Shown: piece after piece, positions 1 through 64,000 of the stretch
Numbering within the stretch: the first letter of the stretch is position 1
Layout of the letters: every line of letters starts with the position of its first letter
Virus record (IMG/VR): IMGVR_UViG_3300032303_002590
DNA from: a virus
Taxonomy: Duplodnaviria > Caudoviricetes
Direction: 5' to 3' (one strand)
DNA: 64,000 nucleotides
Program-made: the position numbers and the translations under genes
The notes under the pieces: generated by a model
The model's database searches: none
What the model was told of the DNA's origin: nothing
What the model saw: only the letters and a program-made list of their open reading frames with translations

Positions 1-291
1 TCAATGAAGGGTATTGATCCCCAAACTGTAATAACTGTAACAGATTATGATGATTTAGTAAAACAAATATCAAATACTGCTAAACCGGATGTTATTGGAG
101 ATGAAATAGGGCCGGCATTAAATCAAATGAGGAAAATGATTCAGAAAGGGCAAAAACAATTTGTTATATATACTAATGGAGCCTCTCCATCAAAATTAAA
201 ATTTGATCAAAATAAAGGAGAAGTTCAAGCTAAAGTTTATTCACCTGTAGGTAAAACAGGATATAAGATAACAGGTAGTTGTAAAAGATAA
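1..291 (+). CDS. hypothetical protein, probably 5'-truncated by the window edge
   Basis: Frame is open from base 1; no recognisable motif. Confidence 0.6.
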   Translation, partial: SMKGIDPQTVITVTDYDDLVKQISNTAKPDVIGDEIGPALNQMRKMIQKGQKQFVIYTNGASPSKLKFDQNKGEVQAKVYSPVGKTGYKITGSCKR

Positions 292-312
292 TCTTAATAA
301 AATATTTTTGTT

Positions 313-352
313 AGAAGGTTTGCTTATGCAAACCTTTTTTCGTATATTAAAG
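313..352 (+). promoter_or_regulatory. hairpin fused to early promoter
   Basis: AAGGTTTGC-ttat-GCAAACCTT stem runs into TTTTCGTATATTAA. Confidence 0.75.
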
Positions 353-370
353 TATAAAAATGAAGAAGTT

Positions 371-802
371 ATGAAAAAGTTATTAGTAATGCTGTTATTT
401 AGTACAGCAATGTTTTCCCAAACAATTAAAGTAAGAGGTGTTACTTTATCTTATGATAAAGTTCATAAAACAATGATCTTAACCATTCCAGAAAAACTAA
501 TGAGAGTTTATGATATAGGTAATGAGGTAAAAGTTATGATAAACAAACAATATAGTTTACGTATGATTATAAATGGAATGGATGTAGCAACATATTCAGA
601 ATACTTTTTACATCAAGGGCATTCTTATGAAAATATGTGGATGTTTTCTACAATTCAACCTGATAATTGTATAGAGGTGAAAAAAAATTATGTGTATAAA
701 TTTACTAATGTGCAACCCAATGAATATATTTTACAGGTAAGTAATATTTGTGATAATAAATGGGAAAGTAATCAACAGAATTATTCAATTATAATAAATT
801 AA
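371..802 (+). CDS. secreted protein with signal peptide (start revised from 308)
   Basis: GTTATG start downstream of the promoter; MKKLLVMLLFSTAMFS/Q fits the Bacteroidota Q-rule. Confidence 0.8.
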   Translation: MKKLLVMLLFSTAMFSQTIKVRGVTLSYDKVHKTMILTIPEKLMRVYDIGNEVKVMINKQYSLRMIINGMDVATYSEYFLHQGHSYENMWMFSTIQPDNCIEVKKNYVYKFTNVQPNEYILQVSNICDNKWESNQQNYSIIIN

Positions 803-803
803 T

Positions 804-926
804 ATGGTACATGTAATAGTAGGATCAATAGCATTAGGGTGTGTTTTAGGAGGATTCATAATAGGTTTTGGATTAATATTTGAAAATTTAATAAAAAAAA
901 TTAAAAATGACCGAAAAAACAGGTAA
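804..926 (+). CDS. small membrane peptide (40 aa, not in ORF track)
   Basis: MVHVIVGSIALGCVLGGFIIGFGLIF hydrophobic helix plus basic tail; fills the gap. Confidence 0.6.
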   Translation: MVHVIVGSIALGCVLGGFIIGFGLIFENLIKKIKNDRKNR

Positions 927-1176
927 TACTGAAAAACTAAATTATGATTTTAATACCGCTTCTAATTTGGAAGTGTTTATGATCAATTTAGATGATTGGT
1001 ATCGAGTTACTTCAAGAGAATTTCGTTCATTCAACGGAAAACGACGTATAAACAACGTTGATTATAACGGACCAATATACCATTATGCTACAAATAGACG
1101 TGCTAATAAATCGCTGTTTCCTAAAGGAAAAATAGTAGAGCATAACTGGGTAAGTAAAAGAAGACCTAACGATTAG
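907..1176 (+). CDS. hypothetical phage protein
   Basis: ORF with typical codon usage. Confidence 0.75.
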   Translation: MTEKTGNTEKLNYDFNTASNLEVFMINLDDWYRVTSREFRSFNGKRRINNVDYNGPIYHYATNRRANKSLFPKGKIVEHNWVSKRRPND

Positions 1177-1230
1177 TTTGGATTTTGGAGAAAATTTTCG
1201 TATATTTAAGTATAAAAAGAAATTAAGGTT

Positions 1231-1467
1231 ATGGAAGAACAAGGGATTATTTTAGAACGAGCAACATTTGAATTCTCACAAGATGGGAATTGTATATCAA
1301 GCTCAGATCAATACGAATCTTTAACAATTGAATGTGAATCATCTTTAGGAATTGATAGAGATGAAGGATGTTTTTATGTTTTGAAAACAGAAAAGTGGTC
1401 AATTGAAGACGAACAAGATTTAAAAAAATTATTTGATAGAATAAGAAAAGTAATAACAAATAAATAA
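1231..1467 (+). CDS. hypothetical early protein
   Basis: Follows a promoter copy; GGTTATG start. Confidence 0.85.
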   Translation: MEEQGIILERATFEFSQDGNCISSSDQYESLTIECESSLGIDRDEGCFYVLKTEKWSIEDEQDLKKLFDRIRKVITNK

Positions 1468-1471
1468 AAAA

Positions 1472-1669
1472 ATGAATAAATTAACAATTCTAGGATCAGC
1501 TATTGGGGTGTTATTAGTAACAGCAGTTATTTTAGCTTGGCCTACACAATTATTATGGAATTATTGTTTAGTAGGAGCAGTAAATGGAATTAATCCAATA
1601 GGATTTTGGCAAGCATTAGGAATTACGTTTTTATTTAACATATTATTTAAACCAACAAGTAATAAATAA
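1472..1669 (+). CDS. small membrane protein
   Basis: Two hydrophobic segments; PIGFWQALG motif. Confidence 0.8.
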   Translation: MNKLTILGSAIGVLLVTAVILAWPTQLLWNYCLVGAVNGINPIGFWQALGITFLFNILFKPTSNK

Positions 1670-1851
1670 TGGCTGAAAAATATTATCAAGTTGTGTTAAC
1701 CAATGGTAAAACACATACATCAATATATAGAACTATACCTAATGCTATTAAAAATGTAGGTGTAAGTAATATAAAAAAGATTGTTGAGTTAAGAAAAGAA
1801 TTAGTTGAAACTAAGTATTTAGAACAAGTAGGAACACAAAACATAGAATAA
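1669..1851 (+). CDS. hypothetical protein
   Basis: TAATG coupling at both ends. Confidence 0.75.
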   Translation: MAEKYYQVVLTNGKTHTSIYRTIPNAIKNVGVSNIKKIVELRKELVETKYLEQVGTQNIE

Positions 1852-2060
1852 TGCAATTTAGTTTTAAAGGTAAAACATATAGAATGGATGAATCGTATTG
1901 GAAAGGAGATATGCTCAACACATCACCTGAATTTCAGTATGAGCAATTAATTTATTGTATTCAAATAGGTGATTTTAAAACCTTAGAAAATAGAATTACA
2001 AATATGTTAAAATGGGGTGGATTATTAGAAGTAACAAATAAAAATAAAGAAAATGAGTAA
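1851..2060 (+). CDS. hypothetical protein
   Basis: TAATG-coupled. Confidence 0.75.
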   Translation: MQFSFKGKTYRMDESYWKGDMLNTSPEFQYEQLIYCIQIGDFKTLENRITNMLKWGGLLEVTNKNKENE

Positions 2061-2193
2061 GAATTCAGCAAAAAGCAACTACGAACAATTAATGGCTTGG
2101 TTACCAACATTAAATCAACCTAAAGCTAAGGTGGAACAATCAACTACTAAGTTTTCAAAGGCAGACCATTATAAGAAAAGTGGTGTAAAATAA
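2053..2193 (+). CDS. small hypothetical protein (46 aa, not in track)
   Basis: MSKNSAKSNYEQLMAWL...; overlaps the upstream stop and fills the gap. Confidence 0.65.
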   Translation: MSKNSAKSNYEQLMAWLPTLNQPKAKVEQSTTKFSKADHYKKSGVK

Positions 2194-2253
2194 TTTGGAG
2201 ATTTAAGATTTTTTTCGTATATTTAAGTATAGAAATTTAAAAACATAAAGGTT

Positions 2254-3048
2254 ATGAAAAGTTTAAAAGCATTATCAAGAGAGGAATTAAAATCATTAGC
2301 TCCTTCAATTTTCAATCACACAGTTGGTACAAAATTAACTGAAAAATATGTGCATATTCCAACAGATACAATTGTTGATGATATGGAAGCATTAGGATGG
2401 GTTCCTTATTCAGTAAAAACAGTTCGTTCTAGAGCTAAAAATGCTGCTACTAAGAAACATTTAGTACAGTTTTTTAATCCTGATATCGTTATTAATGACG
2501 AAAAGGGTGAAGCTGACATGTATCCGCAATTATTATTGATCAATTCACATGATGGTTCAACAGCTGTTAAATTTGAAATGGGTGTATTTCGTTTAGTATG
2601 TGAAAATGGTTTAGTTATTAAATCACAGGATTTTGGTGGTTTCAAAATGAGACATATGGGATATTCATTTGAGGATTTACGAGTGTATATTAATCAGTTA
2701 GTTGAAACATTACCAACTGTAGTTGCTAACTTAAACAAGTTTTCACAAGTTGAAATGACACCTGAACAACAATATGAGTTTGCTACTAAAGCAGTTGAAG
2801 CTCGTTTTGGTGAAGAAAAACAATTATCTTCAGATGAAATTGATAACTTACTTTCAGCTGAACGTAAAGAGGATCAAGGTAATTCAGTTTGGGTTGTTAT
2901 GAATCGTGTTCAAGAAAAGTTAACAAATGGTGGATTTAGTTACTTAAATGCTAAAGGTAAACCAAGAAAAGCGAGAGCTATTAAGAACTTTACTCAAGAC
3001 ATTGATTTTAATCAAAAGATTTGGTCATTGATTGAAGAATATGTTTAA
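2254..3048 (+). CDS. DUF932/DUF945-family protein
   Basis: PQLLLINSHDGS...GVFRLVCENGLV signature. Confidence 0.85.
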   Translation: MKSLKALSREELKSLAPSIFNHTVGTKLTEKYVHIPTDTIVDDMEALGWVPYSVKTVRSRAKNAATKKHLVQFFNPDIVINDEKGEADMYPQLLLINSHDGSTAVKFEMGVFRLVCENGLVIKSQDFGGFKMRHMGYSFEDLRVYINQLVETLPTVVANLNKFSQVEMTPEQQYEFATKAVEARFGEEKQLSSDEIDNLLSAERKEDQGNSVWVVMNRVQEKLTNGGFSYLNAKGKPRKARAIKNFTQDIDFNQKIWSLIEEYV

Positions 3049-3057
3049 AAGTACTAA

Positions 3058-3095
3058 GGAAGGGGATTTTATAATCCCCTTTCGTATATTTATCC
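3058..3095 (+). promoter_or_regulatory. hairpin/terminator fused to promoter
   Basis: AAGGGGATT-ttat-AATCCCCTT then TCGTATATTTAT, which matches both early and late motifs. Confidence 0.75.
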
Positions 3096-3119
3096 ATAAT
3101 TAAAAAATGATATTTAAAA

Positions 3120-3269
3120 ATGGAACAAAATAAAGGAAATAATCGTAAGTTAGAAAAGGTTCAATTTTCAATGCAGGAAATTTGGGCTGCAAGTAAAACA
3201 AAAGTATTTAAGAATAAAAAGAAATATAACAGAAAGGACTCTAATAAGGGTCCTTTTTATATTTGTTAG
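3120..3269 (+). CDS. small basic protein, ArfA-like candidate (49 aa, not in track)
   Basis: MEQNKGNNRKLEKVQFSMQEIWAASKTKVFKNKKKYNRKDSNKGPFYIC; has its own promoter. Confidence 0.65.
   Translation: MEQNKGNNRKLEKVQFSMQEIWAASKTKVFKNKKKYNRKDSNKGPFYIC
3233..3260 (+). terminator. intrinsic terminator inside the 3120-3269 ORF
   Basis: AAAGGACTCT-aata-AGGGTCCTTT plus T-tract, upstream of the TAG at 3267. Confidence 0.7.
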
Positions 3270-3319
3270 GAGATTTAAAAAATCTTTCGTATATTTAAGT
3301 ATAATAAGAAATTAAGGTT

Positions 3320-3517
3320 ATGGAAAATAAAGAAGATAATTTTTACAAAGACGTAAAAGAAACAGGTAAAGTATTAATAATTTCAGCAATTATATACTTT
3401 TTTATTAAGTGGTTAAATGCAAGACCTATTAGATGGGTTTGGTTTATAGCAATATGTACAGTATTGTATTTTATTTCAAAAAATACAGGTTATCAATATC
3501 AAATTTTAGAACCATAA
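3320..3517 (+). CDS. small membrane protein
   Basis: Two hydrophobic helices; own promoter. Confidence 0.8.
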   Translation: MENKEDNFYKDVKETGKVLIISAIIYFFIKWLNARPIRWVWFIAICTVLYFISKNTGYQYQILEP

Positions 3518-3528
3518 AAAATTAAATT

Positions 3529-3648
3529 ATGTCACATCCAACAACACAGGAATTTTTAGAGTATTGGACAGAGTTTTATATGAATCAAGGAATTGATTTA
3601 GAGAGAGCAATTGAGTTAGCAGAGAAGGAATTAGATAAGTGGGATTAA
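3529..3648 (+). CDS. small acidic peptide (39 aa, not in track)
   Basis: A-rich leader plus TTATG; MSHPTTQEFLEYW... Confidence 0.65.
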   Translation: MSHPTTQEFLEYWTEFYMNQGIDLERAIELAEKELDKWD

Positions 3649-3687
3649 TTTCGTATATTTAAGTATAAATTTAAAAAATAAAAGGTT

Positions 3688-4428
3688 ATGACAAATCAAT
3701 TAGAATTAGAATTAGGGGTATTAACAGATGTTCAACAAGAACGTGTTAACAGTTTTGTAAAATCTCAAAAATCAGAGGTTGAAAAATTAATTAGTCTTCA
3801 AACTAAAATTGAAGGATTATTAATTAGTGGGGGTTTTAAAGCAGGTATTGACTATATTAATGATTTAGAATATAGTATGGTTAATGAATATAGAAATTTT
3901 GGTTATAGAGAAGATGCATTTACTTCTAATGTAACTTATATGAAATCTTCAGGTGGTTGTAAAATTATATTTAAAAGATATAATAAAAGTTCAAATAAAA
4001 TTGAAGTTAATAAATCAATGGTATATAATGAACATAATAAATTAGAATGTTCAGCTATTACTCCACAGTATAGAGCTTACTTACCATCTTCATTATTTGA
4101 TAAATTATTAGAGAATAATAATAAAGCACAACTTGATTATAATAGTGCTAATCGTGAAAAAACAGTTATTAACTATACTATTGACAAATATAAAATATTA
4201 TTTCCTAATGCTACTGTTAATGTAAGTAATGATTATAGTAAAAATTATAAAGGTAATTATACTGAATTTCCAATTATAACTGTAACATTTGAAAATGGTT
4301 CATATGTTAGTTTTAGATTAGGTTATGAAAATGATAAAGAATTTGTTCATAAGAAATTTGATGCAATTGCTTCAAAATTAACAGCAATTGAATTGTTAAA
4401 TGTATTTAATGATCAAAATATTAAGTAA
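3688..4428 (+). CDS. hypothetical early protein
   Basis: Own promoter; GGTTATG start. Confidence 0.85.
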   Translation: MTNQLELELGVLTDVQQERVNSFVKSQKSEVEKLISLQTKIEGLLISGGFKAGIDYINDLEYSMVNEYRNFGYREDAFTSNVTYMKSSGGCKIIFKRYNKSSNKIEVNKSMVYNEHNKLECSAITPQYRAYLPSSLFDKLLENNNKAQLDYNSANREKTVINYTIDKYKILFPNATVNVSNDYSKNYKGNYTEFPIITVTFENGSYVSFRLGYENDKEFVHKKFDAIASKLTAIELLNVFNDQNIK

Positions 4429-4431
4429 TTA

Positions 4432-4470
4432 AGGAAGGGGTTTTTAAAACCCCTTTTCGTATATTTAAGT
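4432..4470 (+). promoter_or_regulatory. hairpin/terminator fused to early promoter
   Basis: AAGGGGTTTT-t-AAAACCCCTT inverted repeat then TTCGTATATTTAAG. Confidence 0.75.
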
Positions 4471-4490
4471 ATAATTAAAAAATTAAAATT

Positions 4491-4940
4491 ATGACAAGAT
4501 TATTTAGAGATGTAGATTATTACATCGTACAAGCTTCTAATAGCACACAAAGAGAATTTGAATTAGACTTTGCAGACATCATAGAAGTATATGATGAACA
4601 TGAAACAGAGCTTACTACTGAGTGTGGGAGAACGTTAATCATTCATTGGTATTCAAACGGCTATTATCAAAGTTATCAAGTAATCTATGAGACTGAACAA
4701 ATGTCTAATAGAGTTGACAGAGAGATGATATTAAAGGTTATTGATTTACTTCGGACAATAGAGGTAGATGGAGAAACAATGCAATACATTCTAAACAAGG
4801 TAGGAATGGAAGATCAAATGTTAAGACAATTAATAATGTCTCAACCAATTGAAGAGGTAAGATATTTGATTGAAGAAAGAGAAGAATTAGAAGAGGAATT
4901 TGAATATGAAGGTGATATAGAAGATTTACAAGGGAATTAA
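4491..4940 (+). CDS. acidic hypothetical protein
   Basis: Own promoter; E-rich C-terminus. Confidence 0.8.
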   Translation: MTRLFRDVDYYIVQASNSTQREFELDFADIIEVYDEHETELTTECGRTLIIHWYSNGYYQSYQVIYETEQMSNRVDREMILKVIDLLRTIEVDGETMQYILNKVGMEDQMLRQLIMSQPIEEVRYLIEEREELEEEFEYEGDIEDLQGN

Positions 4941-5004
4941 ATAATCAAATTTAATTTCGTATATTTAAGTATAAGAAAAATTAATAATTTAAAAAATAAA
5001 GGTT

Positions 5005-5316
5005 ATGTGTAAAAAAACAACTCAAAGTGCAAACGGAACATCATTCCACAGTACAACAATTAATGCAAGTGTTAATCAATTAATCAATACTTTTGGTGAA
5101 CCTACCAATCAATATAATACAGGTGAAGATAAAGTAAATTTTGAATGGGTATTAGAAACTGATGAAGGTGATGTATTTACCTTATATGATTGGAAAGAAG
5201 GTCGTCCATTAAGTTCAGATGAAACTATTGAATGGCATATTGGTTCACATTCAAGAGATATTTCAGGTGAAGCTCAATATGAAGTGATGAGAGAATTAGG
5301 TAATTATGTTGAGTAA
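5005..5316 (+). CDS. conserved phage hypothetical protein
   Basis: FGEP...DKVxxEW...TLYDWK...WHIG pattern recalled from many phages; function unknown. Confidence 0.8.
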   Translation: MCKKTTQSANGTSFHSTTINASVNQLINTFGEPTNQYNTGEDKVNFEWVLETDEGDVFTLYDWKEGRPLSSDETIEWHIGSHSRDISGEAQYEVMRELGNYVE

Positions 5317-5377
5317 GGAATAAGATTTTTAAAATATCTTTCGTATATTTAGGTATCAATAATTAAAAAAGAAAATT

Positions 5378-5653
5378 ATGTCATATAATGAAGTTTTTAG
5401 AAAGAATGCACGTGATTTAGAGGAAGAAAAACAAAACACCTTCCCTTCATGTATCAGTATTATAGAAAAGTTTATTCAAAGTGAAATTGATAAAAACACA
5501 GCATCTAATGAATATATTCTAGCATTAAATGAATGTACAACATTAGAGGACTTGGTTTATGAAGTTGATATGTGGAAAGTTCCTAATGTAATAAAAAATT
5601 ATGGTAGTGTTGCTAATTATATTTTAATGAGTTTAGATAAGGAATATGATTAA
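5378..5653 (+). CDS. hypothetical early protein
   Basis: Own promoter. Confidence 0.8.
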   Translation: MSYNEVFRKNARDLEEEKQNTFPSCISIIEKFIQSEIDKNTASNEYILALNECTTLEDLVYEVDMWKVPNVIKNYGSVANYILMSLDKEYD

Positions 5654-5714
5654 TAAATAAAAGTTCGTATATTTAATTATAAGAAAAATTAATAATTTAA
5701 AACAAAAAAAGGTT

Positions 5715-6092
5715 ATGAAAGTTACAAAAGAAAATGCAATCGCTTCAGTTCAAAATTCAGTTAGTTCTATCTTTTCAAAAGATGATGTGTTATTCCTTCT
5801 TAATTCAGTAGAAGTAGGTTCTAGTAGAAAAATTACTACTGAGGATATTGAAAGAGCGATTGATAAAACTATTAATTGGATTGATAATAATGAAAGAGAG
5901 ATAGTTGATTTAGATTCAGCTGAGTTTGAATTAACTTACAATAATCAAATTGAATGTGTTGGTGTTCCAATTAGTTCTGAAAGTATTAGAGAAGTATTAG
6001 AAAATAACTTCATGGATTTTGGTGAAACAGAAGATGAGGAGGAAGAAGAGTTTATTAGAATAACAGATGTAGTTGTTAATAACGAATTGTAG
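5715..6092 (+). CDS. acidic hypothetical protein
   Basis: Own promoter; D/E-rich. Confidence 0.85.
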   Translation: MKVTKENAIASVQNSVSSIFSKDDVLFLLNSVEVGSSRKITTEDIERAIDKTINWIDNNEREIVDLDSAEFELTYNNQIECVGVPISSESIREVLENNFMDFGETEDEEEEEFIRITDVVVNNEL

Positions 6093-6101
6093 TAAATGAA
6101 T

Positions 6102-6134
6102 AGAGAGCGATTTTAATTAATCGCTCTTTTTTTT
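6102..6134 (+). terminator. intrinsic terminator
   Basis: AGAGCGATT...AATCGCTCT plus long T run. Confidence 0.85.
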
Positions 6135-6209
6135 ATTAAGGAATAAGTTTTTTAAATTTAATTTCGTATATTTAAACGTTCAAGAGATATAAATTAAAAA
6201 AGAAAAGTT

Positions 6210-6410
6210 ATGGAATCAAATAAAAGAATTAGTGATGTAAGGGAATATTTTGATGTAAATTATTCTTATGTAGACATTGGAAGCATTTCAGATGAAGTTA
6301 TTTTAGATTACTTAAGTAATGGTTGGGTGTTAAATGTACCATTTGAAAGAAAAATGGACTTGTTATATGATTATATTTTAGCAAATGATTTAACTTATAT
6401 TAGTAGATAA
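6210..6410 (+). CDS. hypothetical early protein
   Basis: Own promoter. Confidence 0.8.
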   Translation: MESNKRISDVREYFDVNYSYVDIGSISDEVILDYLSNGWVLNVPFERKMDLLYDYILANDLTYISR

Positions 6411-6469
6411 GGAATAAATTTTTTAATATAAATTTCGTATATTTAAGTATAATAATTAAAACAAATGTT

Positions 6470-6766
6470 ATGACTAAGAAAGAACAAAAAAACATTATTA
6501 CAAAACATGTAATTGAAGCAGTACAAAAGAATTTTAATGTAGTTGCAGATTTTAATGATGATGAAGGTCATGGTTATTTTACTTTTTCTATTGAAAGTGA
6601 AGGTAATGAATTTTTCTTTGATATGAGTAGAAATGATTTTTCTATTATATCTTATAAAGTTAGAGGTGAAAAATTATACAATGAAGCTCAACAATTAGAA
6701 CAGGAATTGGATGAGTTTATTGCAAATGAAATAGCAATTGTTGTTATAAATGAATTTTTTATTTAA
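6470..6766 (+). CDS. hypothetical early protein
   Basis: Own promoter. Confidence 0.8.
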   Translation: MTKKEQKNIITKHVIEAVQKNFNVVADFNDDEGHGYFTFSIESEGNEFFFDMSRNDFSIISYKVRGEKLYNEAQQLEQELDEFIANEIAIVVINEFFI

Positions 6767-6823
6767 AATAAATTTCGTATATTTAATCTGTAAGAAAGTT
6801 AAATAATTAAAAAAGAAAATGTT

Positions 6824-7120
6824 ATGAGTAAATTTAGAGAATTAAGAATGAATCCACCTAAATTAACAATTAAAGAAGGTGCGAGAGAAGTAATATTTAA
6901 AACTATTGATGCAATGTGTGATAATGTTCACTACATTACATTTAAGAAAAATGAAGAAGGTGACTTTAAAATGAATGGGAATGGTTTCTCACTTTCTAAT
7001 TGGCAAATGAAACATGAAAAACATGAAGTTGAATGGGAAGCAGATGAAAATATGTGGGGAGGAGTTATTGCAATGATTAATTCAGGAGTATCGGTAGTTG
7101 AATCAGTAATAAGTAGATAA
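6824..7120 (+). CDS. hypothetical early protein
   Basis: Own promoter. Confidence 0.8.
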   Translation: MSKFRELRMNPPKLTIKEGAREVIFKTIDAMCDNVHYITFKKNEEGDFKMNGNGFSLSNWQMKHEKHEVEWEADENMWGGVIAMINSGVSVVESVISR

Positions 7121-7130
7121 ATTAAATAAA

Positions 7131-7192
7131 GGAAGGGAGTTTTTAACTCCCTTTTCGTATATTTAAGTATAATTAAAAAGATAAAAATTATG
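7131..7192 (+). promoter_or_regulatory. hairpin-promoter-leader cassette, near-duplicate of 7591-7652
   Basis: GGAAGGGAGTT..AACTCCCTTTTCGTATATTTAAGTATAATTAAAAAGATAAAAATTATG. Confidence 0.8.
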
Positions 7193-7333
7193 GAAAATTT
7201 AGACAGATTTTACGATTGGATGTTAAGAATGGGAAATGTACATTTAGCTGATAATGAGCAAATGTCAAAAGCATATGAAGCTATAGTGGAAAGTGATAAA
7301 CAAGTGAAAAATGTAATTTTAATAACTAAATAA
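7190..7333 (+). CDS. small hypothetical protein (47 aa, not in track)
   Basis: Starts at the cassette ATG; MENLDRFYDWMLRMG... Confidence 0.75.
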   Translation: MENLDRFYDWMLRMGNVHLADNEQMSKAYEAIVESDKQVKNVILITK

Positions 7334-7335
7334 TT

Positions 7336-7581
7336 ATGATAAACTTAACTATTCAAGATCAAATAAATGGTTCAAACAAAACACAAATGTTAAGAGAAGC
7401 AATTGGTAAGGAATTCAGTGATAATTATAGTTCAACTAATCGAAGTATGTTAATTGATGTAAGCGAATGTGGTAATGTTTGTTATACTATGGAAATTATG
7501 AGTGAATATTCAAAAAATGAACCTAAATTAGGTATTTTTAAACAACCAAGTTGGTTGACTTGGAACGGAATGTTTTATTAA
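7336..7581 (+). CDS. hypothetical protein
   Basis: ORF coupled to the upstream gene. Confidence 0.75.
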   Translation: MINLTIQDQINGSNKTQMLREAIGKEFSDNYSSTNRSMLIDVSECGNVCYTMEIMSEYSKNEPKLGIFKQPSWLTWNGMFY

Positions 7582-7649
7582 AGTAAAGATGGAAGGTGAT
7601 TTTAAATCACCTTTTCGTATATTTAAGTATAATTAAAAAAATAAAAATT

Positions 7650-7862
7650 ATGAAATTTATAAAATTAACATCAGTGGACCAATCCTCAATTTTAATTAAT
7701 GTAAACCAAATAGGACATTTTTATCAAGTTGATGATAAAATGGAATATGGAAGAGTTACAGAAAAAAAACATACCAGAATAGGTGTAACAACACATAATA
7801 ATGGTGGTTTTAAAGTAATTGAAAGTGTAGAAAAAATACTTAAATTAATTAGTGAGAACTAA
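7650..7862 (+). CDS. FlbD/SwrD-like small protein (start revised from 7596)
   Basis: MKFIKLT...ILINVNQI...T.I......F.VIESVEKI pattern resembles the FlbD family. Confidence 0.6.
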   Translation: MKFIKLTSVDQSSILINVNQIGHFYQVDDKMEYGRVTEKKHTRIGVTTHNNGGFKVIESVEKILKLISEN

Positions 7863-7931
7863 GGTATTTGAGAATTAAATAAAATTTCGTATATTTAATC
7901 TGTAATAAGTTAATAATTAAAAAAGAAAATT

Positions 7932-8198
7932 ATGAAAATCGAATTAAACACAGAAGCAAGAGACAAAAGAATTAACCAAAACTATCATGATGCCTTAAAT
8001 AAGATATCTTCTTATGCTGAACAAGGTTTTGATTTAACAGAACATATCTTTCCAAAAGATATATATGAACAAGTAAGGACTAAAATTAGTGATCACATGT
8101 ATGCGTTTGATATTAAATTTGTCTGGGCGAGTATAGGTAATATGAATAGTATTGCTGTTGGGGACGGTCGTTTAATGAGATTTAAACTGTTAAATTAA
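7932..8198 (+). CDS. hypothetical early protein
   Basis: Own promoter. Confidence 0.8.
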   Translation: MKIELNTEARDKRINQNYHDALNKISSYAEQGFDLTEHIFPKDIYEQVRTKISDHMYAFDIKFVWASIGNMNSIAVGDGRLMRFKLLN

Positions 8199-8270
8199 GG
8201 TATTTGAGAATTAAATTAAAGTTCGTATATTTCGAATGTTAAAAAGATAAATAATTAAAAAAGTAATGTT

Positions 8271-8438
8271 ATGAAAGAACAAATTTTAAATTTAGCAGAT
8301 GATTTATTTTTAGAAGATAATTCACCTAAAAGAGAGGCATTTATTAAAGAATTCGAAAGTGCAGTTGCATTAATGAGAGAAAATGATTTTGATCAATTTT
8401 ATGCTTTTGCAGATATTATAATGCAAAAATATAATTAA
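8271..8438 (+). CDS. small hypothetical protein (55 aa, not in track)
   Basis: Own promoter; GTTATG start; MKEQILNLADDLF... Confidence 0.75.
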   Translation: MKEQILNLADDLFLEDNSPKREAFIKEFESAVALMRENDFDQFYAFADIIMQKYN

Positions 8439-8450
8439 AAAATAAATGTT

Positions 8451-8648
8451 ATGAAAGTATTTAAAATTATAACTAAGGTAAAATCAGTTAAAACTATTCA
8501 ATATATTGTTGAAGCAAACTCAATAGAGGAAGCAGAAATGTTAATAATTGAAGGTAATGAAAGAGGTGAAGGTGAAGAAGTTAAAGATAAAATAAAATGG
8601 GGAAGTGAGATTTTAACTAAAATCGAATTTATAGAGGAATTAGATTAA
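8451..8648 (+). CDS. hypothetical protein
   Basis: Y.VEANSIEEA pattern common in small phage proteins. Confidence 0.8.
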   Translation: MKVFKIITKVKSVKTIQYIVEANSIEEAEMLIIEGNERGEGEEVKDKIKWGSEILTKIEFIEELD

Positions 8649-8707
8649 TTAAATTAATTTCGTATATTTAACATGTAAAAAAGATATAATAATTAAAAAA
8701 GAAAAAT

Positions 8708-8950
8708 ATGTTAGTATTTAAAGAAAATGTTTATGGTTTTGTTTATGATTCAGTTGATGGTACTGTTACAAAGGTATATAAGGAACCTTTAAAGGAAAAA
8801 GAAATATTTTTAATAAATAATGTATTAGATAAAGATGTTTATTTATTTACAGATATTGAAGATTGTAATGACTGTTTTAATATTATTACTAAGGAAGATC
8901 TTGATAATGATGAGGAAGGTTTAAATAAGGTATTTGATTTTATAAATTAA
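8708..8950 (+). CDS. acidic hypothetical protein
   Basis: Own promoter. Confidence 0.8.
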   Translation: MLVFKENVYGFVYDSVDGTVTKVYKEPLKEKEIFLINNVLDKDVYLFTDIEDCNDCFNIITKEDLDNDEEGLNKVFDFIN

Positions 8951-8996
8951 TTTCGTATATTTAATCTGTAATAAGATAATAATTAAAAAATAAGTT

Positions 8997-9323
8997 ATGA
9001 AAATACAATTTAAGGTTATCAATTTAGGTTTAAATGAATTTGGTGTTCAAGAATTAAATAATTATTATAAAGATAATATTAGTGAGAATTGGGTTCATAA
9101 ATTCAAATTAGGAGAAATTGTAGATAGTAACACAAAAATATTTAAACAAGAGAAATCATTTTTAAAATTGAAAGAAAATAACTATATTGGAAATTATAAT
9201 TGTACACAATATATTAAAGGTTCAGAATATGGTGGAGGTTATTTTTCAATTCAATTAAAACATATTAATTATAGAATAGTTAAATTAGAAATAATTGAGA
9301 AAGAGAATGAATTTGTTTTTTAA
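8997..9323 (+). CDS. hypothetical early protein
   Basis: Own promoter. Confidence 0.8.
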   Translation: MKIQFKVINLGLNEFGVQELNNYYKDNISENWVHKFKLGEIVDSNTKIFKQEKSFLKLKENNYIGNYNCTQYIKGSEYGGGYFSIQLKHINYRIVKLEIIEKENEFVF

Positions 9324-9380
9324 AATACTTTTCGTATATTTAATCTGTAATTGAGTTAAATAATTAAAAGAAAAAAAGTT

Positions 9381-9638
9381 ATGAAAAATGTATTTGTTAT
9401 GTCCTTTGTTGATGATTTAGAAACTGTTAATAAGTTTGATGAATTTGGTTTTGTTTGTGGAATTGATGATTCGGTAAATGGTATTTGGTGTTGTGAAAGA
9501 GATTTAAGTTATTTAAGTGAAGAAGAAGTAATTAATTTTATTGAAAAAACATCTAAGGAATTGGACTATTTTGTTAATGTAAATGGTGAAAATTTTGATA
9601 AAGAAGATATTGAATTAATTAAAAATAAATTAAATTAA
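9381..9638 (+). CDS. acidic hypothetical protein
   Basis: Own promoter. Confidence 0.8.
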   Translation: MKNVFVMSFVDDLETVNKFDEFGFVCGIDDSVNGIWCCERDLSYLSEEEVINFIEKTSKELDYFVNVNGENFDKEDIELIKNKLN

Positions 9639-9642
9639 GGTT

Positions 9643-9834
9643 ATGAAGAAATTGAATAGTTTTGAAAGTTATTTAGTGATTGAAGGATTAAATAATTTAA
9701 AGGAGGAATATAAAAAAGATATAAGAAGAATTATTGAAGAAGGTAAAAATCCTTTAATGACTCAAGGTTATATAGAAATGGTGGTGGAAGAAACAATAAA
9801 TAAAATAAAACAACTGACACTAAAACAAAAATAA
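9643..9834 (+). CDS. hypothetical protein
   Basis: GGTTATG start. Confidence 0.8.
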   Translation: MKKLNSFESYLVIEGLNNLKEEYKKDIRRIIEEGKNPLMTQGYIEMVVEETINKIKQLTLKQK

Positions 9835-9879
9835 AACTCAGTAAATAAATGATGGAAGATAAAGAAATATTATTAAGTG

Positions 9880-10180
9880 ATTTAGTGGGGGAAAACTAAA
9901 TAAGTAATGTAAAAGAAATGTAGAGGTAATGTAGGGGAAGTGATTTCCCTATCTCTATTATAATGTGGAAAAAACATCCTATGAGGGAACGTATTTAGGA
10001 AAGATAATCCTAATATGAGTGAGGAATAGGATTGTATGTGGAAATGAGTAGTGGTGTGATGTGGTGGTTGGGAGGAAGGTACCGGTACTTTACCTATCCC
10101 AGGAAAACAATTCCTCCCCCCTAAAAAAGTATATACAAACCCTACCTCCAATTTCCAATTCCCTCAATAAAAGCAACGGT
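9880..10180. other. non-coding region with a G-rich to C-rich switch centred on palindrome GTACCGGTAC
   Basis: Perfect 10-bp palindrome at 10079-10088 inside imperfect inverted repeat 10069-10101. Confidence 0.7.
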
Positions 10181-10278
10181 TTATAAAAAATATGTTGTAA
10201 AATGGTTGGAGTTTTAAAATATCTTTCGTATATTTAATATGTAAGAAAGTTAAATAATTAAAAGAAAAATAAAAGGTT

Positions 10279-10650
10279 ATGACAAAAGAACAATTTTTAA
10301 ACGGAACTGAATTTTATATTGGTAGAAAAAGTTACAAAGGAGCGGAAACATATTCCTACAATGCAAAAGACAATTATATGTCTAAACAAATCAGATCTTC
10401 TATTGATGAAAGAGTGGTATTAGAAGACTATGTTTGTAACGTAACAAAGATTGGTCGTGTAGGTTTTGTATGTATTACATTTGTAATGAAAAAGAAAGTA
10501 GTAGTTAAATATAAGTTTGAAGATTTGGTTGAATTTGAAGATCAAGGACCACAATATGATGGTGCGGGATTTAGTATTGAAGATAGAGAAGATGATGATG
10601 AAGAACAATCACACCACTGCGATGATCCATCTTGTAACTGTTCAATTTAG
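10279..10650 (+). CDS. hypothetical protein with acidic His/Cys tail
   Basis: Own promoter; ends EDDDEEQSHHCDDPSCNCSI. Confidence 0.8.
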   Translation: MTKEQFLNGTEFYIGRKSYKGAETYSYNAKDNYMSKQIRSSIDERVVLEDYVCNVTKIGRVGFVCITFVMKKKVVVKYKFEDLVEFEDQGPQYDGAGFSIEDREDDDEEQSHHCDDPSCNCSI

Positions 10651-10695
10651 TAAAATTTGAAGGGGAGAATAGCTAACTCCCCAAGTATTAATCCA

Positions 10696-10766
10696 GACTA
10701 ATAGGCGTAATTGGAAAAACGCTCCGCAATGACGGAAGAGAGTGGGTTCGATTCCCACATTAGTCA
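10696..10766 (+). tRNA. tRNA-like RNA or pseudo-tRNA with shortened anticodon arm
   Basis: Acceptor GACTAAT/ATTAGTC; D arm GCGT-AATTGGAAAA-ACGC; T arm GTGGG-TTCGATT-CCCAC; anticodon arm only TCCG-CAATGA-CGGA; no encoded CCA. Confidence 0.7.
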
Positions 10767-10817
10767 CTATAGTGCTTCTCATAACCACTATTATTTTTTA
10801 ATTATTACAAGCCAGCC

Positions 10818-10838
10818 GCCCCACTATGTGGGGCTTTT
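10818..10838 (+). terminator. intrinsic terminator after the tRNA-like element
   Basis: GCCCCAC-tat-GTGGGGC-TTTT. Confidence 0.7.
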
Positions 10839-11035
10839 GGTGATTAATGGAGGATCCTCCCCATATAGCGCGCCTCATGGTGAAGGATGCTCTACGTTAT
10901 AGACGAAAGAGAAAGGATCCATGAGCAATGCTCAATGAATATCCCAACTTATTGAGCATCTGTTAGTTTGCGTGGTAAATTTGGATACGCTAAAATAATT
11001 TCGTATATTTACATGTAATTAAAAAATGATATATT

Positions 11036-11218
11036 ATGAAAAAGTTTACAGTAGAAATTGGTCTTAGAAAACAAGCTAATAAAGCCTTAATCAATTCAAA
11101 TAAGTTAAAACATGTGTTTTATAATACCGGAACTACCTTTATTGTAAACAGTGAAGATTTAGGTGATTGTATTGATATATTAGATCGAAACATGATAAAA
11201 GTGAATTTGATTAGTTAA
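11036..11218 (+). CDS. hypothetical protein
   Basis: Own promoter (TTGG-N19-TATATT). Confidence 0.75.
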   Translation: MKKFTVEIGLRKQANKALINSNKLKHVFYNTGTTFIVNSEDLGDCIDILDRNMIKVNLIS

Positions 11219-11275
11219 AACAATTTCGTATATTTAACATGTAATAAGAAATTAATTAATAAATAAATAAAGGTT

Positions 11276-11641
11276 ATGAAAAATCAAGAAACAAAATTAG
11301 GTAGACCAGTTAACGTAAATTCAGTAAGACAAATTAGATTGGCCGAATTGGCTGCCAAACGTGAGGCAGGTGAAATTAAACGTGGAAGACCCGTGAATGT
11401 TGAAAGTAAATTCAACCAACGTAAATTGGAATTAGAGGCTAAACGTTTAAATGGAGAATTAAAACGTGGTAGACCAGTAGTGGAAGGATCTAAACGTCAA
11501 TTAAGATTATCAGTTAAGGGATTAGTTAAATTAGGACGTAAGCCAAACCCTCTAAGTAAATCCTACCAACGTAAGTTGGAGTTGCAAACAAAACGTTTGA
11601 ATGGGACCATAAAATTAGGTCGTCCTGCTAAAGCGGAATAA
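11276..11641 (+). CDS. basic repeat protein with AT-hook-like K(L/R)GRP motifs; putative DNA-binding
   Basis: Four K(L/R)GRP motifs plus one KLGRK in repeats of about 28 aa. Confidence 0.8.
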   Translation: MKNQETKLGRPVNVNSVRQIRLAELAAKREAGEIKRGRPVNVESKFNQRKLELEAKRLNGELKRGRPVVEGSKRQLRLSVKGLVKLGRKPNPLSKSYQRKLELQTKRLNGTIKLGRPAKAE

Positions 11642-11653
11642 ATCTCCCATAAT

Positions 11654-11692
11654 GTAGTTTCGGGCCTGCCCTCACAGGCCCACTACTTTATA
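11654..11692 (+). terminator. intrinsic terminator
   Basis: GGGCCTG-ccctca-CAGGCCC with outer GTAG/CTAC pairing and T-rich tail. Confidence 0.65.
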
Positions 11693-11750
11693 TTTGGATA
11701 CGCCAGATCAATTTCGTATATTTAACATGTAATAAGATAAAAATTAGGTT

Positions 11751-11897
11751 ATGACAGACAAAACAACACAACGTGTAGCAAATATTGCTAAAATTGGATT
11801 AGTTATTTTATGGTTAGCATTTATGTGCTCCCTAACATCATGTGCATCACATTGCAGACAACAACACCGTTACTGGAATAACCATAGATGTGTATAA
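11751..11897 (+). CDS. small lipoprotein-like peptide (48 aa, not in track)
   Basis: Own promoter; hydrophobic stretch then LTSC lipobox; Cys-rich tail. Confidence 0.7.
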   Translation: MTDKTTQRVANIAKIGLVILWLAFMCSLTSCASHCRQQHRYWNNHRCV

Positions 11898-12121
11898 TGA
11901 TAATTTCATCTAAAAAATATGCCGCATGGCATAAGAAGGTTACCAATAAGCCCGTTACGCCTACCCTACAAATAGGAGTGGTATACTGGGGCGATACAGG
12001 TAATGGCAACATGGTCTGTGGTATGCTAGTTGGATACGAAAACGATATGGCTATAATAACCGATGCACGTGGTAAAGAGCATATCGTTATACAATCCACG
12101 TTACGCCCAGCGTATAATTAA
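11897..12121 (+). CDS. hypothetical protein (start probably 11897)
   Basis: TAATG coupling to the upstream peptide. Confidence 0.65.
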   Translation: MIISSKKYAAWHKKVTNKPVTPTLQIGVVYWGDTGNGNMVCGMLVGYENDMAIITDARGKEHIVIQSTLRPAYN

Positions 12122-12178
12122 AATTTACTCGCGGGGATAACTCCTCCCATATAGTTATGGTTAAAAATACCATATACT

Positions 12179-12412
12179 ATGAATACATTTAAATCACTTA
12201 CCAAATTATCCGCCCAACTGGCGGATCTTATGGAGCAACTGGATGATGCGTTGAATGATATCGATAATAGCGAGTTATATAGCGAAATTGATAATAACGT
12301 TAAATCTCCCATAGAAAACGCGCTTACGCACCTGGATATCGCTTTGGATGATATTTCCGATGGCTTGTACGAGGATGCTCCCGAGTCTGAGGATTTCGAA
12401 GAGTGGGACTAA
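12179..12412 (+). CDS. highly acidic helical protein
   Basis: D/E-dense with very few basic residues. Confidence 0.75.
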   Translation: MNTFKSLTKLSAQLADLMEQLDDALNDIDNSELYSEIDNNVKSPIENALTHLDIALDDISDGLYEDAPESEDFEEWD

Positions 12413-12431
12413 AAAGGATTTTCTTGGATGA

Positions 12432-12551
12432 TTTCGATCCGCATACGGCCGCTGGCGATCTATAATGGATCGCCCACGCGGCGTTGCTGTCCATACGCGC
12501 GCCGGTGGCGGGTCAGGATCTGAATGCGCCATCTACAGATCGAAAACGATC
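12432..12551. other. GC-rich structured non-coding element with six GATC sites
   Basis: About two-thirds GC; nested stems 12432-39/12538-45 and 12440-44/12524-28; hairpin 12448-12482. Confidence 0.7.
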
Positions 12552-12728
12552 TTTCACCCAACCCCCCATATATACTAATATACCCACAATTCGGAATTTA
12601 ATTTCCGAAATACCCTTTTCAGACTCACTTCACAAGATCTTAAAATCTCCTTTTTAAAAATTTTTTACCAAACGCTTGGATATACAAATCTTTGTTCGTA
12701 TATTAATGGATAATAAAAAAACAGTTAT

Positions 12729-12917
12729 ATGAAAAAGTTTTTAGAAATTTATTTAGGGTTCTGTATAGTCTTACCATTAGCATTTTGTATAGTATTATAT
12801 ACAATAGGATGTTTCTTAACATGGAGTATTATTGAACCAAACATTGAATGGGGAGTTATTAGAGTGTATATGGTAATAGCTCTTATAGTATCAATATTTT
12901 TAGCAGCAGATGAATAA
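12729..12917 (+). CDS. small membrane protein
   Basis: Two TM helices; own promoter. Confidence 0.8.
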   Translation: MKKFLEIYLGFCIVLPLAFCIVLYTIGCFLTWSIIEPNIEWGVIRVYMVIALIVSIFLAADE

Positions 12918-13125
12918 TATGAAAAAGTTATTCTTAAACTTATCTTGGAGGTTCTTAAATTGGATAGGATATGTTATTGTCTTTAGAGATTACTATGATC
13001 CGGAAACATTTACATTGGTAAAAAAGAATACCCATATGGTTATTCATAAATGTACAAGCAAGACAGATGAGAATGGATGGAGAAACGTAAAACAAATATT
13101 TAAAATACAAATCAGAAAGATATGA
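12910..13125 (+). CDS. hypothetical protein
   Basis: Overlap-coupled. Confidence 0.7.
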   Translation: MNNMKKLFLNLSWRFLNWIGYVIVFRDYYDPETFTLVKKNTHMVIHKCTSKTDENGWRNVKQIFKIQIRKI

Positions 13126-13325
13126 CATCAAAAGAAAAAGCAAAAGAGTTATTTGATAAAATGTGGTTAAATTTACCTACACAATATGGATATTTATATT
13201 GTAAACAATGCGCATTAATAGCAGTTGATGAAATAATCAAAGAACTATTAGAGTGTGGTGAAGTTTGGATGAAATCAAAAATTAAATATTGGCAAGAAGT
13301 TAAACAAGAAATAGAGCTATTATGA
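13122..13325 (+). CDS. conserved small phage protein
   Basis: KEKAKEL...KQCALIAVDEI...YWQEVKQEI pattern recalled from flavobacterial phages. Confidence 0.8.
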   Translation: MTSKEKAKELFDKMWLNLPTQYGYLYCKQCALIAVDEIIKELLECGEVWMKSKIKYWQEVKQEIELL

Positions 13326-13555
13326 CAATAAAACAATTAATTGAAGAACTAAGTAAAATCGAAGATCAAGATTTAAGAGTAATGACTTCGGGATATGAAG
13401 GTGGATTTAATGATGTAGAAAACATAAATCTAACACCTATATATATGGCTTTAGACGTGAATACGGAATGGTATTACGGAAAACACGAGCCCGTAGATAA
13501 TCTGTACGAGGCTACCAATAGCAATTACCAAATAGTAAAGGCAATTATTTTATAA
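13322..13555 (+). CDS. hypothetical protein
   Basis: MTIKQLIEEL...GYEGG; ATGA-coupled. Confidence 0.8.
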   Translation: MTIKQLIEELSKIEDQDLRVMTSGYEGGFNDVENINLTPIYMALDVNTEWYYGKHEPVDNLYEATNSNYQIVKAIIL

Positions 13556-13570
13556 ACCATTTTTCTCCCC

Positions 13571-14197
13571 ATGAACACACTCAATATTACTCAGGCTCAA
13601 ACCATGGAACAAAATGGTGAACTTATAATTTACCATACAGGTACTGTAAAATCCATTTTAAACGAATTATCCAACTACTCTATATGGAAATCTAATTTCC
13701 AAGAATTAAAAACCCAGTATAAAAAAATCCCACGTGGTAAATTACTGGATTTTCTTTCCTTCGATTATATTATCGAATGTGAGGAACAATCCAATTGTGA
13801 GGAAGAGAAAATTATATGGACATATATGTATGGGAAGAAAACCGAGTCAGCATCCCGTTTTTACCATTCCCACAATAAGGGGCAATACGTGTATATTTTA
13901 ACTAATGAGGCATATCCTGAGATATGTAAAATAGGAAAAGCCGTTATGCCTATTTCTCGAATTAAACAAATTAATGGTGCAGGAACTGTTTCTGAATGGA
14001 AATTACGTTGGGCTTTACCTGTTTCTGATGGGTATGTTGTGGAAAGTGTAGTACATAAATCCTTAGAGAATTTAAGGAGAGGCTCAATTCAAGGTTCCTC
14101 TAGAGAATTTTTTGAAATTTCTTTAGAAGAAGCTATTGTGGAGGTTGAAAAATTAGGTGAATATTTTAAAACTAGTGAAGGAATTTGGTATGAGTGA
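13571..14197 (+). CDS. T5orf172 (GIY-YIG-like) domain protein
   Basis: YVYILTN...KIGK...RIKQI...ES.VHK.L...REFF. Confidence 0.85.
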   Translation: MNTLNITQAQTMEQNGELIIYHTGTVKSILNELSNYSIWKSNFQELKTQYKKIPRGKLLDFLSFDYIIECEEQSNCEEEKIIWTYMYGKKTESASRFYHSHNKGQYVYILTNEAYPEICKIGKAVMPISRIKQINGAGTVSEWKLRWALPVSDGYVVESVVHKSLENLRRGSIQGSSREFFEISLEEAIVEVEKLGEYFKTSEGIWYE

Positions 14198-14393
14198 GTT
14201 AATTTGGTGGTATATATGGATTTTAGTTGAATCGTATTTGGAGGCAGGCTTACTTATAGCTTTAATCTTTATTATGATTAACTATATTTTCCCATCAGAT
14301 CAAATTTTTACTTTAAAAGATTATTTTATTATTATTTTTTTACATCCTATTGTGATATATCATTTTATAAAAGCATTATATGGAGACGATTAA
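14190..14393 (+). CDS. small membrane protein (start probably MSELIW)
   Basis: Hydrophobic helices; overlap-coupled. Confidence 0.65.
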   Translation: MSELIWWYIWILVESYLEAGLLIALIFIMINYIFPSDQIFTLKDYFIIIFLHPIVIYHFIKALYGDD

Positions 14394-14649
14394 TTTAAAT
14401 AAACAAATAATTCCTTATTTAGAACCTGTTATTTCTCAAACTTTAGATATAATTGAGGAAACTCTTAGTGAGGAAGGTTTTGATGAAGGGGAAGTAAATG
14501 AATTACTTTATCAATTAGATGAAGAATTTGGTGAGTATATTACTATGTTATCACCACAAATTCGTGGAAGACTTATGGAAATACACGATAAATTATTAAA
14601 TAATGATATAGTATATGATTTGAAAAAATCAATCGATATTAATATATAA
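14380..14649 (+). CDS. acidic hypothetical protein
   Basis: E/D-rich ORF. Confidence 0.75.
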   Translation: METINLNKQIIPYLEPVISQTLDIIEETLSEEGFDEGEVNELLYQLDEEFGEYITMLSPQIRGRLMEIHDKLLNNDIVYDLKKSIDINI

Positions 14650-14691
14650 AAATATAAATTATAAATCTTCATTAAATCTTCAGTTAGAAAA

Positions 14692-14722
14692 CTTGGATAT
14701 TAAAGATATTTGTCGTATAATT
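14692..14722 (+). promoter_or_regulatory. host-sigma-type promoter
   Basis: TTGG-N19-TATAAT, same spacing as the early copies. Confidence 0.65.
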
Positions 14723-14761
14723 GAGGGACGGGAAGGAGAAAAAAATAGATAATATAGAAAG

Positions 14762-15061
14762 ATGAGAAAATGGGACATGGTAATATTCACGTTGGAGGGG
14801 TGTGAGTATTGTAAAACGTTAGGAGAGGGGTTACAAACATTAAATATTCCTTTTAATACTATAGACGTTTCATATAATAGTAAAGCAGGGGATATAATTG
14901 AGAATACCTATAAATGTTATTCTTATCCCATAGTAATATTAAAACAACCTACACAGATAACTTGGCTACCTGAAACAGAATTATTACCTTCACCTTCAAT
15001 TAGAACATATTTTTCAATTTATGGATTAATAGATGAAATTTTTAACACATTTAATAAATAA
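14762..15061 (+). CDS. glutaredoxin/thioredoxin-fold protein
   Basis: FT..GCEYC active site; downstream SYP cis-Pro motif. Confidence 0.85.
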   Translation: MRKWDMVIFTLEGCEYCKTLGEGLQTLNIPFNTIDVSYNSKAGDIIENTYKCYSYPIVILKQPTQITWLPETELLPSPSIRTYFSIYGLIDEIFNTFNK

Positions 15062-15066
15062 AAGTT

Positions 15067-15822
15067 ATGCAATTAACAGCCGAACAAATTAAAGAAAACT
15101 GGATTGATTTAGAAGAAACTATTAAAGTCTTTATTGAAGAACCTCGTCGTTCTCAATTATTAGATTTTTACCAAAAATATCAGGAACGTATTATTATGAT
15201 GCCAGCAGCACATAAGAAAGAATACCATAATGCATTTCCAGGAGGATATGTTGATCACGTTTTACGTGTAATTGACTGTTCTCTTAAATTACATAATATA
15301 TGGGAGGAAATGGGAGCTGATATTTCTACATATACCAAGGAAGAACTAGTATTTTCTGCACTTAATCATGATTTAGGTAAAATGGGAGACGATCAATATG
15401 AAGCATATATTCCTCAGACTGATCAATGGAGAAGAGATAAATTAGGAGAAGATTACATGTTTAATACTAAATTAGCATTTGCATCAGTCCCAGATCGTTC
15501 ATTATTTTTACTCATGTCACATGGTATCCAATATACATTTAATGAAATGATAGCTATTCAGACACATGATGGTTTATATGATGAAGGAAATAAAAAATAT
15601 CTTATGACTTATATGCCCGAACAAAAACCACGTACTGCTTTACCATTAATATTACACCAGGCTGATATGATGGCTGCTCGTATTGAATTTGAGAAAGAAT
15701 GGTTACCTAAATTTAAACAAGATAAAAAAGTAGAAGTTAAGGTACCTAATAAATTCTCAGTTAAGGCACCTAAATTATCTAACCCAGACGCTCCATTTGC
15801 TAACTTATTAAATAATATATAA
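15067..15822 (+). CDS. HD-domain phosphohydrolase (YhaM-like)
   Basis: YHNAFPGGYVDH...HDLGK...HDG...LHQAD. Confidence 0.9.
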   Translation: MQLTAEQIKENWIDLEETIKVFIEEPRRSQLLDFYQKYQERIIMMPAAHKKEYHNAFPGGYVDHVLRVIDCSLKLHNIWEEMGADISTYTKEELVFSALNHDLGKMGDDQYEAYIPQTDQWRRDKLGEDYMFNTKLAFASVPDRSLFLLMSHGIQYTFNEMIAIQTHDGLYDEGNKKYLMTYMPEQKPRTALPLILHQADMMAARIEFEKEWLPKFKQDKKVEVKVPNKFSVKAPKLSNPDAPFANLLNNI

Positions 15823-15823
15823 T

Positions 15824-16102
15824 ATGATACTAATTTTAATTAATATTGCAGTAATTATTTTACTTGTAATAGGATACGTTATTTGGAATTTACTTAAAAA
15901 AGTAGAGAAATTAGAAAATCAAATTACAGTACAAGAAACTTATATTCTTGAATTTTATGATTTAGTTAAAACCTCAGAAGTAAAAATAAAAGAAATTGAT
16001 AATAAACAATTATTTCAATCAGATGATGAAGTAGGTTTTTTCTTTACTAATTTGAAAACAATCCAAGAAGCACTTTCGGATTACGTAAAATTTATAAAAT
16101 AA
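15824..16102 (+). CDS. membrane-anchored coiled-coil protein
   Basis: N-terminal TM helix followed by heptad pattern. Confidence 0.8.
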   Translation: MILILINIAVIILLVIGYVIWNLLKKVEKLENQITVQETYILEFYDLVKTSEVKIKEIDNKQLFQSDDEVGFFFTNLKTIQEALSDYVKFIK

Positions 16103-16103
16103 C

Positions 16104-16904
16104 ATGGAAGTATTAAATTCCGAAATAAAAGTTCTTCATGTACCCCAAGAAGAAACAGAAGTACAATATACAAAAAAGGGAACAGTTCGTAAAAGAAAAC
16201 CCAAAACCAAAAAAATGTACTTCACTCAAGATACAGAAGATGCTATTATTGAGTATTTAGCTGAAACTGATCCTATAAAAAGAAATAGAATTTATAATGA
16301 ACGTATTGATTATGGTTTTTTTAAATTAACAGAAAATATAATTCATACCTTTAAGTTTTATTATACTGAAGTAGAAACAATTGCCGAACTTCAACACGAA
16401 GTAACTTCATTTTTACTTGAAAAACTCCATTTATATAATCAAGCTAAAGGAAAAGCTTATTCTTATTTTGGTACTATTGCTAAAAGATATTTAATTCTTT
16501 ATAATAATAAAAATTATGAAAAATTAAAAGGTAAAGCTGAAGTAGAAGCTATAGATGAAGATAAAACAATTGTTTTAAATATAGTTAATAACTCAGAAAG
16601 TGTAGATGACCCATTAATGGGTGAAAATTATTTTATGGATAAGTTTATAGCGTATGTAGATTTATATTTGTTTAAAATTTTTACAGAACCAGAAGATTCT
16701 AAAACAGCAGATGCTATTATGCAATTATTTAAACATAGAGAAAGTTTAGATATTTTTAATAAGAAAGCTATTTACATCTATATTAGAGAACAAACCGAAC
16801 AAGATACTCCTCAAATAACTAAAGTAATGAAAAAATTAGAGAGAGTTTATAAACGTTTACATAATCAATATTTAGATTATGGGTATGTTAGCTTAAATTA
16901 CTAA
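16104..16904 (+). CDS. late-transcription sigma factor, T4 gp55-like
   Basis: YFTQDTEDAIIEY...KLTENII...GKAYSYFGTIAKRYLI resembles gp55 region 2; lies just before the late genes. Confidence 0.7.
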   Translation: MEVLNSEIKVLHVPQEETEVQYTKKGTVRKRKPKTKKMYFTQDTEDAIIEYLAETDPIKRNRIYNERIDYGFFKLTENIIHTFKFYYTEVETIAELQHEVTSFLLEKLHLYNQAKGKAYSYFGTIAKRYLILYNNKNYEKLKGKAEVEAIDEDKTIVLNIVNNSESVDDPLMGENYFMDKFIAYVDLYLFKIFTEPEDSKTADAIMQLFKHRESLDIFNKKAIYIYIREQTEQDTPQITKVMKKLERVYKRLHNQYLDYGYVSLNY

Positions 16905-16943
16905 AAAATTTTTAAGATTTATATTTATAAATAAAACAAAAAT

Positions 16944-17318
16944 ATGGATTTTAACACAGTAACCCTTTTTGGTAAAAAAACATTTGCCGATTTATTAAAA
17001 GAGATACATACTAATTCTTCTAATAAAGAGAAAGAAATTAGAAATTTAATAGAAAACCTAAAACCATTTATTAATTCAGCAGGTGATGCGGTTATTATTG
17101 TTCCTTTAATTAAAGATTACTTAGATGTATCGGTTAAAAATGATGATTTATTAATTAAAATGGCAGGTATAGTTCAAAGAGCTATGAATGCTACTTCAAG
17201 TGATGATGGCATGTTAATTTCTGACGCTGAAAAAGAAATGCTTTTTGAATCAATTCAACAACTAAATTCTAAATCTGAAGAAGAGATTCCAGTTAGAAAA
17301 TTAAATATGAATGAGTAG
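16944..17318 (+). CDS. conserved helical late protein (small-terminase candidate, unproven)
   Basis: First late-promoter gene; size and helical pattern only. Confidence 0.4.
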   Translation: MDFNTVTLFGKKTFADLLKEIHTNSSNKEKEIRNLIENLKPFINSAGDAVIIVPLIKDYLDVSVKNDDLLIKMAGIVQRAMNATSSDDGMLISDAEKEMLFESIQQLNSKSEEEIPVRKLNMNE

Positions 17319-18162
17319 TTTATATCCTAGTTTACAGCAGAGCATATCTAATATTTCATCAGGTAAAGGAAAAGGTTCACCAACACCTTTTTTCTTTGCT
17401 CGTGTTAATGATATTGTTTTGTCTCCAAATACCTATACTACAGATTTTTTTACGGCAGCTGGTGGTTGGGCAGGATTAGGATCTGTTAAATTTACTCCAT
17501 TAAATTCTAAACCTGATAATGATAAACCTTCAAGTTTAATAGCTAAACCTTTATTTAATAATATTTTCAAATATCCTCTTTTAAATGAGGTAGTTTTAAT
17601 ATTAAGTGCTCCTTCATATGATTTGAATGAAAAACCTAATGCTAAAACTTTTTATTATTTAACAACAGTTGGGTTATGGAATAGTGTTCATCATAATGCT
17701 TTTCCCGATATAGCTACGTATAAAGGTGGCGAGTTAAATTTTGGTCATACATTCACCGAAAAAGAAGATATACGCAGTTTATTACCTGAAGAAGGAGATG
17801 TATTGTTAGAGGGGAGATGGGGTAATTCAATTAGATTTTCTTCCACTACTAAACAAAAACAACCAAATAATCCTTGGAGTTCAATAGGTGATATAGGAAT
17901 GCCTATTACTATTATAAGAAATAATCAATCAATGGTTGATATAAATCCTGATCCATGGGTTCCTGTTTATGAAGATCCAAATAATGATGGTTCTTCTATT
18001 TATATGTGCGCAGGGCAAGATATTCCTTTAGAGTATGCTTCTAAAAATTTACAAACATTTGGAGTAACAATAGGAGCTGCATTTAATAGTTCATTACAAA
18101 TACCAGATCCTGCATTTCCAAATTTAGATCAAACACCTAAACAAGCAGATAGTTTAAAATAA
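17311..18162 (+). CDS. baseplate hub/spike protein, N-terminal part (gp5-like)
   Basis: YPL.NEVV OB-fold-like region; EGDVLLEGRWGNSIRF; baseplate context. Confidence 0.65.
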   Translation: MSSLYPSLQQSISNISSGKGKGSPTPFFFARVNDIVLSPNTYTTDFFTAAGGWAGLGSVKFTPLNSKPDNDKPSSLIAKPLFNNIFKYPLLNEVVLILSAPSYDLNEKPNAKTFYYLTTVGLWNSVHHNAFPDIATYKGGELNFGHTFTEKEDIRSLLPEEGDVLLEGRWGNSIRFSSTTKQKQPNNPWSSIGDIGMPITIIRNNQSMVDINPDPWVPVYEDPNNDGSSIYMCAGQDIPLEYASKNLQTFGVTIGAAFNSSLQIPDPAFPNLDQTPKQADSLK

Positions 18163-18163
18163 T

Positions 18164-18598
18164 ATGATTACATCTTATAAACCCGAATTCCCTTATACAG
18201 GAGACCATTTAATTTTTAATTCTGGTAGAGTTACTATTAACTCTAAAGATGATTCTATAATGTTATTTGCTAAAGAATCAATTAGCTTTTCAGCTGCGGG
18301 TTCAATTCATTTTAATTGTGATAGTAATTTAATTATTAATGCAGATAAAATTTATTTAGGGTTAGAAACAGATATAGATAAACCAGAACCTGCTATTAGA
18401 GGGCAAAAATTATATGATTTATTAGATTCTTTAAATACGGCTTTAATGAATTTAGGAGAAGGATTATCATATGCTACAGATAGTAATGGTATAGGGATAC
18501 CTTCAGTTTCAGTATCTGGGGAAAGTTTAATGGTTGATACTTTACAATTACAAACTTTAGTAGAAAAAATTAGATCTGAAAAAACCTTTTTATTATAA
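18164..18598 (+). CDS. spike beta-helix, C-terminal part
   Basis: Beta repeats of about 8 residues ending KIYLG...EPAIRG. Confidence 0.6.
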   Translation: MITSYKPEFPYTGDHLIFNSGRVTINSKDDSIMLFAKESISFSAAGSIHFNCDSNLIINADKIYLGLETDIDKPEPAIRGQKLYDLLDSLNTALMNLGEGLSYATDSNGIGIPSVSVSGESLMVDTLQLQTLVEKIRSEKTFLL

Positions 18599-20046
18599 TG
18601 GCAGTACCAGCAGGATTATCAAGAATATTATGTGATGTAGCCCCTAAAAGAATTAGTAAGGTTACAAATCAAATTCTTAAAATTTTATTTAAAATTAATA
18701 ATGTATTAATGGAAATTAATTCTATTGATTTTTGTAATCCATTAGGATATATTTTAACTAAAGCTTTACCTCCTGGGGGATTTTTAGAAGCTAAACTTTT
18801 AAAATATGGAAAAGCAATAACTGATTTTATTAATAAAGCAGGTGATAAATTAAATCCTGCTAAATTAACAGGAGAAACAGATGAACAATATAAAGCCAGA
18901 ATAAAATCTTATCAAGCATCTCTTGAAGAAATTAGATTAGCTTTAGAAGATATAATACCTCCAGATGATTTAATAACAATTATTCCTGGTGGGGAAGGTT
19001 TAGCAAAAACTATTCAATCTATAAATTTAGCTTTAGTTGCAACTAGTGATACTATAGATCCTACTATTAATATTATTAATAAAATCACTATAGTAAAATC
19101 TTTTACTAGAAAATTAACTCCATTCTTATCTCCAATTAATATTGCTACTTTAGCTATAGGAGGACAAGAAGCAGAAATAAATAAAAAATTAGCAGGTATT
19201 ATTAAACCTGAAAGATTTAGAGAAAGTGTTGGATTTTTAGTTAGACAAGTAAAAGCTGTTGATCAAGCCATAGTTCAAATACAAGCTACAGTTAAATTAA
19301 TTAATACTATTGTACGAATTATTAATATTTTAGCTAAAGTATATAAATTTGTTGTTAAAGTTTTAACTCGTTTGAATACTCCATTAGCCATAGGTGGAGG
19401 AGGTAGTCCTGTTATTTCACAAACTAATGCTTCAACTAATACTCAAGCAGATAGAATTTCTAAAAGTAATCAAATAGTTGATGATCTAGAAAAGATAACA
19501 GGTATAGTTGCTAATTTCTTAAAGGGACCAGTTTTATTAAATATAAAACGTATAAGAAAACAAATATTACAATTACTAACAGGACTTAATATATTATATC
19601 AAAATCTCCATGCTTGTCAATATACTAACGGAGATAAAGGGTTATTAGATTCAGTACAAGGAAGTATTAATTCATTAACCAGTAATTTAGAAACTTTAGA
19701 TAATTTATTCCCTACAGCTAAAACTACAAACTTACCATTATTATATAGTGGTTATACTATTAATATAATAAAAGAAGAGGTAGTTGATACTGGTATTAAA
19801 TTAATAAGAAGAACTGTAATAGTAGCAGATCAAAGAGGAGTTATTGAATACGAAGGTACTCCAACTTATGCTACAGATGATCAAGTATTAATTAAAGAAG
19901 GTCAATACTATCTTGATAAGAAAAATCAAACTGGTACTAGTAATACAGGTAATGATTCACCAACAGATCAAGAAGTAATAGATATAACAATGCAAACTGG
20001 ATTAAATCCTGATGATACAATAGGAGGTCCAGTAACACCAAATTAA
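18598..20046 (+). CDS. long amphipathic helical protein, probably virion-associated
   Basis: Coupled within the baseplate operon; I/L/V-rich helices. Confidence 0.6.
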   Translation: MAVPAGLSRILCDVAPKRISKVTNQILKILFKINNVLMEINSIDFCNPLGYILTKALPPGGFLEAKLLKYGKAITDFINKAGDKLNPAKLTGETDEQYKARIKSYQASLEEIRLALEDIIPPDDLITIIPGGEGLAKTIQSINLALVATSDTIDPTINIINKITIVKSFTRKLTPFLSPINIATLAIGGQEAEINKKLAGIIKPERFRESVGFLVRQVKAVDQAIVQIQATVKLINTIVRIINILAKVYKFVVKVLTRLNTPLAIGGGGSPVISQTNASTNTQADRISKSNQIVDDLEKITGIVANFLKGPVLLNIKRIRKQILQLLTGLNILYQNLHACQYTNGDKGLLDSVQGSINSLTSNLETLDNLFPTAKTTNLPLLYSGYTINIIKEEVVDTGIKLIRRTVIVADQRGVIEYEGTPTYATDDQVLIKEGQYYLDKKNQTGTSNTGNDSPTDQEVIDITMQTGLNPDDTIGGPVTPN

Positions 20047-20076
20047 AATAAGTTTTAATATTAAATATTTATACTC

Positions 20077-20565
20077 ATGAAATTAGACGCATTCAGAAAA
20101 GTAATTAGAGAAGAAGTTAAAAAGGCTATTCAAGAAGAAATGAGAGATATTCTACTTGAAGCAGTTAAAGCTGCTAGTAAACCTAACTTAACTGAAAACA
20201 AATCTACTCAACCTTATTCTAAAGTAGAATCTACTTACAAACCCTCATTTTCAGAAATAATTTCTGAAGAAAGAAAACCAATACCTTCAACAGGTAATCC
20301 AATGTTAGATATTTTAAATGAAACTGCTCAAGCAGGAGAATGGAGAACCTTAAATGGAGGAGAATTTAATGCTTCACAAGCAGTAGGTTGGGCTGGAGGA
20401 GCTCCAAATATGATGGGTGGAGGAAATAATGTTCCTGTAGTAGCTACAGTAGATGAAATGATTAAATCACAAGGTCCTGTTAGAGATATAAATGATGTAC
20501 GTATTGATGTTGTACCTGATTTTTCAAAAATAATGGGTGCTTTAAAAGAGAAAGGTAGTATTTAA
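20077..20565 (+). CDS. late protein with (I/L)xE leader
   Basis: MKLDAFRKVIREE...ILLE...LTE; own late promoter. Confidence 0.7.
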   Translation: MKLDAFRKVIREEVKKAIQEEMRDILLEAVKAASKPNLTENKSTQPYSKVESTYKPSFSEIISEERKPIPSTGNPMLDILNETAQAGEWRTLNGGEFNASQAVGWAGGAPNMMGGGNNVPVVATVDEMIKSQGPVRDINDVRIDVVPDFSKIMGALKEKGSI

Positions 20566-20978
20566 TGGCCTATAGTATAGTACATATTAATCCTTTAGAC
20601 TTACAACCTAGTAAGGGTGTAGGTATTCAATTACCATTTGATGGTCCAACTGGATTAAATATTACTTATACTACTGCTGAATCTATAAAATCAAATATTT
20701 TAAATTTTTTCTTAACAGGGAAAAGAGAAAGAATAATGAATCCTACTTTTGGGGCAGGTATTAGAGAACAATTATTTGAACAAATTACTCAAGGCACAAC
20801 TCAAAATATAGAAGATATTATAAAATTTGGATTAAGTGATTATTTCCCACAGGTTAAATTAAATCAACTTACAGTTAGTGCTTCACCAGATAAGAATTTA
20901 ATTCAAGTATATTTTAGTTATTCTATATCAAATACAAACATACAAGACCAAATTGCAATAAATTTTAATAATGGCTAA
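20565..20978 (+). CDS. baseplate wedge protein, gp25-like
   Basis: IKSNILNFFLTGKRERIMNPTFGAGI. Confidence 0.9.
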   Translation: MAYSIVHINPLDLQPSKGVGIQLPFDGPTGLNITYTTAESIKSNILNFFLTGKRERIMNPTFGAGIREQLFEQITQGTTQNIEDIIKFGLSDYFPQVKLNQLTVSASPDKNLIQVYFSYSISNTNIQDQIAINFNNG

Positions 20979-22845
20979 TACTAAAGCGGTACAATATTTA
21001 AATAAGGATTTTGATAGTTTAAAAGCACAGTTAATTAATTTTGCTAAAACTTATTATCCTAATACCTATAATGATTTTACAGATGCCTCACCAGGTATGA
21101 TGCTTATTGAAATGGCTTCATATGTTGGTGATATTCTTTCATTTTATACTGATAATCAAATTCAAGAGAATTTCTTACAATTTGCTAAACAAAGAAAAAA
21201 TTTATTAGCTATAGCTTATAATTTTGGATATCGTCCTAAAGTTACTAGTGCTGCATCTGTTGAAGTTACTGTTTTCCAATCTGTACCTTCAACTTTAAGT
21301 AATAATCAATATGTACCTGATTTTAGCTATTCTTTAGTACTAGAAGAAGGAACCCAATTACAATCTACAATAGGAAATGTAGCATTCTATATTGATAATA
21401 AAATAGATTTCTCAAATTCAGGATCATCTCCCACAAATATTTCGGTTTTAAATTATGATATCCAAGGTAATCCATTATTTTATTTATTACAAAAAACTGC
21501 GAAAGCTACGGCGGGAGCTTTAACTACAACTACCTTTACATTTGGTAATCCTGAGCGTTTTCCTACCGTTACTCTTACTGATACTAACATAATTTCATTA
21601 ATTGGTGCAGTTGATTCTGATAATAATAAATGGTATGAAGTACCTTATTTAGCACAAGATACTATTTTTGAAGAAGTTGAAAATACTGCTACAAATGATC
21701 CTAATTTATCTCAATTTAGTGATACTACCCCTTATTTACTTAAACTAAAAAAAGTACCTAGAAGATTTGTTTCTCGTTTTAAAACAAATAATTCACTAGA
21801 ATTGCAATTTGGTCCTGGAGTATCTTCAGGAGCAGATGAAGAAATTATTCCAAATCCTGATAATATAGGTTTAGGTTTACCTTATGGAGTTAATAAAATG
21901 ATGACTGCTTGGGATCCTTCCAACTTTTTATATACACAAACTTATGGTATCTCCCCTTCAAATACTACTTTAACAGTAACTTATTTAAAAGGAGGAGGAG
22001 CTACTTCAAATATACCTTCTAATACTTTAACTAAAAGAATAGGTGGTAATACTACATTTGCTGGAACTGGTTTAGATCCTACTATGCAAACCACAGTACT
22101 TAATTCTTTAGCTTTTACTAATGATAGTGCAGCAGTAGGAGGAGGAGATGGAGATACAAATGAAGAGATAAGACAAAATTCTTTAGCTATGTATCCTACA
22201 CAGTTAAGAACTATTACAGCTGATGATTATATCATTAGAACTTTATCTTTACCTTCTAAATTTGGATTAATCTCTAAAGCATATCCAACACAAGATATGG
22301 GAATAAGTGTTAATTACCCAACAGATTTATTAGCTACACAAAACCCCAATGCTATTTCATTATATATTTTATCTAAAAATACTTCAAATAATTTAACAGT
22401 TTCTAGTTTAGCTTTAAAACAAAACCTAAAAACATTCCTTTCAGAATATAGAATGTTAACTGATGGTGTAACTATAAAAGATGCTTTTATTATTAATATA
22501 GGAGTAAATTTTGATATAATAGTTAGACCTAATTATAATGGGAAATTAGTATTAAATAATTGTTTAAATGTACTACAATCCTATTTTAATATAGATAAAT
22601 GGCAAATTAACCAACCAATAATTTTATCTGATATTTATAGTAATTTAGACCAAGTTGACGGAGTACAAACAGTACAAAATATTGAAATAATAAATAAAGC
22701 AGGAACCAATTCAGGTTATTCACAATACTCATATGATATTAAAGGAGCTACAATTAATAAAATTATTTATCCTTCTTTAGATCCTAGTATTTTTGAAGTT
22801 AAAAATTTAACATCTGACATTCAAGGTAGAGTAGTTACTTTTTAA
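20971..22845 (+). CDS. baseplate wedge protein, gp6-like
   Basis: DFDSLKAQLI...YVGDILSFY.D...GG.D..E.IR...QLRTITADDY. Confidence 0.9.
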   Translation: MANTKAVQYLNKDFDSLKAQLINFAKTYYPNTYNDFTDASPGMMLIEMASYVGDILSFYTDNQIQENFLQFAKQRKNLLAIAYNFGYRPKVTSAASVEVTVFQSVPSTLSNNQYVPDFSYSLVLEEGTQLQSTIGNVAFYIDNKIDFSNSGSSPTNISVLNYDIQGNPLFYLLQKTAKATAGALTTTTFTFGNPERFPTVTLTDTNIISLIGAVDSDNNKWYEVPYLAQDTIFEEVENTATNDPNLSQFSDTTPYLLKLKKVPRRFVSRFKTNNSLELQFGPGVSSGADEEIIPNPDNIGLGLPYGVNKMMTAWDPSNFLYTQTYGISPSNTTLTVTYLKGGGATSNIPSNTLTKRIGGNTTFAGTGLDPTMQTTVLNSLAFTNDSAAVGGGDGDTNEEIRQNSLAMYPTQLRTITADDYIIRTLSLPSKFGLISKAYPTQDMGISVNYPTDLLATQNPNAISLYILSKNTSNNLTVSSLALKQNLKTFLSEYRMLTDGVTIKDAFIINIGVNFDIIVRPNYNGKLVLNNCLNVLQSYFNIDKWQINQPIILSDIYSNLDQVDGVQTVQNIEIINKAGTNSGYSQYSYDIKGATINKIIYPSLDPSIFEVKNLTSDIQGRVVTF

Positions 22846-22886
22846 AAAAATTTATCTAATGTATATTTATATTATATATTAGATTT

Positions 22887-23906
22887 ATGGCTGTATACAA
22901 AATATTCTCCGAGAAAGATACTTTTATTTCTTCATATCGTTCATCTCAAAACTTCGGTAGAGATGAAATATTAGAAATTTTTAGATATGCTTCTGATTCT
23001 TCTACTAACTTAGATACTACAAGAGCATTAGTTCAATTTCCAAATACATCTATTCAAGATGTAATCACTAATACTATTAGTGGAAGTACTTATAGTGCTT
23101 CTCTTAGATTATATTTAGCAAGTGCTACTTTACCTGCTAATTATACTATTTTTGGTCATAGAATAACTAAAGCATGGGATATGGGATTAGGTAAATCTGC
23201 TGATATTCCTACAACTACTGTTGGGTGTACTTGGAATTCTCCTTGGACTACAGCTGGTGGTGATTATAATGCTACAGCATATACTCAAAGTTTCCTTTAT
23301 ATTGATAATAAAGATATTAATATGGATGTTACTTCTCTAGTTAATTACTGGTATAGTAACCCAACTTCTAATTATGGAGTTTTATTAAAGCAAAGTAGCA
23401 GTATAGAAAGTAATACTACTTCTTCATTTGGTACTAAGTTTTTTTCTATGGATACTCATACTATCTACCCTCCTCAAATTGAATTAAAATGGGATGATAG
23501 TTATTATACTTCATCACTAACACCACAAACATCATCCGATTTTGTAGCAGTTATTTCTAATTTAAAAAGTGAATTTTCTGAAGGAACTACTTATACTTTT
23601 ACATTAAGAACAAGAGATAAATTCCCTGCTAGGGCGTTTACTACTACTTCTGTATATTTAGTTCCAAAAAGACTACCTATTACTACTTACTGGGCATTAA
23701 AAGATGCTAAAACTGAAGAAATGGTAATTGATTTTGATACTAATTACACTAAAGTAAGTTGTGATAATTCAGGTAATTATTTTAAAATTTATATGAATGG
23801 TTTAGAACCTGAAAGATATTACCAAATTGTAATAAAAACTATACTTGCGAATGGTGAAACTATGGTTATAGAAGATCCACTAAATTACTTTAAATTAGTT
23901 AGATAA
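22887..23906 (+). CDS. virion protein with DNRLRE/CBM96-like domain
   Basis: KDTFI...NFG...RALVQF...W...GGD...DVT.LV..W...NYGVLLK...F.S. Confidence 0.7.
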   Translation: MAVYKIFSEKDTFISSYRSSQNFGRDEILEIFRYASDSSTNLDTTRALVQFPNTSIQDVITNTISGSTYSASLRLYLASATLPANYTIFGHRITKAWDMGLGKSADIPTTTVGCTWNSPWTTAGGDYNATAYTQSFLYIDNKDINMDVTSLVNYWYSNPTSNYGVLLKQSSSIESNTTSSFGTKFFSMDTHTIYPPQIELKWDDSYYTSSLTPQTSSDFVAVISNLKSEFSEGTTYTFTLRTRDKFPARAFTTTSVYLVPKRLPITTYWALKDAKTEEMVIDFDTNYTKVSCDNSGNYFKIYMNGLEPERYYQIVIKTILANGETMVIEDPLNYFKLVR

Positions 23907-24247
23907 TGGCTGAAGTTATTCGATTAAATAGAAACGTTTATGGTAAAATTACCTACCCTAACGTAATTAATACTGAATTTTCCCAATTAACTAAACCTGC
24001 TACTCAAGTAACTGCTTCAGTATTTACCGTAGATCAATTTTTCAATGAATATAATAATTTATTTTACGAAATACCTACTGAAGGAAATTTTAATTCACAT
24101 TTAGAATTAATACAAAGAAGTACAGAGTATGTAGGTGTAAACCAAAACACAGGAGAGATAGATGCCTTATTAGACGAGATAAACCAATTAAGACTAGAAA
24201 ATCTAACATTACAACAAACCGTAGATGATTTAACAAAATCTAAATAA
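23906..24247 (+). CDS. baseplate-region hypothetical protein
   Basis: TAATG-coupled; C-terminal coiled coil. Confidence 0.75.
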   Translation: MAEVIRLNRNVYGKITYPNVINTEFSQLTKPATQVTASVFTVDQFFNEYNNLFYEIPTEGNFNSHLELIQRSTEYVGVNQNTGEIDALLDEINQLRLENLTLQQTVDDLTKSK

Positions 24248-27200
24248 TGGAAATTACCAACATATCAAATATTGATTCAAATCAATTTTTAAATCAAAAT
24301 TATACTTCAAAAGATGAAGCTTTATTAAATTCATTAAATGTAAGTAAAGAATTTGGTTTACCTGAAGATAATGTAGAATTACATGTTATATCAAATAATG
24401 GAGATTTATTAGATATTGTATATGATTTTAAAAATTATACTACATATAAAACTACTGAAGGGACTTCTTTATATAATCAAATAGTTGTTGACCCTAAATC
24501 CGATTTAGAATCATTTGGTTTAAATCAAGGAACATATGATGTAGTTTATAACTTCTATAGAACTATGTTTTCTAGTTCTGAAGCAAATCAATTCTATATT
24601 ACAGAAATATCTTCAAATAGAACTGAAATAAAAGTTTCTACTAATAATACTTCATATACTGCTTTAGGTCAATCTTATTTAACATTTGTTGCTGAAAGAA
24701 ATTCAAGAGCCTTTTATTCTGATTTTATCTTAAATTTTGGTGATAACAAAACTTATATAGGGGTAAATGTTGCTTTTGATAATGTTAATCAAACATTACC
24801 TAGTTTATATATTAAATTATATGAACCCTTACCTGCAAATATTACAACTAAAGATACATTTTGGTTAGTAGAAAATATTTCTGACCCTTATGCTTTTCAA
24901 GTTACTACTAATTTTATAGCAGAAACTACAATAGATAGTTCTCCTTTAAGAGGGCCTAACATTAATATTGAATTAGCAGAAAAGGCTAATTTAACTACTC
25001 CATATTTAAACTTATCTTCTTTATTAAGTTCTAATATTTCTTCTTCTTACCAACAATTACAATCTTGGTTAGAGGAAAAAAGTATTGAAATTTCAGTTGA
25101 TTATAGTAATTTTTCTAATTTTGTTCATTTTTCTTCTGCAAACGAACGTTTACAAAATTTTAAATATAAATTACATCAAATCCAATTATTACAAGCAGAT
25201 ATTAATGCTATTAATAGTTTAAATATATCTTCAAGTGTAACTTACATTTCATCAAGTGTACTTACTTTACAAAACCAATTAAATACTCTTATCCAAAAAT
25301 TAGATGGATATGAATACTATTTGTACTATGAATCAGGAAGTAATGCTTGGCCTAAATCAAATACTACTAAACCCTACACTAACACTAGTACAACTGATGC
25401 AGTTGCTATTACTTGGTTTAACAATCAATTAATAAATGCCACTAATTATGATACTTCTAATAGAGATTATGTTTGGAATAATTTACCAGAATATATCACG
25501 GTAGATCAGCAAAATTCAAATTTAGAATTATTTGTTTCCATGCTTGGTCAACACTATGATTATATTTGGACTTACATTAAGGATATCACTGATTTACAGG
25601 TAGCAGATAATAGAATCGATCATGGTATTTCAAAAGACTTAGTAGCAGATACCTTAAGAAATTTTGGTATTAAACTTTATACTAATTCAAGAGGACAAGA
25701 TGATCTTTATATTTCATTGTTAGGAATAAACCCTAATAATAGTACTTTACCTTCTACAGGTTCATTAGTAATTAATAATTATGTAAGTGCTTCTCAATAT
25801 ACTATTCCAGGTAATGATATTACAAAAGAAACATATAAAAGAATTTATCATAATTTACCTTACTTACTTAAAACTAAAGGTACAAGAAGAGGATTACGTG
25901 CTTTAATCAATTGCTTTGGAATTTCAGATACTATATTAAAAATAAAAGAATATGGTGGTAATAAGAAAGATCAAGATATAATTGAACAAATTACTCCTAA
26001 GTTTAATTATGCTTTAAATTTAAATAATACTGGTATATTATTATCACAAATGTTTGCTTCTTATAAACAATATTTAGATACTGGACATGATGATATAGTA
26101 CCTGATACAATAGAATTTAGATTTAAATTAGATTCTACTAATTACTTTCCTACCCAATCCCTCTTAGAAAGTGATAATAGTTGGAAACATATAAGAGTAC
26201 TAAAAACCACAGGTTCAAATGCTAATATATCTTTTGGTTTAAGTAATGGCTCAGGTCTTACTTATTCAACTCCTATAGAATTACCCTTATATAATGACGA
26301 TTGGTGGACTTTAAATTTAACTAGAGAAACTGGAAGTTTAGGACTTTCACAAACTGGTTCTAATCAAACCTACACTTTAACTATTGGTAATAAAGATTTT
26401 AATGGTATTCAATACTTAGCTTCTTGTTCAATTTATAATACGGGTTCTGGTAGAGCAAATTATAATAATTATGGATGGTCACAATTTGATACATTATATC
26501 TTGGAGGAGCCAGTTACATAGCTCCATTTACGGGTTCATTTCAAGAATTTAGATATTGGATAGGATCTATTCCTATTAATGATTTTAAAGATCATATTTT
26601 AAATCCTCGCTCTATTGTATTTAATGGGGTGACAGGTTCTTATAATAATCTAATTTTTAGATTACCCTTAGGAAGCGAATTAGATAATTACATAGTTGAT
26701 ACTTTATACTCAGTCCATCCATCCCCAACATCTTCATTTTGGGATGGTTCAGTTTCAAGTTCATTAGCTAGTTTATACTATACTGAATCTATTACTTACA
26801 ACGTTAATCATGAAACCTATTTAATTAATACTCCTAATATAGGAAACTTTACAGAAATAGATGAAAAAGTAAGAATTGCTACTCCTAATTTAGTACCTGG
26901 AGATGTTTTAACACCTTATATTTCAATACAAAAACCTGAAGAATATCCTTATTCTACAGATTTAAATGTAGTTGAAGTAGCTATTTCACCTCAAGATTCA
27001 ATTAATGCTGATATAATAGAGCAATTAGGTTCATTTAGTATAGATGAATATATTGGAGATCCAAGATTAGCATCTTCGGGTTCATATCCTGCTTTAACAG
27101 ATTTAAGAAATTTTTACTTTAAAAAGTATTCTAATAAAGAAAATGTTTTTGATTTAATAAAACTTTTATCTTATTTTGATAACTCGTTATTTAAAATGAT

Positions 27201-29793
27201 AAAGGATTTTGTTCCTGCTAAAGCTAACTTATCAACAGGATTAGTTATTAACACTAATATCTTAGAAAGAAATAAGATGGCAAGACATGAGCCTGTAATG
27301 ATCTTTGTAGATTATAGTGGTTCAATAGAAACAGCTTTTATAAGTGGATCAAACGGATTAAACAAAATATATAATACATCCTATACTTCTTCTATACCTA
27401 CTATTTCAGGTAGTGTACAAAGAATTAATACTCAAGGTAAAGAATTATTTACAGGTGAATTGGGTGGAACAGTTTTAGTAGTTCATTCTCAATCTTTAGA
27501 TAACGTTGTATATGAATTAAATCATATATCAACTAATGCTGATCAGGGTTTACATGATGCTTTTTACAAATTACCATTCAATCCCGAATTAAATAATGTA
27601 ATGGGTGCAAGAATATCTTCAACTTATCTAAAAGTAGATTATTCTTCAAATCCAATATTACCAGTTAATTATGATTACTTAACTGCAAGTTTAGCTAACT
27701 TAAATAATACTGCTTACCCATTTTTAAGAGCTGCAATCCAAGATAGTAACTATACTTTATATAGACATTTTACCCCAAGGTACGATGGAAGTAAATTATT
27801 TAATACCCAAAATAATGTTTATAACCCAAATGATATATCATATGGTAATAATCCTGTAATTAATTATAATTCTGTTAAATTTGCTTATTTTAAAGAAATA
27901 ACTTCTCAATCCCTTACTTTACCAGGTAGAGTAAATGCTAATATTAAGTATTTAATTGATAGTGCCTCTAGTGTAATTGAATTAACAGAAGCCAATAAAA
28001 ATTTATTTGATATACAATCTATATTTAATAGAGTAGATGCAAATATATCTTTAGACAATGTTAATCAACCCTCTGATCAAAAAATATTAAACGGTTTAAA
28101 ACCAATCTATGCTGGAGGATTTAAATATTACCCTATATTACAAAATATAAATCCAACATCAGGGAGTATATCATTTAATTTAAGTACTCCTATGAAAATT
28201 AATAACCCATCTGGTTCAGGATCAACAGTTCCCGTATCAGCACCAGGTGCATTAACAGTTCAAAATTATAGTTTAACTAACCCCGTAAGTTTTTCCCCTT
28301 TAAATACTGTAAGAGGAAATGTTACCTCAAGTATAGATTCAACTATTACTGTTAGTGTAAGAAAAACCCAAAATATTAATACTGATCTTTATCAAAGGGT
28401 AACAGGAAATGTTACATTTAGTTTTTATATTTCTACCGCAAACCCAACAGGAGGTTATCCAAGATATTATGACTTCGATCATAACTTAAAATTTACCCCT
28501 TCAGGATTAGGTACTTATGGAATTGAAGATGGTATGCTTAGTGTTCCTGGTGGTTTTAATGATAATATAAAAACTGTTGAAATTCCAGCAGGATTTGTAG
28601 TTAATTCATGGAATTATGGAGGTCCAGGATATACTGATTTTGGACCCTCTACAGCATCATATGCAGGAGGTTCTCTGGTTTATAGACAAGGACCATCAGG
28701 TATAGATGCTACTTGGATAGGGGGAATTGATAGTTCAGCTTCATTAGAATTATCTAATATTACCAATCAATTTAACCCCTCAGGTATTACCCAAACTTTC
28801 AAACAAGGGAATGATATAAATCTTACTAATGGTGCTATTAATTATACATCAACCAACTTTACAAGTAATAATGTAGGTTTAACTGGTATACCATTTAGTA
28901 ATGGTTTAGGATGTGTAATTACTTATAATATTGAGGGAATAGTTATAGTTCCTAATACTGTAAATGCCGGAGAAACTTATACTACCACATTATTAAATTT
29001 AAGTAATCAAGCAGCCACTATAAAGGGTACTATGAAATTTCTTAGTATAATCCGTAATGCTATTAGTATAACATCCACACCCACCATTACTACCCCAATA
29101 TATACTAACACCAATCCATACTATGGAGGATCACCACCAGCATATTATTACAATTATACTATAATAGATAATGGATTTGTCTCAGGTTCAGGAGCAGCCA
29201 ATTATTATTTTGAAAGAGGAGTACAAGGATATGATAGTGATTTAAATACAACCGGATCTAATTATTATTGTTATTTAACTGCATCTTACGATTTATCTAA
29301 TTATTATTATAGTAATATAACAAATTATATAGGTGGTAATAACAGTATCAATTCTTTTATTCAAGTTGAAACTACATCTTCTCAAGCATCTTTTTTAAAT
29401 TATGAAGATATAAAAACTCCCTTTTTACCTAAACCTGGAGATTTAATTAGATTTTATGACCATGATAGAAATATATTCCCAATAGAATTTGAAAGAGAAA
29501 TTTTAGATGTATTACCACCATTAAATACACCCCAAAGTGGTTCCATTTATAATAGACTGGTATTCAAACTCTCAGATTCTATACCAAATCAATCATGTTC
29601 TGATTATATAAAACATATCCAAAACTTTATTTTCCTTTCTAAAGTAGAAGATGAAACTAATGTAGTATTATTTACTGATAAAAACCCTGGACAAACATCA
29701 GCAGGTATTTTACTTCCTGAGTATTTAGATCCAAAAACTAAAGAAGATGCTGGTAATATTGTTAAAAGATTAAAATCACAAAACTTAATTTAA
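24247..29793 (+). CDS. large baseplate protein (gp7/P2 gpI-like core, LamG-like domain, fibre-like C-terminus)
   Basis: LLKTKGTRRGLRALINCFG; TIEFRF...W....L.LGG...F.G..QEFRYW LamG-like pattern. Confidence 0.75.
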   Translation: MEITNISNIDSNQFLNQNYTSKDEALLNSLNVSKEFGLPEDNVELHVISNNGDLLDIVYDFKNYTTYKTTEGTSLYNQIVVDPKSDLESFGLNQGTYDVVYNFYRTMFSSSEANQFYITEISSNRTEIKVSTNNTSYTALGQSYLTFVAERNSRAFYSDFILNFGDNKTYIGVNVAFDNVNQTLPSLYIKLYEPLPANITTKDTFWLVENISDPYAFQVTTNFIAETTIDSSPLRGPNINIELAEKANLTTPYLNLSSLLSSNISSSYQQLQSWLEEKSIEISVDYSNFSNFVHFSSANERLQNFKYKLHQIQLLQADINAINSLNISSSVTYISSSVLTLQNQLNTLIQKLDGYEYYLYYESGSNAWPKSNTTKPYTNTSTTDAVAITWFNNQLINATNYDTSNRDYVWNNLPEYITVDQQNSNLELFVSMLGQHYDYIWTYIKDITDLQVADNRIDHGISKDLVADTLRNFGIKLYTNSRGQDDLYISLLGINPNNSTLPSTGSLVINNYVSASQYTIPGNDITKETYKRIYHNLPYLLKTKGTRRGLRALINCFGISDTILKIKEYGGNKKDQDIIEQITPKFNYALNLNNTGILLSQMFASYKQYLDTGHDDIVPDTIEFRFKLDSTNYFPTQSLLESDNSWKHIRVLKTTGSNANISFGLSNGSGLTYSTPIELPLYNDDWWTLNLTRETGSLGLSQTGSNQTYTLTIGNKDFNGIQYLASCSIYNTGSGRANYNNYGWSQFDTLYLGGASYIAPFTGSFQEFRYWIGSIPINDFKDHILNPRSIVFNGVTGSYNNLIFRLPLGSELDNYIVDTLYSVHPSPTSSFWDGSVSSSLASLYYTESITYNVNHETYLINTPNIGNFTEIDEKVRIATPNLVPGDVLTPYISIQKPEEYPYSTDLNVVEVAISPQDSINADIIEQLGSFSIDEYIGDPRLASSGSYPALTDLRNFYFKKYSNKENVFDLIKLLSYFDNSLFKMIKDFVPAKANLSTGLVINTNILERNKMARHEPVMIFVDYSGSIETAFISGSNGLNKIYNTSYTSSIPTISGSVQRINTQGKELFTGELGGTVLVVHSQSLDNVVYELNHISTNADQGLHDAFYKLPFNPELNNVMGARISSTYLKVDYSSNPILPVNYDYLTASLANLNNTAYPFLRAAIQDSNYTLYRHFTPRYDGSKLFNTQNNVYNPNDISYGNNPVINYNSVKFAYFKEITSQSLTLPGRVNANIKYLIDSASSVIELTEANKNLFDIQSIFNRVDANISLDNVNQPSDQKILNGLKPIYAGGFKYYPILQNINPTSGSISFNLSTPMKINNPSGSGSTVPVSAPGALTVQNYSLTNPVSFSPLNTVRGNVTSSIDSTITVSVRKTQNINTDLYQRVTGNVTFSFYISTANPTGGYPRYYDFDHNLKFTPSGLGTYGIEDGMLSVPGGFNDNIKTVEIPAGFVVNSWNYGGPGYTDFGPSTASYAGGSLVYRQGPSGIDATWIGGIDSSASLELSNITNQFNPSGITQTFKQGNDINLTNGAINYTSTNFTSNNVGLTGIPFSNGLGCVITYNIEGIVIVPNTVNAGETYTTTLLNLSNQAATIKGTMKFLSIIRNAISITSTPTITTPIYTNTNPYYGGSPPAYYYNYTIIDNGFVSGSGAANYYFERGVQGYDSDLNTTGSNYYCYLTASYDLSNYYYSNITNYIGGNNSINSFIQVETTSSQASFLNYEDIKTPFLPKPGDLIRFYDHDRNIFPIEFEREILDVLPPLNTPQSGSIYNRLVFKLSDSIPNQSCSDYIKHIQNFIFLSKVEDETNVVLFTDKNPGQTSAGILLPEYLDPKTKEDAGNIVKRLKSQNLI

Positions 29794-29839
29794 AAGATAA
29801 AAACTATACATATTTATAATTGTAAATTAACAAAAACTT

Positions 29840-30499
29840 ATGGGATTCTTAAATAACACATCTGTAACCGTAGATGCTATTCTAACTAAAAAAGGTAGAG
29901 AATTATTAGCTAAAAATGACGGTTCATTTAGAATTACTCAATTTTCATTATCTGATGATGAAATTGATTATACTTTATATAACCCTTCTCATCCTTCAGG
30001 ATCAGCTTATTATGGTGAAGCTATTGAAGCAATGCCCATAATTGAAGCATTTCCTGATGAGACCCAAATAATGAAGTATAAACTTTTAACCTTACCAAGA
30101 GGTACAGCTAAATTACCTGTATTAAATGTAGGTTATACTACTATTGTTTTAAAACAAGGTGCTACATTAGCTATTACTCCTCAAACATTAAATTACTTAG
30201 GAGCTTCTACAGCATTTGAATCTTCAGGTTATACAGCAACAATTGGTGATTCTAGATTATTATCTACATTCAATGGGGTAGGTATTAATACTACAGAAGC
30301 TACAACATTAAATTCAACTACTACTATTGGAACTAATGTTTCAAGAACAGTAATTGGATCTACTATAAATTTAACAGCAACTACTGTTAATACTTTATTT
30401 GGTGCTCAACCTTCATTATCAACTGTCTTAACTATAATTGGTAGAGATTCAGGAGCCCGATTAACAATCCCTGTAACAATAACTAAAGTAACTCAATAA
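29840..30499 (+). CDS. baseplate/tail-collar structural protein
   Basis: DAILTKKGRELLA...ITQFSLSDDEIDY. Confidence 0.65.
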   Translation: MGFLNNTSVTVDAILTKKGRELLAKNDGSFRITQFSLSDDEIDYTLYNPSHPSGSAYYGEAIEAMPIIEAFPDETQIMKYKLLTLPRGTAKLPVLNVGYTTIVLKQGATLAITPQTLNYLGASTAFESSGYTATIGDSRLLSTFNGVGINTTEATTLNSTTTIGTNVSRTVIGSTINLTATTVNTLFGAQPSLSTVLTIIGRDSGARLTIPVTITKVTQ

Positions 30500-30503
30500 T
30501 AAT

Positions 30504-31538
30504 ATGAGCTTTGTATCTTTTAACCCTGAAGACTTTGTAGTAAGTGCTGATTCAATTACTTCAGTATTATGGAGTAGTGGAAATACTACTTTAACTACTT
30601 TCTTTACTTCTTCAACTGCAATTACCAATAATGCTTATTTACCAGTATACTGGAGAAATCCTTCTATTTATACTTCGGATCAATCTCAATTCTCAATTGC
30701 ATATGGACATATAGATGGAACAGGATCAGCTCCTATTAACCCTTCAGTTGCAGGTAAATCACCATCAAGAATTACTTATGGTCAATTTAGAACATTAGTT
30801 AATGGTGATGAGAATATTCCTTTTAATTTTGGAGCAGGTAATACAACATCCCCTGATGTTTTTGTGATAAATGTTAATAGAGCTAATTATAAAGAAAAAT
30901 TATTCCCAGGAACATTTAATTTATCACTATCAGGTTCAGCTCAAATTAATTTAACAGATAATAGTAACCAAGTAACTACTTTAACCTATTGTGATGCAGG
31001 TAGAGTATTTGATATAGTAAGTGGTTCAAATGGAACAGCTACAACATCTATCCCATTTTCTAGTTCAGCAGCAGGATATACAGTTTCAGGTTCATATGGT
31101 AAATACTTACCAGATGTAGGTTTAATTTTATTAAACCCAAGAGCATTAGCTTTATCTGCTAGTTTTGGTGGTGTAGGATTAAGTATACCAACTTCTAATA
31201 CTTCAAATAATTTAGGAAATATAAATAGTGCCTTATTTACAGCTATGAATTTAGCAGGAGGAGCTGGATTTTCATTAAATAGCGAAGAAACAATAACATC
31301 AGATTACATTTTTACTAGAATAAAAAATGGTGATTTTAATTATACTACTAACCCTTCTATGATAAGTGGTAGTGGAGATTTTTATTATCCAACTCTAGTA
31401 AACAATCCAAGAACCTATATTACTACAGTAGGTATGTATAATAGTAGTAATGAGTTATTAGCTGTAGCTAAATTATCAACTCCATTAGCCAAAGATTTCA
31501 CAAAAGAAGCTCTTATTAGAGTAAAATTAGACTTTTAA
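30504..31538 (+). CDS. baseplate/tail structural protein
   Basis: C-terminal YITTVGMYN..NELLAVAKL; paralogous to 34532-34837. Confidence 0.7.
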   Translation: MSFVSFNPEDFVVSADSITSVLWSSGNTTLTTFFTSSTAITNNAYLPVYWRNPSIYTSDQSQFSIAYGHIDGTGSAPINPSVAGKSPSRITYGQFRTLVNGDENIPFNFGAGNTTSPDVFVINVNRANYKEKLFPGTFNLSLSGSAQINLTDNSNQVTTLTYCDAGRVFDIVSGSNGTATTSIPFSSSAAGYTVSGSYGKYLPDVGLILLNPRALALSASFGGVGLSIPTSNTSNNLGNINSALFTAMNLAGGAGFSLNSEETITSDYIFTRIKNGDFNYTTNPSMISGSGDFYYPTLVNNPRTYITTVGMYNSSNELLAVAKLSTPLAKDFTKEALIRVKLDF

Positions 31539-31541
31539 TGA

Positions 31542-34532
31542 ATGAGTTTTTCATACAAAACATTAAATTCAAATGATATAGCACTAACCTCCTATATTGC
31601 TAATAAGCAATGGGAGGTTACTGATGCTACTCTATCTCAAAATGGTGTTGCGATTTATATAGGTGAAAATTTACCTATTAATAAAGCTAACCCATTTGAT
31701 CCAATAAATGACTCTCAAACTGAAAATGAAGAATATAGAAGATTAGTATTTGACTCTATAAAAAATCTTTATTACCAAAACTATGTTTCTGGAACACTAT
31801 CAGGACAATTTTTTCAATCATCTTCATTTTTTAATTACGAGCAATCTACATTAGTATCAGGTACTATTAGGAATTTACCTACAATTACAGGTAGTTCAGC
31901 TATAGCTAATAATCCAACACTATATGGTTCTAGTTTATATGATATTTCTTCTAGTTTATATGATACAACAGGATATGACCCTGATAAAGGGAGTAAAATA
32001 GTAGTTATATCAATAAATCAAAATATATTTGGATCAGGATTATCACCAAACACTGTAATAATTTCAGGTTCAACCTATAATTTACAAGATGATGGTGAGG
32101 GTAATATAATGGATACTTTAACTTCTATTTATGTAGGTAACGTATTTTATTCTCAAGGATTAATAGTAATAACTAATCAAGATTACTTATGTGTATTTGG
32201 AGCTCCTCCAACTACAACAAACGATTATTTTTCATATTTAAATGTTAATTATAATCCCCAAACTTTAGATATATTAGCAAATGATTTTGCTGATTGTGGA
32301 GTAATAGATCAAACCTCAGTACAACTAATGACTGTACCAGGTTTTAGTTTTCCTAATTATACTTTAAGTAATGGTATTATAACAATAACACCTGATCAAA
32401 CAAGTATAATACCTGGTAATTATCAACTAAATTATACTGTTGGAAATCTCAATGGAATTAGAAGTAATACTAGTTCAATTAATTTAACTATAACATCTAG
32501 ACCTTTAAATCTTAGAATTTCTAATGCAGTTAAATCTTGTTTTGATACTCCATCTTCAAATCTTGTAACTTTTACAATTAATAATGGGGTACCACCATAT
32601 AGTTATTCTTTAGATAATGGAGCTACTTATACAGGAGTACCTGGATTTTTTAATCAAACTATTAATGCCTATATGACTTCGGGTATGGGTAATAAAATTT
32701 ATATTAAAGATTATTTAGAAGATATAATAACTGGATCATTTGATTCACTATATCCTCCTATAACTTATACTATATCCTCTAAACTAAACCCCTGCTCAGG
32801 TTCAAGTAACGGTAGATTAGGAATAACTCAAGGGAGTACAGATACCGCAACACAAGCCTCAATAGATGGAGGTGCCACATATTATTCATTGCCTAAAACC
32901 TTTACTGGTCTAAATTCAGGATCTTATACTTTATACACTAAAGATTCTCATGGGTGTGTTACTAGTTCAATAGTAACTCTAGGAATATATCCTGCTTTAA
33001 CATCTAGTGCAACCCAATCTAATGTATCTTGTTATGGATCAAGTAATGGTTACATATCAGTAGCATTTACTGGTGTTACGGATACATTAATTGTTAATAT
33101 GACAGATGCTACTGGTAGTTATATATATTCAAGTATTAATTTAAGTGATTTTCCTAATAATACAGTTACTGCTTCTAATTTAGTAAGTGGAAGTTATAGT
33201 TTAGTATTATCTTCTATAGGAATGAACCAATGTCAATCTTATAATAATACATTTACTATAACATCTCCAACTCAACTAACATTTAAAACAACAGCATCTT
33301 ACATAGATTCATGTTCTAATGCTATAATATTTTCAGGTTCAGGTGGTACCTCTCCTTATACTTACTATGCTGTAGAAACAGCTTCAAGTACTATATATTC
33401 ATCAACTTCTAGCTCTGTAACCTTAAATGGATTAACAGGAGGTACATTTAATACTTTTATAGTAGATAATAGTGGATGTATATCAACTTCTTCTTTAGTA
33501 ACATCTTATGGTAGAATTTATAACTATACTGGATCATATTGTGTTACATCAAGTGGAAGTAATACTGGATATGTCTCAAGTTCGGGGATACAACAAAACT
33601 TTATTTCGGGCCCATATTCAGGTTCTATTGTAACTTCTAGTTACTCTAGTGGTTCTACTTTATTAGACCCTACTGTTAATTTTAAACAATTATTTATCTC
33701 AGGAACATTTGATAATATACAACCACTAGGAGAGGATACCCCTTGGTATCAAAGATATTATTCTAATCCTACTTTATGCCCTCCAGGAGGATGTTATGCT
33801 CCTATTTTAGTAACAGCTTTCCCAATAAGTTGTTCAACTAACTGGTCATCATCATATTCAGTGACTTATAATTCAGGATCATCTTTAGCTACTAAAACTA
33901 TAATTGAATATAGTTACACTTCTGATTTTGCCAATAAAGTTACTCATAGTATAAATAATGCTTCCCCAACAATCTCTCCTTTTTATACATTAACTGATTT
34001 TGGGGCATTTAATACTCCTAATACAATAATGTATTTTAGGGCTTATAATAGTTGTAGTATAGGAACTACTTCATCTTACAGTAATATTTTAACTGCAAGT
34101 TGTGCTACTATCCCACCCCCATCTCTTTTTACAGTACAGATTAAAAACCATACAGGAGCAACTTTAAATTATACTACAGGATCTATTCAATATATTATAT
34201 ATAATAATAAATCAGCTAGTGTTTCATTCACTAGTCAAACTAAAGATATAAGTTTATATACTATACATCCCGTTCATAGTGGAGCAGGAGGTGATATTCA
34301 TAAAGTAAATGTTTCTAGTAGTAATGATGTAAATAATAATGTTTATACTTTATTACACTGCCCCATAAATCCTACAGCATACCCTGATTATACAGTATCA
34401 ACAGAATATATTGATGGTGGGTATAATTTTTTCTTTATAGATGATATTAGTAATTTATATACGGATTTAACAGTTCATATTGATAGAGATACTTACACAA
34501 ATGCAGGGACTATAACTTTAGATATAACGTAA
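31542..34532 (+). CDS. tail fibre/adhesin with SprB-like and Ig-like repeats
   Basis: NVSCYGSSNGYI, GGTSPYTY, GVPPYSYS, GL..G.Y....D..GC. Confidence 0.75.
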   Translation: MSFSYKTLNSNDIALTSYIANKQWEVTDATLSQNGVAIYIGENLPINKANPFDPINDSQTENEEYRRLVFDSIKNLYYQNYVSGTLSGQFFQSSSFFNYEQSTLVSGTIRNLPTITGSSAIANNPTLYGSSLYDISSSLYDTTGYDPDKGSKIVVISINQNIFGSGLSPNTVIISGSTYNLQDDGEGNIMDTLTSIYVGNVFYSQGLIVITNQDYLCVFGAPPTTTNDYFSYLNVNYNPQTLDILANDFADCGVIDQTSVQLMTVPGFSFPNYTLSNGIITITPDQTSIIPGNYQLNYTVGNLNGIRSNTSSINLTITSRPLNLRISNAVKSCFDTPSSNLVTFTINNGVPPYSYSLDNGATYTGVPGFFNQTINAYMTSGMGNKIYIKDYLEDIITGSFDSLYPPITYTISSKLNPCSGSSNGRLGITQGSTDTATQASIDGGATYYSLPKTFTGLNSGSYTLYTKDSHGCVTSSIVTLGIYPALTSSATQSNVSCYGSSNGYISVAFTGVTDTLIVNMTDATGSYIYSSINLSDFPNNTVTASNLVSGSYSLVLSSIGMNQCQSYNNTFTITSPTQLTFKTTASYIDSCSNAIIFSGSGGTSPYTYYAVETASSTIYSSTSSSVTLNGLTGGTFNTFIVDNSGCISTSSLVTSYGRIYNYTGSYCVTSSGSNTGYVSSSGIQQNFISGPYSGSIVTSSYSSGSTLLDPTVNFKQLFISGTFDNIQPLGEDTPWYQRYYSNPTLCPPGGCYAPILVTAFPISCSTNWSSSYSVTYNSGSSLATKTIIEYSYTSDFANKVTHSINNASPTISPFYTLTDFGAFNTPNTIMYFRAYNSCSIGTTSSYSNILTASCATIPPPSLFTVQIKNHTGATLNYTTGSIQYIIYNNKSASVSFTSQTKDISLYTIHPVHSGAGGDIHKVNVSSSNDVNNNVYTLLHCPINPTAYPDYTVSTEYIDGGYNFFFIDDISNLYTDLTVHIDRDTYTNAGTITLDIT

Positions 34533-34837
34533 TGGCAGCAATAGTACAAGATCCAAATGCAACTCTAAGATTCAAAAATGAATATATCATTTATGAACAG
34601 GAAGTTCGTTGTAAAGTAGGAGAAAATGATTTTAACATGACTCTAAACCCTACAATATCAACTGATAATTCAGGTTCATTAAGAGATTTTGCTACAGGAT
34701 CAGATTTTTCTCCTTATGTTACTACAGTAGGACTTTATAATAATAGAAGTGAATTATTAGCTGTAGCTAAATTAGCTCAACCAATTCCACTTTCTTCAAC
34801 AACAGATACAGTTTTTGTAATTAAATATGATATTTAG
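34532..34837 (+). CDS. structural protein; detached C-terminal domain paralogous to the 30504 C-terminus
   Basis: DFNMTLNP...YVTTVGLYN..SELLAVAKL..P. Confidence 0.75.
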   Translation: MAAIVQDPNATLRFKNEYIIYEQEVRCKVGENDFNMTLNPTISTDNSGSLRDFATGSDFSPYVTTVGLYNNRSELLAVAKLAQPIPLSSTTDTVFVIKYDI

Positions 34838-34872
34838 TATTGCATATTGCAATACGCAATCTAAAAAATAAA

Positions 34873-35562
34873 ATGGAAAATACATTTAATTTAAAAAAAT
34901 TCCTTGCTGAAGGGAAATTATTAAAAGAAGAACAAACCTCGAATTTAGAACAAATAAACCCTGATTTTACCTCAGATAAAATAGTTACTACTTCTAATTA
35001 CGCTAATGATAGGGGACAACTTAAATCTCAATTTGGTAAACAATCCTATGATTTTGGAGGAAGTGAAGATCCTATTCCAAATTCTATAATAGTAGATGAT
35101 GCTGAACCTGAAGGTGATAATGAATGGATTCAATTCGATTTAAATAAAGTTGGAAAATTTCCACCAAAAAAATATATCAATTCAACTTTTACTATAGATT
35201 ATATTGATAATCAAAATAATTTAATAAAAACTATCCTAAACTCATTAGAAAGTGGTGGTATATTAGTTGTTTCTGAAAATGTGAAATCTGTATCTGATTT
35301 TTACAATAAACTGAAAAATAATTTTGATATATTAGAAGTTTATGATTTTATGGGTGATTTAAACGAAGGTGTATATACTCCCGAAGAAAGACAAGAAATG
35401 GCTGATAATATAAGAAAAAAATATACCATAAATGGTGTATACTATGATCCTTATTATCCCCTCCCACCTGGACTTAAATATGATAATGAAATGGGGGGTG
35501 ATGGTGAAGACGAAGAAGTAGATGAAAATTCAGTAATATCCCTAATTTTAAAGAAAAAATAA
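34873..35562 (+). CDS. leader-bearing protein with class I SAM-methyltransferase-like fold (start revised from 34840)
   Basis: Leader MENTFNLKKFLAEGKLLKEE; YDFGG...IVD...IQFDL...SLESGGILVV. Confidence 0.55.
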   Translation: MENTFNLKKFLAEGKLLKEEQTSNLEQINPDFTSDKIVTTSNYANDRGQLKSQFGKQSYDFGGSEDPIPNSIIVDDAEPEGDNEWIQFDLNKVGKFPPKKYINSTFTIDYIDNQNNLIKTILNSLESGGILVVSENVKSVSDFYNKLKNNFDILEVYDFMGDLNEGVYTPEERQEMADNIRKKYTINGVYYDPYYPLPPGLKYDNEMGGDGEDEEVDENSVISLILKKK

Positions 35563-35566
35563 AATT

Positions 35567-36010
35567 ATGTGGTTATACGAAAATAAAGAAATAAAAGAAT
35601 TAACAGATATGCCCGAATCTACATTCGGGTTTATTTATGAAGTAACTCATTTACCTACAGGAAGAAAATACTTAGGTAAAAAGCAATTAATATCTGTTCA
35701 AAGAAAAGCTTTAGGTAAAAAAGAATTAGCTTTAATTACTGATAAAAGAGCTTCTAAAAAGAAAACTGTTACTAAAGAAAGTGATTGGAAAACCTATTAC
35801 GGATCAAATCCAACAATTAAACAGATGTTAAAAGAAGGTAAACAAGACGAATTTACAAGAGAAATTATTATGTTTGTACCTAACAAAAAATTATTAACTT
35901 ACTATGAAGACAAATATCTTTATATTAATGAGGTAATAGAAAAAGGAGATACATATTTTAATGACAATATTTCAGGTCGTTTCTTTAAAAAAGACTTTAT
36001 AAAAAACTAG
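35567..36010 (+). CDS. GIY-YIG endonuclease, T4 endonuclease II (DenA)-like
   Basis: GFIY.....TGRKYLGKK...ESDWKTYYGS...FNDNI. Confidence 0.8.
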   Translation: MWLYENKEIKELTDMPESTFGFIYEVTHLPTGRKYLGKKQLISVQRKALGKKELALITDKRASKKKTVTKESDWKTYYGSNPTIKQMLKEGKQDEFTREIIMFVPNKKLLTYYEDKYLYINEVIEKGDTYFNDNISGRFFKKDFIKN

Positions 36011-36038
36011 GATACCACAAAATAATTTATTATATTAC
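36007..36038 (+). promoter_or_regulatory. host-sigma-type promoter for the primase operon
   Basis: TAGG-N19-TATATT. Confidence 0.6.
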
Positions 36039-36055
36039 CATAAAAACCTCTTATT

Positions 36056-36208
36056 ATGAAACGTTACAGCTTATATAATAAAAATTTAACCGAGGCTATT
36101 AATTCAATTAAATCGGCTAATTTAGAAGGAGCAATATTATTTTTTGCTTCTCAAAAAAGATTAGAAATTGATCAATTTCATAAGTTATTTGACGTAAGAG
36201 AATCATAA
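36056..36208 (+). CDS. small hypothetical protein (50 aa, not in track)
   Basis: Fills the gap after the promoter; MKRYSLYNK... Confidence 0.65.
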   Translation: MKRYSLYNKNLTEAINSIKSANLEGAILFFASQKRLEIDQFHKLFDVRES

Positions 36209-36224
36209 ATAGAAAAACAAGGTT

Positions 36225-37160
36225 ATGATAAACGGAATATTATTAGGTCTAGTACAATCTGTACTAGGAAAGGGTAATGCTACCTCAAAAGGTAATTATG
36301 CTTTTCACTGCCCTTTATGTAATCATAGAAAACCCAAATTAGAAATTAATTTAGTACCAACAACTAAGAATGAAAATCCTTGGCATTGTTGGGCTTGTGA
36401 TATTAAAGGAAAAACAATTGCTTCTTTATTTAAATCAGTAAAAGCAGATAGAGAAAAATATTCTGAATTAAATTCCATCTTAGGTACCACAACTAAAATA
36501 GACCAATCAGATTTTAACCTTAACGTAGAATTACCGAAGGAATATAAACCATTATATAATCTGTCAAAAACAGATATTATCGCTAAACACGCGTTATCTT
36601 ACGTTAAAAAACGTGGTATAACACCCACAGATATACTCAAATACCAAATAGGATATTGTGAGATAGGAAGGTATGCTAATAAAATTATTATACCCAATTA
36701 TGATGCTGAAGGTAAATTAAATTACTTTATAGCTCGTTCATTTGAAAAAGATCCGTCTAGAAAATACGATGCAGTATCTACTGATAAGAATTCAATAATT
36801 GGATTTGAAAATTTAATAAATTGGAACTTACCTGTTATACTTTGTGAAGGAGCATTTGATGCAATTGCTATTAAAAGAAATGCAATACCTTTATATGGTA
36901 AAACAATGTCAAAACAATTAACTAAAAAATTATTGTCTAATAATATAAAAGACATATATTTAGCCCTGGATAGTGATGCTTTAAAAAGTACACTTAAAAT
37001 TGCCGGAGATCTACTCCACTCAGGAAAACAATTACATGTTGTGAAATTAGAAGGTAAAGACCCATCAGATATGGGCTTCGAACATTTTACACATTTAGTA
37101 CAAAATTCTCAAGAATTTACCTTTTCTGATCTTTTCTCACTCAAATTAGAAGTAAACTAA
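36225..37160 (+). CDS. DNA primase (zinc finger plus TOPRIM)
   Basis: CPLC...HCWAC; EGAFDA; LDSD; KDPSD. Confidence 0.92.
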   Translation: MINGILLGLVQSVLGKGNATSKGNYAFHCPLCNHRKPKLEINLVPTTKNENPWHCWACDIKGKTIASLFKSVKADREKYSELNSILGTTTKIDQSDFNLNVELPKEYKPLYNLSKTDIIAKHALSYVKKRGITPTDILKYQIGYCEIGRYANKIIIPNYDAEGKLNYFIARSFEKDPSRKYDAVSTDKNSIIGFENLINWNLPVILCEGAFDAIAIKRNAIPLYGKTMSKQLTKKLLSNNIKDIYLALDSDALKSTLKIAGDLLHSGKQLHVVKLEGKDPSDMGFEHFTHLVQNSQEFTFSDLFSLKLEVN

Positions 37161-37924
37161 TGAAAAAATCTTACGACAGAATTCTCCAAATTTCAGATGA
37201 CCACAAACAAATCACATTACCTGATTCTAGGTTTTACAGACGAAATGGAGATTATTATCCTTCAATAACACACGTTTTATCTTATTACCCAAAAGGTCCT
37301 CATTTTGAAGATTGGTTAAAAAAGGTAGGTTATGCTTCAGAATACATTGTAAAAAAAGCAGCTGAAGAAGGTACTCAAACTCATAATTTATGTGAAGATT
37401 ACTTAAATGGAGAAGAATGTTCATTCTTAAATCAATATGGTAATCCTGCTTATCCACCTCATGTGTGGCAAATGTTTTTGAATTTTGTTGATTTTTGGGA
37501 AACACAAAAACCAACTTTAATTGAAACTGAAGTACATTTATTTTCAGATGTTTTAAGAGTAGCAGGAACTTGTGATTTAATTATTGAGTTAAATGATGAA
37601 TTATGGGTATTAGATTTAAAAACTTCTAATCACTTACAAACCACTTATGATTTACAAACAGCTATTTATGGTCAATGCTATGAAGAATGTTATGGTAAAA
37701 CTATAAATAGACGTGGTGTATTATGGTTAAAATCAAAATCAAGAGGTGAAGATAAAACCGGTAAACGTTTAAAAGGTAAAAATTGGGAAATTGTTGAATC
37801 TGAAAGATCACAAGAACAAAACCTAAGCATTTTTAATAATGTTAAGGCTTTATTTGATTTAGAAAATCCTGCTCCTAAACCACACATTTTAACATTAAAA
37901 ACCACAGTTAAAAGGGAAGTGTAA
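37160..37924 (+). CDS. PD-(D/E)XK exonuclease (RecB/Cas4-like)
   Basis: YPSIT.VL...GT..H...E...AGTCD...DLKTS...Q...Y. Confidence 0.9.
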   Translation: MKKSYDRILQISDDHKQITLPDSRFYRRNGDYYPSITHVLSYYPKGPHFEDWLKKVGYASEYIVKKAAEEGTQTHNLCEDYLNGEECSFLNQYGNPAYPPHVWQMFLNFVDFWETQKPTLIETEVHLFSDVLRVAGTCDLIIELNDELWVLDLKTSNHLQTTYDLQTAIYGQCYEECYGKTINRRGVLWLKSKSRGEDKTGKRLKGKNWEIVESERSQEQNLSIFNNVKALFDLENPAPKPHILTLKTTVKREV

Positions 37925-37947
37925 ATATTTATATTAATAATATAAGA

Positions 37948-38700
37948 ATGATCAAACTAGCTACTTTATTAAAAGAAATACAAGGTACACCAAAAGCTAT
38001 ATTTTTAGCAGGTCCTGCTGGTAGTGGTAAGTCTACTTTGACTAAACAACTATTACCTTCCTCATACCAAGTTATTAATTCAGATGACACTTATGAAGAA
38101 CTTTTAAAAGCAAGTGGAATAGGTTTAAAACAAAAAGATTTTACTCCTGATCAATTATCACAAGCAGCTAAATTACAAGCACAAGCTAGAAAAACAACAC
38201 AAGATACATTAGCTAAATCCATCGAAGGTAAAAACAATATTATTATAGATGGAACTGGTGCTGCTTCAGGTCCTGTTTTAAAGAAAAAACAACAATTAGA
38301 GGATTTAGAGTACGAAACCTTAATGTTAATGATTTATGTTTCTCCTTTAACTTCACTTGAACGTAACCAAGAACGTGATAGAAGTTTAATACCCAGTATT
38401 GTGTTAAGAACATGGAGAGATGTTAATAAAAATATTAGTACTTACGAGCAAGCATTTGGAGATAATTTTATATTATTAAATAATGATTCTAAAGATTCAA
38501 ATAAAGGATTTTCACCCGAACTAATCAAACCCTTTACACAAGCCTCTTCTGCTATAGGAAAACCTAAAACACCAGAAGAAATGGCTAAATCTAAAGCTGA
38601 AAAAGATGCTTTGAATCAAGATATTGAATCAATGGTAAAAACTTTACCTAAATTTGATGATATAAGTTCTGCTAAATCTAAAATTCAAAATTTTATTTAA
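37948..38700 (+). CDS. P-loop kinase (AAA_33/zeta-like) with leader
   Basis: GPAGSGKST, INSD, IIDGT, ERN..R.R; N-terminus MIKLATLLKE. Confidence 0.85.
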   Translation: MIKLATLLKEIQGTPKAIFLAGPAGSGKSTLTKQLLPSSYQVINSDDTYEELLKASGIGLKQKDFTPDQLSQAAKLQAQARKTTQDTLAKSIEGKNNIIIDGTGAASGPVLKKKQQLEDLEYETLMLMIYVSPLTSLERNQERDRSLIPSIVLRTWRDVNKNISTYEQAFGDNFILLNNDSKDSNKGFSPELIKPFTQASSAIGKPKTPEEMAKSKAEKDALNQDIESMVKTLPKFDDISSAKSKIQNFI

Positions 38701-40145
38701 TGAATATTGGTAGACAAATAGTACAAGAACTATTAGAAGGTACAGAAAAAACAGTAGCTATTTATGGTGGTGGTTTTAAACCACCTACAAAAGGTCACTT
38801 TGAAGTAGCTAAATTAGCTTTAGAAAGACATCCAAATATAGACGAACTTATAATATATGTTGGTAGTGGAGTAAGAGATGGTATTACACAACAACAATCT
38901 GTAACCATTTGGAATATTTATAAAACTAAACTATCAGATAAAGTTCAAATAGTTACTCCTGATGTTCCTCCTGTTAGAGCAGTATTAAGATATGCTAAAG
39001 ATAATCCTGATACTAAGGTAATATGGATCTTAGGAGCAAGAGAAGACAGAGAAGAGGATTTTACAGATATAGCTAAACGAACTAAATCTATAGCTCAATA
39101 CCCAAACCTAACAGTAGATATAATATCAACTCAAGGTGGTATTTCAGGTACTGCAGCTAGACAAGCACTTAATTCTTCTAAAGAAGATTTCTTTCAATTT
39201 TTACCTGATGAGGTAGGACAACAAAAAAATGATATTTATGATATTTTAACCAATAACCAGTTTGAAGAAAGATTTATTCCTGGTCCTTTATTACATGAAT
39301 CTAAAATATTAAACGAATCCTTTACCCCTCAAAAAGCTCCATTAATGAAAAGATTTGTGGAATATGCTTGTAATCATTTAGATATAGATGAGCCTAAAAT
39401 AATGATAATAAATTCTCCTGAATACACTCAGGAACATCATAGTTTTGGAGGTTATTTTCCTCAAGAACATAAAATAAACGTTGTAGTTCATAATAGAAAC
39501 ATGGCTGATATTTTAAGAACATTAGCACACGAATTAGTTCATCACCTCCAAAATTTAAATGGGATGGAATTAAATGGTGAGGATGGTTCTGATACAGAAA
39601 ATGAAGCTAATGCTAGAGCAGGAGTAATAATGAGAGAATTTGGACGTAGTAATCCTGAAATTTTTGAAAGTAAATTAAATGAAGCAATAGTTGGTGATAG
39701 GATTGAATGTGATAATTGTGGTTGGAGTTGGCCAATAGCAGATGGGGGTGATGATCTTTTTATTTGTCATAAATGTGGACACGACAATACTGAGGAATAC
39801 GATGTTGAAAATGAACAAGATTTAAAAGAATTTATTTCATTTTTAAAAGAATATTCTCAACAATTATCTGAAGGAGAATTAACTGAAGCTGAATATCATG
39901 GACGTAAAGTTCAACTTGGTAAAATAATGCAAGGTGATATTAAGAAATTTAAAGTATACGTTAAAAATAACAAGGATAAAGTAGTTAAAGTTAACTTTGG
40001 GTTTGGTGGTTCATCAGCTCATGGTAAAAGAATGAACATTAAAGTACACAATCCTAAAAGAAGAGCAGCATATAGAGCAAGACATAATTGTGATAACCCA
40101 GGACCACGTTGGAAAGCGAATTATTGGTCTTGTAGAAAATGGTAA
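38700..40145 (+). CDS. multidomain protein: HIGH-type nucleotidyltransferase, HEXXH domain, Zn ribbon and C-terminal Cys/Trp domain
   Basis: GGFKPPTKGH...ISGTAAR; AHELVH; CDNC...CHKC; RHNC...YWSCRKW. Confidence 0.85.
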   Translation: MNIGRQIVQELLEGTEKTVAIYGGGFKPPTKGHFEVAKLALERHPNIDELIIYVGSGVRDGITQQQSVTIWNIYKTKLSDKVQIVTPDVPPVRAVLRYAKDNPDTKVIWILGAREDREEDFTDIAKRTKSIAQYPNLTVDIISTQGGISGTAARQALNSSKEDFFQFLPDEVGQQKNDIYDILTNNQFEERFIPGPLLHESKILNESFTPQKAPLMKRFVEYACNHLDIDEPKIMIINSPEYTQEHHSFGGYFPQEHKINVVVHNRNMADILRTLAHELVHHLQNLNGMELNGEDGSDTENEANARAGVIMREFGRSNPEIFESKLNEAIVGDRIECDNCGWSWPIADGGDDLFICHKCGHDNTEEYDVENEQDLKEFISFLKEYSQQLSEGELTEAEYHGRKVQLGKIMQGDIKKFKVYVKNNKDKVVKVNFGFGGSSAHGKRMNIKVHNPKRRAAYRARHNCDNPGPRWKANYWSCRKW

Positions 40146-40148
40146 TAA

Positions 40149-40688
40149 ATGATATCAATAAGTAAACTTTTCGAAGAAGAAAAACCAAAAATAAATTACG
40201 ACATCTATTGTGATATGGATGGTGTTTTAGCAGATTTTGAAGGTCGTTTTGAACACTTTACAGGAATGTCTCCTGATCAATATAGAGCAGAAATGACTAA
40301 AAAATACGGTGAGAAAAAAGCTGTAGATATGTTTTGGGATTTAATTGATCATGAAGTTGGAGTAAGATTTTGGAGAGGAATGTCTTGGATGCCTGGTGGT
40401 AAAGAATTATGGAATTATATTAAACCTAATAAACCTACTTTACTTACTGCCCCTTCATATAATGATTCCAGCAAAATTGGAAAAACTTTATGGGTACAAG
40501 ACCACATCCCAGGAGCTAAAATGATATTTAAGCAAGCTAAACAGAAAGCTGATTTAGCAGGTCCTAATAAAATATTAATTGATGATAGAGAAGATACTAT
40601 TATGAATTGGAAATCCAAAAATGGTATCGGAATTTTATATAAAAATACAGACCAAGCAATAAACGAATTAAAACAATTAGGAATATAA
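40149..40688 (+). CDS. HAD 5'(3')-nucleotidase (NT5C-like)
   Basis: DMDGVLADF...LLTA...K..W...ILIDD. Confidence 0.9.
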   Translation: MISISKLFEEEKPKINYDIYCDMDGVLADFEGRFEHFTGMSPDQYRAEMTKKYGEKKAVDMFWDLIDHEVGVRFWRGMSWMPGGKELWNYIKPNKPTLLTAPSYNDSSKIGKTLWVQDHIPGAKMIFKQAKQKADLAGPNKILIDDREDTIMNWKSKNGIGILYKNTDQAINELKQLGI

Positions 40689-40691
40689 GTT

Positions 40692-41261
40692 ATGTCACAA
40701 TTAAATAGAGAATTCGAAGAAAGAGATATCCAAAGAATGAGAAACATCATTTCAGGTAATACTGGAAATACTACTCGAATTCAATCCGGTTATAGTAAAG
40801 ATAAAGTTACTCATAGTGAAGGCGATACATGGGAAGAAAACGGTAAAACCTGGACTATTCACAGTGGTATTAAACAAACCGTCACCAAACACGATGCATT
40901 AAAGGCAATGGTAGAATTTCCACTTACTTGCCCATGTTGTTCTAAAGCAATGAAAGACATTCCATTAAACAGAAAAATGTATAACATACATTCTACATGT
41001 TTTGATTGTGTTGTTGAAATGGAACATAAATTACGTATGGAAGGTAAGTATGAAGCTTATGAAAAGCAAATGTTAAATGATAACAAAAATGCTACTATAG
41101 ATGATGCTGAACAAATGTTTGATGAGTATTTTAATTCAAAAAATAATACATACGTTACCGAAGCAGGTGATATAGAAAAATGGGATGGTGGTAGTATTGA
41201 CCCTGAAGTTATAAAACTAGTTAAAGATAATATAAAACGATTAAGAAAATTAGAAATATAA
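40692..41261 (+). CDS. hypothetical Zn-binding protein
   Basis: CPCC...CFDC. Confidence 0.75.
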   Translation: MSQLNREFEERDIQRMRNIISGNTGNTTRIQSGYSKDKVTHSEGDTWEENGKTWTIHSGIKQTVTKHDALKAMVEFPLTCPCCSKAMKDIPLNRKMYNIHSTCFDCVVEMEHKLRMEGKYEAYEKQMLNDNKNATIDDAEQMFDEYFNSKNNTYVTEAGDIEKWDGGSIDPEVIKLVKDNIKRLRKLEI

Positions 41262-41284
41262 ATATTTATATCAAAAAATAAACC

Positions 41285-41899
41285 ATGAGCAAATTAGACT
41301 TAAAAAACATAATTAAAGAAAGTATTACTGATTACTTATCAGAATTAAACTCCGTTAATGAAAATGATCCTGCTGTGCCATCTGATTCTACAGGTATGGC
41401 TTTGGATATGATAAATAAAACTCCAACACAAACTACAAGTGGAAATCCTCTTAGAGAAAAATCTCCAGATATCGTATTAGAAAATAATATTTCTAAAGAC
41501 GGTAAACTTTATTTAGTTAAAGAAGCTTTAAATGAATCAACTGATTCAAATATGATAGAGGAAAAACTACTATTAGACTTGATTGGTGAAGGATATACTG
41601 GTGTTTTTAATGATAAAAACAAAGCCATGGCTCATAGTAAAAAAGCTCTTAAAGAGAGAGATTTACTAATGAAAGAAAATGTTAAAAAAGGTCAAGCTAA
41701 AATTGGTGGTTTAGAAAAACAAGTAGCTGATTTAAAAGCTCAAATGCAAAAATTAATTGATAGTCCTGAAATGAGAGGTGAATTATCAAACTATACTGCT
41801 AAATTAGAAAAAACTGAACAAGTATTAGAAAAATTAAAAGCAGCAATAGAAAAATCTTCTCCTAAAAAAGCAAAGAAAGAAACTAAAGATGATGAATAA
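41285..41899 (+). CDS. leader-bearing coiled-coil late protein
   Basis: MSKLDLKNIIKE; several L/VxE sites. Confidence 0.75.
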   Translation: MSKLDLKNIIKESITDYLSELNSVNENDPAVPSDSTGMALDMINKTPTQTTSGNPLREKSPDIVLENNISKDGKLYLVKEALNESTDSNMIEEKLLLDLIGEGYTGVFNDKNKAMAHSKKALKERDLLMKENVKKGQAKIGGLEKQVADLKAQMQKLIDSPEMRGELSNYTAKLEKTEQVLEKLKAAIEKSSPKKAKKETKDDE

Positions 41900-43292
41900 T
41901 CTTGAACTTTTAAAAAATCATTTATATAAGTTAATTAAAGAGGAACTTGAAGGTGGTGAAGAGGAAAAACAAGCAGGACTTGAAAAAGCTCTGTATGATT
42001 TAGTACTTGAACCTGCTGATTTGCAAGCCACTTTATCAGCATTATCCGATATCAAAAATTATGGTATTTATGCTAATAATTTAAGAGATCCTAAAATTAT
42101 TGCTAAAATATTTGGTCCACCTGTACCTGCAACTAAAGGTAGAGTAGCTAAAGAAACTTGGGACCAAAGTAATGAAAACGAAAGACTTTCCAAAATAATT
42201 GATATTAAAAGTAGAGTACCACAAGAATGGACTAAAGTAGAACAACAGCTACAAAGCAAATTCGATGATTGGTCTGTTGAAAATGATAACGATTCATTTA
42301 ATGAATTTATAATTACATTAGATTCTAAAGAATTACCAATGGATTTCTTTGGTAAATATGCTTCTACATTTTATCCAATGAAAACACCTGATAACTTGAA
42401 AAAGTATAGTGGTGTAATGGCTAAAGATAAAGATTTTGTTGTTAATGGAGATAAAATTATTTTCCCACAAAAGAAAAACCCATTTGAAACTAAAGATTAC
42501 TTAACTAAAGTACTTAAAACTATAATGGGTAATGCTAAACTACAATATAGCTTATCCCAACAAGAATCAGAAGGTCAACCAGCAACTACTTCAAATACAC
42601 AAGGTAAAGTTGAAAAAATTAACTTCGTTAAAACATTTGACTCACCTGAATTAGCAGCTAAATTTAAAAAATTAATACCAAAAGATTTTGCTGAAAAAAC
42701 TACTATTGAAGGTAATAAAATCACAGTATCCGATATAACAGACTCACAAAAGAAAAATTTAATAGCTGCTGCATTAAAATTTGCAGAATCACAACCTAAA
42801 AAGAAACCAATGAAAGAATCATTAAAAGAACAAATATCTCAAATGGTAAGAGAGGTATTGATTGAAAAAAAATTAACTAAAGCACAACTTGTAGCTAGAG
42901 ATAAAGAAGGAAAAGATATTAAAAAGAAAAATCCTAAAATGCCCGAAGGTGAAGCTTTTGCTATTGCTACTAAAAATGTAGAAAAGAAAAAAGCTGTAAA
43001 AGAGGATTTAGATTCTGCTTTATCTAAATTAGTTAAAGATGATGATGCTTCTGAATTAGTAGCTCTTATAAAAAATTTACCAAATGCAGCTAGAGAAAAA
43101 GTAGCTCAAATGCTTAAAATAGATTTAAGTAAAGGAGAAATGGAAGAAGCTCGTTTTCCAAAAGGAACAGACATTGGTAAAAAAGGACCTGGATTTAAAG
43201 CTGTAGAAAAAGCTGCTGAAAAAGAATATGGTTCAAAAGAAGCAGGACAAAAAGTAGCAGGTGCTATACTTAAAAAAGTAATGAAAAAATAA
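41889..43292 (+). CDS. leader-bearing multidomain late protein
   Basis: KLIKEE leader; internal second leader-like segment SLKEQISQMVREVLIE; basic C-terminal modules. Confidence 0.75.
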   Translation: MMNNLELLKNHLYKLIKEELEGGEEEKQAGLEKALYDLVLEPADLQATLSALSDIKNYGIYANNLRDPKIIAKIFGPPVPATKGRVAKETWDQSNENERLSKIIDIKSRVPQEWTKVEQQLQSKFDDWSVENDNDSFNEFIITLDSKELPMDFFGKYASTFYPMKTPDNLKKYSGVMAKDKDFVVNGDKIIFPQKKNPFETKDYLTKVLKTIMGNAKLQYSLSQQESEGQPATTSNTQGKVEKINFVKTFDSPELAAKFKKLIPKDFAEKTTIEGNKITVSDITDSQKKNLIAAALKFAESQPKKKPMKESLKEQISQMVREVLIEKKLTKAQLVARDKEGKDIKKKNPKMPEGEAFAIATKNVEKKKAVKEDLDSALSKLVKDDDASELVALIKNLPNAAREKVAQMLKIDLSKGEMEEARFPKGTDIGKKGPGFKAVEKAAEKEYGSKEAGQKVAGAILKKVMKK

Positions 43293-43399
43293 TGTCAAAG
43301 TCAAGAAAAGTAGGTAAACAAAAACCTAACCACGGTAATCAAGTTAAAAGACAAAACGTTATTAAGAAAAACGAGCAAATTTTAACTAAATTAAAATAA
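43292..43399 (+). CDS. small basic peptide (35 aa, not in track)
   Basis: TAATG-coupled; MSKSRKVGKQKPNHGNQVKRQ... Confidence 0.6.
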   Translation: MSKSRKVGKQKPNHGNQVKRQNVIKKNEQILTKLK

Positions 43400-43400
43400 C

Positions 43401-43661
43401 ATGACAGAATCTACATTACGATACTTAATCAGAGAAGCAATAGAAGAAATTCATTTACAAAAACTATCTGAAAAATCTACTAATCCAACAGATAAAGTAA
43501 CTTTGGATATTCCACTTTTTATTCGTATGTTAGAATATGCGAGAGAGGATGCTCAAACTGATATGGATTTACATGATGTAACTGAAAAAACTATTGCTTT
43601 AAGCGCTAAAGGGAGAACTTTAACTATGGCTGACTATAATAAAATAGTAAGTAAAAAGTGA
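43401..43661 (+). CDS. leader-bearing small protein
   Basis: LRYLIREAIEE then DKVTLDIPLFIRMLEYAREDA. Confidence 0.8.
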   Translation: MTESTLRYLIREAIEEIHLQKLSEKSTNPTDKVTLDIPLFIRMLEYAREDAQTDMDLHDVTEKTIALSAKGRTLTMADYNKIVSKK

Positions 43662-43996
43662 TTAAATTAAGTCAATTAATAAACGAAATGGATTGTTGGG
43701 ATGGTAAAAAAATAGGCAATCCCAAAACTAAAATATCTTCTAAAACAGGTAAAAGAGTAAATAATTGTGTACCTATTAAAGAGGAAGAAGAAACATCTCA
43801 ATTAAATTTTCCTGATGGTTTTCAACCTGCAAAATCTGTTCCTCAAGGAGGAGCAATGTGTGCTAATTGTGCTAAATGGGATGAAAAAAATCAAGTTTGT
43901 AAAGGACAATACTATATTGAATGGAATGGTAATGGTGAAATACCTGCCGATCATACAGAATACGTTTGTATTTGGTGGGTAGATAAAAGAAAATAA
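43658..43996 (+). CDS. leader-bearing Cys-rich protein (HiPIP-like C-terminal motif)
   Basis: MIKLSQLINE; CWDG...NCVP; CANC..W...C...CIWW. Confidence 0.65.
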   Translation: MIKLSQLINEMDCWDGKKIGNPKTKISSKTGKRVNNCVPIKEEEETSQLNFPDGFQPAKSVPQGGAMCANCAKWDEKNQVCKGQYYIEWNGNGEIPADHTEYVCIWWVDKRK

Positions 43997-43998
43997 TT

Positions 43999-44343
43999 AT
44001 GATATCATTAAAAAATTTATTAAACGAAGGTACTCTAGATAAAATATTCCACTTAGATGGAATATTAATTGTAGACGATACTAATAGAAATCAAAAAGAT
44101 ATTCTATCTGATGTTCGTTCTTTACCTGGTATTACAGTAGTAAGAAACGTAGAGATGGAACAAGATGCTACTTCACGTTATTTTAGAAGTAGACTAGAAA
44201 TAAAAATTGATCCTTACCCATACGTTAAACAAGATAAATTTGATCCTACAGATACTATCCAAGTAATATCAGATAATATTAGAAAAATACCTGGAGTAAT
44301 AGGATTTAAAGAACAAGGAGACGTAACAACAACACAAGACTAA
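43999..44343 (+). CDS. leader-bearing small protein
   Basis: MISLKNLLNE; LSDVRSLPGIT...IRKIPGV. Confidence 0.75.
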   Translation: MISLKNLLNEGTLDKIFHLDGILIVDDTNRNQKDILSDVRSLPGITVVRNVEMEQDATSRYFRSRLEIKIDPYPYVKQDKFDPTDTIQVISDNIRKIPGVIGFKEQGDVTTTQD

Positions 44344-44346
44344 ATC

Positions 44347-44637
44347 ATGACTAAATTAGAACTTAAAAAATTGATAAAAGAAACCATATTAAATGAAATG
44401 GTTAATACCCATCCAGTACATAAAAGTATTAATAATAAATTAATGCAAATTGCTAATCGTGAAAAAATGAATAGCGATGAAGACAAGGTTGTTGGGTATG
44501 TTTTTTGGGATAAACCCGAAGATCCTGAAAATTATCTTCAAACTAGAGTTTATTTAAATAAAAAAACAGGAGAAAGATATGTTAAACAAGTAGGTGATGG
44601 TGTAGGAGAAGATTTAAATCAACCACCAAATGACTAA
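44347..44637 (+). CDS. leader-bearing small protein
   Basis: MTKLELKKLIKETILNE. Confidence 0.75.
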   Translation: MTKLELKKLIKETILNEMVNTHPVHKSINNKLMQIANREKMNSDEDKVVGYVFWDKPEDPENYLQTRVYLNKKTGERYVKQVGDGVGEDLNQPPND

Positions 44638-46468
44638 ACTATCAATATTAAGAAGATTAATCAAAGAAGAGATTGAGGATTTCCAAAATTCTCAACCTTT
44701 GACTTTTGAAAGTGATCCATTAGAGTATATTCTTCAAAAGTATTCTTCATTAAATGATACATTAGAAGATTTAATGACACCACACTATAGAGATTTTATT
44801 TCTGGTGTATTTGTAATAGCTCCTAAACCAACTACATTTAGAGTTATACTTCATAATAAACAAGAATTTCTTTTAATTTATGGAGAAACTTGTTATACTG
44901 CTAAAATAGCAGGTAAAAAGTATTATTTAGAAAATTTATCTGAAGAAGAATTTGCTATTACTTCTATTGCTCAATTATTAGAACTAGGTTTACCTCCAGG
45001 AAGTACTGGACCTGAAAAACCAGAAGAAAACGAAGCAAACCCAACCGAAGAAAAACCAGCAGAAGAAGCACCAGAAGAAGAAACTAAACCAGAACCTGTA
45101 AAAGAAGGGGTAAAAAAAAACTTAAAATTCGTTATTAAGGAGGCAAGTTTATCACCTGCCGAATTAGAAAAACCATTTACTTCAAAATCCGAATTTAAAG
45201 ATCAATATAGTGATAGAGGTGAAAGATTTTTAGATAAAATAAAAAATCAACAACCTTTTGAATTAAATGATGGTACTCAAGTAGTTTTAGATCCTAAAGC
45301 AACTGCTGAAGCTATTAAAGATTTACAATCTAAAGATTACAAAACTTTAGGTAAAGGTAAAATCTTTATTGATACTGAAGGTAATGCTTATGGGTTATCT
45401 GCATTTAAAAAAACACCTGAATTTGGAAGTGGAGCAGGACAAGGTGGAGGAGCTGAAAATACTGATGTACAAGAATCTGCTCAAAGCGTAGTAAATTCTA
45501 TTGCCTATAAAATTTTAGGAAAAACTATTAAAGCTGAAGATTTAACACCTGAAAATTTAACCGCAGCATATGCTATAAGTGATGTTACTGCTGGATTAGA
45601 TTCTATTATAGAATATGTTACTACTAAAAAACAATGGACATCAACCTTTGTTAATACTGCAAATTTATTATTAAAAACTTTCCCAAGTAAATCTTTACAA
45701 CAACATAGAGGTTCTTCATTTGTAAAATCAATATATGGAGCATTTTCTGTTGCTAAAAAACAAGAAGGTAGTTCATTAAACAATGACAAATGGAACCCAG
45801 CTGATATTTGGATGGTAGATGAATCTATATTAGGAATGGAATTTCCAACTAATTTAGAAGAACTAAATGGAGTAATGGCTGATTTATATACTAATAAAAA
45901 ATTAATTGGTGTTTCATTAAAACAATTAGCCGGAGAAGGAGAAATTAAAGTCTATAATTTAGATAAGGAAGCTACTAAATCACATCAATATAAAGGATAC
46001 GAATCAAGAGCTACAAATAACAATACTGTTTTAAATTATGATGATGGATCTATTACATTCAGAACATTTAATTTTGCAGGTAATTTTGCAGGTGAAATAA
46101 AAGGTAAAAAAGCTGCTCATGGTAAAATAGGTCAGGGCCCTATTAATGATGTGTTAAAATTAAATGGGTTAACATTATTACCTAATGCTAAAGAAGTTCA
46201 AGATGGGTTTAAAAGCAATAATCAAAAGCTAATTGATGACTTTTATCAATCATATAAAGAAATAGTTGAAAATATTAACCCTGAACAATTTGATGAACTT
46301 GTAAAATCAAAAGATTTAAACTGGTTAACATCTAAGTATTTATCTACTAAATTAGCATTTATATTAAAATCATTAGAACCTGAAAAACAAAATGAAGTAA
46401 TATCAGATATGTTAAATTATGCTTCTTCATCAACAAAATCTAGTTCAGTATTTGTAAAAGTATCTTAG
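44630..46468 (+). CDS. leader-bearing protein with PD-(D/E)XK-like C-terminal domain
   Basis: LRRLIKEE; P/E linker; QES...KWNPADIW...IGVSLK. Confidence 0.65.
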   Translation: MTKLSILRRLIKEEIEDFQNSQPLTFESDPLEYILQKYSSLNDTLEDLMTPHYRDFISGVFVIAPKPTTFRVILHNKQEFLLIYGETCYTAKIAGKKYYLENLSEEEFAITSIAQLLELGLPPGSTGPEKPEENEANPTEEKPAEEAPEEETKPEPVKEGVKKNLKFVIKEASLSPAELEKPFTSKSEFKDQYSDRGERFLDKIKNQQPFELNDGTQVVLDPKATAEAIKDLQSKDYKTLGKGKIFIDTEGNAYGLSAFKKTPEFGSGAGQGGGAENTDVQESAQSVVNSIAYKILGKTIKAEDLTPENLTAAYAISDVTAGLDSIIEYVTTKKQWTSTFVNTANLLLKTFPSKSLQQHRGSSFVKSIYGAFSVAKKQEGSSLNNDKWNPADIWMVDESILGMEFPTNLEELNGVMADLYTNKKLIGVSLKQLAGEGEIKVYNLDKEATKSHQYKGYESRATNNNTVLNYDDGSITFRTFNFAGNFAGEIKGKKAAHGKIGQGPINDVLKLNGLTLLPNAKEVQDGFKSNNQKLIDDFYQSYKEIVENINPEQFDELVKSKDLNWLTSKYLSTKLAFILKSLEPEKQNEVISDMLNYASSSTKSSSVFVKVS

Positions 46469-46489
46469 AATAAAAATAAATTAAATAAA

Positions 46490-46533
46490 GCTGCAACTCC
46501 ACTTGGATGTTGCAGTCTTTTTATGTATATTAA
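46490..46533 (+). terminator. terminator overlapping a TTGG-N19-TATATT promoter
   Basis: CTGCAAC..GTTGCAG stem plus TTTTT; TTGG lies in the hairpin. Confidence 0.7.
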
Positions 46534-46554
46534 TCCCTAGTAAAAATTTAAAAC

Positions 46555-47871
46555 ATGAGTAAAAAAATTGTAATTGTAGGTGCTGGTGTAGCAGGTATTA
46601 ATGCTGCAACTAAACTAGTAGATAACAACTATAAAGGTAAAATTACCATTATTGACATGGGTAAAGACCCACATAAAAGATTACCAAGTGAAGTAATGAC
46701 AGGAATGTTAGGAGCAGGAGGATGGTCTGATGGTAAATTAACTTATCATACTGCTATTGGTGGTCAATTAAAAAAATACTGTGGTGAAGAAAAAGCTATG
46801 GAGTTAATGGATCAAGTCATAACTAACTTTAAACGTTTTCATCCTAAACCTGAAGAAGTACAATGTTCAAATCCTGTTGCTGAACCTGACTTTATTAAAC
46901 CCCAATTTGGTTTACGTTTATTTCCTGTATGGCATGTAGGAACTGATTATCTATTAGAAATTGCTAAAAATTGGTATAAGTATTTAGTTGATAATGGTGT
47001 TGAATTTATGTGGGAAACTAAAGTATCTAATATTGATTTTAAAAAACAATTAGTTGATTTTCACCAAAATGATCTTAGATATACAGGTATGTATCATTAT
47101 GATGAACTCATATTTGGTGTAGGTAAATCAGGTATTGACTTTGGTAAAAAATTAGCTGAAAAATATAATCTACCAACTGAACCTAAATCAGTACAAATAG
47201 GTGTCCGTTTTGAAGCACCACAACATCACTTTCAAAAATTAATTGATGTATCTTATGACTTTAAGTTATATAGAAAATTTGATGATAAAGGAGTATCACT
47301 ACGTTCATTCTGTACTAATAATAATGCTGCTTATGTCGCTGTAGAAGAAACATACGGAAACTCTACTTACAACGGTCACGCTAAAAAAGACGAACGTTAT
47401 AGAAATGATATGACTAACTTTGGTATTATAATGGAGTTAAATGGTATTGAAGATCCATTTACTTGGAGTAGAGATGTTGTAAAACAACTTCAATCAATTG
47501 ATGATAAAGGTTTATATTACTCACCTTCAAGAAAACCATCATTAACTTCAGAAGGAGAACAAGTAGAAACTTTCCAAGTATCAGATGCCGATATGATTAG
47601 TGTAAGAAAAACATTTCAAGGTTACTTTAGATACATTGATGATTTTATTGATGATATGAAAAAAGTATTTCCTACATTAAAGGACGACTGGGGGATCTAT
47701 ATACCCGAGTGCAAATATCTTTCCCCAGAACCTCTTACAAATTATGAGGATTTATCCTTAACCAAATATCCCAATGTTCATTTTGTAGGGGATGCTTTAA
47801 GTGCAAGAGGAATCAGCGTTTCTGGAGGGCAGGGTATATATGTGGCTGAAAGTCTTTTAAAGAGAAATTAA
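46555..47871 (+). CDS. FAD-dependent oxidoreductase (uncharacterised dehydrogenase family)
   Basis: IVGAGVAG; GAGGWSDGKL; GVRFE; RSFC; VGD...GI. Confidence 0.9.
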   Translation: MSKKIVIVGAGVAGINAATKLVDNNYKGKITIIDMGKDPHKRLPSEVMTGMLGAGGWSDGKLTYHTAIGGQLKKYCGEEKAMELMDQVITNFKRFHPKPEEVQCSNPVAEPDFIKPQFGLRLFPVWHVGTDYLLEIAKNWYKYLVDNGVEFMWETKVSNIDFKKQLVDFHQNDLRYTGMYHYDELIFGVGKSGIDFGKKLAEKYNLPTEPKSVQIGVRFEAPQHHFQKLIDVSYDFKLYRKFDDKGVSLRSFCTNNNAAYVAVEETYGNSTYNGHAKKDERYRNDMTNFGIIMELNGIEDPFTWSRDVVKQLQSIDDKGLYYSPSRKPSLTSEGEQVETFQVSDADMISVRKTFQGYFRYIDDFIDDMKKVFPTLKDDWGIYIPECKYLSPEPLTNYEDLSLTKYPNVHFVGDALSARGISVSGGQGIYVAESLLKRN

Positions 47872-47912
47872 TTTTAATGTCTGGGACGTATATTTATAAT
47901 AAAATATAACAT

Positions 47913-48563
47913 ATGCGTCCTTACATTTACTTAGTTAAAAATCAATATAATATTATAGTTTATATTGGTCAACAAATAGGAACTAAATCCTTATTAGAAT
48001 ATAAAGGGTCTGGTTTATTATTAAATAGAGCCTATAAAAAATATGGAGAAGATAAATTTACAAGAGAAATAATTGAATATTGTGATATTGATGAATTAAA
48101 TAGTAATGAAAAATTCTATATAAAATATTATAATACTAAATTTCCTCATGGTTATAATTTAACTGACGGTGGAGATGGGAATAAAGGTTTAAAATTTACT
48201 AAAGAGCAAAAGCAAAAAATTAGTCAAAATAAAAAGGGACACGAATGTTATTCTAACCCTGAAAGGGGAGAAAAAATAAGACAATCTAAATTAGGCAAAA
48301 CCCACACACAAGAAACTAAAGATAAGATTATTAAAACCAAAGCCTCTAAACATAACATAACCCCAGACCTAAATTTAAAAGGGCAATATAAAAGTAACTC
48401 ACAAAAATCTATAAAACAATACAATTTAGAAAATCAGTTAATTAATGAATATCAATCAGCCCAAGAAGCAGGAAGATGTTTAGGGAAATCAGGAAATCAA
48501 ATAGCAGATTGCGCCTCAGGTAGACAAAAAACAGCTTACGGATTCACTTGGAAATACAAATAA
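47913..48563 (+). CDS. free-standing GIY-YIG homing endonuclease with NUMOD3/NUMOD1-type DNA-binding modules
   Basis: YIY...YIGQ...YKGSG...GYNLTDGG; HTQETKDKI; SAQEAGR...TAYGFTW. Confidence 0.88.
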   Translation: MRPYIYLVKNQYNIIVYIGQQIGTKSLLEYKGSGLLLNRAYKKYGEDKFTREIIEYCDIDELNSNEKFYIKYYNTKFPHGYNLTDGGDGNKGLKFTKEQKQKISQNKKGHECYSNPERGEKIRQSKLGKTHTQETKDKIIKTKASKHNITPDLNLKGQYKSNSQKSIKQYNLENQLINEYQSAQEAGRCLGKSGNQIADCASGRQKTAYGFTWKYK

Positions 48564-48582
48564 TTTTTATTATATTAGACAC

Positions 48583-48825
48583 ATGGAAGAACAAGATTAT
48601 AAATCAAGAACACTAACCACTGAAGATGGTAGAACTATCATTTATTTTGATGGTAAACTACATTCATGGGATGGACCAGCATTAAGATATGCTAAGGAAT
48701 TAAAGAAAAAAGATGAATATTATTTATATGGGTTTCAGTACACTAAAGAAGAATGGTTAGAAGCACGTAGAGATAGACATGGAGTACCACCAGATAAAAA
48801 TCCACAAGTAACATCAAGATTTTAA
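48583..48825 (+). CDS. small protein with LH..DGPA motif
   Basis: GKLHSWDGPAL...EYYLYG; preceded by TTGG-N19-TATATT. Confidence 0.75.
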   Translation: MEEQDYKSRTLTTEDGRTIIYFDGKLHSWDGPALRYAKELKKKDEYYLYGFQYTKEEWLEARRDRHGVPPDKNPQVTSRF

Positions 48826-48855
48826 TATTTATTATTATAACCAAAAAATTAAAAA

Positions 48856-49194
48856 ATGGAAAACACATTTAATTTAAAATCATTCCTTGCTGAAGGGAAA
48901 TTACTAAAAGAAGAAATTCAAAACCTAGAACCTAAAATTCAAGCCTTTAAAAATTATGCAGAACCTAAAGTAGAAGACTTTAGAGACTTTTTACTATTTC
49001 TTGCTGAAGGTATGGGACATCACCAAGATTTTACTAAATATTCTGATATTGACTTAATCAAAATGGCTATTGAATTTGATGAGGAAGAATCAGGAAATGA
49101 CTGGTTAGAAGATAACTATGGAATTGATGTGTTAGATGGAGAGATAGCTTCATATAATGATGAAATAGAAACTTCTGGTAAAAGAGAAAGATAA
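48856..49194 (+). CDS. leader-bearing acidic protein
   Basis: Leader MENTFNLKSFLAEGKLLKEE is almost identical to that of 34873. Confidence 0.8.
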   Translation: MENTFNLKSFLAEGKLLKEEIQNLEPKIQAFKNYAEPKVEDFRDFLLFLAEGMGHHQDFTKYSDIDLIKMAIEFDEEESGNDWLEDNYGIDVLDGEIASYNDEIETSGKRER

Positions 49195-49216
49195 TTTCAA
49201 CTTACACACAAACTAA

Positions 49217-49248
49217 TTTGGCTCCTTAAAGGAGCCTTATTACATTAT
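49217..49248 (+). promoter_or_regulatory. hairpin fused to host-type promoter
   Basis: GGCTCCT-taa-AGGAGCC within TTGG-N19-TACATT. Confidence 0.6.
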
Positions 49249-49274
49249 ATAAATAAAACTAATAAAAACAAGTT

Positions 49275-49805
49275 ATGAAAATCGGATTAACAGGAACCAT
49301 GTCATGTGGCAAAACTACTTTAGTTAATGCTTTAAAAGAGCTACCACAATTTAAAGATTATCACTTTGCTACTGAACGTAGTAAATATTTAAGAGATTTA
49401 GGTATTCCATTAAATACTGATTCTACATTAAAAGGTCAAACTGTATTTTTAGCAGAACGTTGTGCTGAATTAATACATGAAAATTTAATTACTGATAGAA
49501 CAGTTATTGATGTAATGGCTTTTACACAAGCTGCTAAATCAATTAATTCGACTGATAAAATTTCATATGAAGAATATGCTCGTAATTTTATTGGAGAATA
49601 CGATTATATTTTTTATGTTTCTCCTGATGGAGTAGAAATAGAAGATAATGGAGTAAGAGAAACTAATTCAGAATACAGAGATCAAATTGACTTTATTATT
49701 AGAGATACTCTTAAATCCTATAATCATAGATTAAAGTGTTATACACCTATAAAAGGTAATACTAAACAACGTATTAAACAAATATTAGAAACCATTTCTT
49801 TGTAA
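49275..49805 (+). CDS. nucleoside/nucleotide kinase (NadR-like AAA_28)
   Basis: GTMSCGKTT; TDRTVID; YDYIF; EDNGVR. Confidence 0.85.
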   Translation: MKIGLTGTMSCGKTTLVNALKELPQFKDYHFATERSKYLRDLGIPLNTDSTLKGQTVFLAERCAELIHENLITDRTVIDVMAFTQAAKSINSTDKISYEEYARNFIGEYDYIFYVSPDGVEIEDNGVRETNSEYRDQIDFIIRDTLKSYNHRLKCYTPIKGNTKQRIKQILETISL

Positions 49806-49842
49806 TATTTATATCAAAACACTAATCTAAAAAATATTAAAC

Positions 49843-50805
49843 ATGAACATTAACGATAATTTTGATTTACGTAAACATAGAGATGCTTTATTAGCTGAAT
49901 CAACAATTAATGAAAGATTTGCTGACAAAATATATGATGTAAATCCTTTAACAGGTGAAAAAGAAAGAGTAATCTACGAAAATGATTTTGAAGTATCTAG
50001 AATGGGTATCTTTGATGATATTGATGGAGATTTAGAATATGAAGATGATAGAATAGGATACTTAGACGCTATTATCAAATATTGTACTAAACAAATGGAA
50101 GATATAGGTAATGATAATGGTGGGTTAGATGATATTGATTCTTCGGATGAAGAAGTTCCTCTAGAAGAAATGGCTAAATTAACTGGTGCTGGAGGTGTTT
50201 TTACAACTTTAGGAAAAAGAGCAGCTGATATTATCCAAAATAACCCGGAATTAGAAAAATCAGCTCTATTAAAAGCTTTAAATTCAGATCCTGAAATTGC
50301 TCAAATTTTAGATGCTAGTGAAGAAGAATTACATCAAAACCAAACAAATAAATTTGCTGCTTTAGTTCGTGGTTCAAGAGAATTAGGACAAAGAGGTAGA
50401 AAAGCAGATCCAAATAAACCAGCTGCTGAACCAAAAGCAAAAGTAGAAAAACCAACTTCACAAAAATTAAAAATAACTAACCCAAAAGCTAACGAAAAAC
50501 CTGTTTCTACAGTATTTGGTGGTGAAGAAAATGATGCCGAAGATATTGCTGATGAAATGGCTGCAACAAGAGCTGCTAAGGGTAATAAAAGATTAGGTAC
50601 GGCTGCTGAAAAATTAGCTCAAGTAACTAAAGAAATGAAAGCTTTAGTTCCTGCTTATCAAGCTGCTAAAGGTACTCCTAAAGAAGCTGCTATTGTAGCT
50701 CAATTAAAAGCTTTAACTGCTGAGAAAAAATCATTAGAAGCTAAAGTATACAAAGAACCAAAAGCATTAAGTGCTGCTGATTTGATGGGTGGAGAAGAAA
50801 TATAA
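49843..50805 (+). CDS. leader-bearing late protein (acidic N-half, basic C-half)
   Basis: NFDLRK...LLAE..INE; internal PLEEMA. Confidence 0.75.
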   Translation: MNINDNFDLRKHRDALLAESTINERFADKIYDVNPLTGEKERVIYENDFEVSRMGIFDDIDGDLEYEDDRIGYLDAIIKYCTKQMEDIGNDNGGLDDIDSSDEEVPLEEMAKLTGAGGVFTTLGKRAADIIQNNPELEKSALLKALNSDPEIAQILDASEEELHQNQTNKFAALVRGSRELGQRGRKADPNKPAAEPKAKVEKPTSQKLKITNPKANEKPVSTVFGGEENDAEDIADEMAATRAAKGNKRLGTAAEKLAQVTKEMKALVPAYQAAKGTPKEAAIVAQLKALTAEKKSLEAKVYKEPKALSAADLMGGEEI

Positions 50806-50830
50806 TTAAAAAAATTAATAAATTTAAATT

Positions 50831-50858
50831 AGCCTAACTTAAAATGTTAGGCTTTTAT
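50831..50858 (+). terminator. intrinsic terminator
   Basis: AGCCTAAC...GTTAGGCT-TTT. Confidence 0.75.
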
Positions 50859-50890
50859 CTCCTTTATATATTTATATAGAAACATATTAT

Positions 50891-52492
50891 ATGAGTGAGC
50901 AACAAGCTATGCCATTAAAGGAAATGATAAAACAGGAATGGGTAAGATGTGCTCAAGATCCTGTGTACTTCATGAAAAAATATTACTGGATTCAACACCC
51001 ACAAAGAGGTAGAATCCAATTTAACCTTTTCCCATTCCAAGAAAAGGTATTACACCAATTACAAAAGAACGAGTATACAATTATCAATAAATCTCGTCAG
51101 TTAGGTATATCAACACTAGCTTCAGCTTATGCTTTATGGTTAATGTTATTTAATAAAGATAAAAACGTACTGTGTATTGCAACTAAGCAGGAAACTGCTA
51201 AAAACATGGTAACTAAAGTACGTTTTGGATACGATAACTTACCTAAATGGTTAAAAACAAGTGATAAACCATCAGAGAATAATAAGTTATCACTTAAATT
51301 AACTAACGGATCACAGATTAAAGCAGTTGGTGCTACAGCGGATGCTGGTCGTTCAGAAGCCGTTTCTTTTCTTATTATTGATGAGGCTGCTTTTATTGAA
51401 GGTATTGATGAGATTTTTGCTTCAGCACAACAAACCTTAGCTACTGGAGGGCAATGTTTAGCATTATCTACACCTTATGGTACAGGTAACTGGTTTCACA
51501 AATCCTTTACTAAAGCACAAGCTAGAGAAAATAAATTTGTTCCATTATCTTTACCTTGGACCGTTCACCCTGAACGAGATCAAGTATGGAGAGATGCTCA
51601 AGATGAAATCTTAGGACTAAGACACGCATCACAAGAGTGTGACTGTAATTTCAGTACATCAGGGGATACTGTTATTGAACCAGATTTACTTAACTTTTAT
51701 GAATCTACCTTCATTTCAGAACCAATGGAAAGAAGAGGAGCAGGAGGAGATTTATGGATTTGGGAATTACCTGATTATTCAAAATCATATATGGTAATAG
51801 CCGACGTTGCTAGAGGAGATGCTACGGATTACTCAGCGTTTCATGTTTTTGATGTAGCTGAAGCCAAACAAGTAGCTGAATTTAAATCCCAAGTACAAAC
51901 AAAAGATTACGCTAATATATTATTTTCAATTGCAACTGAATATAATGATGCTTTATTAGTAGTAGAAAATGCTAATATTGGATGGAGTGTAATAGAAACT
52001 TTAATAGACAGAGGTTATAGAAATTTATACTATTCCTCAAAAGCCGATACCACAATGGGTGCTAATGAAAATCAATTAGCAAGAATGGAAAACGGTCAAG
52101 GTATGATACCAGGTTTTACAACTTCAATGAAAACAAGACCACTTTGTATTTCAAAATTAGTTTCCTATATACAAGAAAGATCAGTTATTTTTCAATCTAA
52201 AAGACTAATGGATGAATTGAGAGTATTCGTTTGGAAGAACGGAAAAGCTCAGTCCCAATCAGGTTACAACGATGACTTGGTAATGGCGTTTTCCATTGGT
52301 TTATTCCTGAGAGACACCGCATTACGCTTCAGACAACAAGGTATAGAATTAACTAGAGCAACTTTAGGAAGTTTCCATACTAGTACACAACAAGCACCTG
52401 GTATTTTTTCTTATAACTCTCAAGTTGATAATCCATATCAAATGAAAGACAGTATGGGGAATACCGAAGACTTAAATTGGCTTCTTGGTTAA
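50891..52492 (+). CDS. terL: terminase large subunit (gp17-like)
   Basis: KSRQLGIST; LIIDEAAF; STP.G; ADVARG...D.S; DDLVMA. Confidence 0.97.
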   Translation: MSEQQAMPLKEMIKQEWVRCAQDPVYFMKKYYWIQHPQRGRIQFNLFPFQEKVLHQLQKNEYTIINKSRQLGISTLASAYALWLMLFNKDKNVLCIATKQETAKNMVTKVRFGYDNLPKWLKTSDKPSENNKLSLKLTNGSQIKAVGATADAGRSEAVSFLIIDEAAFIEGIDEIFASAQQTLATGGQCLALSTPYGTGNWFHKSFTKAQARENKFVPLSLPWTVHPERDQVWRDAQDEILGLRHASQECDCNFSTSGDTVIEPDLLNFYESTFISEPMERRGAGGDLWIWELPDYSKSYMVIADVARGDATDYSAFHVFDVAEAKQVAEFKSQVQTKDYANILFSIATEYNDALLVVENANIGWSVIETLIDRGYRNLYYSSKADTTMGANENQLARMENGQGMIPGFTTSMKTRPLCISKLVSYIQERSVIFQSKRLMDELRVFVWKNGKAQSQSGYNDDLVMAFSIGLFLRDTALRFRQQGIELTRATLGSFHTSTQQAPGIFSYNSQVDNPYQMKDSMGNTEDLNWLLG

Positions 52493-52525
52493 AAAACAAA
52501 TATTTATAATATATAATAGAATTTT

Positions 52526-54454
52526 ATGGTAGATACTTCATTTTTTGGTAGATTACAACGATTATTTTCAACAGACGTAGTAATAAGAAACGTTGGGGGT
52601 AACCAATTAAAAGTAATGGATACTGATCGTATTCAACAGCTTGGTACTATCCAAACAAACTCACTTTTTGACAGATACAATAAGGTTTATACTACAACAG
52701 GTGGTTTAAACTTCAACTTTAATAGCGATTTAACATATCCAACTACTCGTATCCAGTTGTATACTGATTATGAAATGATGGATAGTGATTCTATTATTGC
52801 TTCTACATTAGATGTATTAGCTGATGAGACTTGTTTAAGAAATGATATGGGAGAAGTATTACAAATACGTTCTTCTGATGAAACTGTTCAAAAGATATTA
52901 TATAACTTATTTTACGATATATTAAATATTGAATTTAATCTTTGGTCATGGACTCGTAATATGTGTAAATATGGAGATTTTTATCTAAAATTAGAAATAT
53001 CAGAAAAATTTGGTATTTTTAATGTAATACCATTCTCTTCTTATTCTATTATTAGATTAGAAGGTAGAAACCCAGAAAAACCACAAGAAGTAAAATTTAG
53101 ATACGATCCTACCTTTACATCACAACAATCACCTAACGGACCTACAGTAATGTCTTCATATACTCGTAATAATAGTGAAGCTATTGTATTTGATAATTAT
53201 GAAATGGCTCACTTCAGATTATTATCTGATTTTAACTATTTACCTTATGGTAGATCATATATTGAACCTGCTCGTAAAGTATTTAAACAATTAATGTTAC
53301 TAGAAGATGCGATGCTTATACATCGTATTGTTAGAGCACCTGAAAAACGTACTTTCTTTATTAATGTTGGTAATATTCCACCAAACGAGGTAGAAAACTA
53401 TATGCAGAAAACCATCAATAAGATGAAAAAAACTCCATATATGGATCCTCAAACAGGTGAGTATAACTTAAAATTTAATATGCAAAACATATTAGAAGAT
53501 TTCTATATACCAGTTAGAGGAGGAGATACAACAACTAAAATTGAAACTACAAAAGGTTTAGATTATACTGCAATTGAGGATGTTGAATACTTAAAAAATA
53601 AATTATTTGCTGCCTTAAAAATACCAAAAGCATATTTAGGATATGAAAGTGATTTAACAGGTAAAGCAACTCTTGCAGCAGAAGATATTCGTTTTGCTCG
53701 TACAGTAGAAAGATTACAAAAAATACTAATCTCAGAATTAACAAAAATTGCTTTAGTTCACTTATATTCACAAGGATATGATGGAGAAGCATTAACTAAT
53801 TTTGAATTATCATTAACTGTTCCATCTATCATATACGAACAGGAAAAAATTGCTTTATTAAAAGAAAAATCTGCATTAGCTACTGAGTTAATACAAAATA
53901 AAATTGTTCCAACTGATTGGGTTTATGATCATATATTTAACTTTAGTGAAAACGAATACGATGAGTATAGAGATCTAATTATAGAAGATGCTAAACGTAA
54001 ATTTAGAATTGATCAAATTGAAACTGAAGGAAATGATCCATCTAAAACAGGTGAAGCATATGGTACACCACACTCATTAGCATCACTTTATGGTTCAGGT
54101 AGATATCCAGGTACTAATGGTGTGCCAAAAGGATATGATGAAGATGGTGATACTTACCCTGATCAAATTTTAGGTAGACCAAAAGAAAAAGCATCAAATA
54201 TTAATACACAAGAAAATCCATTTGGTAAAGATAGATTAGGTAGAGATGGTATGAAGAATGGAGATAATGAAGCTAAAGGATTTAGAACTGCATATAAAGG
54301 TGGGTCTCCATTAGCATTAGAAAATGCAAGTACACAAGCAGTGTATCATCAAATCTCAAGTAATTTAAAAAATATGTTCCCACAACGTAAAGTAAGTTTA
54401 TTTGAAGAAAGTGACTTATTAAATGAGAATAACCTTCTAAAAGAAGACAAATAA
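52526..54454 (+). CDS. portal protein (gp20-like) with C-terminal extension
   Basis: LEDAMLIHRIVRAPEKRTFFINVGN; LEDFYIP.RG; LF.ALKIP. Confidence 0.95.
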   Translation: MVDTSFFGRLQRLFSTDVVIRNVGGNQLKVMDTDRIQQLGTIQTNSLFDRYNKVYTTTGGLNFNFNSDLTYPTTRIQLYTDYEMMDSDSIIASTLDVLADETCLRNDMGEVLQIRSSDETVQKILYNLFYDILNIEFNLWSWTRNMCKYGDFYLKLEISEKFGIFNVIPFSSYSIIRLEGRNPEKPQEVKFRYDPTFTSQQSPNGPTVMSSYTRNNSEAIVFDNYEMAHFRLLSDFNYLPYGRSYIEPARKVFKQLMLLEDAMLIHRIVRAPEKRTFFINVGNIPPNEVENYMQKTINKMKKTPYMDPQTGEYNLKFNMQNILEDFYIPVRGGDTTTKIETTKGLDYTAIEDVEYLKNKLFAALKIPKAYLGYESDLTGKATLAAEDIRFARTVERLQKILISELTKIALVHLYSQGYDGEALTNFELSLTVPSIIYEQEKIALLKEKSALATELIQNKIVPTDWVYDHIFNFSENEYDEYRDLIIEDAKRKFRIDQIETEGNDPSKTGEAYGTPHSLASLYGSGRYPGTNGVPKGYDEDGDTYPDQILGRPKEKASNINTQENPFGKDRLGRDGMKNGDNEAKGFRTAYKGGSPLALENASTQAVYHQISSNLKNMFPQRKVSLFEESDLLNENNLLKEDK

Positions 54455-54495
54455 AATCAATATTTATAATTAGTAGTTAAATATATTTTGAATAA

Positions 54496-55356
54496 ATGGC
54501 TAATATAAAGCACAACAAATATAAAAATACTGGGATCCTATTTGAATTACTTGTAAGAAAAATTACAGCTGATACAATGTCCAGTCATGATTCTAAGGCT
54601 GTTTCTTTGATTAAAAAGTATTTTGTGAATACTGAATTATCTAAAGAAAATAAATTGTATCAATCGATATCTAAATCCCAAAGTATTAGTGAAGCTCAAG
54701 CTGATTCAATCCTTTCAACCATCTTAGAAGTAAACAAAACTTTAGATAGAACTAAAATATCAAAAGAAAAATATAATTTAATTAAAGAAATTAAATCTAA
54801 TTTTGATATTGATGATTTTTTTAAAGCTAAAATTAATAATTACAAATTATTATCTTCCACTTATACATTATTAGAAGCTAGTTTAGCACCATCTAAATTT
54901 TTAGATGATATTCTTTCTGCTAAAATGAATATTTTAGAGAATATAGCACAAACTAACGCTATAAGTGTTCCACAACCCACAGTAAGTGAGTTTGAAACAT
55001 TAGATAAAGGAACTCGTGCTTTAGTTTATAAAATAATGTTAGAAAAATTCAATGACAGATTTAATACATTATCTGATGATCAGAAAGAAGTATTAAAAGA
55101 GTACATTAATAATATTTCTAACACTACCAATTTAAAAAAATACGTGGATACTAAATTCACATCATTAAAAGAATCTCTTTTAAAACTTTTACCTACAATA
55201 GAGGACGCTACAATTAAAATTAAAGTGAATGAGACAATAAATCTTATTAACCCTATTTTAGAATCTAAAGTTATAAAAGACGATAATATAGTTGCATTAT
55301 TACAATATCAAGAACTACATAGTGAATTAACAAAAATTCATAATGCAAATAGATAA
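54496..55356 (+). CDS. conserved head-region protein
   Basis: Between portal and protease; own late promoter. Confidence 0.75.
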   Translation: MANIKHNKYKNTGILFELLVRKITADTMSSHDSKAVSLIKKYFVNTELSKENKLYQSISKSQSISEAQADSILSTILEVNKTLDRTKISKEKYNLIKEIKSNFDIDDFFKAKINNYKLLSSTYTLLEASLAPSKFLDDILSAKMNILENIAQTNAISVPQPTVSEFETLDKGTRALVYKIMLEKFNDRFNTLSDDQKEVLKEYINNISNTTNLKKYVDTKFTSLKESLLKLLPTIEDATIKIKVNETINLINPILESKVIKDDNIVALLQYQELHSELTKIHNANR

Positions 55357-56077
55357 ATTAAAAGAATTAGTACTAAAACATCTAGCTGAACTTCTTGATG
55401 AAGAATCAGCTTCTGGTGACGCTGGAGGTTATTTAGGAATTAAAGCTTTTAAACCTAAATACGAAGCAGTTAATAAAGTATTTAATCGTAATCCTGCCCG
55501 TCCTAAAACAGCACAAGATACTAATTCACCTGCTGGATTTGAATCAATGCCTGATTCAGCTAAAGTTTATATAAAAGGTGGATTTAAAGTAGTTAAACCT
55601 GAAGAAAGAATTGATGCTAAGGATTTATGGAAAGGACAGCATTTAAATGAAGAAGAAAGAATAGCACATGCTCGTAAACACTCCTTTAAAAAACCTACAA
55701 AACAACATGAAACCTCTAAATCAGGACATGAAGATTTACCAAACCCCGATAAATATTTTGAACTAGTGAAATTTAAAATTGTAGATCCTAAGAAAACTAA
55801 AAAGAAAGAAGAACCACTTAATGAAGTTCGTTATTCTCAATTTAAATCTCAATCTAAAACTCGTACACCTCAAGAGCAATTACATATGGGTGTTAAACAA
55901 ATTCAACATAAATTAGATGAAATTAATAAATTAGTTGAGTTTGCTACTAGAATGAAAACTGAATTAAAAGGTGATGCTGATCAAATGAACTACTTAAAAC
56001 GTACTCATAATGCATTGTTTAAAATAAACGAAAGAATACAAGATATTAATAATAAAATAAAAGGTTTAACTGAATAA
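55343..56077 (+). CDS. probable prohead core/internal protein
   Basis: LLDEE and two LNE sites; head operon. Confidence 0.65.
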   Translation: MQIDKLKELVLKHLAELLDEESASGDAGGYLGIKAFKPKYEAVNKVFNRNPARPKTAQDTNSPAGFESMPDSAKVYIKGGFKVVKPEERIDAKDLWKGQHLNEEERIAHARKHSFKKPTKQHETSKSGHEDLPNPDKYFELVKFKIVDPKKTKKKEEPLNEVRYSQFKSQSKTRTPQEQLHMGVKQIQHKLDEINKLVEFATRMKTELKGDADQMNYLKRTHNALFKINERIQDINNKIKGLTE

Positions 56078-56223
56078 TGGCAGCAAAAGTAAAAGCAGCT
56101 TCATCTACTACTAAAGTAGAAAAAGTTAAGGTAAAAAGACCTGGTGTTCACTCTAAAAGTAAAACATCAAAGTTAAAAAATTCTAAGAATTACAAAAAAC
56201 TATACAGAGGGCAAGGTAAATAA
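56077..56223 (+). CDS. small very basic peptide ending YRGQGK (48 aa, not in track)
   Basis: TAATG-coupled; K/S-rich; C-terminal motif recalled from T4-like phages. Confidence 0.75.
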   Translation: MAAKVKAASSTTKVEKVKVKRPGVHSKSKTSKLKNSKNYKKLYRGQGK

Positions 56224-56237
56224 AAATATTTATACAC

Positions 56238-57794
56238 ATGACAGTTCAAAACTTATACACACAATACCTAGATGGTAAGGTAACCAAACAAAAATTTCTT
56301 TACGAAGTACGTAGAGACCAAAACCTTACTATGATATCCCCAACTAACTCATTTGATGATGTTATTAAGATATTAAAAAACAAATCTATAATTTCAGAAA
56401 AGGCTTCTAAAGAGTCTAAACAATCAACTGGAAAACAAGAAGTAGATATTATATCTAAAACTATTGATATGGTTAATCCATATGAATATGCTAGAGGTAT
56501 GGATTATGAACTTAATATTATAGATGTACCTGTAACTTCTGGAGATTTACATACAGATAATGTACTTAGAGCTCAGAAAAAAGTATTAGCTAATCTTACT
56601 AAAAATCCTCAATATTATTTTGAAAAATTATATGGTAAAGATAAATTTGACGGTGATGAAACTGTTGAAATTAATAAAAAATCAACTGATGCTATTGGTA
56701 AAGGTAAAAATGCTAAGATAATTAGAGAAGTAACCGACGCTCAAGAAAAGTACAGAGTAAAACCATCTGCAAAACCAACACAATTTAAACAAGATATTGC
56801 AGCAGCTAAGAAAATGATTAATGCTGGGAAATCTGAAAAAGAAGTAGTAGCAAAATATGGTCAAGCCGCTTTTAATGCCGTAAATGCACAAAACTTAGGA
56901 GAAGGAAATTTAGGTCATAATGAAAAATCTAGTATTCATCAAGAAGGAGGTTCTTGGATAGTTACCTATAAAAAAGATGGTACAAAAGAAAAAGTATTTA
57001 AATCTGAAGCAGAAGCTAAAAAATTCCAAAATAGTTTAGATGAAGGATTAGAAGGAGATCATATTACAAAAGAAGATATAGCAAATGAACTTTCTAACAG
57101 AGGAGCTAGTGATTCTGAAATAAACCAATATCTTGATTCATTAGAAAGATCAAATGATAAATTTGAAACACTAGAAGACTATGTTGAAGACTTTTTAAAC
57201 TATGTTGCTGATAAAAGTTTAAATGAAAGCTACAATCCATTCCCAATGAATGAAGACCAAGAAGCAGTATTAAAAAGATATGCTGAATCAACTGGTATAG
57301 CTTTTGAAAACCTATTAAACATGGTTGCTGAAGCTAAAGCAAAAAAAAAAGCTAAAAAAGACTATGATGGTAATGGTAAAATAGAATCACCTGAAGAAGA
57401 ATATAAAGGCTCTCGTGATAAAGCTATAAAACAAGCTATTGGTGAAGATATAGATTTAGGTCACCAAGATAACGAACCACATATGGTTAAAGCTGATTTG
57501 TATCAAATAGCTAAACAAGCATCTGAATTATATAAAATAATTGATTCTGTAGATAATATGGGAGAAGTTGATTTTCCTAGCTGGTGGCAAGCAAAAATAA
57601 CTTTAGCTAAAAGTTACTTAGAAGGAGCAAAAGATTATTTAGAAAGTGCTTTAGCAACAGGTAATGAAGAAGGAGAATTAGCAGAAAACGAAACTCCAGA
57701 AGAAGCTAAAGCTAGAACTTTAGAATTACAAGCTGAAAAAGCTAAAATAGCAGCATCGCAGAAAAAAATATCTGATCTTAATCAAGGAAGATAA
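56238..57794 (+). CDS. probable internal head polyprotein
   Basis: Modules separated by ISE, IRE, LGE, LDE, LNE, IGE and LAE; DYDGNGKIE; WWQAKIT. Confidence 0.7.
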   Translation: MTVQNLYTQYLDGKVTKQKFLYEVRRDQNLTMISPTNSFDDVIKILKNKSIISEKASKESKQSTGKQEVDIISKTIDMVNPYEYARGMDYELNIIDVPVTSGDLHTDNVLRAQKKVLANLTKNPQYYFEKLYGKDKFDGDETVEINKKSTDAIGKGKNAKIIREVTDAQEKYRVKPSAKPTQFKQDIAAAKKMINAGKSEKEVVAKYGQAAFNAVNAQNLGEGNLGHNEKSSIHQEGGSWIVTYKKDGTKEKVFKSEAEAKKFQNSLDEGLEGDHITKEDIANELSNRGASDSEINQYLDSLERSNDKFETLEDYVEDFLNYVADKSLNESYNPFPMNEDQEAVLKRYAESTGIAFENLLNMVAEAKAKKKAKKDYDGNGKIESPEEEYKGSRDKAIKQAIGEDIDLGHQDNEPHMVKADLYQIAKQASELYKIIDSVDNMGEVDFPSWWQAKITLAKSYLEGAKDYLESALATGNEEGELAENETPEEAKARTLELQAEKAKIAASQKKISDLNQGR

Positions 57795-57796
57795 TC

Positions 57797-58414
57797 ATGA
57801 GTAAATCACTATTAATAGAATACGCTTTATTTACACCTAAATCTGCAGTACTAACTGAAGGTAAAGGTGATAGAAACTTAATGGTTGAAGGTGTTATTCA
57901 AAGAGCAGATGCTAAAAATCAAAATGGTAGAGTTTACCCAAAAACTATCTTAGCACGTGAAGTTGAAAGATATATTGATGGACCAGTTGCTGAAAATAGA
58001 GCATTAGGTGAATTAGATCATCCTGAATCAATGGTTATTAACCTAAAAAATGTATCTCATAACATTAAACAATTATGGTGGAATGGAGATGATTTAATGG
58101 GTAAAGTAGAAGTATTACCAACACCTTCAGGTAACATCTTAAAAGAATTATTCTTAAATAACATTACAGTAGGTATCTCTTCTCGTGGTATGGGTTCAGT
58201 TCAATCATTAGGAGAAGGTACAGTTGAAGTACAAGATGATTTTGAATTATTATGTTGGGATTTTGTTTCTACCCCATCAACACAAGGTGCTTTTATGACT
58301 CCAACAGGATTAAGCGAAGGATACAAACCACAACAAACAAGTAAATACTCAAAAATTAATACTCTAGTATCAGACATTATCTGCTCTCAATCAGGTGTAT
58401 GCTGTATTAGATAA
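57797..58414 (+). CDS. prohead core protease (gp21-like)
   Basis: NQNGRVYP; ALGELDHP; GISSRGMGS; DFVSTPS. Confidence 0.95.
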   Translation: MSKSLLIEYALFTPKSAVLTEGKGDRNLMVEGVIQRADAKNQNGRVYPKTILAREVERYIDGPVAENRALGELDHPESMVINLKNVSHNIKQLWWNGDDLMGKVEVLPTPSGNILKELFLNNITVGISSRGMGSVQSLGEGTVEVQDDFELLCWDFVSTPSTQGAFMTPTGLSEGYKPQQTSKYSKINTLVSDIICSQSGVCCIR

Positions 58415-58453
58415 CAATACTCTCCCGATTTTACAAGTCTATTGTAAAAGACT

Positions 58454-58484
58454 AATGCACTCCCTAAAAAGAGTGCATTTTTTA
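58454..58484 (+). terminator. intrinsic terminator
   Basis: AATGCACTC...GAGTGCATT-TTTT. Confidence 0.8.
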
Positions 58485-58517
58485 TCTCCCTGCATATATT
58501 TATGACCGTCTTATGAT

Positions 58518-58580
58518 AGATTATCTCAATATAATCTCCCTCAATATAAAAAAATTCTATATTACTTCTCAATAAGTAAT
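58518..58580 (+). promoter_or_regulatory. 5'UTR twin hairpins with identical CTCAAT loops
   Basis: AGATTAT-CTCAAT-ATAATCT and ATTACTT-CTCAAT-AAGTAAT, plus a third CTCAAT at 58540. Confidence 0.65.
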
Positions 58581-58602
58581 CAAAACAATCACAAAAAACA
58601 TT

Positions 58603-59619
58603 ATGGCAAACGAAAACACTAAAATCTTTAGTGAAGCAATCGCTGAAGCAAAGGCTATTAGAGAAACAGCTATGGTTAATGCAAAACTTGCTCTAGAAGA
58701 AGCTTTTACTCCTCGTATTCAAGAAATGATGAACAATAAGTTATCATCAATGGCTGAAGACGATGAATTGGAAGAAGATTCTCACACAAAAAATGGCGCA
58801 GCGCCAGAAGATCAAATGGATGAAATTTCATTGGAAGAACTTTTAGCTGAATTAGAAGGTCTTGAAGAAACTTCAGGATACGCTAATGACCCAGAAGACA
58901 AAGACACTTACATGAGTAATGATGGGTACGAAAAAGTATCATCTAAAAAAGGAGTAAACGATCCTTACATGGAAGAAAACGAAATTTTTGAAGAAGCTGA
59001 AGATGACGACACCGTAGCTGAAATTACAGTTGATGATTTAAAAGATATCATCAGAAATGTAGTAGCAGATCTAATGGGTGGTCCAGAAAGCGAAGAAAAT
59101 GACGAAGGTGAAGGCGAACCAGGTCACGAAGAAGGAGAAACTCCTGAAGAAGAAGCTGGTGAAGGTGAAAAAGAACTAAGTTTAGAAGAAATTTTAGCTG
59201 AACTTGAAGAAGATTCAGATATGGATGCTTCAGAAATGGCAGGTGAGCTTCAAAATGAAGAACTTGAAGAAGCTATGTCAACTATTGCTACTTTACGTTC
59301 TGAATTAAACGAAGTTAATCTTTTAAATTCTAAATTACTTTACGTTAACAAGTTGTTTAAATCTAAAAACTTAACAGAAGCTCAAAAAGTAAAAGTAATC
59401 AACGCTTTCGATAGAGCTGAAACAGTTAAAGAGTCTAAAAACATCTATGAAACGTTACAAGAATCATTAACAACAACATCTTCAACTTCTAACACTAAGT
59501 CTCAAATCAAAGAATCTCTTTCATTTGCTTCTAAAGCATCAGGAGTTGCTGACAGAAAACCAATCGTTGAAAACAACGATTTTGTAAAAAGAATGCAACA
59601 ACTTGCAGGAATTATTTAA
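58603..59619 (+). CDS. prohead scaffolding protein (gp22-like)
   Basis: Very acidic coiled coil between protease and capsid genes; many L/IxE sites. Confidence 0.85.
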   Translation: MANENTKIFSEAIAEAKAIRETAMVNAKLALEEAFTPRIQEMMNNKLSSMAEDDELEEDSHTKNGAAPEDQMDEISLEELLAELEGLEETSGYANDPEDKDTYMSNDGYEKVSSKKGVNDPYMEENEIFEEAEDDDTVAEITVDDLKDIIRNVVADLMGGPESEENDEGEGEPGHEEGETPEEEAGEGEKELSLEEILAELEEDSDMDASEMAGELQNEELEEAMSTIATLRSELNEVNLLNSKLLYVNKLFKSKNLTEAQKVKVINAFDRAETVKESKNIYETLQESLTTTSSTSNTKSQIKESLSFASKASGVADRKPIVENNDFVKRMQQLAGII

Positions 59620-59657
59620 AAAAATTAAAAACAACAAAAATCTAAAATTACATTATT

Positions 59658-61307
59658 ATGTCAAACATGATTAATTCATTATTAGAGACTGCTAACCCAT
59701 ACCAATCATTGCAGAAAGATACTGCTAGATTAGCTGGAAAATGGGCTAAATCAGGTCTTCTAGAAGGTATTTCTAATGAAACAGATAAGTCTAACATGGC
59801 TCTTATCTTAGAAAACCAAGCAAAACAATTAGTAGTAGAATCTTCTTCTACAGGAACAGGTGGTACTTTTACCGCTGGTACAGGTGAGCAATACGCTGCA
59901 GTAGCATTACCATTAGTACGTAAAGTATTTGGTCAAATCGCTGCTAAAGAATTTGTTTCTGTTCAACCAATGAGCTTACCAGCTGGATTAGTATTCTTCT
60001 TAGATTTCCAATATGGAACGAACAACCAACCATTTAGTGCTAACACTTCATTATATGGTTCTCAATCTGCTAACTTTGGTAACGAAGCTAAAGATGGTTT
60101 ATATGGTGCTGGTAGATTTGGATACTCAATCAATGAGTTTACAGGTGCTTTTACAGCAGGTACAGGTTCATTTGTAACTTCTTCTGCATTCTCTGATATT
60201 AACTACACTTCAGAATTATCAGCTTCATTCTTAGCAGGACAAATCCTTAAATTGACTGTAACTACTTCATCTTTATCTGGATTTGATACTAATGGTGTTA
60301 GATCATTTGTAGCAACTTCAGGATCAGCTTTAGCAGCTGCTAACTCTTTACCAGCGTTTACTAGACTTAATTCAAGTGCGGGTACAATTGATTTCTTCTT
60401 TACAGGGTCATCTGTAAGTTTACCAGTTACTACTACTACTAACGTAATTACTGTTTACTACAGTAAAGGTCCTAAAGATAACTCACGAGGTGATTTTGAA
60501 GATGCTTCAGGTGCTGGTTACCCTAACGCATTATCTCAAACTGCAATTTCTATCCCAGAGATTAACGTTCAAATGAGATCAGAAGCTATTGTTGCTAAAA
60601 CACGTAAGTTAAAAGCACAATGGACACCTGAGTTCTCTCAAGATTTAAATGCATTCCACTCACTTGATGCTGAAGCTGAATTAACTTCTATCTTATCAGA
60701 GTATATCTCATTAGAGATTGACTTAGAGATTTTAGATATGTTGATCCAAAACGTTCCAACAAACCAAGTTGAAGTATGGTCTGCAAGAGTAGGTAACTCA
60801 ATTACAGGTGGTACTGTTTCTAGTAACACATCAGGCGTTTACTACACTCAAATGTCTTGGTTCCAAACTTTAGGAATTAAATTGCAAAAAATCTCTAACA
60901 TCATCCACCAAAGAACCTTAAGAGGTGGTGCTAACTTCATTGTTATTTCTCCAACTGTAGCTACAATCTTGGAATCAATCCCAGGATTTGCTGCAGATAC
61001 AGATGGTGATTCAGCTAGAATGACTTATGCATTTGGTGTTCAGAAAATTGGTTCATTAAACTCTAGATATAAAGTTTACAAAAATCCTTATATGTTAGAG
61101 AATACTATCTTGTTAGGATTTAGAGGTAACCAATTCTTGGAATCAGGTGCAGTTTATGCTCCATACGTTCCGTTAATCATGACTCCATTAGTATACGATC
61201 CTAATACTTTCACACCAAGAAAAGGTATTATGACTCGTTACGCTAAGAAAATGGTACGTCCTGAATTCTATGGTAAAGTATTAGTTGCTGACTTAAACGT
61301 AGTTTAA
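59658..61307 (+). CDS. major capsid protein (gp23-like)
   Basis: LENQ; VQPM..P.GL.F; TRKLKAQWT.E..QDL.A.H; YAPYVPL; P..GIMTRY. Confidence 0.97.
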   Translation: MSNMINSLLETANPYQSLQKDTARLAGKWAKSGLLEGISNETDKSNMALILENQAKQLVVESSSTGTGGTFTAGTGEQYAAVALPLVRKVFGQIAAKEFVSVQPMSLPAGLVFFLDFQYGTNNQPFSANTSLYGSQSANFGNEAKDGLYGAGRFGYSINEFTGAFTAGTGSFVTSSAFSDINYTSELSASFLAGQILKLTVTTSSLSGFDTNGVRSFVATSGSALAAANSLPAFTRLNSSAGTIDFFFTGSSVSLPVTTTTNVITVYYSKGPKDNSRGDFEDASGAGYPNALSQTAISIPEINVQMRSEAIVAKTRKLKAQWTPEFSQDLNAFHSLDAEAELTSILSEYISLEIDLEILDMLIQNVPTNQVEVWSARVGNSITGGTVSSNTSGVYYTQMSWFQTLGIKLQKISNIIHQRTLRGGANFIVISPTVATILESIPGFAADTDGDSARMTYAFGVQKIGSLNSRYKVYKNPYMLENTILLGFRGNQFLESGAVYAPYVPLIMTPLVYDPNTFTPRKGIMTRYAKKMVRPEFYGKVLVADLNVV

Positions 61308-61330
61308 TCAACATTTAATTCTTTGATATT

Positions 61331-61361
61331 AAGAGACCTAGCGCAAGCTAGGTCTTTTTTT
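61331..61361 (+). terminator. intrinsic terminator after capsid gene
   Basis: GACCTAGC-GCAA-GCTAGGTC plus T7; GNRA loop. Confidence 0.92.
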
Positions 61362-61393
61362 ATCATATTTATACTAAACTAAACGTTACTAAC

Positions 61394-62080
61394 ATGGCTT
61401 CAAACCACCACACTGATGAGGTTTTCACACCAAAAAGAAAACCCAAAAATCCAATTAAGTTCCAACTCCAACTTAATGAAGAACAAAAATTAGCAAAAGC
61501 ACTTATCGTAGAAAATCCAGTTGTCGTTTTAAAAGGAATGGCAGGATCCGGAAAGACTTTAGTAGCAGTGCAAGCAGCATTAGATATGCTATTTTGTAAA
61601 GAAGTAGAAAAGATTATTATAACAAGACCTACTGTAGCTAAAGAAGAATTAGGATTTCTACCAGGCGATTTAAAAGAAAAGATGGATCCTTGGTTGGCAC
61701 CAATTTATCATAATCTTTATATGCTTTATGGTAAAGAAAAGGTAGATAAAGAATTAGAATATGGTAATATAGAAATTGTACCATTTGCATTTATGAGAGG
61801 TAGAACATTTGTTAATGCCTTTGTAATAGTAGATGAAGCACAAAACGTAACACACGATCAAATGGAAACTGTTTTAGGAAGACTAGGTAAAGGTTCTAAA
61901 ATGGTGATATGTGGAGATTTAGCTCAAATTGATTTAAAGGTAAAAAAAGAAACAGGGTTTTCATTTTTAACTAGAGTTGAAGAGCAAGTAAACGGATTTA
62001 GAGTATTTGCTCTAAAGGCTAACCATAGGCATCAAATAGTAGAACCTATACTAAAAGTATACCAAGACTTTAGAGATTAA
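61394..62080 (+). CDS. phoH: PhoH-family ATPase
   Basis: GMAGSGKT; LGFLPG; FMRGRTF; DEAQN; GD..Q.D. Confidence 0.95.
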   Translation: MASNHHTDEVFTPKRKPKNPIKFQLQLNEEQKLAKALIVENPVVVLKGMAGSGKTLVAVQAALDMLFCKEVEKIIITRPTVAKEELGFLPGDLKEKMDPWLAPIYHNLYMLYGKEKVDKELEYGNIEIVPFAFMRGRTFVNAFVIVDEAQNVTHDQMETVLGRLGKGSKMVICGDLAQIDLKVKKETGFSFLTRVEEQVNGFRVFALKANHRHQIVEPILKVYQDFRD

Positions 62081-62104
62081 AATATTTATATCAAATAATA
62101 CACT

Positions 62105-63271
62105 ATGGCAAATTCACAAGTCTGGGCAGGAACTGCAACTTTTATACCAGGAACATCAACTCCTTTTGGTTTTTATGATAACGATTATCAATTCCAACTC
62201 GATGCTGTAAAAGTAGCAAAATTCTGTGCACAAAGATTAGGATACCCTTCAATGGATGTTGAAATGGGTGATGTTGAATTCTTTACTTGTTTTGAAGAAG
62301 CCGTAACAACTTATGGTAATGAACTTTACCTATATCAAATTAGAAATAACTTCTTATCTTTAGAAGCTAATTCAAATCAAATTTCTCTTAATGATAAAGT
62401 TATAAAACCTTCATTAGGTAATTTAATTAGAATGGCTGCTGATTATGGTAGTGAAGCTGGAGTAGGTGGTCATACTGCTTATTATACTGGTTCATTAGAT
62501 ATGACACCAGGTCTTCAGGATTATGATTTAACTGCTTGGGCTTCTTCTTCAGGAGTTGTATCACCAGATGATTCAATTGAGATAAAAGCAGTTTATTATG
62601 AAAATGCTCCTGCTATTGTTCGTTATTTTGACCCTTATGCTGGTACAGGATATGGTTCACAGCAATTATTAGATGCATTTGGATTTGGTAATCAATCTCC
62701 TGCTATTAACTTTATGTTAATGCCATTAAATTATGATATTGCTACTATACAAGCAATTGAATTAAATGATCAAATTAGAAGATCAGCTTTTTCATTTAAT
62801 ATAGTAAACAACAAATTAAAAATATTCCCAGTTCCAACTGTAGCTAAAAGATTATTTTTTGAATATATAAAAACATCAGAAAGAGATAGTGTAATAGCTA
62901 CTACAGGACCAGGATCAGGAGATAATTTAATTACAGATATTTCAAATGTACCTTATAATAATCCTACCTATATGAATGTAAATGCTCCTGGTAGATATTG
63001 GATATTTGAATATACATTAGCATTAGCAACTGAAACTCTAGCATTTATTAGAGGTAAATATACTCAAGTGCCTATACCTGGTGCAGAAGTAACGTTAAAT
63101 CAGGCAGATTTATTATCTAAATCTAGAGAATTACAAGCCGCGTTAATTGAAAAATTACGTACTGATTTAGACGAGGCTTCACGTAGAAGTCAATTACAAA
63201 GAAAAGCAGACGAAAACGATGCAATGGCTAGAACCATGCAACAGGTTCCAATGAACATTTTTATAGGATAA
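62105..63271 (+). CDS. neck/head-tail adaptor (gp13-like)
   Basis: RLGYP..DVE...; WI.EY.LAL....L..IRGKY..V..PG..VTLN. Confidence 0.8.
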   Translation: MANSQVWAGTATFIPGTSTPFGFYDNDYQFQLDAVKVAKFCAQRLGYPSMDVEMGDVEFFTCFEEAVTTYGNELYLYQIRNNFLSLEANSNQISLNDKVIKPSLGNLIRMAADYGSEAGVGGHTAYYTGSLDMTPGLQDYDLTAWASSSGVVSPDDSIEIKAVYYENAPAIVRYFDPYAGTGYGSQQLLDAFGFGNQSPAINFMLMPLNYDIATIQAIELNDQIRRSAFSFNIVNNKLKIFPVPTVAKRLFFEYIKTSERDSVIATTGPGSGDNLITDISNVPYNNPTYMNVNAPGRYWIFEYTLALATETLAFIRGKYTQVPIPGAEVTLNQADLLSKSRELQAALIEKLRTDLDEASRRSQLQRKADENDAMARTMQQVPMNIFIG

Positions 63272-63272
63272 T

Positions 63273-63797
63273 ATGGCGTATTTTGGACGAAGTAGGGATA
63301 TAGATATGTTTTCAAACATCAACAATGAATTGTTAGGTCAAGTAATCGAACAAAAAGTTGGTTTTTACCAAGTTATTTTAAGTGAAACTGATCATAACAT
63401 TTATGGTGAAAGTTTACATAAAAAATATATTGGACCCGTATTATTAACTTGTTTATTAGAAAGAGGTGATACAGAACCTGTAACAGATGATTTTGGAATG
63501 GATTTTACAAGAAAATTAGTTGTAAGATTTTTTAGACCTCACTTAGTAGCAGCAAATGTTGAACCTTCAGTAGGTGATATTATTTTATGGAATGAAGATT
63601 ATTACGAAGTTAATAATGTAAATGAAAACCAATTAGTAGTTGGTAAAGATCCAGATTACGCTTATACAACTGATGATTACGTTCCTGATACAGGTACTAG
63701 TTTATCTGTTATATTAGAATGTTTCTATACTCATCCAGAAAAAGTTAATATTAGAGAAAATAGATTTCCAGGTGATCCTGGTTCAATGGTAGTATAA
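63273..63797 (+). CDS. head closure/neck protein (gp14-like)
   Basis: IYGE...; FG.D; P.VGDII......YEV; follows gp13. Confidence 0.7.
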   Translation: MAYFGRSRDIDMFSNINNELLGQVIEQKVGFYQVILSETDHNIYGESLHKKYIGPVLLTCLLERGDTEPVTDDFGMDFTRKLVVRFFRPHLVAANVEPSVGDIILWNEDYYEVNNVNENQLVVGKDPDYAYTTDDYVPDTGTSLSVILECFYTHPEKVNIRENRFPGDPGSMVV

Positions 63798-63803
63798 TAA
63801 ATT

Positions 63804-64000
63804 ATGGAAATTAAACCACGTCCTTTAAATACTAGAGAGTTTTTAACTACTCTTTCAGAGCCCTACCAAGAGCCTGAAAGAGATATACAACCTTATTCTA
63901 ACCCTAACTCTAAGGCTTCATTAGATGCCCAACCTGGTCAACCTGAATTTAATAGAGCTTTACAAATCTCTTTAAAAGACGATAATCAATCTACTATTAA
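63804..64000 (+). CDS. partial late gene, truncated by the window end
   Basis: Open from ATG 63804 to the end; position would suit a tail-completion protein. Confidence 0.6.
   Translation, partial: MEIKPRPLNTREFLTTLSEPYQEPERDIQPYSNPNSKASLDAQPGQPEFNRALQISLKDDNQSTI

What the first reader, a model, noticed from the sequence alone, without database searches (positions are those of the whole stretch)
38700..40145. Four-domain polyprotein punctuated by protease-like LxE sites
Seen: nucleotidyltransferase (TKGH...ISGT) | LLHE.KILNE | HEXXH domain | IFE.KLNE | Zn ribbon (CDNC..CHKC) | LSE.ELTE | Cys/Trp domain. Doubled LxE-type sites fall at each apparent domain boundary. Inference: one leader carries four proteins into the head, where the gp21 protease separates them. 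This polyprotein strategy is familiar from RNA viruses but rarely described for phage cargo.
Basis: partly seen in the sequence, partly recalled or inferred. Interest (0 to 1): 0.72.

Follow-up and report, generated by a model that had tools for sequence, protein, structure and literature searches.

The report
Mosaic NMNAT–zincin protein, likely phage head cargo
One gene of a marine T4-like phage joins four separately mobile protein modules through short, conserved "hydrophobic-x-Glu" linkers that look like cutting sites of the phage's head protease, so it is probably a packaged precursor cut into pieces inside the capsid, but no cleavage has been shown.

Summary
ORF 38700-40145 (+) encodes 481 aa, and every quoted motif is present. 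AlphaFold2 and relatives define five parts:
- an NMNAT-like nucleotidyltransferase (14-185);
- a minimal zincin HEXXH+E domain (208-323);
- a 4-Cys zinc ribbon (329-363);
- an acidic helix (364-396);
- a 10-kDa basic C-terminal domain, the CTD (397-481, pI 10.7).

The paired [LI]xE motifs lie at these boundaries, and relatives gain or lose modules exactly there.

Evidence for it:
- The phage has a gp21-type Peptidase_S77.
- The N-terminus and both flanking genes carry leaders like the T4 capsid-targeting sequence (CTS).
- The operon follows the TATTTATA motif also found before the terminase and portal genes.
- In 78 metagenomic ORFs with unrelated upstream parts, the CTD is preceded by [LIVM]-x-E|A in 76-77 cases.
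- Published virion proteomes of four cyanomyophages contain NMNAT-like proteins. The five cyanomyophage homologues I read, including MS-detected S-SCSM1 ORF91, start M-K-x-F-x-x-F-L-x-E|A, like T4's MKTYQEFIAE.

Corrections: IFE is the conserved end of the zincin domain, and the third site follows an acidic propeptide-like helix. Multidomain phage cargo is already described (polyvalent proteins, jumbo-phage head proteins). The conserved zincin is a rival protease.

The scan noted this same stretch twice, in overlapping windows of this genome, not on other DNA.

The parts
38700..40145 (+). Whole ORF, 481 aa (P0001), 54.9 kDa mosaic protein
   Evidence: full-length homologues 42-87% identical
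38700..38738 (+). N-terminal leader MNIGRQIVQE|LLE|G (res 1-13), an add-on helix before strand 1 of the nucleotidyltransferase
   Evidence: 100 of 111 non-redundant relatives carry a 15-20 aa leader with [LIVMF]xE here and 11 lack it entirely (MGK|VIAAYGGGF). pLDDT<50 for residues 1-14. Only a partial fit to the T4 CTS pattern: G at position 4, I7, V8, E10
38739..39254 (+). NMNAT-like / cytidylyltransferase-like nucleotidyltransferase domain (res 14-185) with TKGH and ISGTAAR motifs
   Evidence: Pfam PF01467 24.6 bits against a cut-off of 21. Block-mean pLDDT 67-93 from residue 11 to 180. Foldseek hits to NadM, NadD and PPAT at E about 1e-6. hhalign to the MS-detected virion NMNAT of cyanophage S-SCSM1: E 2.8e-5, probability 74%
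39255..39320 (+). Linker 1 (res 186-207) with LHE|S and LNE|S; the SKILNE piece is an optional 6-7 aa insert in relatives
   Evidence: pLDDT<50. The insert is present or absent in alignment A1. [LIVM]xE is 3.6-fold enriched in the 10 residues before the zincin domain across relatives that are no more than 50% identical
39321..39668 (+). Minimal zincin-like metallopeptidase domain (res 208-323): helix, three strands, HELVH helix, ENEAN helix; ends ...NPEIFE
   Evidence: Second AF2 model, block-mean pLDDT 87-98 over the core (about res 210-319). Weak but consistent Foldseek hits to IrrE/PprI, abylysin, SPRTN, Wss1 and selecase (E 0.0075-0.1). H277, E278, H281, E300 and E302 are invariant. About 25 relatives end exactly at IFE. 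The close relative L005 has this gene stopping at IFE*
39669..39683 (+). Connector 2, SKLNE (res 324-328), between IFE| and the next module
   Evidence: In 55 session proteins: position 3 is L or I in 44, position 5 is E in 54. It is followed by at least five different modules. Ser is coded TCT in linker 1 and AGT here, so this is not a DNA repeat
39684..39788 (+). Four-Cys zinc ribbon module (res 329-363)
   Evidence: phrog_8315, E 3e-5. pLDDT 79-89. Cleanly absent in P0005, P0007, P0008, P0034 and P0039. Lies before or after the zincin domain in other relatives
39789..39887 (+). Acidic helical segment (res 364-396, pI 4.05) with an internal CTS-like LKEFISFLKE (375-384) and the sites LSE|G and LTE|A
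   Evidence: it accompanies the basic domain in stand-alone relatives
39888..40142 (+). Basic C-terminal domain, CTD (res 397-481, 10.0 kDa, pI 10.65), starts AEYHGR
   Evidence: phrog_7595, E 5.8e-9. Stand-alone 79-aa gene in pelagiphage Kolga starting MAKYQGR. In 78 IMG/VR ORFs: P3 is L/I/V/M in 77, P1 is E in 77, P1' is A in 76, while P7-P4 and P2 vary. Fold not resolved (pLDDT about 35-65)
37926..37933 (+). TATTTATA promoter-like motif 14 nt (motif end to ATG) upstream of the kinase gene that heads the tightly coupled operon 37948-38700-40149-40692
   Evidence: 14 of 20 plus-strand copies lie within about 40 nt upstream of gene starts, including terminase 50891, portal 52526 and tail-region genes. 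Conserved before the kinase gene in relative L005
37948..38700 (+). Upstream operon partner: P-loop kinase (AAA_33/Zeta-toxin-like) with leader MIKLATLLKE
   Evidence: Pfam; strict CTS pattern; fused to the NMNAT protein in relative P0066
40149..40688 (+). Downstream operon partner: NT5C-type 5'-nucleotidase with leader MISISKLFEE
   Evidence: phrog_2643, E 6e-25; strict CTS pattern; fused in place of the CTD in P0090 and P0107
57797..58414 (+). gp21-type prohead protease (Peptidase_S77), the proposed processing enzyme
   Evidence: Pfam E 5.7e-31; phrog_207 E 1.7e-54

Best explanation
The gene encodes a mosaic protein assembled from modules that also exist as separate genes: a leader, an NMNAT-like nucleotidyltransferase, a minimal zincin, a zinc ribbon, an acidic helix and a small basic domain.

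The junctions carry the signature [LIVM]-x-Glu followed by a small residue. In this phage group the same signature ends the 10-residue N-terminal leaders of many stand-alone module proteins, and it is the recognition pattern of T4 gp21.

Most likely mechanism (inferred, not shown):
1. The protein is made from the TATTTATA promoter together with the kinase and the 5'-nucleotidase.
2. It is taken into the prohead core through its leader element or elements.
3. The S77 prohead protease cuts it at the exposed linkers.
4. This releases the nucleotidyltransferase (about 21 kDa), the zincin (about 13 kDa) and the basic 10-kDa domain, and removes the acidic pieces.
5. The products then travel with the DNA into the next host.

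Inferred: late timing, packaging, cleavage and delivery.
For: - Anatomy and exposed linkers.
- Modules inserted, deleted or replaced exactly at the junctions in relatives. The close relative L005 has the gene ending at IFE* in the same synteny.
- Junction conservation is at the protein level, not the DNA level.
- At the CTD boundary in 78 ORFs with unrelated upstream sequence, P3 is L/I/V/M in 77, P2 is free (10 residue types), P1 is E in 77 and P1' is A in 76, while P7-P4 vary.
- Pelagiphage Kolga is complete and has no S77 protease. It encodes the same domain with no leader, starting exactly at the residue after the proposed cut.
- S77 protease is present in the window and in 8 of the 13 CTD-bearing IMG/VR contigs that could be searched; the other five are 11-68% fragments.
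- Leaders with hydrophobic residues at 4, 7 and 8 and E at 10 sit on 4 gene starts in the window against 0.18 expected (p 3e-5), or 10 allowing a shift. These include both operon neighbours.
- T4 rule: CTS residues 4 and 7 target, 8 and 10 direct processing (PMC9026906). T4 CTS is MKTYQEFIAE (PMC8442874). T4 Alt is cut at ITE-6 and LTE-619 (PMC5694885).
- The five cyanomyophage homologues I read start MKSFLQFLKE|A (S-SCSM1 ORF91, the MS-detected one), MRSFLTFLTE|A, MKKFSAFLNE|A, MKKFSAFLTE|A and MKKFSTFISE|A.
- The TATTTATA motif is shared with the terminase, portal and tail genes.
Against: - There are no proteomic or biochemical data for this protein or any close relative.
- P0001's own leader has Gly at position 4 and fails the strict CTS pattern. 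Only 14 of 111 non-redundant relatives pass it.
- [LI]xE is a low-information motif in an E/K/L/I-rich proteome.
- The doubled form of the motif is confined to close relatives.
- IFE is part of the zincin domain's conserved end, and the Glu is T, N or F in distant relatives.
- The gene sits beside the primase and exonuclease in a synteny conserved as far as Flavobacterium phage immuto. Its enzymes act on small nucleotides, which fits a cytoplasmic role.
- The cyanophage authors themselves caution that virion detection could be carry-over of abundant proteins.
- Homology to the cyanophage virion NMNAT is remote (hhalign probability 74%).
- 'Late' timing of the TATTTATA motif is inferred only from the genes it precedes.
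Confidence: 0.45

Rival explanations
1. It is an intact cytoplasmic multidomain enzyme. The protein stays in one piece and works in the infected cell in nucleotide or NAD metabolism together with the kinase and the 5'-nucleotidase. The conserved linkers and leader-like pieces are leftovers of the gene fusions that built it, or serve as interaction helices, and are not cut.
For: - Conserved synteny primase, exonuclease, kinase, NMNAT protein, NT5C in Flavobacterium phage immuto and in metagenomic relatives.
- The operon partners are fused in relatives (kinase in P0066, NT5C in P0090 and P0107), which suggests they act together.
- The immuto homologue (907 aa) starts MSGVAGG with no leader.
- Prochlorococcus phage P-HM1 has a leaderless NMNAT ORF.
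- 11 of 111 relatives lack the leader.
Against: - It does not explain why P3 and P1 stay constrained while the neighbouring linker positions vary freely in unrelated contexts.
- It does not explain why a non-S77 phage drops the leader and starts at P1'.
- It does not explain why homologous enzymes turn up in four virion proteomes (PMC9602691, PMC10665884).
Confidence: 0.3
2. It is a self-processing polyvalent protein. The embedded zincin (HEXXH+E) cuts the polypeptide at its own flanks, in cis or in trans, with or without packaging, as proposed for polyvalent proteins of phages and conjugative elements.
For: - The catalytic residues are invariant.
- The fold matches the minimal zincin core that PMC5512222 describes as the hub domain of polyvalent proteins.
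- NMNAT plus zincin is the constant pair in most of the 266 proteins examined, while the modules between them vary up to 1549 aa.
- Two relatives give weak ART-PolyVal hits.
- ESK(I)LNE flanks the zincin on both sides.
Against: - The same junction and leader motifs occur in module strings that have no zincin (P0155, P0172, P0174 and others).
- The motif matches the specificity of S77 proteases, which cut after Glu.
- No Pfam MPTase-PolyVal match was found, only sub-threshold DUF3920 and DUF6782.
- The zincin could equally be an effector against host proteins.
Confidence: 0.15
3. It is chance or composition. The LxE motifs at the boundaries are what Glu-, Leu- and Ile-rich flexible linkers look like in an AT-rich phage, and carry no signal.
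For: About 5.5 [LI]xE are expected by composition in 481 aa. The background density of [LIVM]xE in relatives is 2% per residue.
Against: - Six of 11 motifs fall in about 9% of the length.
- P1 is E in 77 of 78 and P3 is hydrophobic in 77 of 78 at the CTD boundary, next to freely varying positions.
- P1 is E in 54 of 55 at connector 2.
Confidence: 0.05

Closest known systems
T4 internal proteins IPI/II/III and Alt (CTS-tagged, gp21-processed head cargo)
   Same: The phage is T4-like with an S77 prohead protease. The protein has a short N-terminal amphipathic leader ending in [LI]xE. The cargo bodies behind a shared leader type are unrelated, and one product would be a small, very basic protein. 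Alt is an enzyme cut at both ends (ITE-6, LTE-619; PMC5694885).
   Different: Several folded modules sit in one chain with internal candidate sites. The leader has Gly at position 4. The cargo would include a nucleotidyltransferase and a zincin. Nothing has been shown experimentally.
Virion-associated NMNAT-like / 'cytitidyltransferase' proteins of T4-like cyanophages (S-SCSM1 ORF91, S-CBWM1, S-SZBM1, S-CREM2 ORF154)
   Same: Same enzyme superfamily (hhalign E 2.8e-5) and T4-like marine phages. The five homologues I read, including MS-detected S-SCSM1 ORF91, carry an N-terminal leader fitting the T4 CTS. Kinases are also found in those virions, which parallels the kinase gene next door here.
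   Different: Only remote sequence similarity. The cyanophage proteins (about 390-410 aa) have a low-complexity spacer and a different C-terminal part, with no zincin, zinc ribbon or basic-domain string. In the passages I read, the papers that report them do not mention leaders or processing.
Polyvalent proteins of phages and conjugative elements (Iyer et al. 2017, PMC5512222)
   Same: Two or more unrelated domains in one phage polypeptide, extreme architectural shuffling among relatives, a zincin-like metallopeptidase as the recurrent domain, and predicted delivery with the DNA.
   Different: Much smaller. Anchored on an NMNAT-like domain, which did not appear among the passages of that paper that I searched. 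No match to the Pfam polyvalent-protein models at threshold. The junction motif points to the head protease rather than the zincin.
Multiply cleaved head and ejection proteins of phiKZ-like jumbo phages (201phi2-1, phiKZ, SPN3US)
   Same: A gp21-related protease cuts after Glu at a three-residue motif. Redundant neighbouring sites in propeptides help to clear fragments (PMC9026906, PMC5694885), which matches the doubled sites here.
   Different: Those cases remove long propeptides. They do not separate independent enzymes, and the motif there is (S/A/G)-x-E.

Membership tests
T4-type CTS-tagged, gp21-processed head cargo | Phage encodes a gp21-family (Peptidase_S77) prohead protease | tested here: met
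   57797-58414, Pfam PF03420 E 5.7e-31
T4-type CTS-tagged, gp21-processed head cargo | N-terminal leader of about 10-20 aa with hydrophobic residues at 4 and 7 and [LI]-x-E at 8-10 | tested here: inconclusive
   MNIGRQIVQE has G4, I7, V8, E10, then LLE at 11-13. It fails the strict pattern. The leader family is present in 100 of 111 relatives, but only 14 pass the strict pattern
T4-type CTS-tagged, gp21-processed head cargo | Protein present in purified virions with the propeptide removed | not testable with these tools
   Only indirect: NMNAT-like proteins in four cyanomyophage virion proteomes (PMC9602691, PMC10665884)
T4-type CTS-tagged, gp21-processed head cargo | Expression together with head genes (late) | tested here: inconclusive
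   A TATTTATA motif precedes the operon and also the terminase, portal and tail genes. Timing itself is not measured
Polyvalent proteins (Iyer et al. 2017) | Several unrelated domains in one phage polypeptide, with shuffled architectures among relatives | tested here: met
   (169-1549 aa, 15 domain orders for four query modules)
Polyvalent proteins (Iyer et al. 2017) | Zincin-like metallopeptidase domain of the polyvalent-protein type | tested here: inconclusive
   The fold and HEXXH+E fit the described core. There is no Pfam MPTase-PolyVal hit, only sub-threshold DUF3920, DUF6782 and DUF6055
Cytidylyltransferase-like / NMNAT nucleotidyltransferases (PF01467) | Rossmann-like fold with (H/T)xGH and ISxTxxR motifs | tested here: met
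   PF01467 24.6 bits, above the cut-off of 21. TKGH 30-33 and ISGTAAR 148-154. Foldseek hits to NadM, NadD and PPAT at E about 1e-6
Cytidylyltransferase-like / NMNAT nucleotidyltransferases (PF01467) | NMN (rather than pantetheine phosphate, NaMN or another) as substrate | not testable with these tools
   NCBIfam NMNAT, NadD and CoaD models all score far below their cut-offs. PPAT and NadD structures match equally well
Virus polyprotein in the strict sense (separate functional proteins released by a protease) | Demonstrated cleavage into independent products | not testable with these tools
   No data. The prediction is cuts after E200/E206, E323/E328 and E391/E396

The most novel reading that the evidence does not exclude
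This is a true cargo polyprotein of a tailed phage. A capsid-targeting leader brings a chain of independent proteins (NAD-synthesising nucleotidyltransferase, zincin protease, zinc ribbon, basic DNA-associated domain) into the prohead, and the gp21-type protease separates them. The gene would be one member of a family of more than 6000 proteins in marine T4-like and jumbo phages. In that family, leader-tagged modules are shuffled and fused at [LIVM]-x-E|A junctions, forming a combinatorial system for delivering enzymes with the DNA, possibly to restore NAD+ against NAD-depleting host defences.
Probability: 0.35. Interest if true: 0.82.

Novelty: new variant of a known kind. Interest (0 to 1): 0.62.

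Why it matters
If the linkers are real protease sites, T4-like marine phages have extended the internal-protein trick of T4. Instead of one leader per cargo, they string several cargo modules together and let the head protease separate them. That would explain the extreme domain shuffling seen in thousands of metagenomic proteins.

It would also give a mechanism for a puzzle already in the literature: NMNAT-like enzymes and kinases keep turning up in cyanophage virion proteomes. The leaders found here on the cyanophage proteins fit the T4 capsid-targeting sequence.

It would mark an injected NAD-synthesis enzyme as a candidate first-minute counter-measure to NAD+-depleting defence systems.

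The predictions are directly testable by looking for peptides that begin after Glu in virion mass spectrometry data, some of which already exist.

Tried and rejected
- DNA-level direct repeats as the cause of the similar linkers: rejected. The two ESK(I)LNE linkers use different Ser codon families, TCT and AGT.
- T4 late promoter TATAAATA: not enriched, 26 matches against 26.9 expected. The informative string is its reverse complement, TATTTATA, read on the coding strand.
- A strict doubled-motif search in distant relatives found it in only 14 of the 145 distant representatives listed, so the doubled form is clade-specific. A single [LIVM]xE remains enriched before the zincin domain.
- Foldseek with the full-length model returned only nucleotidyltransferases. 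A second model of residues 200-481 was needed to see the zincin fold.
- The C-terminal domain fold stayed unresolved. Atlas look-alikes are all uncharacterised viral clusters (DUF5754 and DUF5872 in part).
- The Atlas fold library was unavailable, and no whole genome is held for this window.
- tblastn of the neighbouring 467-aa Lys-rich protein found nothing in cultured phages.
- The S-SCSM1 supplement holds no peptide-level data, so removal of the leader could not be checked.
- A search for 'capsid targeting sequence' together with cyanophage found only the T4 review.
- No complex prediction was run, because protease-substrate pairs are poor targets for it.
Full report
**Observation**

The ORF at 38700-40145 (+) is real and encodes 481 aa (P0001). 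Its ATG overlaps the stop of the upstream gene.

The protein has 11 [LI]xE motifs against 5.5 expected from its composition. Six of them lie in about 45 linker residues (binomial p about 2e-4). That figure is only indicative, because the linker limits were partly set after seeing the motifs.

**What the window is**

The window comes from a T4-like myophage with about 29% G+C. It encodes:
- a gp23-type capsid protein (59658), a gp20-type portal (52526) and a large terminase (50891);
- a Peptidase_S77 (gp21-type) prohead protease at 57797-58414, Pfam E 5.7e-31.

The closest cultured phage is Flavobacterium phage vB_FspM_immuto, with 59% capsid identity.

**Anatomy**

Two AlphaFold2 models were made, one of the full length and one of residues 200-481 with a deeper alignment. 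Together with Pfam, PHROG and Foldseek they give:
- A leader helix, residues 1-13 (pLDDT<50 for 1-14).
- A cytidylyltransferase/NMNAT-like Rossmann domain, 14-185. PF01467 scores above its cut-off, the TKGH and ISGTAAR motifs are present, and NadM, NadD and PPAT structures match at E about 1e-6.
- A disordered linker, 186-207.
- A minimal zincin, 208-323. It has an N-terminal helix, three strands, a HELVH helix and an ENEAN helix. Block-mean pLDDT is 87-98 over its core. Foldseek hits to IrrE/PprI, abylysin, SPRTN, Wss1 and selecase are weak but consistent.
- A five-residue connector, 324-328.
- A four-Cys zinc ribbon, 329-363.
- An acidic helix, 364-396 (pI 4.05).
- A basic 10-kDa domain, the CTD, 397-481 (pI 10.65), whose fold was not resolved.

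The candidate sites LHE|S and LNE|S lie in the disordered linker. IFE|S and LNE|A lie at the end of the zincin domain and in the connector. LSE|G and LTE|A lie between the acidic helix and the first strand of the basic domain. None is buried in a confident fold.

**Relatives**

The protein has more than 6000 relatives in metagenomes, from 169 to 1549 aa. Mapping the four query modules on 266 of them gave 15 domain orders. The NMNAT and zincin domains are the constant pair, and variable modules lie between or after them.

Among full-length homologues, modules come and go exactly at the linkers:
- The zinc ribbon is cleanly missing in five of them.
- A CWDGY...NCVP mini-module is inserted once or twice after ...IFE-SK(L/I)NE.
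- An NT5C domain, which is the next gene in this window, replaces the basic domain in P0090 and P0107.
- The SKILNE piece of linker 1 is an optional insert.

About 25 relatives end exactly at ...NPEIFE. In a close relative with the same gene order, the gene stops at IFE*. The zinc ribbon, acidic helix and basic domain are therefore an add-on to an NMNAT-zincin core, and IFE is the conserved end of the zincin domain. In distant relatives that Glu is T, N or F.

**Are the junction motifs more than linker composition?**

Four results say yes.
- The two similar linkers use different Ser codon families, so the similarity is at the protein level.
- At connector 2 in 55 proteins, P1 is E in 54 and P3 is L or I in 44. 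At least five unrelated modules follow it.
- I fetched 80 IMG/VR loci encoding the basic domain, which gave 78 unique ORFs whose upstream parts are mostly unrelated. Just before the domain, P7-P4 are free (10-17 residue types) and P2 is free (10 types). P3 is L/I/V/M in 77 of 78, P1 is E in 77 and P1' is A in 76. That is the pattern of a recognition site of the type [LIVM]-x-E|A.
- Pelagiphage Kolga is complete and has no S77 protease. It encodes the same domain as a 79-aa gene that starts MAKYQGR, which is exactly the residue after the proposed cut, with no leader or acidic helix.

Of the 13 basic-domain IMG/VR contigs that could be searched, 8 carry an S77 protease. The other five are 11-68% fragments.

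**Leaders**

Notes from the first stage pointed to shared N-termini in this region, so I checked them.

A 10-residue pattern (hydrophobic at 4, 7 and 8, Glu at 10) sits at the start of 4 genes in the window against 0.18 expected (p 3e-5). Allowing a shift of up to three residues it sits on 10 genes, nearly all between 34873 and 49194. Both operon neighbours pass the strict pattern: the kinase with MIKLATLLKE and the nucleotidase with MISISKLFEE.

Stand-alone strings of the same mini-modules in metagenomes start MIKL(I/L)(D/N)(I/L)L(N/K)E, and 28 of the 78 basic-domain ORFs pass the strict pattern. Gene 43658 in this window is such a leader placed directly before the CWDG module. The internal connectors therefore look like what remains of leaders after gene fusion.

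This matches the T4 capsid-targeting sequence. It comprises the first 10 residues of IPIII, where positions 4 and 7 target and positions 8 and 10 direct processing (PMC9026906). Its sequence is MKTYQEFIAE (PMC8442874).

P0001's own leader is a weaker fit: MNIGRQIVQE|LLE|G has Gly at position 4. A leader of this family precedes strand 1 in 100 of 111 non-redundant relatives. It is absent in 11, so it is not part of the enzyme fold. A second element that passes the strict pattern, LKEFISFLKE, lies in the acidic helix.

**Independent experimental support from the literature**

While checking a neighbouring leader-tagged protein (44630), I found that its C-terminal domain matches S-SCSM1 ORF90, annotated as a virion protein. 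The next gene there is an NMNAT annotated as a virion protein.

The paper reports mass-spectrometric detection of that NMNAT in CsCl-purified virions. It notes NMNAT-like proteins in two other cyanomyophage virion proteomes (PMC9602691). A later paper adds S-CREM2 and lists S-CBWM1, S-SZBM1 and S-SCSM1. It also notes that kinases are frequently found in such virions (PMC10665884). Both papers caution that carry-over of abundant proteins is possible.

I read the N-termini of five cyanophage homologues: MKSFLQFLKE|A (S-SCSM1 ORF91, the only MS-detected protein among them), MRSFLTFLTE|A, MKKFSAFLNE|A, MKKFSAFLTE|A and MKKFSTFISE|A. These are close copies of the T4 CTS pattern. In the passages I read, the papers do not mention this.

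The NMNAT domain of P0001 is remotely related to these proteins (hhalign E 2.8e-5, probability 74%). A stand-alone zincin in Synechococcus phage B23 (MNYKQFLRE|S) and a basic-domain gene in cyanophage C48C1 (MKKFKQYIDE|G ... ELELTE|AEY) also carry such leaders.

**Expression context**

The T4 late-promoter string TATAAATA is not enriched. Its reverse complement, TATTTATA, read on the coding strand, lies within about 40 nt upstream of 14 gene starts. These include the terminase, the portal and tail-region genes.

One copy lies 14 nt (motif end to ATG) before the kinase gene, which heads the tightly coupled operon of kinase, P0001, nucleotidase and 40692. It is conserved in relative L005. The primase and exonuclease genes immediately upstream lack it. 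Late timing is inferred from this, not measured.

**Against the reading**

- There are no direct data for this protein.
- Its own leader is a weak fit to the CTS pattern.
- The motif has low information content.
- The doubled form of the motif is clade-specific.
- The synteny with replication genes is conserved as far as phage immuto, whose 907-aa homologue has no N-terminal leader.
- The enzymes act on small molecules.
- The invariant zincin is a credible alternative protease, as proposed for polyvalent proteins (PMC5512222). However, the same junction motifs occur in module strings that lack a zincin.

**Verdict**

The rivals are:
- an intact cytoplasmic fusion enzyme whose linkers are relics (0.30);
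- self-processing by the zincin (0.15);
- chance (0.05).

It is a new variant of known kinds: T4 CTS cargo, polyvalent proteins and virion-associated cyanophage NMNATs. Decisive tests are listed separately. The quickest is a semi-specific re-search of existing virion mass spectrometry data.

Noticed in passing
window 2200-11300 (upstream of starts 2254, 3688, 4491, 5005, 5378, 5715, 6470, 6824, 8997, 10279, 11276): A roughly 20-nt motif, TTTCGTATATTTAAGTATAA and variants, lies about 25-45 nt upstream of eleven small genes. It looks like a distinct (early?) promoter class, different from the TATTTATA class.
   Followed up: no
window, plus strand: 16922, 20066, 22864, 29811, 37926, 41263, 47891, 49806, 50869, 52501, 54461, 56227, 61366, 62083: TATTTATA lies within about 40 nt upstream of 14 gene starts, including terminase, portal and tail genes. 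Only 6 other plus-strand copies exist. It is a candidate late promoter and differs from T4's TATAAATA.
   Followed up: partly
window 34873-35562 and 48856-49194: Two genes with unrelated bodies share the same first 20 residues or so (MENTFNLK(K/S)FLAEGKLLKEE). The same start is seen in phage immuto (MENTFDLKKFLVENKL).
   Followed up: partly
window 43658-43996: A GTG-start ORF consists of a leader (V)IKLSQLINE placed directly before the CWDG...NCVP mini-module. That module is inserted after the zincin domain in relatives of P0001, and Kolga gp57 is the same module alone (32 aa).
   Followed up: partly
window 44630-46468; L088:1207-2541: The C-terminal domain (res 278-598) of this leader-tagged 612-aa protein matches ORF90 of cyanophage S-SCSM1 (E 2e-22), which is annotated as a virion protein and lies next to that phage's virion NMNAT.
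   Followed up: partly
L001:5158-7881 (Flavobacterium phage immuto gp182): The 907-aa homologue has an extra N-terminal Pol-beta-type nucleotidyltransferase-like part (GDLDIIV), an internal NMNAT domain and two HExxH motifs (HEMIHH and HEIEH). It has no N-terminal leader.
   Followed up: no
L093:480-1836 (Prochlorococcus phage P-HM1): The cyanophage cytidyltransferase is split here into a leaderless 189-aa NMNAT ORF and a separate ORF for the C-terminal part that starts MKSLADFTKK.
   Followed up: no
window 41889-43292: A 467-aa Lys/Glu-rich protein with a leader-like start (...LYKLIKEELE|GG) and no relatives in cultured phages. Relatives L005 and L006 have 539- and 783-aa versions.
   Followed up: partly
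window 35567-36010; L005:2864-3325: The small ORF before the primase reads like a GIY-YIG homing endonuclease (GFIYEVTH...GRKYLGKK, by eye). The relative carries a SegE_GIY-YIG gene at the same place.
   Followed up: no
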